Source: Intoshia linei (Eukaryota; Animalia; Orthonectida). Taken from it: 44,834 nt of DNA. The DNA lies in the NCBI GenBank assembly GCA_001642005.1, contig LWCA01000169.1:1-44834 (forward strand). The letters run 5' to 3'. The position numbers and the translations under genes are program-made. Positions within the stretch are counted from its first letter, which is position 1, and the number at the start of each line of letters is the position of its first letter. This document shows positions 1 through 44,834 of this stretch, in pieces. The notes beneath the pieces were generated by a model that was not told where the DNA came from, did no database searches, and saw only the letters and a program-made list of their open reading frames with translations.

Positions 1-111
1 AAAATTTAATATTTTTACTGACAAACTATTTAAAATACTGACACTTTACGGATTAAAATACTGACGCTATAAATACAAGCCCTTTAATGATATTCATGAT
101 TGTCAGTACTA

Positions 112-3100
112 CCTTATTTCTCCAAAAACGGAACCTTGTTCAAGTGTACCCAGCAAATGTCCTTTGTCGTCTAATACATCACACCTCCCGTATGCTATTA
201 TGTACATTTCGTTGCCGATTTCTCCCTTTTTACAAATTATATCACCTGGAGTGAAAACTGTTGATTTGAAGTATTTCATCAAATTCAATATCAGGGACAT
301 TTCACTTTTCTAATTGGTTAATAATAATATGATAATAATTTACTTCAAATAACGAAATATTTTGGATTGTCTCATAATTAACAGCAATTAATACAGTCAC
401 TTTTAAATTTTCTTGTAAAGTATCCAGATATACAAACTCGTCTAAAATTAATCATTTGTTAAAAAGTTAAAATTAGTTGCTAATATTTAATTTTCTACAT
501 GGGTTCTCAACCTTTTTAAAAGGATCACACTTTTTCTTCTGACAGTATTCATGATTCAGTGAACCCATATAATAATAGTGTAATAATAATTAAAGGCCAC
601 ATAATTGACACCCCTGATATAATTGCAATCTGTAAAGCAGGGAATAAACAATTAATAAATAACGATTCATCTTTAATTTTGTCTGAATTTCTAAATTTTA
701 GAGCAGTGGTTCCCGATTAGGGGTTCTTAAACCCCCTGGGGGTCAAAAACTATATTCTTTGGAAAAGTAGCGGATCTAGGTGGGTGAGGCGGCGATATTG
801 GTGTTTTAAAAGTCTACACATTTTACTCTCGTAAATAAAATGGCACAAACAAAATTAAAATTAAAAAACTGGAACATTCCTTAAAATGTGGTACAAAAAA
901 AAATTTCCTAAAACCCTCTAGAAAATATGATAACAAAAATCCCTAAAACTCTCTTAAAAAGATTATAAAAGTTTTTTTATTCTGAAGACGTCACTTTGTT
1001 AGATCAAAATTTTTTGTAATATCTGGAGATAATGAACTGTAATTTTTTTTAAAATTCTGGAACTATTTTCATTCTTTAAAAAAAGGGTCATTTTGGATTT
1101 TGAGACTGAATACATAACTTTTTGAAATTTAAATTTATGACATTTGTTTTTTAAACTATAGAACCCGTTTGATTTTCAAAGAAAGGATAATTAGAGTTTT
1201 TGGCTGGTAAGATATAAGTTTCTGAGATTAAAATTAATCTTAATTTCACCACCGGAAACAACTTTAATAGAAATATGTAATTTTTTAAACTCTAAGACCC
1301 TTAGTTCTTGAAATAAACGATAACTGACAGCTAGACAAACAAAGAGTTTAATATAAGTTAGGATATTATATTTTACTAGGTGGACTGTTATGTACTACGT
1401 ACAAACAGGACCTACCTCTGCAGAGGGCACATTTTTATTATACTTAAAAAATAAATTCACGTTGAAAATCTAATTTAAAAATCCTACTATTCACTATTAT
1501 CAATCCTTTAAAGGAGTGGTTCCCAAATTTGTGTCAGATGGACCATCATATCACATTACTTTTTACTTTAAAGTGAATTATTCCATCTTAATTTTTTGTT
1601 TGTTAACATTTAAAAATAAAGTAAAAACATTTCAATCCTAAAAATTGCTTTTCAAAAAGAGGGACAACTGGGGTTTTTAATCCGCAAGATGTGAGTTTGG
1701 GAGGTTGAAATTATGTTTGCGAACACCCCGGAAAAAACTGTAATTGAAATCTGGACTTTATAAAATTCTAGACGGGTAGTTATTTAAATAAAGCTGGACA
1801 CACTGACACACACATAAAAATCGCGTAGCATATTATATAAGTTAGGATAAATTATTCATTTACCCCATGAGAAGCACTGATCTAAACGGGAACATTTTAT
1901 AAAAGTAAGTTTTAAAATCTTTTTTGATTTTATCAACTTTATTCATTTTTTTTAATGATTGAACCGAGCTACAATGTACTTTACCCTTAGAAGGATAAAA
2001 GACATCCAATCATATATGCCTCTGGTATGTACAATCTACACTGTGGATAGCAAAATCTGACCCAAAACGTTTAAATTCAAAATCACCTATACAATTTTGA
2101 ACAGTCCAAGTATATTTGAACCAATTATTGACTTTTCCACATAATGTATCTGATTGAACATTTTTCATGTATTTTTTCACATTATCATTGTAATAATTGA
2201 ATTGAGTCAAATTTATATTTGCAGATAAAATAATTTCTCTAACCTAATTATTTTTAAAGTCTTACAAAAAAACTTACTTGTCCAATCAAAATTGAAAATA
2301 TAATGACCCCAAACAGCCAATAAAAAGTCATTACAAGAATCTCAAAGGTAGTTTCTACTTTTCTGACGTTACCGATAGATGAAGAGGTTTTAAGAATCAT
2401 AAAAATCCCCATTATATAACTAAATGCAAGATTACATATGCAAACTACATTTAAACGGATCATTAAATCCCGAATAAGTCCAATTATTAAGACCAATTCC
2501 CTCGTACACACTGGCTTGATAATATGAAATGGTTTGTAAATGCATCAAATAAATCATGTAGAATATATTTTTAAACAGCCGGAGCAAATAAACATTGCTA
2601 AGCCGATACTCGTACAAATCAAAAAAGTTGTTGAAAGGATAAAAGTACAATATCCTATTCAACATGAAAATGGTATGATAGTGTCCAAAATGATGAAATA
2701 ATTTAATAAAATGATCAAATGGTATTATGGAAGCAAAGGCAAGCTAAATAAAAATTTATTAACAAGTTTATAAACATCAAGTGTATAAATATATTCCGAT
2801 TGGAAATCGAATTAACAGACCAATTATTGAGAAAAATATCTATAAATGTTGAAAAAATTAAAAAAGCAAAAACTAACAAACCTGAAAAATTAGTAAGTTT
2901 CTGACCAAGATTTTTTCATGAGTAGGACCAAAAAGTCTAATGTAAGCAACGATAATTGTAAAATTACTAAATTCTAATGAATCATTTTTATCACTGAAAA
3001 AATGGTAGATTTTCAAATTAAAATCTCGCTTGTCGATTTTAACATGCACTAGTCCAAATTTGTAAAACATGTAAAGTATAAATCTTCCAACATTCCCAAT

Positions 3101-5717
3101 AAATTGTAAATTGCTTGACGCCATGCTCATTTCCAATAAATTAGTATTTTTGTTAAGTTTTGGAAGTCGGTGTCGAGGACAAGGTAAAAATTTAAATATT
3201 TGAGGACACGAAAACAAAAAATTAATAATTTGAGGGACCATGAGCAATAGTAAAGTTTTTGAAAAATGTCCAATTATTGAAACGGATGAAAATAAGACCC
3301 CAGCAAAGTAACAATATGTGTCTCCGACAAATATCTTTGCGGGGTATTTGTTCATTCGGTAGAGAGGCACAGAGATAATAATGAACGGGAATGTAATCAT
3401 ATAAACAAGAATAGCATTCTCTATGGAAAATTCATTGACGATATGAGCTACCATTTCATAAATAATTATAAAAATGGCAATTATAATAGATTGACCAACT
3501 TCTATCCCATTTACTCCAGCCAAAATATTTACAGCATTTGTCGAAAATATAATAAGCATCGACATGAAAACATAGTATAAAATTCCTAGATTGCAATATA
3601 TTACAGTTGAACCCATTTACCTATATCCATATATGCCACAGTAAAAAATCTGAGAGGCCACGGTATTTTTATGGAAGTTTGATCAAATGTTATTCGGTAA
3701 ACCATCAGTAACGGAATAGAGGCAAATAATGGAAAACACATCTTGTGTTTCCATTTTAAATCCAGCACGTCATCTATGAACCCAAGAAGGGTTATGGAAG
3801 TAACCGATAATAGAATTGTCAAAAATTGAATTAGCTAAACGTTTTCAAAATAACAAATGAAATTTTAACGGTACCTCTTCAAATGGATTGCCTAAAAAGT
3901 TGTGGGCAGAATGGACAAAGTAATGGTATATTGGTATACACAAAAACAAAATTATTATGTAGTAGATTGCAGCGAATACTCCTGTTCCTTCTGATCTTGG
4001 AATAATGTTTTTAAATTTAAATTAATTTCAAAGTACATTTTTATTTTTGAAGTTTTATTCATATCAATCCCGTAAATGTTTGCATCTATCAACATTTTTG
4101 AATATGTGGGTAAGGATTTCCAAAGGTGGTAGGTTAAAATATACGTAATTGCCAATAAAATTATAAAAAAATCAATATTGTAGTCAAATATCATCTTTAA
4201 TTTTGATACAAATCTTATTGAGTTTGTTTGATAAATTTGAGAAATAAGTTTGTCGCATGCTATGGAAATCAACTTGGTTTAGAAATTAACAAAAATTCTC
4301 TAAGAAGTAGAAATTTTGAATTTACAATTTAATAACCCGGATTTACATTATGTACGTTATTTTAACACATTGGGACTCTGACACGTTTATGCGTCAAAAT
4401 TATGTTTCGAATATTTTTAAATTCGTAATTTCAAAATAGATTTATAGCCGTTTCCATGAATGGATTATTAGTACCTTTGGCTGATGTTGTAGCTAATGTA
4501 TTTGACTATCACTTTTCTAAAAACATTTTTCTCGAGTATAGTTTTGCCAACAATTAATTAAAAAATTTTTAAAATTTGAATTAAAAAAAAATACATATAT
4601 TAATAATTATTAATTAATAATATATTATTTAAATTAACAATTATTTAATTAAATTATATATTATTTAAAAATTAACTATATTACACAAAATAGTTATGAT
4701 ATTCAGAATATAATTTTTTAAATGCTCAATTTGGGTAAATGGCCCAGAGGGACCTCGGAGTAAAGTAGGTTAGGATCTGCTTGTGATACACACTAATTAT
4801 AATTAATGATTTAAAATACCTTAAATTGAAAAGATTTCAAGTATTCTTTATACAAAAACCTCACATCAGTCTATTGAGTAATTTAAATTGCATTATATTA
4901 CAAGATAAAATTGTACCTTTAAATATCCATTGAATAATTTTCTAACTGTAGGAAAAATCCAAAAAATATCAATAATGTAAATAAAATCTGTAAAAATATC
5001 AACATAAAACCAAAAATTGTCAAAAACAGAGTAATTGGTTATGAAACAATTAATGTCGGTAACATATTTAACATTTTCTACGGAAATGGCATTTGATTTG
5101 TACTTTTGTTTTGTAATTATAATATAATTGACTAAAAGTTTTTGCAGAGTAATGGCATCTTGATTAGTAAAGTTCCTTAAAATATGATCAAATAATGTTA
5201 CCGACCCGTTATTTTTTCTATAATATTTGAAAGAATCAGCCAACCCATGATAATGGCTATAAATATCTAATTTAGCTTGATCAGTGAGACCTTTCAAACT
5301 ATTCTTATTATTTGGTAAAAATGTTTCAAATAAAAAATTATAAGAACACTCTTTTTCGTTGACATTTTGGATATCATGATAATTGAATTCTGTCGCTTCA
5401 ATTCCATAAAGTCCTTCCAGTTTCTTATTGAATGAAACTATATATTTATTTTTACAATAAAAAGAATAGGAGCATGATTCAGTGAAACCCAATCTGAATG
5501 GTATAGTGAAAATCTTGTATAAGAATGCTAAGAATATGATCACACACCATATTTGATATATTATTGATTCTCGGTTTATTGATGCAATCGGAAAGTTGTC
5601 TTCAATTTTTTTTTCCTTTATTATCAATACATTTTTTAAATTTTCTTTACTAAATTCAAAATTTCGTATTGGTTCTACTTTACATTTTTTTTTAATTTTT
5701 TTTAACTTGACATGCAT
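112..5717 (-). CDS. Cyclic nucleotide-gated channel, beta-type (CNGB/TAX-2-like) subunit; multi-exon, 3' end runs off the left edge
   Basis: Exons approx 5717-4917 (S1 YQIWCVIIFLAFLYKIFTIPFRLGF; S2 WFYVDIFTDFIYIIDIF), 4870-4820 (TDVRFLYKEYLKSFQFK), 2743-2457 (S3-S5 LAFASIIPFD...YYQASVYEGIGLNNWTYSG), ~2419-2278 (pore KTSSSIGN, S6 FGVIIFSILIGQ), ~2243-2087 (C-linker), ~441-344 and ~309-112 (CNBD FTPGDIICKKGEIGNEMYII...GSVFGEI). GT-AG junctions are phase-compatible where checked. The pore lacks the alpha-subunit TIGE glutamate. Confidence 0.9.
830..1363 (-). mobile_element. Helitron-family copy, 5' part (left boundary approximate)
   Basis: Same A|TCCTAACTTATA 5' end at 1363. Internal blocks are shared with 6303-6800, 10680-11260 and 40043-40400. 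Confidence 0.6.
1376..1847 (-). mobile_element. Non-autonomous Helitron, complete copy
   Basis: Minus strand reads A|TCCTAACTTATATA...(TG)n...hairpin TGTTTGTACGTAGTACATAACA...CTAG|T, with no TSD. Similar to the copy at 31331-31748. Confidence 0.8.
2755..2760 (-). terminator. Putative polyadenylation signal AATAAA of DPAGT1
   Basis: tttatt on + at 2755-2760, 16 nt after the DPAGT1 stop and 9 nt before the host AG acceptor (2745-2744). Chance matches are common in AT-rich DNA. Confidence 0.6.
2777..4194 (-). CDS. DPAGT1: UDP-GlcNAc:dolichyl-phosphate GlcNAc-1-phosphotransferase, nested in the CNG channel intron
   Basis: ATG at 4194. Motifs GIDMNK, SEGTG, LLGFIDDVLDLKWKHK, FSTNAVNILAGVNGIEVGQS, YPAKIFVGDTYCYFAG, GHFSKTLLL, CPRHRLPK, GPTHE. 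Last exon IFFSIIGLLIRFPIGIYLYT ends in TGA at 2779-2777. Short introns. Confidence 0.96.
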
Positions 5718-6302
5718 TCTGAAACAGGAATATAAATAACTATTAAAGCATTATCAATATCGGTAAATATAAATAGGATGTGATTAATTATTTTGTGACT
5801 ACCCAATATTTAATCAATACAATTTACAATAAATTTGATATATAATTATATAAACTTGAAACGAATATATAATTAAGGAATATTAATAGTAAATATATAT
5901 CATCAACATGCACTGCAAATTACGTGTACGTATTTTAATTTAAAAGTATTTTACTAATTATATCCAACAGCCTACATGTATTTTTTATATATAAGAGGGA
6001 GTGAATAATTATTCATTATAGGCAGTTTGAATAGTAGAATTGTAAAATACAATTTCTGGAATTAATTATAATATAAATATTTAATTATATTTTGGTACAA
6101 AAGTAAAATTAATTTTTTGTTAATAACACAGTCCAACAAAAAAACAATTTTTTTAATGAAAGAGTTAAATTTAGTGCACCTTGAAGATATTTGTTTCTTA
6201 ACAAAATCAAAATTTTGTTCATATAACGTCCAGAGTTTTTTTAAAATACATCAAATTTTCGAAAAAGTGCCTAAAATAAGCATATTTGTAGGTCGTTAGA
6301 AA

Positions 6303-6800
6303 TCCTTAACTTATATAACATGGAATGTCTGTGTGTGTTACCGTATATTTAAAAAATTAACAATCGTAGAATTTAAAAAATCCAATTTCTAATACAGAAT
6401 TTCGCAGAGATATTGATATCTATTTTTCAGTTAAGAATTCGAGTCATTCAGGGTCAAAACCGCATATTACCCTTTGTTTTAAAAATTAAACATGTCCTAA
6501 AATTTTATCAACATAAATTCTGGCATACTTTTTTAAATCATAAGAATTATCATAAATAGCAACCTTAAAAAAGTGCATTTTCACGATCAAAACCCAAATT
6601 ACCCTTTTTTTAAATGAAAACAACACTAGAAATTTTAAAAAAATTACAGATGATACAGTTATATTCAGTTAACACACACAAAAAATTTCAATCAGCAAAG
6701 TGACGCCTTCACGGTTAAAAAAGCACTTTATAATAAAGTTTATTATTCATTTTTTTATTTCGAAACTATTTTAATTAAAATAAAAAATTTAAAATTATTA
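6303..6800 (+). mobile_element. Helitron-family copy with internal ~120-bp subrepeats (3' boundary approximate)
   Basis: Starts A|TCCTTAACTTATATA...TGTGTGTG. Repeated units of the form GGTCAAAAC..ATTACCCTTT..CCTAAAATTTT; shared AAAGTGACGCCTTCACGGT block. Confidence 0.65.
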
Positions 6801-8023
6801 ATGTGGTACAATTGAAAAAAGATTATTCTGATACAGCTTATTCCAGTTGATATAAATACAAAATTTAAACCTCAGAAATCTACGCATTCTTGGTGAAAAA
6901 TAACTTTTAATATAATATCAATCAATATTTTTTCTAATGTTCTACAATTTTGTTATCATCATTTTTATATTTATTACAGGGGTGCCCACACCTTTTTTAC
7001 AGCAGACCGGTAATAAATTTATCACGGATCGTTAGATTGAAATTACTGAGCAACCTTAGAAAAGATTTAATAAAAAACGTATTAAATTGACTTTTCATTT
7101 GTAAAAATAAAAATTCGGTGCACACCCCTAACAATACGACGCTGCGCCACTGATAAAAAGCAATTATTAATGTCAATTAACGAAATGCCATTAGAGTATG
7201 TATTTAAAAAACCCAGCTTGATTTTAATTTAGATCAATAACGTTTAAAGTCATATGCAGCTGCAAATCCTAGATAGTAGAGATAAGTAAAATTTTACCCT
7301 AACAAATAATATAATGAAATAAGTGGGAATTACTTTTTTTAATCTATAATATTGCAACTTGCTATTCATAGACGATAAGGATAAGAAAAAATAAAAATTG
7401 GTAATCATGTCAAATACAATAAAAAGTTATCGGCATCCATTTGATTTTGTAAATTACTTTCAGACAGCGTTAATTTTTAAATGTACTTAATTATAAAAAT
7501 TATTGCTTAATAGTGTTCTTTTTGTATTTTTAATAAAAAGAGAAACAATTAAACATTATGTTTTTACATGCCAATAACTTGACTGTTAAAATGAATTGAA
7601 ATGTCCAGACTATTTGGATATACACTTGTACTTTTTAAAAATGATAATAATTCAATTTTTATCATTTCGAAAATTATCAATTCAATTTTGACTTTAAATA
7701 CAATTGCCTAATCAATACAATTGAAAATTAACAAGTAATGTTTTAATTTTGTAATATGTAATTACTACATTGAAAAATAAATACCGACACGCACTTATTG
7801 ACATTTATACAATACATCACTGTCACTGTAAAATGTTGGTTTGACTCGGTTTGTTGCATAATGTTAATTCATTAGGGATGTTTAGTTTACTCGATACATC
7901 TCATAAATTTAATGCAATTTATTGTCTCATTAAATTTCATGTTTACAAGTTAAACTTAAATTGTTTATAAATTAATTTGTAGGAAAATTGTTTCTAAATA
8001 CATATTATCAAAATTGGTTTATA

Positions 8024-11000
8024 ATGATTACAGAAAATGATGAATATTTGGTTCAAAATTGTCACGGTATGAATTATTCTTTTTTTATATCATTTTATCA
8101 TTTTATAATTATTTTTTGTTAATAATCATTTTTAGTAATTAAAAATATGAAAAAGAAAAAATATACTAATTTTAAAGTACCTCTAAAATATCATACCGTT
8201 AATTTCAATTCCAATTTAATAAATTTCGATTTATCTAATCGGTATAGATCCAAATTTGAAAAAACCAATAGAAATAAAAAAAAATCTTCATTCGTCTCTA
8301 GAGAATTTAAAAAAAAATCTTTTAAATTTTCTAAAAACAATTTAACAAAATGTTTTAAATTTCAACCTGATTTTAAGTTGACACATGAAAATCAATTTCG
8401 TATCTATAAAAGAGGTTTAATTATTTTTTTTCGTTTTATTGTTTCTTAGATTCTGATCCAAATTTTTATGAAAATACAAGTGTTAAAAGAAATTTGAATT
8501 GTTCTGACAATTGTTATTCCGGTAATGTATCATTTATAATATCTATATTAGGATTATTAATGGGTTGGGTTCATCAATTTAAATTTAATTTCAATCAGTT
8601 AGTTTATTAATAATTATTCATTTATCCATTATCATTTATTTATTTATATCAATTTATTCGATTAAATCAAGGTACTAAGATTTAAGACTTGCATAAATAA
8701 AAACTTGCATGCTTATGAATTTGCTACACAATCAAAAATTGTGAAATATTAATAATAAAAAAAATTTTTAATTAAAATAACGTTCCCCAATTTTCCATAT
8801 AATCGGTCCGACCGGTGGGCGCAAATTTTTGTCAACACTAAGGTTTGATTTTTTTAATAATTTAAAAAATTTTAAAAATGAGACTGGTCATAAAAATTGA
8901 TTATAAACATAATTAAAAGAGAAATAATGGACACTAAAATGTATAATGAAAATTAAGATATGAGGCACTTTAAAAATATTTCAATATTCATGTTTGTAAA
9001 TTGACTTCACCGTATTTGCTTGCCAGATTCGATACGGGCCATTTCCCAGTTTATAAATAAAATTACTTCCTGTTAATTCTGTTTTTTGTTATTTCATAAT
9101 TCAAATCATTAATTTTTAGAGAACGTATACGATATGGCAATGCCGTCCATGAAAGGTTATAATAAAAATGTTCATTGTAAAAGTTTTAACTCAATTTTAT
9201 TAAAAATATATATTTCATGGAATATTTTAATATTAATCAATAATTTCAAGGTATATCAAACACTCTACCCAAAAGAATATATTATTCAAATGATAGAAAT
9301 AACCCGTCGATGGGAATGATTAAATTGAATAATGAAAAAGGCTCATTGAACGGTTCATTAATATATATTATTTAATTTGAATGTACATTGTAATTCATAA
9401 AACAATACACGGGTTGACATTTATCTGTTTCAGTTAAAAATTTTCTTGGTGTATCCACCCATACCGACCGTTAATATTTAAAAAATATTTTGTTGACTCA
9501 TACAATAGTCGTCTCATACACGGTCTACGGGGTTACAAGACTCCTGACTTTTTATTTCGCAGGTTATCGCAGATCGGCGATCTTATAAAATTTTATAAAT
9601 AAAAATATTTCATCTTTAATATTTAATAATAAATGAAAATTTTTAGTTGTGAAACATGTTGGAGGAAATGATTTAAAAAATATAAACAGATATGAAAATT
9701 TACCATTTAAAAAATATGAAAATATTCAGTAATTAAAAAATGTATATAATGTAAAATTTGTATAATTAGAAACATAAAAGCACTACGCCAAAATTCAAGG
9801 GAATCTATAAAATTACCAAATAAAAAGTTATTTATGTCGACAATAATATTTTCATTGGCAATGATTTTAATTTTTACGTTCATCTGCTTATTTGGTAATT
9901 TACAATTTATAATAATGTTAATATTGTTATGTATAGTAGCAAGTTTCATGCAAAGTAGAGGCAATTCTATACAAAATAACCTTCTCTCTACTACACCTAG
10001 CATAATCAATTATAATAATGCTAAAAACGTTACACAGGATTATTCCATCACTGGTTTTATTGAAATGTGGTCATCGGTTTTATACATTTTAAAATGCAAA
10101 AAGCTCATTAAAGTGCAAGTTGAAGCTCCATTTAATAATTTATTAATTTATGGTAAATTAAATTCAATTCCAACCATATACGATTATGATTTCATTAAAT
10201 ATGCTCGACCGAACATCAACCTTAATAATGTAAATTATCAAAATGTCGACCCTGATTTATATACAAATGATTCACACGTATTGGACATTTATCACGAAAA
10301 AAATGCTTTCTTTCTGTCAGATAATATTTGGTATCTGCGAATTTATAATGATTTTTCAACAAAAGCTAAATATCAATTCACTGTAGAAGGTGTCAATGGA
10401 AAATTAGATAAAGGTTAGATTTGTATCAAATTTCAGTTGTAAATCATTTTAAATGATTTATTGCTACATAATTTTTCAATTAATTTAATTTAATTATATC
10501 CAAATGTTAGATAATATATTTATAATGATAAGGGTTAATAACTTTTCTATTTAAGGGAGCCTTCATTATTCCGTTATTTACTCAAAAAAACTTTAGTTGT
10601 ACTGATTTTACTGATATTTACAAATCCTCCATTATTTGCCAATAATTTTTCAAAATAAGTTAAAAAAATGTGTTGATATCTGTTTGTTCCAGTTTATTTA
10701 AGAAGGTAAGAGGAATCGAGATGTAAAATTACATATTTCTATTACAGTTTTTTTAGAGTCATGTTTTATAGAAAATTTCATTTTTAGAAATTAAGCCCTT
10801 CAAGGTCAAAAACCCAATTGTCCTTTTTTTTAAATTCAAATACGTCCTAGAATTATAAAAAATACATCATTTCATTAAAAACCACATGCACAACATGGAA
10901 AAACCACAAATTAATTTTTTTGTAAAAATGAAAAAAGTCCTAAAATTTTATAAAACATAAATTCTGGAATAGTTTTTAAATCATAAACATTATCATCAAT

Positions 11001-14000
11001 GGCAACTTCAAAAAACTTCATTTTCATTATCAAAACTACAGATTACCCTTTTTTTAAAAAATTAAAACAGCCCTAGAATTTAAAAAAAAATTACAGCTGA
11101 TATAGTTATATCCAGTTTTCACGCACAAGTCATACACAAAAAATTTTAATTAATCAAAAATTTTAATTTGACAAAGTGGTTTCTTCACGGTCAAAAAAAT
11201 ACTTTAGTATACATTTATTTTTATTCCTAATCTATTTTATCAAAACAAAAAATTTGAAATAATTAAGGATTATTTTTTTTGTTGATTCAATTGCTTATGA
11301 GATATTTCCAAAGTCGATATATAATATTAATGAAAATTATATGCATGTGTATCAATTAAAAAATAATATATTTATCACTGTTTATCTTTCTTTTTATTTG
11401 TTATTCTTTCTTTAGAAATTTATATTTGTTTTTATTATTTTTTAAAACACCCCTAACTGAATTAATCGCCCACTTTAGGAACTCCTGATCTACATTGTGC
11501 ACAGAGACGAAGTTGTAATATTTAAGACCCAAAAATTCGAATTTTTTTTTAAAATGCTTAATTCGGAAAAATGAGACCCATATTCTACAAAAATTATGTT
11601 GAAACATTTATCAGGAATAAAATATTGTATGACAAACATGAAAATTATGTCTATAATTTCTAAAAATTTTTTATATACTTTATTTAGACAATCTGAGAGA
11701 TTGCCCTTATTATTGTTCCGGAAATGGAGCATGCATAAATGGACAATGTCAGTGTTATAAGCGATTTACCGGTTGGGATTGTTCTGAATGTAAATTACAT
11801 ATTATAAAATATATATTATTTCAGCCATCTGCTTGGTATTATGCTCTAATCATGGTGATTATGAAAAAGGAACATGCCATTGTCATAATGGATGGCATGG
11901 AGAAGAATGTCAGCTCAAATTTAATTGTAATATTAGTCCATGTTTAAACGATGGAATATGTATAATTCATAAATGTTTATGCAAAGATGGATTTAATGGC
12001 ATCTACTGCCAAAAACGTAATACATTAAAAACTTTAGATTTTTTCTGAAATTTTTTTCACTGGCGCAAAAGATAAGCATCTAGATTCATTTTTGTTATAA
12101 TTATAACTATTGATGAAAATAAATATTAGATGGCAGTAATGGTTAAATTTTAGAAGGGTAATTGAGAAGGAAATTGGAATAAAATTAATTTATATCAGTA
12201 CGTAGGAATGGGATACTGTATCGGAATTTTATCTAGTACTAAATATTTTATTTGGGTGAGCCTGATGGCTATTAAATTCTTAAACCCATAATAATTGATA
12301 TTCACTATCAGTACTGAAACTACCATATTCAGAGACTATACCAGTGATTCCCAACTTTTGTTTTAAATTTACACCAAATTTTGTTTTTTTTCAATTATTT
12401 TTTTAAATATGACAACCTTACAATGTGCATGTTCAACATACCAATTTTCATAAATTTTGATCTTCAAATATAATTGTTATTAACAAAATCATAATGTTGT
12501 TATAATTATTGGAGGGAGTGTATAATCCACACTGTCCAAATAAATTAGGAATAGGGCCAACAAATTTAATTTTGAAATTGAACAAAATTGTTCTCTACCC
12601 CACTTTTTAAATCTTTTTTCAATGTATTTCCCGTTTTATTTTTATAATTGATAAACTGTAAACTCTTAATATTTTTTTTAATAATTAATATTGCGACTAA
12701 CCAGTGGTCAGTGACCACACTTTGGACTAGACTGCTATAGATGAATAATGCTAATAATATAACTCATTAATTATACTTAGCTATTCAAATTTAATTCTTA
12801 GAGATCTGCAATACATTAAAATGTCTACATGGCATATGTCATAACAGTGTTTGTTATTGTGATGCAAATTATTATGGAAATAATTGTAATAATTCTATAG
12901 AAAATTTACCAAAAGCAAAGCAAATGAAGCAGCATCCAATTATCATTAAAGGTATTCTTATAAATATTTAATAGTATATGTTAATGCTTCATTAGATTCT
13001 TGCGAAAATACCTGTATTAATGGACAATGTGTGCAATCAACATGTCGCTGTAATAAAGGTTGGACTGGAAAAATATGTAACGTTGTATCCTGTAATATAC
13101 GATGTAAAGGTTTATGTGTGAACGGTCAATGTATTTGTGAAAAAGGGAAAAACGGTGAATTTTGTAGTTTAGGTAAATTTTGACATAAATTACCGCTAAA
13201 TATAAATAATTAATAAAACTTTGTAGAGGGCTGTACAAATAATTGCAACAATCATGGAACCTGTAAAATATATGGAAATGTATGGCAATGCACGTGCTAT
13301 AGCGGTTGGTCAATGAGTGACTGTTCCGTACAGACTGAATTAATCTGTGACGATTCTTTGGACAATGACCACGGTTTTTAATGAATTATAATTTAAACCA
13401 ATTGGTTCCTTTTTAGATGGTTTAATTGACTGTTATGATTCTGATTGTTGTATATCAGCCCATTGTAACATAAATAGTAATTGTGAAATATTACCCAGTC
13501 CCACCAGTTTAATATCGAAAAATTCAATGCATTCTCAAAGTTTTTACGAAAAGCACAAAAAATTTTTATTGAATGGACTGCAACTATACACTTTAATAAA
13601 ATTTTTCCAAAATAGGTAGAAAATTGTAAAATTAATTTTACTGAATGAATGATAATTTAGAAGAATTTTAATTATATCTGGAAAAATTGTACAACAAGAT
13701 CAAACTGCTATAATTGGTGCTCGAGTGTATGTGAAAAATTTAACAAACTTGGGTTTTACCTTGAGCCGTGAAAATGGAAAGTAATTTTAATTTGGTCAAT
13801 TTCAATTTTGTTTTTATTTAGATTTGATCTAATGATTCCATTTTATAGAAATTATATTTCCCTTTTTATACAAAAAAACTATTTTGTTGATGCTACATTT
13901 AATTTACATTTACCGTATTTCGATAATGTATATGGATTAGAAGCAAATATTGTATTAAACAGTTTAAAACAAAACTACAATGCATTTAAAGACAACGACT

Positions 14001-17000
14001 ACTCTTTTTGCGGGAATATTAATGAATTTGATGTGCCTCAAATTGAACTAAAGTATAAGGAAATTGATGATGTTTTAAATATTCCCCTGATTAAGACTAA
14101 TTTATTGCTTCAATATTCCCAATCATTAACATGTAATTTACCTTTGCTTATAATAATACACATTTTACCTAATAAAATACCCATTCACCTCAAACATGTG
14201 GAAATTTCAATATCCATTTCAGGAAACGTTTATAAACGTATATTGGAGGCTAAGGAGAGTTTAAATTTTAGGGTTATGTGGAATCGCAAAAATATATATG
14301 GAGAAAAGGTGTATGGTGGAATACTTTCTCATGTTGTTATTGGATATTTATTTGAAAATTGTACCAAAAAATTGGTATATAAACAATTGTATACGTTACC
14401 GGCATGCACATTACCACATACCTATCTATCTGGGATGTCTTTAAATTATATTTATAAATATGATTTTAATTATGGTTATTTATATGGTGCGAATGGAATC
14501 AGGACCAAAAATTTGATACTATTTTATAATTTACTCTATTTTGACAGTGATACATTTGCAATTTATCCATTTTCATTTAATGAAAACCCTACAAATATTT
14601 ATTTTGTCTTGAAAATGACGGGTATTTTGAAATTCGAACATTATGTGGAATTCAAATCGAAATTGGTTTATGTCAAAAATTTAATACATGAATATTTTTT
14701 CAAGTTTAACGAGATTGATCAAAAATTTTATGTTTCTGGAGATGGCCTTTATAGTTTACCAAAATATGACATGGAAAAAAGTAAATTTCATTGGACAGTT
14801 ATTTCAAATAAAAAGTGCAAATTTATTGGGTCATCCTTATGTGGAAATAATGAACATGTCGGTAATTCTTCTTTTTATTTTATTAAGGATTTCGACTTTG
14901 ATAAACACGGAAATGTATATTTAATAGATGGACCTGTCGTAAGAAGAATTGGTAATACAAATAAAATTATCACACAAATAACGAATTACTCTTTCCATTA
15001 TATGTATACCAAAATTTGTCCATACAAATATATACCATTTGACAAAGTATACCTTGAAAATCCCCAAAAAATTATGTATAACGGATTCTTAAATCTTTTT
15101 TATATTTTGGACAATCATTTACTATTTGTGTTGGATATCAACAACAATTTGGGCTATTATGTAAATGGGGAATATTCAAAAGAGTGTTTCTTGGATCAAC
15201 CGCACCACTTTTACTCTTCAAAGTTTTTAAAAAATATTATAGATTTCTGCGTGTACTATGATTCAACCTTGTATTATTTAACGAGTGAAAATGAAATATT
15301 TAATTGTATTGATAACAATAATGTTTGTATAAATGAAACTGAAAAATTTATTAAATTCTGCTCAATAAAAAATGAAATTATTAAAAAAATATCCTGCAAT
15401 AATCCAAAAAGGGAATTATACATTTTTATTAAATCAAATTTATCAAAGACCTCCACAAAATTATGTACATTAAATCCGCAAATTTTAAATTCAAATTTAA
15501 AGCTTTTTAAAACGTCCAGTCAAATAATTCCTAATAATACCAGAAATTTAAACTTTAAATTTCCTAATCAAGTTATTGAATTGGATAATTTAAATAGATT
15601 GAAAAGTATTGGTTATATAAATTATTCTAAGAATTCAAAATATAAATTCATAAATGCTACTTACATAAATAATGAAAATTTAAATGTAAACAACATTTTA
15701 CAAATTCCGTCTTTAAAAAGTTTAGGTAATATTATGACCTCTGAATCTAAAAATGTATCAAATTTAAATTCTACTCAAATAATTTCCACCGTTTTAAAAT
15801 TTTTTGATACTGTAAAACAAAGATTGCTTATTAAAGCTGAAATTATTGAAATGTATCCTCATTATCTCGATATTTATGGCTTACAAAAGACTAATATAAA
15901 AAGTGATATGTATATTATCAAAGTTTTAAAAACCCATTTTATTTTTTCTTCAGAAAGTGACGTCGATTCTACTCAAAAATATACTTCTACGATGATTAAT
16001 AAACTCATTGATTCTAAAGGAAATTATTTTGAATCAAAAATAATGTATCAAATTGAAAATGAAAGATTTGGTTATTCTAATGTTTTTAATGCAAACTTAC
16101 AAAACGTTAAATTTAAATATGGTTTTCTTGAAACAATTTATTTGATCAACAGCTTAAATTATCCAGTATTGAAGCATCAATTAAAATCAGAGGTATAGTT
16201 TTAAATTGCAAGTACATACATTGTCATTATGGTACTTTTTCTCAAATTATTTTGGTTTTCTTGATAATCACTACCTTCTAGTGCAGGCTTTTTTAACCGG
16301 GTGCTAGAATTAATTTCAGGGGGCTAGAAAAATTATTTAAATTTATGTGAATTCAAATTTTTCAAATACAGTTTAAAGCGACTATTCATTTTTATCATTT
16401 ATTAATGTTATTGATTATATTCGATATTAAGGTGGCTTTTAAAAACGTCAATAAAATATGATTTTTACGTTGAATTTTAAGGTATCATTTTTTTATTTTT
16501 GAACTTACCGTACTCCGATATCACTCTTCGAGGTGGTATCGACGAAATTTTTTTACATGGGAGCCTTATTTTTTCCCATTGAGCATTAAAAAAATTATTT
16601 TCTTGAATATATGTATAATAACTATTTTGTGTGTTAAATTTAAAATGTAAAGTCGAGAGCCTTAGAAAGGTGGCTTGGGGAAATATGACACAACGCATCG
16701 TTATCAAAACAAATTTTTTAGGGGATTATTTTTTATTTTCGGGTGGAGTCCAGTTGGATAGGTTTGGTTTTGTACAGGGAGTTAGAAATAATTGATCTGG
16801 CTAATTGGATTGCTATATTTAAAAAACTTTAATAAACCCTGTTCTAGAAATAATTGACGAACATTTTGTAAACTAGGAAGCTCATTTTTTCAATGTCATA
16901 ACTGTTTTAATCCATATAAACTGCCATTTCAATCCCTAGCAAAAAATGACTTTTACCAATATTTTTTGAAAAATCTGATGTTGACAAATGTACCTTATGA

Positions 17001-20000
17001 AAAACATCAAATTTTACCAATGCTTAAGGGAAATACCCTTTTTTTCCAATATTTTTTTGATAAACAAAATTTTACCAAATGTTATAAGAAAACCCCTTTG
17101 ATTTTTTCATTAATGTTTTATATCTCATGTTTCCCTTGGGTCCAATTATGTTTAAAAGCAGTGCATTTATTATCTTTATAAAGTTAAAAAATGCACTCAC
17201 AATTAACAATTCAATAATTTAAATTATTGGCCAATTGGTAGCCGAACGATTTGAAACTTTTTGTTTTTTATTTCAGAAAAATGTATATTATATATTAAAT
17301 TTTAGGTAATCTACCAAGAAAATTACATTAAAAAATATTGTAAACATGAATTTAACAGTAGTGGTCATTTGATGAAATTACAGTTTCCAAATTCATCAAT
17401 TTTGATAAAATATGATTATACTTCAATTAACTTTATGCCGACAAAAATTGACTACATTTATTCAAATACAAAAAAAACGTATATAATAAAATACGATGTA
17501 AATTTTGACATTTATCAAATAAAAACCCCCATGCAGAGATGTTTAAAATATAAAGTAAACAATTTGTTGAATAATATAATTACGATTGATTATTCACTTG
17601 GGAAATGCAATGAAAATTCAAGAAATGATGATAACAAATCAAAAAATGATAATATTAATTATATTTCAAAACAATTATTTCACAAAAAAAAAAAATATTC
17701 AAATATTATTTTTGATATTATAAAATTCAACAATTTTTATATTGAAAAACTTAATTATACGAACAAAAAGTGGGTGTGTACTTGTAGAAATTCTTTTAAA
17801 GTGTCTAAAGAAAATGTGATGAAAAACATGAATCATATCGTCACTGTTTTTCTGAAACTGGAAAAAACCATGAAAAAAGAGCCATTTCTATTTCCAATTA
17901 ATGCGTCAAATTTCCAACAAAAATTAAATTATGAAAATTTATCTATCGAAATTTTTATCTACCCGGAATTTAAAAATAATAAAACCTCCATTATTCCTAC
18001 AAAAAAAATTTGGCTAAGTATAATGGAAAATTATACATCAATCCATGTAAATTTGAAAAATATTAAATCAAATCTAATAGTGATGAAACATGATTATGTT
18101 CTAGTTCGAAAGATGTCTCAAAACATTAACATTAGGGTTAAAAAATTAAATCTTGTCAATTTAATTTCTTTCGATTCTATTGAAAATTGCTTTAAAATAC
18201 GATATAAAAAATTTACCAATTTTCGATTAAATGATTTTTGTTATTTTCTTGAAATAAATTTAAAGTATTGTATTAAATATTATTTTGAAAATGGCGTCAT
18301 GATTAATTTGATCGATGAGAAAGTTTTACACCAAAAAAGTATTCAAAGGAATTACAAGTTGGAGTATGATGATGATTCAAATTTAAAGTATTTGTTTATT
18401 CAATCTAAACGTTATAAAACTTGGAATTATCATCCTTCCGGAAAATTAAATTATATCCACGTGAATAATGGCACTGTATACATTTATTATAATAAACTCG
18501 GACAAATTTCTAACTATTCAAACAAAAAGTTTATATATGATAAGTTATCCAGATTAGTTTCAATCATTTACGACAATGGAAATAAAATTGGTATGTACTA
18601 TTTGTTAATTCAGTCAACAAACGGGTCCAAGGATTTTAGAGGGTACAAGAATGGGTTTTTTCAACAAGAGATTACCAGCTACCTTTCCCATAAAGTGACC
18701 AGCCCTAATAATAAATACATTACAATTACAATAAATTTAGATTTTTATTACGATGGAATGAATAGACTACAAACAACAATAGAACTAGAAAAGGGTTATA
18801 TAAAAAAGGTGTATTATTTTTATTTCCATTCAAATAATGATATTTTGTGCACCAATATTTTAATTGAACAATTTAATCAAAAATTAATATTCATTACATT
18901 TGAATATGACAAAAATGTAATAACCTTTACCAAGAAAATATTAAAACCTGGCAATCACAATTTAACTTTGCACGGTGTTTATAATGAACAATACAAAATA
19001 TTGCTAGACACGTGCGCATCACCATTTGCAGTGTATAAAAAAACGGGGGAATGTACGTGGAAAAAACACATTAAAATTAATTTTAATCCAATTGGTGAAA
19101 TTGATTCAATTTGTAAGTTTTCAAATGGAAATGAATGTGATATCATTAAAAATGGAGCGAATATATTAGAAGAATTTTACATTGGATATTGTGGCCATTT
19201 ACAAAATTACAAGCATAGTGTTTCAATTAATTTTTTAAAACAAGTTGAAATACCCATAATATACGATACGTTTATTGGAAAATTTTTGAATGGTGGACAT
19301 ATCAATTTACTTCAAAATTTGGGAAAATTTGTTTACAACCCGGCAAACATAGCTTCAAATGATTTTATGATGTTATTAAATGGTAACATGAAGCTTTAAT
19401 AATATATAATTCATTTAGTTCATAAATATGATACATCCAGTGAAACGAACGATGAGGCTCAGCTGATAAACGATCGATTTCTTCATTATGATCAAGTATT
19501 TCCTAGTTCTTTCAATACAGTAAATTCAGTGTACATTCCATTTTATATTGATAAAGACAAAAATTTTGGAATTGATCCGTTAATTGTTACTTACAAACAT
19601 GCAATGAATAAAAATAAAATTTTCAAAGCACTTATAAAAAAGTTTAACATTTTATTGGTTCAAATAAAATATGCATTTGATTCGATTAATCCGCAAATGT
19701 CTTTAATTCGAAAAATTACTAATGAAACTACATGTAGTACGGGTTTTGAAAATTTTGGTAATTTTATTTATATAGATAGTACCAGTGTTTCTCAACTGGT
19801 GTAGTCAGCGAAAAAAGCTAGTTAATATTTAGTTGTTCGCCAACATATTTGAATTAATTTCAAGTACGCCCAATGGAAAAAAGGTTAAGAAACACTGTAT
19901 TATAATTATACAATGGTTGTTGAAATAATGAAAAACATACTTTTTTTATTTAAGTCAAAAAAATTATTCAAACTATTCCCTGAATAATGAATATAGATAA

Positions 20001-20591
20001 GTATAAATGCACAATATACATTGTGCATTTAGAATAATTTTCATATATTCAAGATATGAAAATTTAAACAACTACCACTGTAATGATTTATTTTTTATAC
20101 CAGCGGTTCCCAAATGCCGGTCCGTTCAATTTTTTTTTGAATATATTGCAAATAAAAATACAATAAAATATTATAATTTACATATTTTTGTAATTTTGTC
20201 ATGTATATATTTTATGTAATAATTTTGTTTGAATGGGCCGCGAGAAATTTTATAGTAAATTACCGTCCGAGGTATAGAAATTGTGGGAATTTCTGGTTTA
20301 TACAATTGTAAATTTTTTTTAGGTAAAAAGGAATACTGCTATACATTTTACTCTAAATTATCTTATAATCGACTCAACTTATTCACCACTACTAAAACAA
20401 TTAAATCTTTTTTGATTAAAGCAAAGATGAACCTAAAAATAGATATTAGTAAAATAAATACCCACCGACCTAAAATTAATTACATTATTTTGCATTTGCA
20501 TGAAAATCAAAGATACAATATAACCATATTTTATTTCAATACAGTGATGAATGATAAAACATTCACTGCATTTCTTGAACAAAAATTGTAA
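8024..20591 (+). CDS. Teneurin (Ten-m/Odz family), highly divergent, multi-exon; N-terminal exons uncertain
   Basis: TM segment ~9834-9945. EGF array in exons 11688-11789, 11825-12016, 12802-12951, 12996-13172 and ~13228-13373, including the teneurin-typical 5-Cys EGF2 (CSNHGDYEKGTCHC). Diagnostic ELICDDSLDNDH-DGLIDCYDSDCC; WNRKNIYGEKVYG; NHL-like FDKHGNVYLIDG; YD-like repeats in 17369-19399. Last exon ~20323-20591. Confidence 0.92.
10680..11260 (+). mobile_element. Helitron-family internal fragment in a teneurin intron (boundaries approximate)
   Basis: Several tandem subrepeat units similar to 6445-6720 and to the reverse complement of 42220-42490. Confidence 0.6.
12342..12734. mobile_element. 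Degenerate hAT-type MITE in a teneurin intron
   Basis: Starts CAGTGATTCCCAAC and ends GACCACACTTTGGACTAGACTG. TSD is decayed. Confidence 0.5.
16284..16841. mobile_element. hAT-type MITE in a teneurin intron
   Basis: CAGGCTTTTTTAA...TTAATAAACCCTG termini; flanks ttctagtg / ttctagaa (6/8 TSD). Confidence 0.6.
19782..19897. mobile_element. Short hAT-type MITE in the last teneurin intron
   Basis: TIRs CAGTGTTTCTCAAC / GTTAAGAAACACTG. No clear TSD. Confidence 0.55.
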
Positions 20592-21025
20592 ATTTTTTAG
20601 TAAACATAAAATCATAAAGTTAGTATTAATTGCTGTACTATCAATTGCTCATCTCTTGAAGACTATCATTATTTTTTTTATCTCTCTCTATCTATATCTC
20701 TAATTATTAATTTAATGATCACTAAAGTGGTTTATATGGACCCCTTGGGATGCATATTGAAGAAACGGATTATTGTTTCCAAAAATACTATATAGGAAAT
20801 ATGTTTTTTGAGTTATTGTTTATTTCTCAAATGGATGGAATACACGAAAAAAATAAAATTGTATTTTCAGCAATTTTCGGACCCCCATCCGGGAAACGCT
20901 GTTGTATACTATAGACTCTATAACCGCGCTTCCGTTAAATATTAAAAAATACACGCGTTCTCAACGTGGACTATATGGCCCAGTCAGCTTTTTGAGAGAT
21001 TAGGTCGAGTGTTTAGTGAAATATA

Positions 21026-22215
21026 TAGTGCCCGACATAAGTCTTAAGCACCCCAATTGTAATTAATTTAATAACTCCTGGTTCATGATATAAGATACTT
21101 TCTTATATCATATCTTCTATTCTTATATCTAGTGTATGATCAAGAACAAATATTTAACAACCCTAAAAATGTAAAAACTATAAAAAAATTTTAATAATTA
21201 ATGAAATATAGGTATTTTTAATTAAAATTGCAAAATTCCGAGCGACATAAGTCTTAGGCACCTATAAAATAATACAATTAATTATGTTAATTAATTGAAA
21301 ATATTAGATAAATTTATATAAAATTACTGATATTTAGTATTCCATCATTTATTTTTAATCATTGATACAATTCTTCTGGGCAATGAGGCATACAACCCTT
21401 AAATAGTTTTTAGAGGTACGTGGTCCCATCCGTCGTGTATATATTTCCATAGCTCTTTTAAGTTGACTAGATGTAGCATATAAACCGTATCTTTCAAATT
21501 TTTCACATGTCTTCAATAATGTTTACATCTGGACTTTGTACCGGTTAATCTTTTAATTTTTTTACGATTACCCTTTATAAATAGACGGGTTGTCTTTGCT
21601 GTTTGACACGGTTCACAATCTTTATGTTTCTTCAATCCATCCCAAAATGTTATTCGTTTGCTTTTTTAAGGATTCTCTGGTGTTCTTAAGCATTTATTTC
21701 TCTTTTACACTTCACTAATACTCTTTTTCCATTTCTCTAATACCACCAAAATCATATTTTACTAAGTATTTGTAATACTTCTACTTATGTACGTTGATAA
21801 AAATTTTGTTTTTTACGTTTTCGAACGTATACTCTTCATTTTGTAAATAATTCAAATTAACTTTCATCAGCGAAGCTTATATTTTTCCATTGTTTCGTCC
21901 ATGCCACTTTTTACTTATACCTTTTAAAATAGTTTGTTCTGTAAAATTTTTTAAGAAACGGTTTTCGACTTGCAATTCTTCCATATAATCCAAATCTATA
22001 TAACACACGTTGCACCGTTTTTAAACTAGGCTTTTTTGTAATTCTGGAGTGTATTTTAATATTTAATACTGTCAAACAAGGGTTTTTCTTTGATTTCCTT
22101 ATTATAATAGTCTCTTCTCTGGGTGTCAGCATGCGTTTTCCATTTGATCTTGGCAGGTAACCTATGCATAAACCATTTTTGTATTTTTTAATAATATTTT
22201 GAATCTCACAAATTG
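21026..22215 (-). mobile_element. Decayed Tc1-family transposon of IR/DR type; only one terminus recognisable
   Basis: Direct repeat CGACATAAGTCTTA(A/G)GCACC at 21033-21052 and 21243-21262, next to transposase remnants. Confidence 0.85.
21324..22215 (-). pseudogene. Tc1-like transposase pseudogene
   Basis: LTPREETIIIRKSKKNP...SLKTVQRVLYRFGLYGRIASRKPFL (HTH region), WKNISFADES (first catalytic D) and C-terminal LYASLPRRIVSMIKNK.WNTKY, with multiple stops and frameshifts. Confidence 0.88.
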
Positions 22216-22449
22216 ATATTTACTGATTTTATTATTGAAGATTTTAAATAATATTGATGTAATAAAAATCGTATAATATATTTGGTTTCTGGGATAAAAT
22301 GTAAGATTCGTAAAAAAAACTATTTTTTTTTAGGGTTGGTAAAATTAGAATTTTCTCTAAAGGGTCAGTAAATTTTGATTTTTAGTAAAAATGGTTGGAT
22401 TTTTGAAATAATTTGAAATTGTAGTAAAAATTTTTGAACGATTCATGTA

Positions 22450-23095
22450 CAGAGCCGTTTTAAGGCATGGGGAATATGGGCTGTAGCCCAGGGCCCCTCA
22501 TTAAAAAAGGCCCCCAAATTAATACAAGTATTTTACATTTATATCTTAAAAAGAGGCTCCAATTTATTAAAAAATATTTCACATTTATATCTTAAGAATC
22601 AGTTTATAAGTTTTGAAGATTATTGAAGTTTGAACTTTTTCTAAACTATAAATAATTTAGAATGAACTTCGAAATTGCTTCGCTCAACCTCGTTTGAATG
22701 CGCTCTCCTTAATATCAATTGAGAATAATATTAGTTTTGATAATATCATATCTGATTTCTCTCAGAAAAAAGTGAGAAAACAACATTTGTGAAAATTTGT
22801 CAAGAATTTTTTGTGACTGCCTGGTGCATATTTTCAAATGAAAAAGTAAACTTTGTTTATTAATTAATGTAAGTAGGTTTTTGTAAAATAATTAAAAGTT
22901 ACTAGAAACTAACATAATATCTTTTAATGCTTTTATTAATACTCAATGAAATAAAACTCTAATTTTCCAACCAACAGATACCCTGTCTTCTAAACAGAGA
23001 ACCTAAAATTTTTTTATCGCTTCGCTCAAAATTATAAACACCGGCACCGGTCCTTTGCTTAGCCCAGGGGCCCGAAGTGGCTTAAGACGGCTCTG
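22450..23095 (+). mobile_element. hAT deletion derivative with a transposase dimerisation-domain remnant
   Basis: TIRs CAGAGCCGT(T/C)TTAAG; perfect 8-bp TSD TTCATGTA. 22631-22792 translates TFSKL*II*NELRNCFAQPRLNALSLISIEN...FDNIISDFSQKKVRK, like the hAT C-terminus of Tip100/ZMYM1-like transposases. Confidence 0.9.
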
Positions 23096-23498
23096 TTCAT
23101 GTATGAATCATTGGATGTGAAACCGTTAATTACAAAAACCAAAATTCTATACATTTCTTAGAGATTTTATCGCAAATTCTATTTTTAAGGATTGAGTTAT
23201 TCAAAATCAAAAACCGGAATAATTTCTTTTTTTTAAAAAAAAAAACAGAACTAGAATTTTTTAAAATAAATTTTGTATTACAGTACGTAGCCTTAAGATG
23301 GTGCGACATATTTTGTACTTTATATTTGAGCCCATATAAAAATTTTGACTATATGGATTAGTTTTATATTTAAAAAAATGAACGTTGGATCCCTGATCTA
23401 TATCATAGTTAATGTTTCAAAAATCCTGATAATTAATTAGGTCGGATTGTAATACAATTTAAACACGTAGTTTTATAGTTAAAACAATAAATAGAAGT

Positions 23499-24782
23499 TT
23501 AATTATTAACAACATAGTCGCAAATTTTGAACAAGTTATCGGTAAATATAGAAAATGAAAATTTTTCTTGAACAAGATTAATGCTATTTTTAGAAAATTT
23601 CGAGTAAAGACTATCATTAGTGATTATATCATACATGTATTGAGAAAATTGATGTGGATCATTATCACATAAAAACCCTGTTTCATCATGAACAATCGTT
23701 TCCATTGGCCCTCCACTATTGTGTGCAATCACCGGACACCCAATAGCCATGGCCTCAATAGGAACAATACCAAAATGTTCATATTGTGGGGTATATAAAA
23801 TGCACCTTGACCGTTTATATAAAAATCGTTTCATATTTTCATTAATATTTTTTAGAAAAACAACATTTTCATAAATATCTAATCTGTGCGCCATATCCGT
23901 CAATTCCTTATAATATTCAATATTTTCGGAAAGTCGTTCATCGTAGCCGCCAGCTATAACCAAATGGATATTTTTTTTAATCAACTTGTTGGAAATGAGT
24001 TTATAAAAAGCGGCCAATGCTAATACAATATTTTTCTTTTTTTCAAATCGATTCACACTGGTAATAATGACGTCATCCTGAGAAATTCCAAGTCGTTTTT
24101 CGCAAACATCGGCCTTATATTCATCATAATTTGAAGTACAAGGTACAGGATGCAGAATGACAGCATGTTTGTCGATATCTAACAAGAATTTTTGGGCAAT
24201 TTCGAGAGTATATTTGGAATTTACGATAATAAAGTCTGCTAAATTGGTAGATCGTCTCTCCCACATATTTATGAGTCTACGGTAAATAGCAAAACCATAA
24301 TCAGTATGGAGTTTACAAAGCAGCATATCCGGATAATGGCAATAAAATATTGTTTTGTAATTAAATAATCGTAGTATTGGAATAGCAGATGAAACCTAAT
24401 TGGAATATATTAGTTTACGCGTAGCATAATTTACTTGATCAATAATGACGACATCTACTTTTTTTGTTTCACTGATAATTGGAAAAAAACGATAGAATAA
24501 GTGATTACTTGTTGTTCTGAATAAGGCTATAAATATGCTGATCAGCATTATATGAAAGAATGCCAAAAGTGCATGGAATTTTCCAAATATATGTCTCGGG
24601 AACCAGTTGCAGACGGTAGTAATTTTAAATTTCTTGGTTTCTTCAAAACACCGATTTCTATCATAATGTGCGACAATAAATTCAACTTGCATATTTTTTG
24701 AAACGAGGGCTTTAGCACAATTTATCATTGCCAATTCCGCTCCGCCTATACCCAAATCAGAATGTACAAACGTTACCAACAT
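23499..24782 (-). CDS. ALG2: Alpha-1,3/1,6-mannosyltransferase
   Basis: FVHSDLGIGGAE, HYDRNRCFEET, DQ|VSSAIP (39-nt intron), FYCHYPD, SVNRFEKKKN, AGGYDERLSENIEY, YTPQYEHFGIVPIEAM, NSGGPMET. Confidence 0.96.
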
Positions 24783-24852
24783 TTAAATTTTAAATCTTTT
24801 TTGTTGCTGTAGTTCTAAATAACAATGACTCTTAGTTTATTTATTTTATCGT

Positions 24853-25609
24853 ATGCTCATCGTACGCATTACAAATTTGAGGCATTTTAGGTTTTTTGTT
24901 TCAAAATAATATAAACGTATTGATTTTAGTGTTTCTACTCAGCTTAATCACTTGATGAAATTAACGAGGGTAAATGTGGTAGACAATAGCGTTTTAGGAA
25001 TAAAGGCTAGAAAAATTGGCAGACCTGCAAAAATTATTCAAGTAAAATTTAAAAATAAAAGTTAAACTTTTAATCTTAAAATTTAAGCGCCGTCATAGTG
25101 GGTAATATGGACCTAGAGGATCTGAAAAATTTTATTTGTGATTCTTTGGGATGAAGTATATTTACTGAATGTCCACGTTCATGTGATACACTACGTTCTA
25201 AAAACGTTTTGGGGACTCCCATTTTAAGAGTTAGAAAATAACCTGCTTTTTTTAAAAAATGATATTAAAATCCATTAGTTATACATTACTGTCCGAATTA
25301 AACATCATCAACATAAATAACTAAATCAAGTACAAAATAAAATTATAGGTCTATAAAAAGACAGGAATTGGACTTTTAGGTGATAAAGTTTTATTGGCAA
25401 TCTGCGGAGAAAAAAAAAAGGCGATAATAGTGGGAGTTCGACAAGACCAAAAATTGATGAAACCACGCCACGATACAAACAATGTTGTTTTGATAAATGA
25501 AGACGGGTCACCGATCGGTAACAGAGTAACAGCCCCATTGCCATCATTTTTCAGAAAAGAACCGAGAAAATATTCAAAAATTTTATCAATAGCATCAAAC
25601 ATTGTATAA
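24853..25609 (+). CDS. MRPL14: Mitochondrial ribosomal protein L14 (uL14m)
   Basis: ATG at 24853 gives the presequence-like MLIVRITNLRHF|SVST (intron 24891-24929). Then KLTRVNVVDNS...RPAKIIQ|VYKKTGIGLLGDKVLLAICGEKKKAIIVG...DTNNVVLINEDGSPIGNRV. Confidence 0.93.
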
Positions 25610-25633
25610 AATATTTATTACACCTTATTACAT

Positions 25634-26264
25634 TTAATTTTCTGGGACGTTTTCTATTTTGATCTCTTTGGATAATTCGTTTTGATTTTCGACCGTGTCG
25701 AAATCACCAACCAGTTCTAATCCGATTTTAAAACTGAAAATTAATTAAATTACCTGGAATTTCGTCATCTTCTTCTACATTCTTAGCATCACCTGTAAAT
25801 GAAAATTAAACACAACAAAATAACATACCTAAAACATCCCGCCATATTCTGGCTATATCTGGTCCAAGTTGAGGTATAATTCCAGGTAGCATTTCGGTTA
25901 TGTCTAATATTGAAATATAAAAAAGTACACTATAAAAATACTTTTGTCTATTCCATGTCCGCTGATAATAAACGTATTTGAATTTAAACATCCCTGTACT
26001 TTAGGGTTTTGAAAATTGACCACTGAGCAATCTTTTTTAATAATATTGACTTCTTCAATTCCTGGTATCGTGTTGCAGTTTAATTTTTTCAAGTTTGCTT
26101 GTAATTTTTTATCATCTGTACCTTGGGTTTTGTGACAAACTTTTTTTTTTCTTCTGGCACTACCCTATTTAATAGTATTGAATATAAATGCAAATTATAC
26201 AATATCCAACCTTTCCACCAATTCTAACTTGTTGTTCCAGTATTTTCAATTTTTCGGCGTTCAT
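25634..26264 (-). CDS. BTF3: Nascent polypeptide-associated complex beta subunit / BTF3
   Basis: [18 protein letters not shown]|GSARRKKK...[12 protein letters not shown]...IPGIEEVN...FQNPKVQ...[13 protein letters not shown]...DDEIP|ELVGDFD; four short introns. Confidence 0.96.
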
Positions 26265-26407
26265 TATGTCAATTTGTGATAAAATCAAGTACAGAGAACG
26301 ATATATGAAATATGTAAAATGTTATGACAATTGTATAGTGATAATAAAGGTGTAAATATAAAATGAATTTTAATTTATAAAATTTATTTACACATTTTTT
26401 ATTTTTT

Positions 26408-28304
26408 CTAACAAATTTTGGACACTTTTGACTTGTGTCTGTTTGAATACCGATAGCTACATTTCAAAGTATAACTTTTGGTATTACTGATTGTTGATTT
26501 GGAGCTTCGATCGCCTTTTGGTATCGATTCAGTGTCCGAATGAGAGGGACTGATTAAGTAAAATTGGTCTAAATTCTGTTATTTTTTAACGATCAACTTG
26601 TACCTAGTATAGGTTCAAAGCATTTTTGGTGGACTTTATTGTTTTTAATTTTGTAGATGGAATTGTACACGTTTGTGTGTTTGCGTAGTAAGGATTGATT
26701 GGATCTCAGGATATGTAATTGGTTAATAACTTTTCTTCTGTATTTTATGTTATTTTTTACATTTATATTATACCTCAAAATTTCTCGTTCGGGCCAATTT
26801 TCGCAGCTAAAATTTAAATCTCTTTTATTGTCCAAGTTTATATTTTTGTAATTATTCATCAATTTTTTTAATCTCATGAAATTTTTCTAATTACACAAAA
26901 ATTAATTAATTTTATTTTTAAAATTACTAAAACTAGAACTTGCATTTGAGATAACGTTTCTATATTGTACAGTTGTAAGGGCTAAATTTAAATTTTAAAA
27001 AAGGATGGAAATATTTACCTCTGAATCGGTTTTTTTTATTGATATTTGTCTAATTGAGCTTTTCGCTTCTAAAAATTTTACAAAATTCATTTAATTGTTA
27101 AAAGACCTTTGTTTATGTTGAGTTTTGGTTTCAAATTTTTCATGTAATCCAAATTTATCATATTTTTACTGGTTTGATTGTTTGCCGGAAATTGTATATT
27201 TAATATTTTCTTATTTTTGTATTTATTTTGGTTTAAATTTTCACATTTATTTTTTTTAGGAATTTTATTCATGCGCGTGTGTTTTGGGTCCACGTCAGAT
27301 TCTACAACTGGGTTGACAAAAAAGGGGTTTATTAATTCCAAATTGAGTGTGCTTAATTTCATTTTATCTACAGATTCTGTTAAATCGATTGATTTGTTTA
27401 AATATACACCCAGCATTGTATTTATCCTTTTAAATTTTTCATAATTTATTAATTTTGATCTCTTAACAATTTGCGCTTTCTCGGACTCTACTATTTTTTT
27501 ACCCAATTGTAATTTGATGTAATTCATTATGTTGATTTTCGACATGTCGTTTTGTTCAATATTATTTATTTCTGTTTTTTCGTTTTTTAATTTTAGAATA
27601 TTCATTTCTTTAAATTTAACATCATGGTCATTTTGTTCTTTCTGGGTAGTTTTCCATTTATTAATATTATCCATTTTATGTTTTAGATTGTGGTAAATTC
27701 TGTCCATACTTTTTAACTTCAAATTTGCTGAATTTTCTTCTTTGTTGTTCATTATGGACTTTGCGTTTACACTCAATATACTCGCAGCTTTTACAATCAT
27801 GTTTTTATTAAATATTTCGGAATTCTGTTTTGTTTGGTTTTGATTTGCTTTTGGTTGAGAATATTGATTTAACCTTGATGGTTTAATTTTTTTAATCATA
27901 TTTTCATTTACAATAAAACTTTGCAAATCTTGTGATTTCATTGGAATTGCTAATAATGGTGGTATCAAGGGTTTGTCTTTTGTTTCAGTGTCTACTTTCT
28001 TTTTAAATATAAATGTTTCAACGCTAGATTCTTTTTCTGTTGATTCTGTGTACACTGGCAAGTTTACGGTTTTAATTTCAGAAATAGTGGGAGGTTTTAT
28101 AAATTGTACAGATTTTTTTGATTTGGCAGATTCTACTAATTTACTGTGAATTGTTTCCGGTGTGCTACTGTGATCAGAATAAAGTTTTTCGTCTTCTGTG
28201 ACAATTAGAGTAGTTTCTTTATCAATCCAACTAATCGCTGAAATGTGTTCTTCATTGATTGCATCTATCGAGTCCATCATTACATCGACGTTAGATTCTT
28301 CCAT
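26408..28304 (-). CDS. Uncharacterised K/N-rich protein, about 580 aa, 5 exons (start uncertain)
   Basis: 1.2-kb ORF plus phase-compatible GT-AG exons ~27068-27019, ~26982-26941, ~26886-26604 and ~26568-26408. AATAAA lies just after the stop. No recognisable domain. Confidence 0.7.
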
Positions 28305-28466
28305 TTCTTTAATAACTAAATATTGTCAATTATAAACTTAATTTAATTTGTTTAATGATAAACGATTTTAATCTATGAATTAATTACATTTTATCCATTC
28401 TCATTCAATTAAAAAAAAATTAATTATCTTTTACGAAAAAAACCAATTTTGGTCGTTATATCGACT

Positions 28467-30932
28467 TAGGTGGTCAAAATTATGTCATAAACGCTTTCCG
28501 AATAATGTGGTAAAATTTTGTCACAAGATTTGGCTTTAACGATCCCTAGTTTAGTTTTAAAAGTAATGGGGTTGTTTATATAAAAATTTAGCTACCATGT
28601 GGTGTATTCGCTACAAGTAAACTCATTGAGAAATTTTCGTTATATTTAGCTATAATTATTTCTTTTGTACATTCGTGCGACACTTCAACCTAAAATCAAT
28701 TACAGTCAAATAAAATACAAAATAACGGGAAATTGGTTGATATTATCTCAAATCAATCTTGGTCGAAATCGAAAGATGAAATCGGCGAAGAAGAAAAATG
28801 AAAAAGGAATTTTAAGGCGACTTAATTAATATTGATTTACACCAGGGGTCGGCAACCTTTTGTGTCTCGTGGTCCACTTTTTATATCAAAAAATTCTTTG
28901 GTCTTCGCTTTTGAAAAATTTACACATGATACATTTTAATTTTAACTGAAAAGAAACGGTTCTAGTATATTCAACAACATAATATCCGGGCGATCTGAAA
29001 ATTCAGAATTAAAATGATTATAATAATTAATTTTTTTTTACTATTAATAGTTATTACTATAATTATAGTTATAGTATAGTTATTATAGAAAGTGTTTAAA
29101 AATTTAAAATTAAATAATTTACATATTTACTCAAAGTACCATAAAAAGTATTCTGTGGGCCACTGATTGCCGACCCCTGATTTAGATGCTAAATGAAAAA
29201 ATTCTTAACTATTTCAGTCAAATTAAAATTTAATTCAATTTATTGTAACTCATAAACGTTATTTTTATGGACATGTGAAAGAGAATTTACTTATGTAATA
29301 CAGGCTAATTCCTCATTAGCGGAATAATTGTTTTTGAAAAAAATCTTATTCCGTTAACGGAATTTTATATAAATTATAATACATTAAAGCAGTGGTTCCA
29401 GATTGAGATTCAAAATTATATACCTGGGCTCCGTGAGATTCAAATAAAATAAAGAAAAATTTTATAAATATTTGTTTATTTTAATAGGATAATTTTTAAT
29501 ATTTATTACAGAGTTTCTAGATGTTGATTATCCCAAAGCCTAGACGACCGATACATTATTATTTCAAAAATCTCACTTTTATCCCACCATTAATAAAATT
29601 AAATAAAAAATACGATTTCTAACCTTCAGGGAAAAATTGACTTTTACCGATATTTTTTAGAAAAATCTGATTTGACAAACCTTATGAAAAAAATCCACTT
29701 AATCAAACCACAAAATAAAAAATACAAATTTACCAACCCTTAATATCCTTTTTCCATCATTTTTTTAAGAAAACGATTTTATTAAATCCTATGATGAAAA
29801 ACCTTTAATTTTTTCGTCAATGTTTTATATTTCATATTTCCCTTGGGGTCTAAAAAAATAAAAGAATTTTTTCTGTTAAATATGAATTAGCCTGTACTAT
29901 ATTATTATAGTATAAATTGATAATATTTTATTATTAATAGTAATTAAAAACTCTCAGTAAAGTGACCTCCAGAAAATTGCCACCTCTTTTCAAAAGTAAT
30001 CAAAAAAATATAGATATATAAGACAAATTTAATAATAATTTTGGGAATTGGCAACTGGTAGCCAACTTCTGTTTTAGTGGGTAGGTAAACATGTTTATTA
30101 AATATTTAAAAACCTTAGAGTCGATGATACTTAGCGCCATGTCAAGAATCTTGACTCGAGATGAAATATAAATTAAATGTTTGTTTTGAAAAATCATTAT
30201 TTATCTCATCGTTTTTTAAATCCCGGTCCATAAAATAATTGTGAAAAATGTTTTACTAATTAAAAGTTAATTAATTACATTTTTTATCATTTTTTTTAAT
30301 GTTGCCTAGTAATTTCGTTTTAATGATCCGCGATAATTTTTATAATATATTGCCGGGCCGCCAATAATAATTGTGAAAAAAGTGTGGGATCCCGGATATA
30401 CACATTTGATCATAATACGTATACTTATTCATGATCAATTTTTCATTTGATTTTTTATAAGTTTGATCATATATTGTAAAATCTGTATAATCTATCGGAA
30501 AATACAAATAATTATGTGTATTTACATACATTGTATATTTTATACTACAAATAATTATAATTCAACACATAATTGTAAACATACTGCTCTTTTATACTGA
30601 AAACGACACAAATATTATAATTATACTGTTATACATTGTGTTACTCACTGTCTTAAATTCGAATGTGTCTATCAGACCAGTTAATTACAATTTAACAAAT
30701 TATGATTAAGAAATTTAATTAATATTAAAATTACCTCATTTTCGGTGTATTTATCCGAATTTATTAAAAAATTGTCCAAAGTTTTTGCAGCAGAATCATC
30801 CTTTATAACTAAAAAGTTTTTTGGTACCTGTGAATTGACAACACTGTTCTACATAATTGTATAGTTTATAAATAAAATATAACCTTAGTTTTAAAGTTTC
30901 CCAAAGAATTTTTGGGTTTATCAGATTTCATG
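28467..30932 (-). CDS. Possible uncharacterised multi-exon gene or genes; structure unresolved
   Basis: Splice-bounded open segments: MKSDKPKNSLGNFKTK|NSVVNSQVPK...YTENE (30932-30735), DYTDFTIY...YWRPG (~30490-30355) and VEVSHECTKE...NTPH|GIVKAK...IILTT* (~28689-28467). I could not join all of them in frame. Confidence 0.4.
28843..29179. mobile_element. hAT (Buster/Charlie-like) MITE
   Basis: Perfect 13-bp TIR CAGGGGTCGGCAA / TTGCCGACCCCTG; flanks atttacac / atttagat. Confidence 0.85.
29301..29894. mobile_element. TA-flanked MITE (Tc1/mariner-pogo type) containing a nested hAT MITE from 29389
   Basis: TA|CAGGCTAATTC...GAATTAGCCTG|TA. The interior from 29389 starts CAGTGGTTCC and matches 38019-38542. 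Confidence 0.75.
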
Positions 30933-31330
30933 CAATCCAAGGTTTGTAAAAATAAAAATACATATATAGGCCATGAATAAATAGAAAACATTTATTTATA
31001 ATTTATAGTACAAATGTAGAATTAGTTCATATCTGAATAATTAATTATGGTAAATCTACAATATAACACACATTTTATTTTCAATTTGTCAATCACATAT
31101 CCACAATACAATTATAGTTGGTATTCACTTGTAGTTATTCGAAAAGTAATCAATAAAAAATTAAATAAATTGATTACAGAATATTCATAAAAATTGTTAT
31201 AATATGCGTCAACAAGAAGGCGGCATGTCACTTATTTCGGATATTAAAATTATTACGAGTGGAGCTAATAAATTACCTTAAAACAAGTGTATCACGATTT
31301 CGGAAAAAATTAGACAATTTACATTTGACA

Positions 31331-31748
31331 TCCTTACTGATATAATATCCTTTGTAATATTTGTTTTGTGTTATCATTTATTTCAATAACTACCAGTCTT
31401 AGAATATTATAAAGTCCACATTCCAATTACAGTTATTTCCGGTGAATTATTATAATTATATATATAAGTAAGGATTCTGTTTAATAAATTAAAAAAGTGT
31501 GATAACAATTTTTTTTAAAATTCTTTACAAAAATGTTAACAAAAAAAATTAAGATGGAATAATTCACTTTAAATTAAAAAGTAATGTGATATGACGGTTT
31601 CACCTGAAACAAGTTTGGGAACCACTCCCTTAAATGATTGATAATAGTGAATAGTAGGATTTTTAAGTTAGATTTTTTTGGTATAATAAAAATGTGCCCT
31701 CGGCAGAGCTAGGTGCTGTTTGTACGTAGTACATAACAATCAACCTAG
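31331..31748 (+). mobile_element. Non-autonomous Helitron, complete copy
   Basis: A|TCCTTACTGATATA...hairpin TGTTTGTACGTAGTACATAACA...CCTAG|T. Confidence 0.82.
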
Positions 31749-32042
31749 TCATTTTATATTTAATGATTATTTTTGTACAATGTTTTTATAGAACAAGTCA
31801 TCCTTAACTAAAAATAAAAAAATTTAATGCGACGGAAATATGCATTTTGAATCTATCGATTTTCGCATTTTTTTGACAATTTGAATGGTTTTGACATAAT
31901 GAATACTTTATACTGTCAGTGAATATAATAATGCATTTATTGATATTTATCAAAGATTTCATTAAAAATATTCGTTGCGTAATATATATTGTTCCAATAC
32001 AAATTTTTTACATTGTACTTAAACATTTTATTTCAATCTTTT

Positions 32043-35000
32043 TTATTTATTTTTACAATACAGCAAATTCATTGTAGCTATTTTGTATTCTTGCATTGTA
32101 TCATCATTTAAATTGTCTCGTATACTTTGTGATGCATTTTGATAACTTTTCAACATTTTATCCTAAATCAGAGTTTATATTATACACGTTATTTATTTAC
32201 TTTTTCTGTCTTACTGGTATCCAAATTATCAATATATTTTTCTATGATATTTTTTGATTTTGTCAATTCCCATTTATATTCCAATTCGTCATCCTCAGAT
32301 TTTAATTTTTCAAACGGTGCAAGCTTATGAGATTCGCGAATTAAAACATTCATCAAATATATTAAATAATCATAATTTTGTTTTTTTGTTGGGCATCTAA
32401 ATGTACATTAATCATTTTATAAAATTTTAGCATTTAATGCCTGTCACGGTTAAGCTAGTAAGAACGGATACAATATATTTTAATTCTATAAATCGCAAAA
32501 ATAAATATACAAACACTTCTATTTTTTTGTTGGTTGATTTCATTTTTAAAAAAAGGGGAAATTGGGTTTGTGATAATGAAGGATTCAATTTTAGGAAATA
32601 AAACTTAGATATAAACATCACCTGCGAAAAATTGTATTAGAAATTGGTTTTATTCAATTCTACAACTGTTAATTTTTTAACATGTGTGTAAATAAACAAT
32701 AACACACACAGACAATCAATTTTATATATATTATATACATACATACAATCATACACAAACACATACATATCAATGTAATTAAAGGATATTCATGTATTAC
32801 ATGACCAATGGTAATTATATTAATTATATAGTCATTGACCATGTTTGATTATTATTTACATTATTATAGACGTTCTCTATTTATATAGTCATGTTTGTAT
32901 TTGATATTATTATATATATTACATATCTATCATTTAGGAAAAATTATAAAATATGTTACTGTGTATGCGACCCAAAAAAAATAGAAATAGGACTAATTTT
33001 TCATTTAAGTTAAAAAAAAACTGCTGTTTTTTGCAACTAATTTTTTTTAATAAAATCGTAAAAATGGTTTCTTTGGAATCGTCGCATCACTAGTAAATGC
33101 CCATAAATTGGGAATAACTAAAACTGGTTTAAAATATTAGAATTTGCCCTCACAATGTCAATATAATGTTAATATACATATGTCATTAAGATATAAACGT
33201 CTATAACGTATGTAAATCTAACATTTACCTATCAGAAAAAAGAGAAACAGTATCATTATCTTTATTATATCTTTGTCCAAGTAAATATATTATTTTGTCT
33301 CTGGCACTCTGATTAAAAGAAAGAGAATGTAATTTGAACTAAAATAAATAGAAAAAAATATCTTAGAGAATATCTAAACCTGTACGGAAACATTACTAGA
33401 TTTATCATGTCTTATGGAAGGGCTGGAATGACAAAAATTGGAGTAAGAAACTTTGACAGGAAAATGTTTTTCTATGGCATCATCTGACAACCCTTTTGGC
33501 CAGGGAGTACAAAACTTTTTAAGCAATTTACATTGAGAATCAACATGTCGTGGTGTCAAATGTAAAAAGTTTTGTACTTTTAAAATTTCAGCATTAGCGT
33601 ATTTATTTGGAGGTATGTTTAATTTTGTATTCTAAAATGCAAAATTACATAAAATATAAAAAGTACACAATCAAATCAGTTATTTACAAGTGTGGTTTTC
33701 CAGGACCCTGAGGTATCACAACCAGGGATTGGAAATAATTGATTGGAATCAATTATTTTGTACAAATTAATTAATTGAAAAATAATTATTGAACAAACAA
33801 TTAATTTTATTTTCAATAATTTTTATCAATTAATTCCAATCCCTGATCACAACTGTGAATCTGGGGCGTGTGAAGAAATTAGTTTTTTTGTGGTCGCTTT
33901 CGAAATTGTTGATAATTAACGTTGATATGACTTTTTTAAAATACACAATAATGGACAAGAAAAATAAAATAATTGGCAATGTTTATACATTAAATCGACT
34001 ATATTTTCGGGTTCTCTGGTAGGGTATTACGTTGTGGTGTCAAATTTTAAAAAGTTCCCACACATCAGGTTATGCTGTATAACAGTGGTTTTCAACCGGG
34101 GGTCGTGAGAATTTGAACACAGTATAAAATATAAATAAAACTAAATATGCTTTTTTAATATTTTCATTTATGTGAATTGATAAGATGTTTGGAGTATATA
34201 GAAAATTTTAGGGTCGCGAAAATTTTTTATGTTTATAAGGGGGGTCGCGAACACAAAAAGGTTGAAAACCACTACTGTATAATATATTTGAGAAACGCAA
34301 TAATTTAAATGTCATCACGAGAAAAATTAAAAAATTAAATTTTTTATTAAATATACACAGCTATATTTAACATTTATATATATTAAAGTACATATCAAAC
34401 GTTTTCAAATATATTTATTTTATTTTATTTATTATACACATTTTCATCTATAATATAACTGAAATTTTGAAATATGCTAAAAATAATATCTTTAATCCTT
34501 ATTCTATCTATTGTCGATGGGTACAAAAGTACAGACTCTTTTACATCTCTCGACTATATGTGGTTTGCAAAACAGTTAATGATGTATAACAACCAATACC
34601 TAGTACATGATACACGAAAACTAGTGATATTGAATATTCTTGTTGACAGTTATGTTCATCTATTTATTGTGTTAGCACTTACGGTAATAATAGAAGCTAC
34701 ACTTAATTTTTATATATACAATTACAAAGCGTGTGTGATAAGCACATTAATTACATTACTATTACAAAACAGTTTATTATATCCACAATTTTCTTTGAAA
34801 CAATATGATTTTGATGTGCATTTGTTTTCAAAAACTGATACTGCCCATTATAGGAACTTAAAACGTATATTTATGATATTAGTGAGCTTAGTTAAAAAGA
34901 CTACGGATATTCAGATTGTGATAAAAATATTAACTTGGTATAGAATGGATACTGTTGAAAAATTCTTCAACCAAAAAATTATAATTTTACTAAATATTTC

Positions 35001-36888
35001 TAGTCTAATCATAATTAATAAATGCGCTTCTATTGAAATTTTTATATTGACACTAACTACCCTTGTACACTTTATGGACCTATTTGAATATATTACAGTA
35101 ACATATCTGATAAATATTGTTGAAATTTTCATAATGGGAGCACACTTTGGTTTTATATTAAAATTGATCCTTTATCCAAGTTTTTATAATAGATTTATGA
35201 AGTCATTTGTTCCCCAAAGTTTCTTTAAAGACGATATTATGAGATTTAAAGAAAAATCTTTGGCATTTACTGCATATTCACAACCCAGTAAATTTATTAC
35301 AAGTCCCATTATTATTTTAATTATTAATATTGTTATATTTCTATTGATTCTTTTAGTAGCCATTATTGTGTATACCTTTAAAAAATACAAACTGCAATCA
35401 AAATCTGCACAACTTATTCAACACACCGGAACAGACGATTTAGTATCAAGTCCAGCTTATAATATCATGAATCTTCTCAACACATCCAGCAGGCAATATT
35501 AATATCAATACAATAGTATATTTATATATTTAGTATAGAATATGTAGTTAATAAATCTTAAATCATAATTTAATTTTTAAACGTTAATGTAAGGGCATTA
35601 ACAAAACCTTTTTAGTAGTTAAATTTTGATTTAGTTATACAATCTGTATAACCTAATAAATTAAATTAAATGAAAACAAATCGAATCTTTCCAATCGTTC
35701 GCAATACGCGAAAATACACATTACACTACCTCAGTAATGATTTAGGTCTGTATATCTTTGGAAAAAGGAAACGCAGTGAAAATATTATCTAGAAGGTTAA
35801 ATTCCATAGGGTATTTGGATATATTGAACAATACTTTAAAGCCTTTTCTACAAACTAATGATTTTAATCATCCAGTAATAATGATATGACGGTTCCACCT
35901 GAAACAAGTTTTGGAACCACTGCTTTAAAGGATTGATAATAGTGAATAGTAGGATTTTTAAGTTAGATTTTCAACGGGGATTGATAATAGTGAATAGTAG
36001 AATTTTTAAGTTAGATTTTCAACGTGAATTTATTGGTAGAATAAAAATGTGCCTCGGCAGAGCTAGGTGCTGTTTGTACGTAGTACATAACATTCAACCT
36101 AGTATTTCTATATTACAGTAATAATCACATGGTGAAATACAGAATTGACGGGTTGTGGAGAGAATGATATACATTAAAGTTTCAACATTCATATTTAATT
36201 TAAATATAAATTTTCTTTAATTTTCTTTAAATTAAAAAAAAATTGATAAAAATCCATGACACCTACATGTCCATATGGACCACTTTGACATATGCGAACT
36301 CTGATATACATGTAGATCATAATACCTTGATAAATCCTTGATAAATAGGTAAAGGAACGATATGATGGTTAAACGGTTGTGGATGTGTCCAAATATTTTC
36401 CCATTCTGTTGAAGTCGGTTCCATTTTCTCATGCCTTGGGTTCAAATCACCCTAAATAATTTTTTTAAAATAATATCATTTAAATTATGTTTACCCTAAA
36501 TTTTTTATTTTGGAAATCTTCATTAGGAACAATTGTGTATCCGGGTATCACTAAAACCCGAAATGGAACATCTAAGCATAATACATTATATGAGATGATA
36601 TCTTACATGAGTAGCCACTAGAGTTGAAAATTTACCGAATATACTTTTACCGGTATAATGAATAAAAAACATTTATCAGTAAATGTTTCGTGTACACTAG
36701 AAAACGACTAATCTGTAATTCTAGTCATCCGCGTAGACCAGTTAATTACCACTATTACATACTAAAAAACTGATATTCATACTATTAAACTCAAACCCAA
36801 AGATGGATGGTGGGTCGTCAATATTGTTAAAAACTACTTGAAAAATATTATTGACTGGAAACGTATGCGAAAAAAGTTATACCTGCAT
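32043..36888 (-). CDS. MRPS35: Mitochondrial ribosomal protein S35 (mS35); start codon and first exons tentative
   Basis: PRHEKM...WENIWTHPQPFNHHIVPLPIYQG, NAEILKVQNFLHLTP...KKFCTPWP...HFPV, ARDKIIYLLGQRY...SDR|CPTKKQNYDYLIYLMNVLIRES; stop at 32045-32043. Confidence 0.9.
33723..33845. mobile_element. 123-bp near-palindromic MITE
   Basis: TIR CAGGGATTGGAA / TTCCAATCCCTG; perfect 8-bp TSD ATCACAAC. Confidence 0.88.
34083..34274. mobile_element. hAT (Buster/Charlie-like) MITE
   Basis: TIR CAGTGGTTTTCAACC / GGTTGAAAACCACTA; perfect TSD CTGTATAA; subterminal GGGTCGCGA motifs. Confidence 0.9.
34474..35502 (+). CDS. Intronless 342-aa multi-pass membrane protein of unknown function, nested antisense in an MRPS35 intron
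   Basis: 1029-bp ATG-to-TAA ORF in very AT-rich DNA. Signal-peptide-like N-terminus, several hydrophobic segments, AATAAA about 48 nt after the stop. Confidence 0.8.
   Translation: MLKIISLILILSIVDGYKSTDSFTSLDYMWFAKQLMMYNNQYLVHDTRKLVILNILVDSYVHLFIVLALTVIIEATLNFYIYNYKACVISTLITLLLQNSLLYPQFSLKQYDFDVHLFSKTDTAHYRNLKRIFMILVSLVKKTTDIQIVIKILTWYRMDTVEKFFNQKIIILLNISSLIIINKCASIEIFILTLTTLVHFMDLFEYITVTYLINIVEIFIMGAHFGFILKLILYPSFYNRFMKSFVPQSFFKDDIMRFKEKSLAFTAYSQPSKFITSPIIILIINIVIFLLILLVAIIVYTFKKYKLQSKSAQLIQHTGTDDLVSSPAYNIMNLLNTSSRQY
35880..36102 (+). mobile_element. Helitron 3' fragment with an internal ~48-bp tandem duplication
   Basis: Matches 31580-31748 and ends in hairpin + CTAG|T. GATTGATAATAGTGAATAGTAG..TTAGATTTTCAACG occurs twice. 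Confidence 0.75.
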
Positions 36889-37310
36889 TTGCCACAAATC
36901 CATTCCACCCATCTTAAAATATATCATGGATAAACATATCAACACTTTTAAAAGTTATTAACCATTACACGACCATAACATGTATATAAACAAAAAAGAA
37001 CAATCATAAATTTACAATTGTTTGTATACTAGGCCCTAGTAACTAGGGGGTCAATTATATTAAAGTATGATTTATAACGAAAATAAAATCAGTAATATTA
37101 AAAGATAACATTTTTTAAATCGCTGTTATAATAATATAATAAATATATTTACCATTTTGTACTAATTGATGTTCTCTAAAAATATTTGTATACTGTTAGG
37201 GGGGTTGACAATATATTTTTTTGGTAACCACTGCATTAGAAAATGGGCATGAAAAATGAAACAATACTGTTAAACATTATTACATCAACATAATTGAATA
37301 TATAAATTAC

Positions 37311-39720
37311 TCGGCAGTCTCACGAATTTGTTAATTCGTTTTTCATAAGAAGGTTGAGTCGCTTTAATTGTATATTCCTTGTCTTTATTGGAAACAGTTT
37401 CAATGTTTTCTTGTGTTGTATTCCATCTAAATTCATTAAAATGTACCATAAAAATTTGTAGTCAAATTGAGGTACAATGTATAAATAATATTTATATATT
37501 TACTAATTTTTTACTTTATTACTGAATTTACAATGCCACTAAATAAAATTGAAACGTCCACTAATGAGCGTCTTTGACCAACAAATGAAAAGTTCAATAC
37601 CAATTAAAATACACCTCAACCCTAATTAATGTAATTTATAATAAGACGCACTACGTTAGAGGCCGACAACCGACCAAAATGACAATATTATACACTCGTA
37701 AAACTAATGAGAAAAACTATAAATTCAGTTGTGTTTATTAGTGGCGACTCTGACTCCTCATCGCTACTTAGATCATATAATTCATTAATATATAATTCAA
37801 CAAGACAATACACGTTATTAGAAACATAGTATAGTTTATTTTATAAGAGTCTGATAATCAGACTACTAAATTAGACCTCATCAAACTTTAAAAAAAATTT
37901 AATTTAAAAAAATTATGACCTCTTTCCAGGCATTGTTTTTATATTTTCAAACCATGAAACATTCCATTTTTCCTTATATCTTGGAAATAGTAGGAATAAT
38001 CATCAAGTCCAACGAGGTCAGTGGTTCCCGATTGGAAGAGTCTGGACTCCAAAACTATATCCTTTGGGTCCGTCAGATTCAAATATAAAAATAAAAAAAA
38101 TTTTGTCAACTTTTGTTTAATTTTAGATCTAATATTTATTACAGTTGCCAGATGTTGTGAATTTACCTTAAAGTCTAGATGACCGCTACATTATTATTTC
38201 AAAAATCCTACTATTAATCCCACCATTTAAAATTAACTAAATTTAAAACTCTAACGAAAAAATCGACTTTTACCGATAATTTTTTGAAAAATCCTATTTT
38301 ACCAAATGTTATGAGCAACAACTTCTTAATCCAAAACCCAAAATAAAAAATCCAATTTTACCAACCTAAATTAAGGGGGAAATCACCTTTTTTCAATGTT
38401 TTTGAAAAACACGATTTTACCAAATTTTATGAAAAAAACTTTTTATTTCATAAATGTTATATAATTCATGTTTCCTTTGGAGTCCAAAAAAATAAATATT
38501 TTGAAATGGGGGTCCGTACACTATTTGAATCGGAAACCACTTATCTAGGTTGAAATTTTTTTTATGATAACTTTCTTAATTTTTGACACTTTATCATAAC
38601 TCTTCTTTGAATATTAACATAATTCCCTCTGTATTATCAATGTAGAAACTTAATTGAAAGAATGATTAGATTTTATTAACTAGTAGAAATGCAGAAATTT
38701 TATGACTCTCTTAATAAAAGTCTTTTTTTAGATGGACTTAACTTCTTTAGGCGTCCAATTCTTAAGATACGTTTGTATACACCTTACATTTTTCTAATCT
38801 TACTGCAATTTGTTATTGGCTATGCTATTCATTTACCATAATATCAATTGAACTCCTTTCGCGTTCATTGAAATATTTTCCTTTAGACATCTTTATTAAA
38901 ATTTTTATATTCTGCATGTATTTATAAATTTATAAATTAAACATTTTTTTTAATTAAAAAATTTAGTTTTAACGTTATTCACAGTGTTAATACCTAAAAA
39001 TTTTATCTCTTTGAGCAATTTTGTCGCTTGATCGATAATGAACATAAATATTATGGGCTAATTAGGTATCAACACTTGTAATAAGCTATATTAAGATAAC
39101 TTCACATCCCACCTGGGACCCCATGTTTTAAACTTTTAACTGAGAAAATGGTTTTGATGGTTTTTTATAGGATGCTCTAATGTTTTGTCGGGGATCAATA
39201 CTATATATAAATCAAGATAATAAAATAATCAATACCTTTTGCATATATTTACAGCACGACAGTTTATATTTCTGTTTAGTAAATAGGGAATCATAATATT
39301 TGAAAATTCTTTTTTTAATAAAGTTTATATTTATTTGTATTCTTATTTCATCTGGATTCCATATTTTACAATGAGGTAATTTTTGTCTCAAAGTCTATTA
39401 AAATTTAATTTACACTTTTCACACTCTATTCTATAATATTTTCTCTGTCTGTCAGTTTCTGTAAAACAATTATATTATCCATAACATGAACATTTAAAAA
39501 GATTATTTTTTAATTTCGTATTATAATGTGTAATAGTAGAGAGTACATCAGTGATTTTCAAAGTTTTGAAAGACACATCTTCTGGAAATTTAAAAAGCTT
39601 TTTATTGTTATAATTTAGATTTATAAGAAAAATGTCTTCCATTGTATCGGAGAGTATTCCTCTCGTATCGAATATGAAAACTCCACTTCCTAAATCCAAT
39701 AAGGGTATTGTACCAAATAC
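37311..39720 (-). CDS. Possible uncharacterised multi-exon gene; structure unresolved
   Basis: AG..GT-bounded open segments, e.g. FGTIPLLDLGSGVFIFDTRG (~39720-39480), FETKLPHCKIWNPDE...KYMQK (~39394-39236) and WNTTQENIETV...KFVRLP (~37426-37311). I could not establish all the junction phases. Confidence 0.4.
38019..38542. mobile_element. hAT-type MITE with internal TTTTACCAA subrepeats
   Basis: CAGTGGTTCCCGATT / AATCGGAAACCACTT; flanks aacgaggt / atctaggt. Related sequence at ~703, ~16930-17145, ~22270-22430 and 29389-29860. Confidence 0.78.
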
Positions 39721-40042
39721 TGCCCAATATAGAAAGATAATGGAAAAGCAAACGTATTATTTGGTTAGTTTAAATTTGATGCTTAAATTTTTTTGGTTAA
39801 ACCGACTTTTTGTAACGTCTTCGTTCAAGAAACTGGAAAGCTTATTGAGTAGAAACGTTATATATGTTAAGCTTCGGTTATACCCTGTTGACGTGGTAAT
39901 TTGTTTGAATCCAAAAAATAATTTTGTTCTAAGTATCAACAAAATATTTTTACTCAAATTAAAAAACTAGAAAAAACGCCATTTGATTTAATCGCAAGAT
40001 TGACGAAAAATAGAGTATATAGTATTTGTAAAAATATGTATT

Positions 40043-40400
40043 TCCTTACTTATATAATATGCTACGCAATATTTATTTGTGTGTGTGTTCCACTTTATTT
40101 CAATAACTATCAGTCTTAGAATTTTATAAAGTCCACATTTCAATTACATTTCTTTCCGGATGATAATAAGATAAATTTCAAATTCCCAAACTCATATCCT
40201 ACGGGTCAAAAACCCCAATTTTCCTTTTTTTTAAAATTAAACATCTTGGAGAATTTAAAAAAAAAAAATACAGGTGGTACAGTTGTATCCTGTTAACAAA
40301 CAAAAAAATTTCAATCTGAATAAGAGACGACTTCACGGTTAAAAAAGCATTTTAGTATTCCTATATTTTTTTTCCGAAATTTTTATTGAAACAAAAAATG
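40043..40400 (+). mobile_element. Helitron-family copy, 5' part
   Basis: TCCTTACTTATATAATATGCTACGC...(TG)n...CTTAGAATTTTATAAAGTCCACATTTCAATTAC, closely matching the reverse complement of 1847-1740. Confidence 0.7.
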
Positions 40401-40659
40401 ACTTTAGCCAAATAAGGGTCGCGATTCGTGGTTTGACGGTATCTGGGTTAAATTCTACATGTTTGCTACTAAAATATTTTAATATACATATTTAGAAGAA
40501 CCAACATATACCGCCATATCTAATTGACAAGAAAATAAGAAACTTGTATTATGCCACTGTTTTTGGATTGATGGTTATGACAGTGGTCACTTTTCAGCAA
40601 ACAATCAGTTTATTTATACTCCGCAAAAAATGAGGGAATATTTATTTAGTAATTAAATA

Positions 40660-43600
40660 TTAGTGATTTGAGCCATACTCTGGTTGTTTAATGTGTTTAT
40701 CTTCGATATGGTTGGTTGAAAAACTTTTCATTTTGGTATGTTGACTTAGATCTTTAAGTTGATAGAAAGGTTCGATAATACAAGATTTCATACTCTTGGT
40801 GTCTTCGCAGAGAGTGATTAAATCTTCAATGTTGTTTGATTTTTCCAGTTGGCTTGATAAATGGATTCTAACTCGTTTTTTCTCTTCTTTTTTTGATTTA
40901 AAATGTAAGTTCAATTCAATATCACAACATTTACAGCACATGCATTTTAATTTATTCAACAAGTTTCCACATGTTTTTTCATTACTTAAAGATTTAAAAT
41001 CATCAATTTTATTTAATTTTCTGTATATGGGAATTATGTTCATCTTGGTTTTCTAAAAAATGTATATATTGTATTATGGGAAATGTATTACTGTAATATG
41101 TTCAATAAGATCTATTATTTTGTATTGGATCAGAATTTCTGGTTCAGTATAATTGGATTGATGTGGTTCACTTAATTGCATTTTATTTGATTTGATTAAC
41201 TGTTCCAGGGTGCCTCGTTTTTCGGTAAATATTTTTAGTTGGTTGTTGTTTATGATGGTTTGTCTTGTTAAATGCGCAATCTACGATTACATTATGTCCT
41301 GTTGATAGGGCAAGTTTTTTAGTAACCCATAAATAAAACAATCTCATGATTGCTTTAATGCAGCGGTTCCCAAATGGGGTACTGGGAATTATTTTGGGGT
41401 ACCAGCTCGTCTGATACTATGCCTCATAAATTATAGATATTTTTTAAATTCCCAAAATTAATTTGTAATAATATACTTAGTTAATTTGATAGTCTCTGAG
41501 ATTTTAAGGTTGTATATTAAATATGTATGTATGTACGTATCTATTTCGTCATTAAATTTTTAATTATTTTTTTTCAGTTTAGGGGTACCAACTGTGAAGT
41601 ATGTTGGGAACCGCTGGTTTAATGAAATAACAAATAATCCAACTACTTGTGAATATTTCGGTCTTTTTTTTAGGTCAATAAAAAAATTTCCCTAATTATA
41701 TTTTTATGTATCTCATATATTTTTACTTTTTGGGATTGTCTTTTGTCTGAACGTTGACTTTGTTGGTATATTCGGCTAAAATTAGAAACTATTACAGGTA
41801 CTGGTAAAGCAATAACTAGAACACCAGACAATGAACACAGACCTCCGATGAATTTACCAAAAACAGTTTTCGGTACCATGTCTCCATATCTAAATTTCAA
41901 TTAATTTTAAAATGATAATGTTACCCCAATGTAGTCATTGTTACAATTGTATACCAGAACGAAGCCGGTATGCTGGTAAATGTTGTTTTTGCTTCATTTT
42001 TTTCGCAATAATACATCATTGTGGCAAATATTATAATTGCCAATGAGAGCGAAAAAAGCAGGAAGCACAACTCACTAGCACAACTAAATGAAACGTTATA
42101 TAACTGGAATAAGCTCTATCAGAATAATCGTTTTTTTTAATTGTAGGACCATTAATTATTTCAAATTATTTATTTTAATAAAATAGTTTCGAAATAAAAA
42201 AAAAATGAATATTAAAGTAATTGGTTGACCGTGAAGGCGTCACTTATTCAGATTGAAATTTTTTGTGAGTCTTAACAGGATACAACTGTACCATCTGGTT
42301 TTTTTAAATTTTAGGGATGCTTTTATTTTAAAAAAAATTGGTATGTGGGTTTTGATCGTTAAAATTATATTTTTTTGTTTCCATTTATAACAATGTTTAT
42401 GATTTTAAAAACTATCCCAGAATTTATGTTTAAAAAAATTTTAGGATGTTTCATTTTTAAAACAAAGGGTAATTTGTATTTTTGACCATGAAGGTATGCG
42501 TTTCTGAGGCTGAGATTAACGACAATGTTAATGATTTTAAAACGCGTCTCCGAATGTATTTTATTACATGTTTAGGCTGATTTTTTTTAAACAAAATGAA
42601 AAATTGGTTTTTGAATTTATTGTATATTTGAATTTTATTATATTGTTTTTTTAAAATCCTGCGACTATCATTTTTTTCAATAAATGGCTACACATACTAA
42701 AAAAAACACACAGACATTCATTTTTATATAATTTTAAGTAAAGGATTATATAAAATTTTCATTTTCAAAAATTAGTCCTTCAAGGTCAAAACATAATTTT
42801 CCCACTTATTTTTAAAATAAAATGATAATATCGATGATTATAGAACAATTCGTACATCTCAGCCTCAAAAAAGTACATTTTCAAACCCTAGATTATCTTT
42901 TTCTAAAAAATGTACAGATCATACAGTTAACATGCACAAAATTTAGAATAAGTTGGAAGGATGGTGTATTAAACGAAGAATGATTGATATATTAAAATAA
43001 TGCATCCTCATTTGAATTAATCCATCTGATTTTGACCTTTTAAATTATCAATATAATTTCATTAATACTTTTATAGTTATTTATAAGCACATACTGTAAT
43101 ATTGATAAATGAATTTATGAATCTACCAGCATTATACATATACAAAGATTTTAAAACGTTAACTCTAGACTCTAAAATACTCAAAATTTTCAATTTTATG
43201 AAACTACTCAATTTAATTTAATTAAATTTGCTTTTATAATTATTTCCATTCAAACGCAGTTTAAATGATTTAGTTTAATAAAACGGATCTATATTCTATA
43301 TCAACAATTAATTACCTTTTAAGGGTGTACCCCAATATTCGCAACCCTACAACGATAATTAAATTGTATATATTAAACGTACCGGCAGAGTGTCTTGAAA
43401 ATTTGATGATTCTAAAAACTCGAAATACTCTCAAAGTGACAAAGACATTTCCTAATGTGTTTTTGTTAGGCATAATTAAAGTAATATAATAAGGTACAAT
43501 CGCCACAAAATCAACGAGTGACATGAAATTTCTAAAAAATTTGATTCTATGAGGTGATGAATACAATCGGAGAATATATTCAACGGTAAAAATAATAACA

Positions 43601-44710
43601 CACGTACTATCCACACAAAAAAATATAACGGCGTATTTGTCGCCACAGATGATGTACTGAGTAGCAGATTTGTTATCGCAGCGCATCGTTTCCAAAACAT
43701 TGACAAACACAGACAAGGCTATGAAAAAGCCAGTGACATAGTAGAAAACTAACGCGAAATTGCTGGATTGGGGATTTTCACAAGATTCCCACAATCGTTC
43801 ACGGAATGTCTTTTTCTCTATTTTATTTTTCTTGGCAGCTTTAAGTCTTCTAGCTTTATTTAGTCGATTTGTGGCTATAGATTCTCTCATGCGTGTAAGA
43901 AGAACAGAATTTGATTTTCCGAAATCTTCAGTGAGGTTATCGTAATTTTTCTCAATTTCGTGATGTTGTATGATTTGATGAGTAGAATAGATAGATTCCA
44001 GGTCAGATTCATCGGATGAGTTTTCTATGTCCAGTTTGTCTTCCGTATCTTTTGGCATACATTTAATACATACAGGATAAGTGGATAGGCAACGCGATTT
44101 TCGCATTTCCACCGATTCACGTGAATTGATTAATTTTGATTTCATTTTTTCATAAATGGATGGTTTTTTCTTCTGTTCTACTTTACTTGTGGTCTCTGCT
44201 TCGGCGGCTTCATTGATTTCATTAATTTCTCTGCGTCTAAGTTTATTAATTGTAATTAACATTAACAATGATCAATAAATATAAAAACCTTTCTCGGTAT
44301 TCTTCATGGCAGCAATCACTAATATTGTCAAATAGAATACGAAAAAATCCAATTTCGTCATCGAACAGTTTAACACAAACGTCGCGAGGGTAATGTAATT
44401 TCCCTGTTCTATAGAAATTTAAAATATAACGGAAAAGATCTGGATCACGATCAAAGAAATATTGGTTGTTTTCAGAGTCATAAAAATATTCACGCTCGTC
44501 TGACCCGAGAAGAGTATCAGGATACCAGTCTAATGTATATTTATTTACATGAAATATGGTGCCACTGACATTTATTTGTAAACGGATTTCATCAAGGTGA
44601 AGGGAAATGTTTTCGCACTTGTCGCTGGTCATTTTATTATGGAGAAAAGGTAGCCATCCAATGGTTGAAGCGCGTACTAAAACCAACCACGCAGAACTGG
44701 ACGAAATCAT
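40660..44710 (-). CDS. Shal: Voltage-gated K+ channel, Shal/Kv4 (KCND) family
   Basis: N-terminus [15 protein letters not shown]; T1 domain INVSG...[15 protein letters not shown]...[24 protein letters not shown]; S4 [18 protein letters not shown]; pore [17 protein letters not shown]|YGDMVP; S6 [20 protein letters not shown]. Confidence 0.97.
41361..41616. mobile_element. hAT-type MITE in a Shal intron
   Basis: TIR CAGCGGTTCCCAA / TTGGGAACCGCTG; TSD ctttaatg / gtttaatg (7/8). Confidence 0.88.
42160..42745 (-). mobile_element. Helitron-family copy in a Shal intron
   Basis: Reverse complement resembles 6303-6800: A|TCCTTTACTT start, GACGCCTTCACGGT block and subrepeats. Confidence 0.65.
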
Positions 44711-44834
44711 TGGGCAGGCTAATCGAAATATGTAACAAAATCCAATCGCATTTATCTGAATAAAAGTATATATTGTATGCCTTAGATACTATTAATCATT
44801 TAAAGTTACAGGAACTTTCAATTATAATTAAAAA

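Follow-up and report, generated by a model that had tools for sequence, protein, structure and literature searches.

The locus examined here raises the question of whether a housekeeping gene, DPAGT1, sits whole within one intron of a channel gene on the same strand, and how both RNAs could then be made. DPAGT1 is the first enzyme of N-glycan synthesis, a GlcNAc-1-P transferase of glycosyltransferase family 4. The window is a stretch of 44,834 nucleotides of the orthonectid Intoshia linei (contig LWCA01000169.1), and both genes are carried by its minus strand (Table 1). From the sequence comparisons that follow, we have good confidence in a true same-strand pair of host and nested gene, in which a CNG beta-type channel gene with an ancestral intron 2 is the host and DPAGT1 the nested gene, with predicted transcription, splicing order, and poly(A) site.

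Table 1. Features of the channel gene and of DPAGT1. HMM numbers are positions in the channel profile.
Feature	Position	Strand	Description
Channel exon 1	4917..5717	-	ATG at 5717; S1, S1-S2 loop insert of ~150 residues, S2; HMM 126-181 and 185-221
Channel exon 2	4820..4870	-	51-nt micro-exon, 17 codons TDVRFLYKEYLKSFQFK, phase 0 at both ends; HMM 224-239
Channel intron 2	2744..4819	-	2,076 nt; GT 4819-4818, AG 2745-2744; encloses the entire DPAGT1 gene
Intron stretch upstream of DPAGT1 ATG	4195..4819	-	23% GC; presumed promoter and 5' UTR
DPAGT1 exon 1	4037..4194	-	ATG at 4194; matches Helobdella DPAGT1 residues 3-41
DPAGT1 exon 2	3875..3995	-	Matches Helobdella DPAGT1 residues 44-72
DPAGT1 exon 3	3621..3834	-	FIDDVLDLKW motif region; PF00953; human DPAGT1 residues 103-167, E 9e-14
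DPAGT1 exon 4	2882..3585	-	Main catalytic part; PF00953 E 5e-17; human DPAGT1 residues 162-389, E 4e-54
DPAGT1 exon 5	2777..2839	-	TGA at 2779-2777; matches Helobdella residues 376-394
AATAAA	2755..2760	-	16 nt past the DPAGT1 stop, 11 nt ahead of channel exon 3
Channel exon 3	2457..2743	-	S3-S5; HMM 242-328, E 2e-24; human CNGB3 structures E 8e-11
Channel exon 4	2278..2419	-	Pore helix, filter, S6; HMM 331-379
Channel exon 5	2087..2243	-	C-linker; HMM 379-432
Channel intron 5	442..2086	-	1,645 nt, full of interspersed repeats (dozens of copies, 80-96% identity)
Channel exon 6	344..441	-	C-linker; HMM 430-464
Channel exon 7	113..309	-	First part of cNMP-binding domain; PF00027; HMM 467-531
Next channel exon, other contig	G000:C261 35581-35417	-	HMM 532-582, E 2.4e-13; 91 nt from contig end

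The channel gene and its second intron

The channel gene has at least eight exons, which encode S1-S6, the C-linker, and a cNMP-binding domain. A channel HMM was built from 30 reference CNG proteins, and the exons are colinear with it over profile positions 126-582, with the core, C-linker, and cNMP-binding domain in order. All of the channel splice sites are canonical. Exon 1 is an open frame of 285 codons whose 3' end reads ...NGYLK before the donor GTACAA, exon 2 lies between an acceptor AG at 4872-4871 and a donor GT at 4819-4818, and exon 3 opens with LAFASIIPFD... at 2743 after the acceptor tttatttag. Stops occur at a frequency of 0.074 per codon on the minus strand, so the frame of exon 1 is far beyond chance (p ~3e-10); for exon 3 the value is p ~4e-4. 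The cNMP-binding exon on contig C261 is intact and has the phosphate-binding motif NKRTATV with its conserved Arg-Thr-Ala. A 23-nt exon at 66-44 (VSILIRK) was dropped from the model, the true next exon having been located on that contig.

The two halves of the channel are continuous across intron 2. The join of exons 2 and 3 is in phase 0 on both sides, and the two exons lie back to back in the profile, showing that nothing is missing between them; the first two residues of exon 3 are unaligned to it. A CNG paralog in the same genome has no intron at this point and reads ...FVKSIHLKISLLSIIPTD. A second frame resembling exon 2, at 4273-4208 (HMM 223-244, 1.8 bits, E 0.67), is a chance match with the wrong phase for the available acceptor, no donor, and low complexity.

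Comparisons made on exon 3 indicate that the channel is a beta-type subunit (CNGB1/CNGB3-like), nearer to beta than to alpha subunits. Its nearest named relatives are CNGB1 and CNGB3 of insects, molluscs, and vertebrates, and among human structures CNGB3 and CNGB1 (3e-9) are matched more strongly than CNGA1/2/3 (4e-6 to 1e-4). The channel host is a probable sensory gene. PF00027 is matched at 39.4 bits (cut-off 27.5), and single channel exons gave no match to PF00520. A PDB search with exon 1 gave no significant match, and S1 and S2 were placed by profile search alone. The channel sequence has diverged far, being about 35-40% identical to the nearest relatives, and its S1-S2 loop carries an unusual insert. 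When exon 3 was searched library-wide against protein collections that leave out records of the Intoshia linei genome, no match exceeded about 50% identity.

The intron itself has a counterpart in an oyster. The CNGB gene of Pinctada contains a 51-nt counterpart of exon 2 (L010 8442-8492), equal to it in length and phases, with 8 of the 17 residues identical, and the exon after it begins FDFLSLLPLD. The intron at the matching position is 117 nt long, versus 2,076 nt in Intoshia linei. Exon limits are common to the two genes at Pinctada CNGB residues 260, 352, 399, 451, and 551. The comparison indicates that the host intron is an ancestral phase-0 intron, older than the nesting of DPAGT1.

The DPAGT1 gene and the origin of the nesting

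DPAGT1 is complete within intron 2, with five exons and 419 codons followed by TGA, on the same strand as the channel (4194-2777 inside 4819-2744). Its introns are all GT..AG, with lengths of 41, 40, 35, and 42 nt. PF00953 is matched by exon 4 at 62.8 bits and by exon 3 at 34.3 bits (Pfam gathering cut-off 27); in the genome search the scores were 67 and 30.7 bits. The closest solved relatives of these two exons are human DPAGT1, and bacterial MraY reaches only 1e-7; exon 1 alone had no PDB match. With exons 1, 2, and 5 aligned to Helobdella DPAGT1, the gene is colinear with DPAGT1 from end to end. PF21383, the DPAGT1-specific insertion domain, was unlisted for exon 4 at E <= 0.01, as it is for many named DPAGT1 orthologs, and the stretch concerned aligns to the human protein (PCPRHRLPKLN...). 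A protein search with exon 4 found nothing above 49% identity in collections that likewise leave out the Intoshia linei records. Two metagenomic contigs carry the best DPAGT1 matches; these have no channel neighbour, and their source organisms are unrelated.

Other features of the intron are a repeat and a possible processing signal. An interspersed repeat of about 75 nt lies at ~4662-4741 and has 304 first-look candidates in the genome. Past DPAGT1 exon 1, the sense strand has no AATAAA other than the one at 2760-2755, a putative DPAGT1 poly(A) signal. No non-coding RNA genes were found in 1-7000.

The sequence-only reading had joined the exon at 4870-4820 to the one at 2743 in phase 0 and had placed an entire multi-exon DPAGT1, in the same orientation, in the 2076-nt intron between them. 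The coordinates and phase of this predicted join held, in agreement with the profile, the uninterrupted paralog, and the oyster homolog. The second claim is borne out by the five-exon model, the PF00953 matches, and the matches to human DPAGT1. That reading had also proposed synteny in relatives as a check, and this was informative: in two annelids the genes on either side of DPAGT1 are unrelated and it is outside any channel gene, and the oyster has the host intron as well.

The distribution of introns and neighbours suggests how the nesting arose. DPAGT1 is present once in the small, AT-rich genome (41.6 Mb, 3,520 contigs), and all four of its introns are at positions common to the DPAGT1 genes of Helobdella and Lamellibrachia, which marks it as the ancestral gene rather than a retrocopy. 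Since DPAGT1 is not nested in the two annelids, the nesting arose in the Intoshia linei lineage, within an existing intron. Intron 2 would have grown to its present length by taking in the sole DPAGT1, its four ancestral introns, and some repeat DNA. Capture by a transposon was considered and rejected, the insert having no flanking terminal inverted or direct repeats.

RNA processing and alternative explanations

The layout of the locus suggests a simple route to both RNAs. DPAGT1 would most likely use a promoter of its own, located within the 625 nt before the ATG, and its transcript would most likely end at the AATAAA. Cleavage would then fall at the edge of host exon 3 or slightly within it, so the DPAGT1 3' UTR may reach into that exon. 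Channel transcripts would run through DPAGT1. The four mini-introns would be removed first, as self-contained units recognized by intron definition. As long as the DPAGT1 poly(A) signal goes unused, the host donor at 4819 would then join the sole remaining acceptor, at 2744. The lengths of the mini-introns are usual for a short-intron genome, as introns of Intoshia linei have a reported median of 57 bp (PMC6543705). It had been claimed earlier that the channel RNA has to cope with every DPAGT1 splice site and the poly(A) site, and that this implies promoter- or cell-type-dependent processing coupling the two genes. The channel RNA must indeed pass these sites, but the mini-introns, at 35-42 nt, would come out as self-contained units and no special skipping mechanism is required; the proposed coupling received no support from the tests run. 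A recent insertion of DPAGT1 would leave both channel halves open too, and this counts against the reading as a true host and nested pair.

Only 35 nt hold the DPAGT1 stop codon, the sole AATAAA of that gene, and the acceptor of the host, and cleavage and host splicing may therefore be mutually exclusive. A regulated splice-or-cleave switch, in which one RNA site is either cleaved to end DPAGT1 or used to join exon 2 of the channel to exon 3, is a tentative and rather unlikely extension of this layout. If it were true, the 3' UTR of DPAGT1 would overlap a channel coding exon, and the routes to in-frame chimeras (4819 to 3834, and 2882 to 2743) would need active suppression.

The position of the poly(A) signal just upstream of an acceptor that the channel would need would also fit a channel gene that DPAGT1 disrupted when it arrived, leaving the two halves unjoined and the gene a dying pseudogene. 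The high divergence of the channel and its odd loop insert point the same way. Such decay is improbable, however, because all eight exons are open at the stop frequency given above, every splice site is canonical, the cNMP-binding exon keeps its Arg-Thr-Ala motif, and DPAGT1 was placed in an older intron and not in coding sequence.

Alternatively, DPAGT1 could be an alternative 3' module of the channel promoter, with donor 4819 spliced to the AG at 4196-4195 so that channel sequence is joined in frame or serves as a 5' leader. This AG stands directly before the ATG (ttaaag, then ATG), and the phase-0 end of exon 2 would keep a fusion in frame. It would set two channel helices ahead of the DPAGT1 N-terminus, though, and the acceptor lacks a pyrimidine tract. 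Dependence on a channel promoter is also unlikely for a housekeeping enzyme encoded by a single gene copy. Trans-splicing and operons are reported to be absent in annelids (PMC7854359), which is a further point against this arrangement, and overall it is very unlikely. An operon or trans-splicing reading was likewise unsupported by the literature found. An assembly artefact, in which a chimeric join put the DPAGT1 segment within the channel gene, is conceivable in so fragmented an assembly, where a contig end cuts the channel gene itself, but it is extremely unlikely given flanking exons that are colinear on one strand, insert borders free of long repeats (the sole intron repeat is a short internal element), and a DPAGT1 gene that is present only once.

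Comparison with other nested genes

The arrangement of DPAGT1 and the channel is a real gene within a gene, of an ordinary and well-known kind, and same-strand nesting is common in animals. The sequence-only reading had treated an excess of antisense nested genes as established. This overstates the case, as same-orientation nesting is common among mouse and human pairs, antisense is only slightly favoured, and the two orientations are 'broadly similar' (PMC11694760). The locus resembles the same-orientation pairs of mouse and human (PMC11694760) in that one host intron encloses a whole gene that has a start, introns, a stop, and a poly(A) signal of its own, and in that this intron is far longer than the other introns of the host. 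In contrast to those pairs, the scale is far smaller, with a host intron of 2.1 kb and nested introns of 35-42 nt, the 3' end is extremely compact, the stop and AATAAA of the nested gene being so close to the acceptor of the host, and transcription of the two genes is predicted here.

Other nested systems show what a poly(A) signal in an intron can do. Premature host polyadenylation or intron retention is described for the hosts of imprinted retrogenes (Wood 2008 and Cowley 2012, as summarized in PMC11694760), and premature polyadenylation or retention of the host intron for intronic L1 elements or nested genes (Kaer 2011, PMC3192792). As in those hosts, a sense-strand poly(A) signal in the host intron can compete with splicing, and here it stands only 11 nt from the acceptor; isoforms were measured in those systems, whereas in Intoshia linei the layout of the genes suggests the competition. 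The gene OMP, in an intron of CAPN5, is also similar, and PMC6549253 describes the two as differing in cell-type expression. In that account the sensory-neuron gene is the nested one; in Intoshia linei the roles are reversed, with a housekeeping gene nested in a probable sensory gene.

The pair of DPAGT1 and the channel leaves the knowledge of nested genes in general unchanged. For annotators of the compact Intoshia linei genome, it means that same-strand neighbours may be wrongly fused or split. The locus is also a compact natural system in which to study how splicing and polyadenylation compete. Overall it provides a clean, datable case of how one gene becomes nested in another: in the orthonectid lineage, an ancestral intron, of 117 nt in the oyster, took in a whole housekeeping gene together with its introns.

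The nested DPAGT1 gene and its origin

A complete DPAGT1 gene of five exons (419 codons plus TGA) lies on the minus strand within the second intron (2,076 nt) of a CNG beta-type channel gene. Its four introns (41, 40, 35, and 42 nt) are all GT..AG. The window (contig C787) is invertebrate rather than human DNA, with about 21-32% G+C, and the introns modelled in it are very short. When the whole genome (41.6 Mb, 3,520 contigs) is searched with PF00953, the Pfam family of DPAGT1, this locus alone is found, so the genome has one copy of this essential enzyme. Database searches were run on single exons, one at a time.

Features of the window and of the adjoining contig
Feature	Position	Strand	Remarks
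Channel exon 1	5717-4917	minus	profile positions 126-181 and 185-221
Channel exon 2	4870-4820	minus	profile positions 224-239
Channel exon 3	2743-2457	minus	profile positions 242-328
Channel exon 4	2419-2278	minus	profile positions 331-379
Channel exon 5	2243-2087	minus	profile positions 379-432
Channel exon 6	441-344	minus	profile positions 430-464
Channel exon 7	309-113	minus	profile positions 467-531
Next channel exon	G000:C261:35417-35672 region, 91 nt from C261 end		profile positions 532-582, E 2.4e-13, includes NKRTATV
DPAGT1 exon 1	4194-4037	minus	aligns to end of Helobdella DPAGT1
DPAGT1 exon 2	3995-3875	minus	aligns to end of Helobdella DPAGT1
DPAGT1 exon 3	3834-3621	minus	passes PF00953; human DPAGT1 structure residues 103-167, E 9e-14
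DPAGT1 exon 4	3585-2882	minus	passes PF00953; human DPAGT1 structure residues 162-389, E 4e-54
DPAGT1 exon 5	2839-2777	minus	aligns to end of Helobdella DPAGT1
Teneurin (TEN_NHL, FN-plug, GBD domains)	9834-19399	plus	neighbouring gene
GT1-family glycosyltransferase (PF00534)	23499-24782	minus	neighbouring gene; possibly an ALG-type mannosyltransferase
Kv channel (BTB_2 T1 domain and Ion_trans)	43312-44710	minus	neighbouring gene

The closest relatives of this DPAGT1 include annelids and other invertebrates. All four introns are at positions that also hold introns in Helobdella and Lamellibrachia, and three further annelid introns are absent. The shared positions rule out a retrocopy: this is the ancestral gene, which was relocated or engulfed at the DNA level. 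The DPAGT1 neighbours in the two annelids are unrelated genes, a HAD hydrolase in Helobdella or Lamellibrachia and histone H2A plus RPL28e in the other species, so the nesting is derived in the lineage of the window. The borders of the insert gave no sign of misassembly or transposon capture. A histone H2A gene adjoins DPAGT1 both in Lamellibrachia (L009 9218-9571) and on an unrelated ENA contig (L005 5056-5448); human has the same linkage (H2AX-DPAGT1).

The channel gene and its introns

The channel exons map colinearly on a CNG profile made from 30 full-length relatives. Exon 3 is nearer human CNGB3 and CNGB1 than alpha subunits, and the database proteins closest to it carry the names CNGB1 or CNGB3. 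The gene runs off its contig (C787) at position 1 and resumes near the end of contig C261 of the same assembly. The two contigs therefore adjoin, and the core, C-linker, and cNMP-binding domain of the predicted channel are all complete. Short TACTGACA / GTCAGTA motifs are found at both contig ends (C261 end, window 1-112) and probably broke the assembly. Exon 1 has about 150 extra residues between S1 and S2 (5031-5480, minus). Their frame is open; they include a number of Cys residues and N-x-S/T sites, have no match in PDB or Pfam, and may form an added extracellular domain.

The intron bearing DPAGT1 is an old CNGB intron. Channel exon 2 by itself is too short for significance (profile E 3.9); the CNGB gene of the oyster Pinctada imbricata has an exon with the same place, length, and phases. 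The oyster exon (VSWD01000012.1, L010 8442-8492; 51 nt, AG/GT flanks) reads TDIRLTRKYYWKKSMFK, with 8 of 17 residues identical, and is followed by a 117-nt intron and an exon beginning FDFLSLLPLD. A CNG paralog on contig C2844 of the same genome (...FVKSIHLKISLLSIIPTD) is uninterrupted at the exon 2/3 point. Four further exon limits are common to the channel and oyster genes. The public oyster model KAK3086855.1 omits the conserved 51-nt micro-exon present in the DNA.

Stops occur on the minus strand at 0.074 per codon. The open frame upstream of DPAGT1 has 285 codons (p ~3e-10), those downstream have 103, 96, 77, 49, and 66 codons, each improbable too, and every channel splice site is canonical. 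An old disruption of the channel gene by DPAGT1 is thus unlikely, whereas a recent one is still conceivable.

The long introns of the channel gene seem to be those that acquired insertions. A second one (442-2086, minus, 1,645 nt) is full of interspersed repeats, including an element of about 285 nt with dozens of copies on other contigs (89-96% identity). Between channel exon 2 and the DPAGT1 start is a relatively GC-rich repeat of about 75 nt (~4662-4741; 304 first-look candidates in the genome), which is neither a tRNA nor an Rfam family.

Transcript processing and comparison with other nested genes

Channel transcripts would have to read through DPAGT1. Its introns are self-contained mini-introns, which intron-definition splicing would remove first, leaving 2744 as the sole acceptor for the donor at 4819. 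In-frame chimeras are also conceivable: that donor (phase 0) could be spliced to exon 3 or exon 5 of DPAGT1 or to the pre-ATG AG, and channel exon 3 could be spliced to the donor of DPAGT1 exon 2 or exon 4. The real hazard would be the predicted DPAGT1 poly(A) signal. Past DPAGT1 exon 1, the sense strand has a single AATAAA (2760-2755), located 16 nt past the stop codon and 11 nt ahead of channel exon 3, which should place cleavage at or within that exon. An acceptor-like AG directly precedes both start codons (5718-5723, tttcag/AATG, channel; 4195-4200, ttaaag/ATG, DPAGT1), a possible sign of introns in the 5' UTRs. A literature search gave no evidence of spliced leaders.

The pair belongs to the known class of host/nested genes. 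More than one-tenth of mouse and human genes are involved in such pairs, usually with the nested gene in a long host intron; the frequencies of the two orientations are "broadly similar", and premature polyadenylation of the host has been linked to nested genes (PMC11694760). Compared with the mouse and human pairs, the DPAGT1/channel pair is set apart by being very small and by the tight packing at its 3' end.
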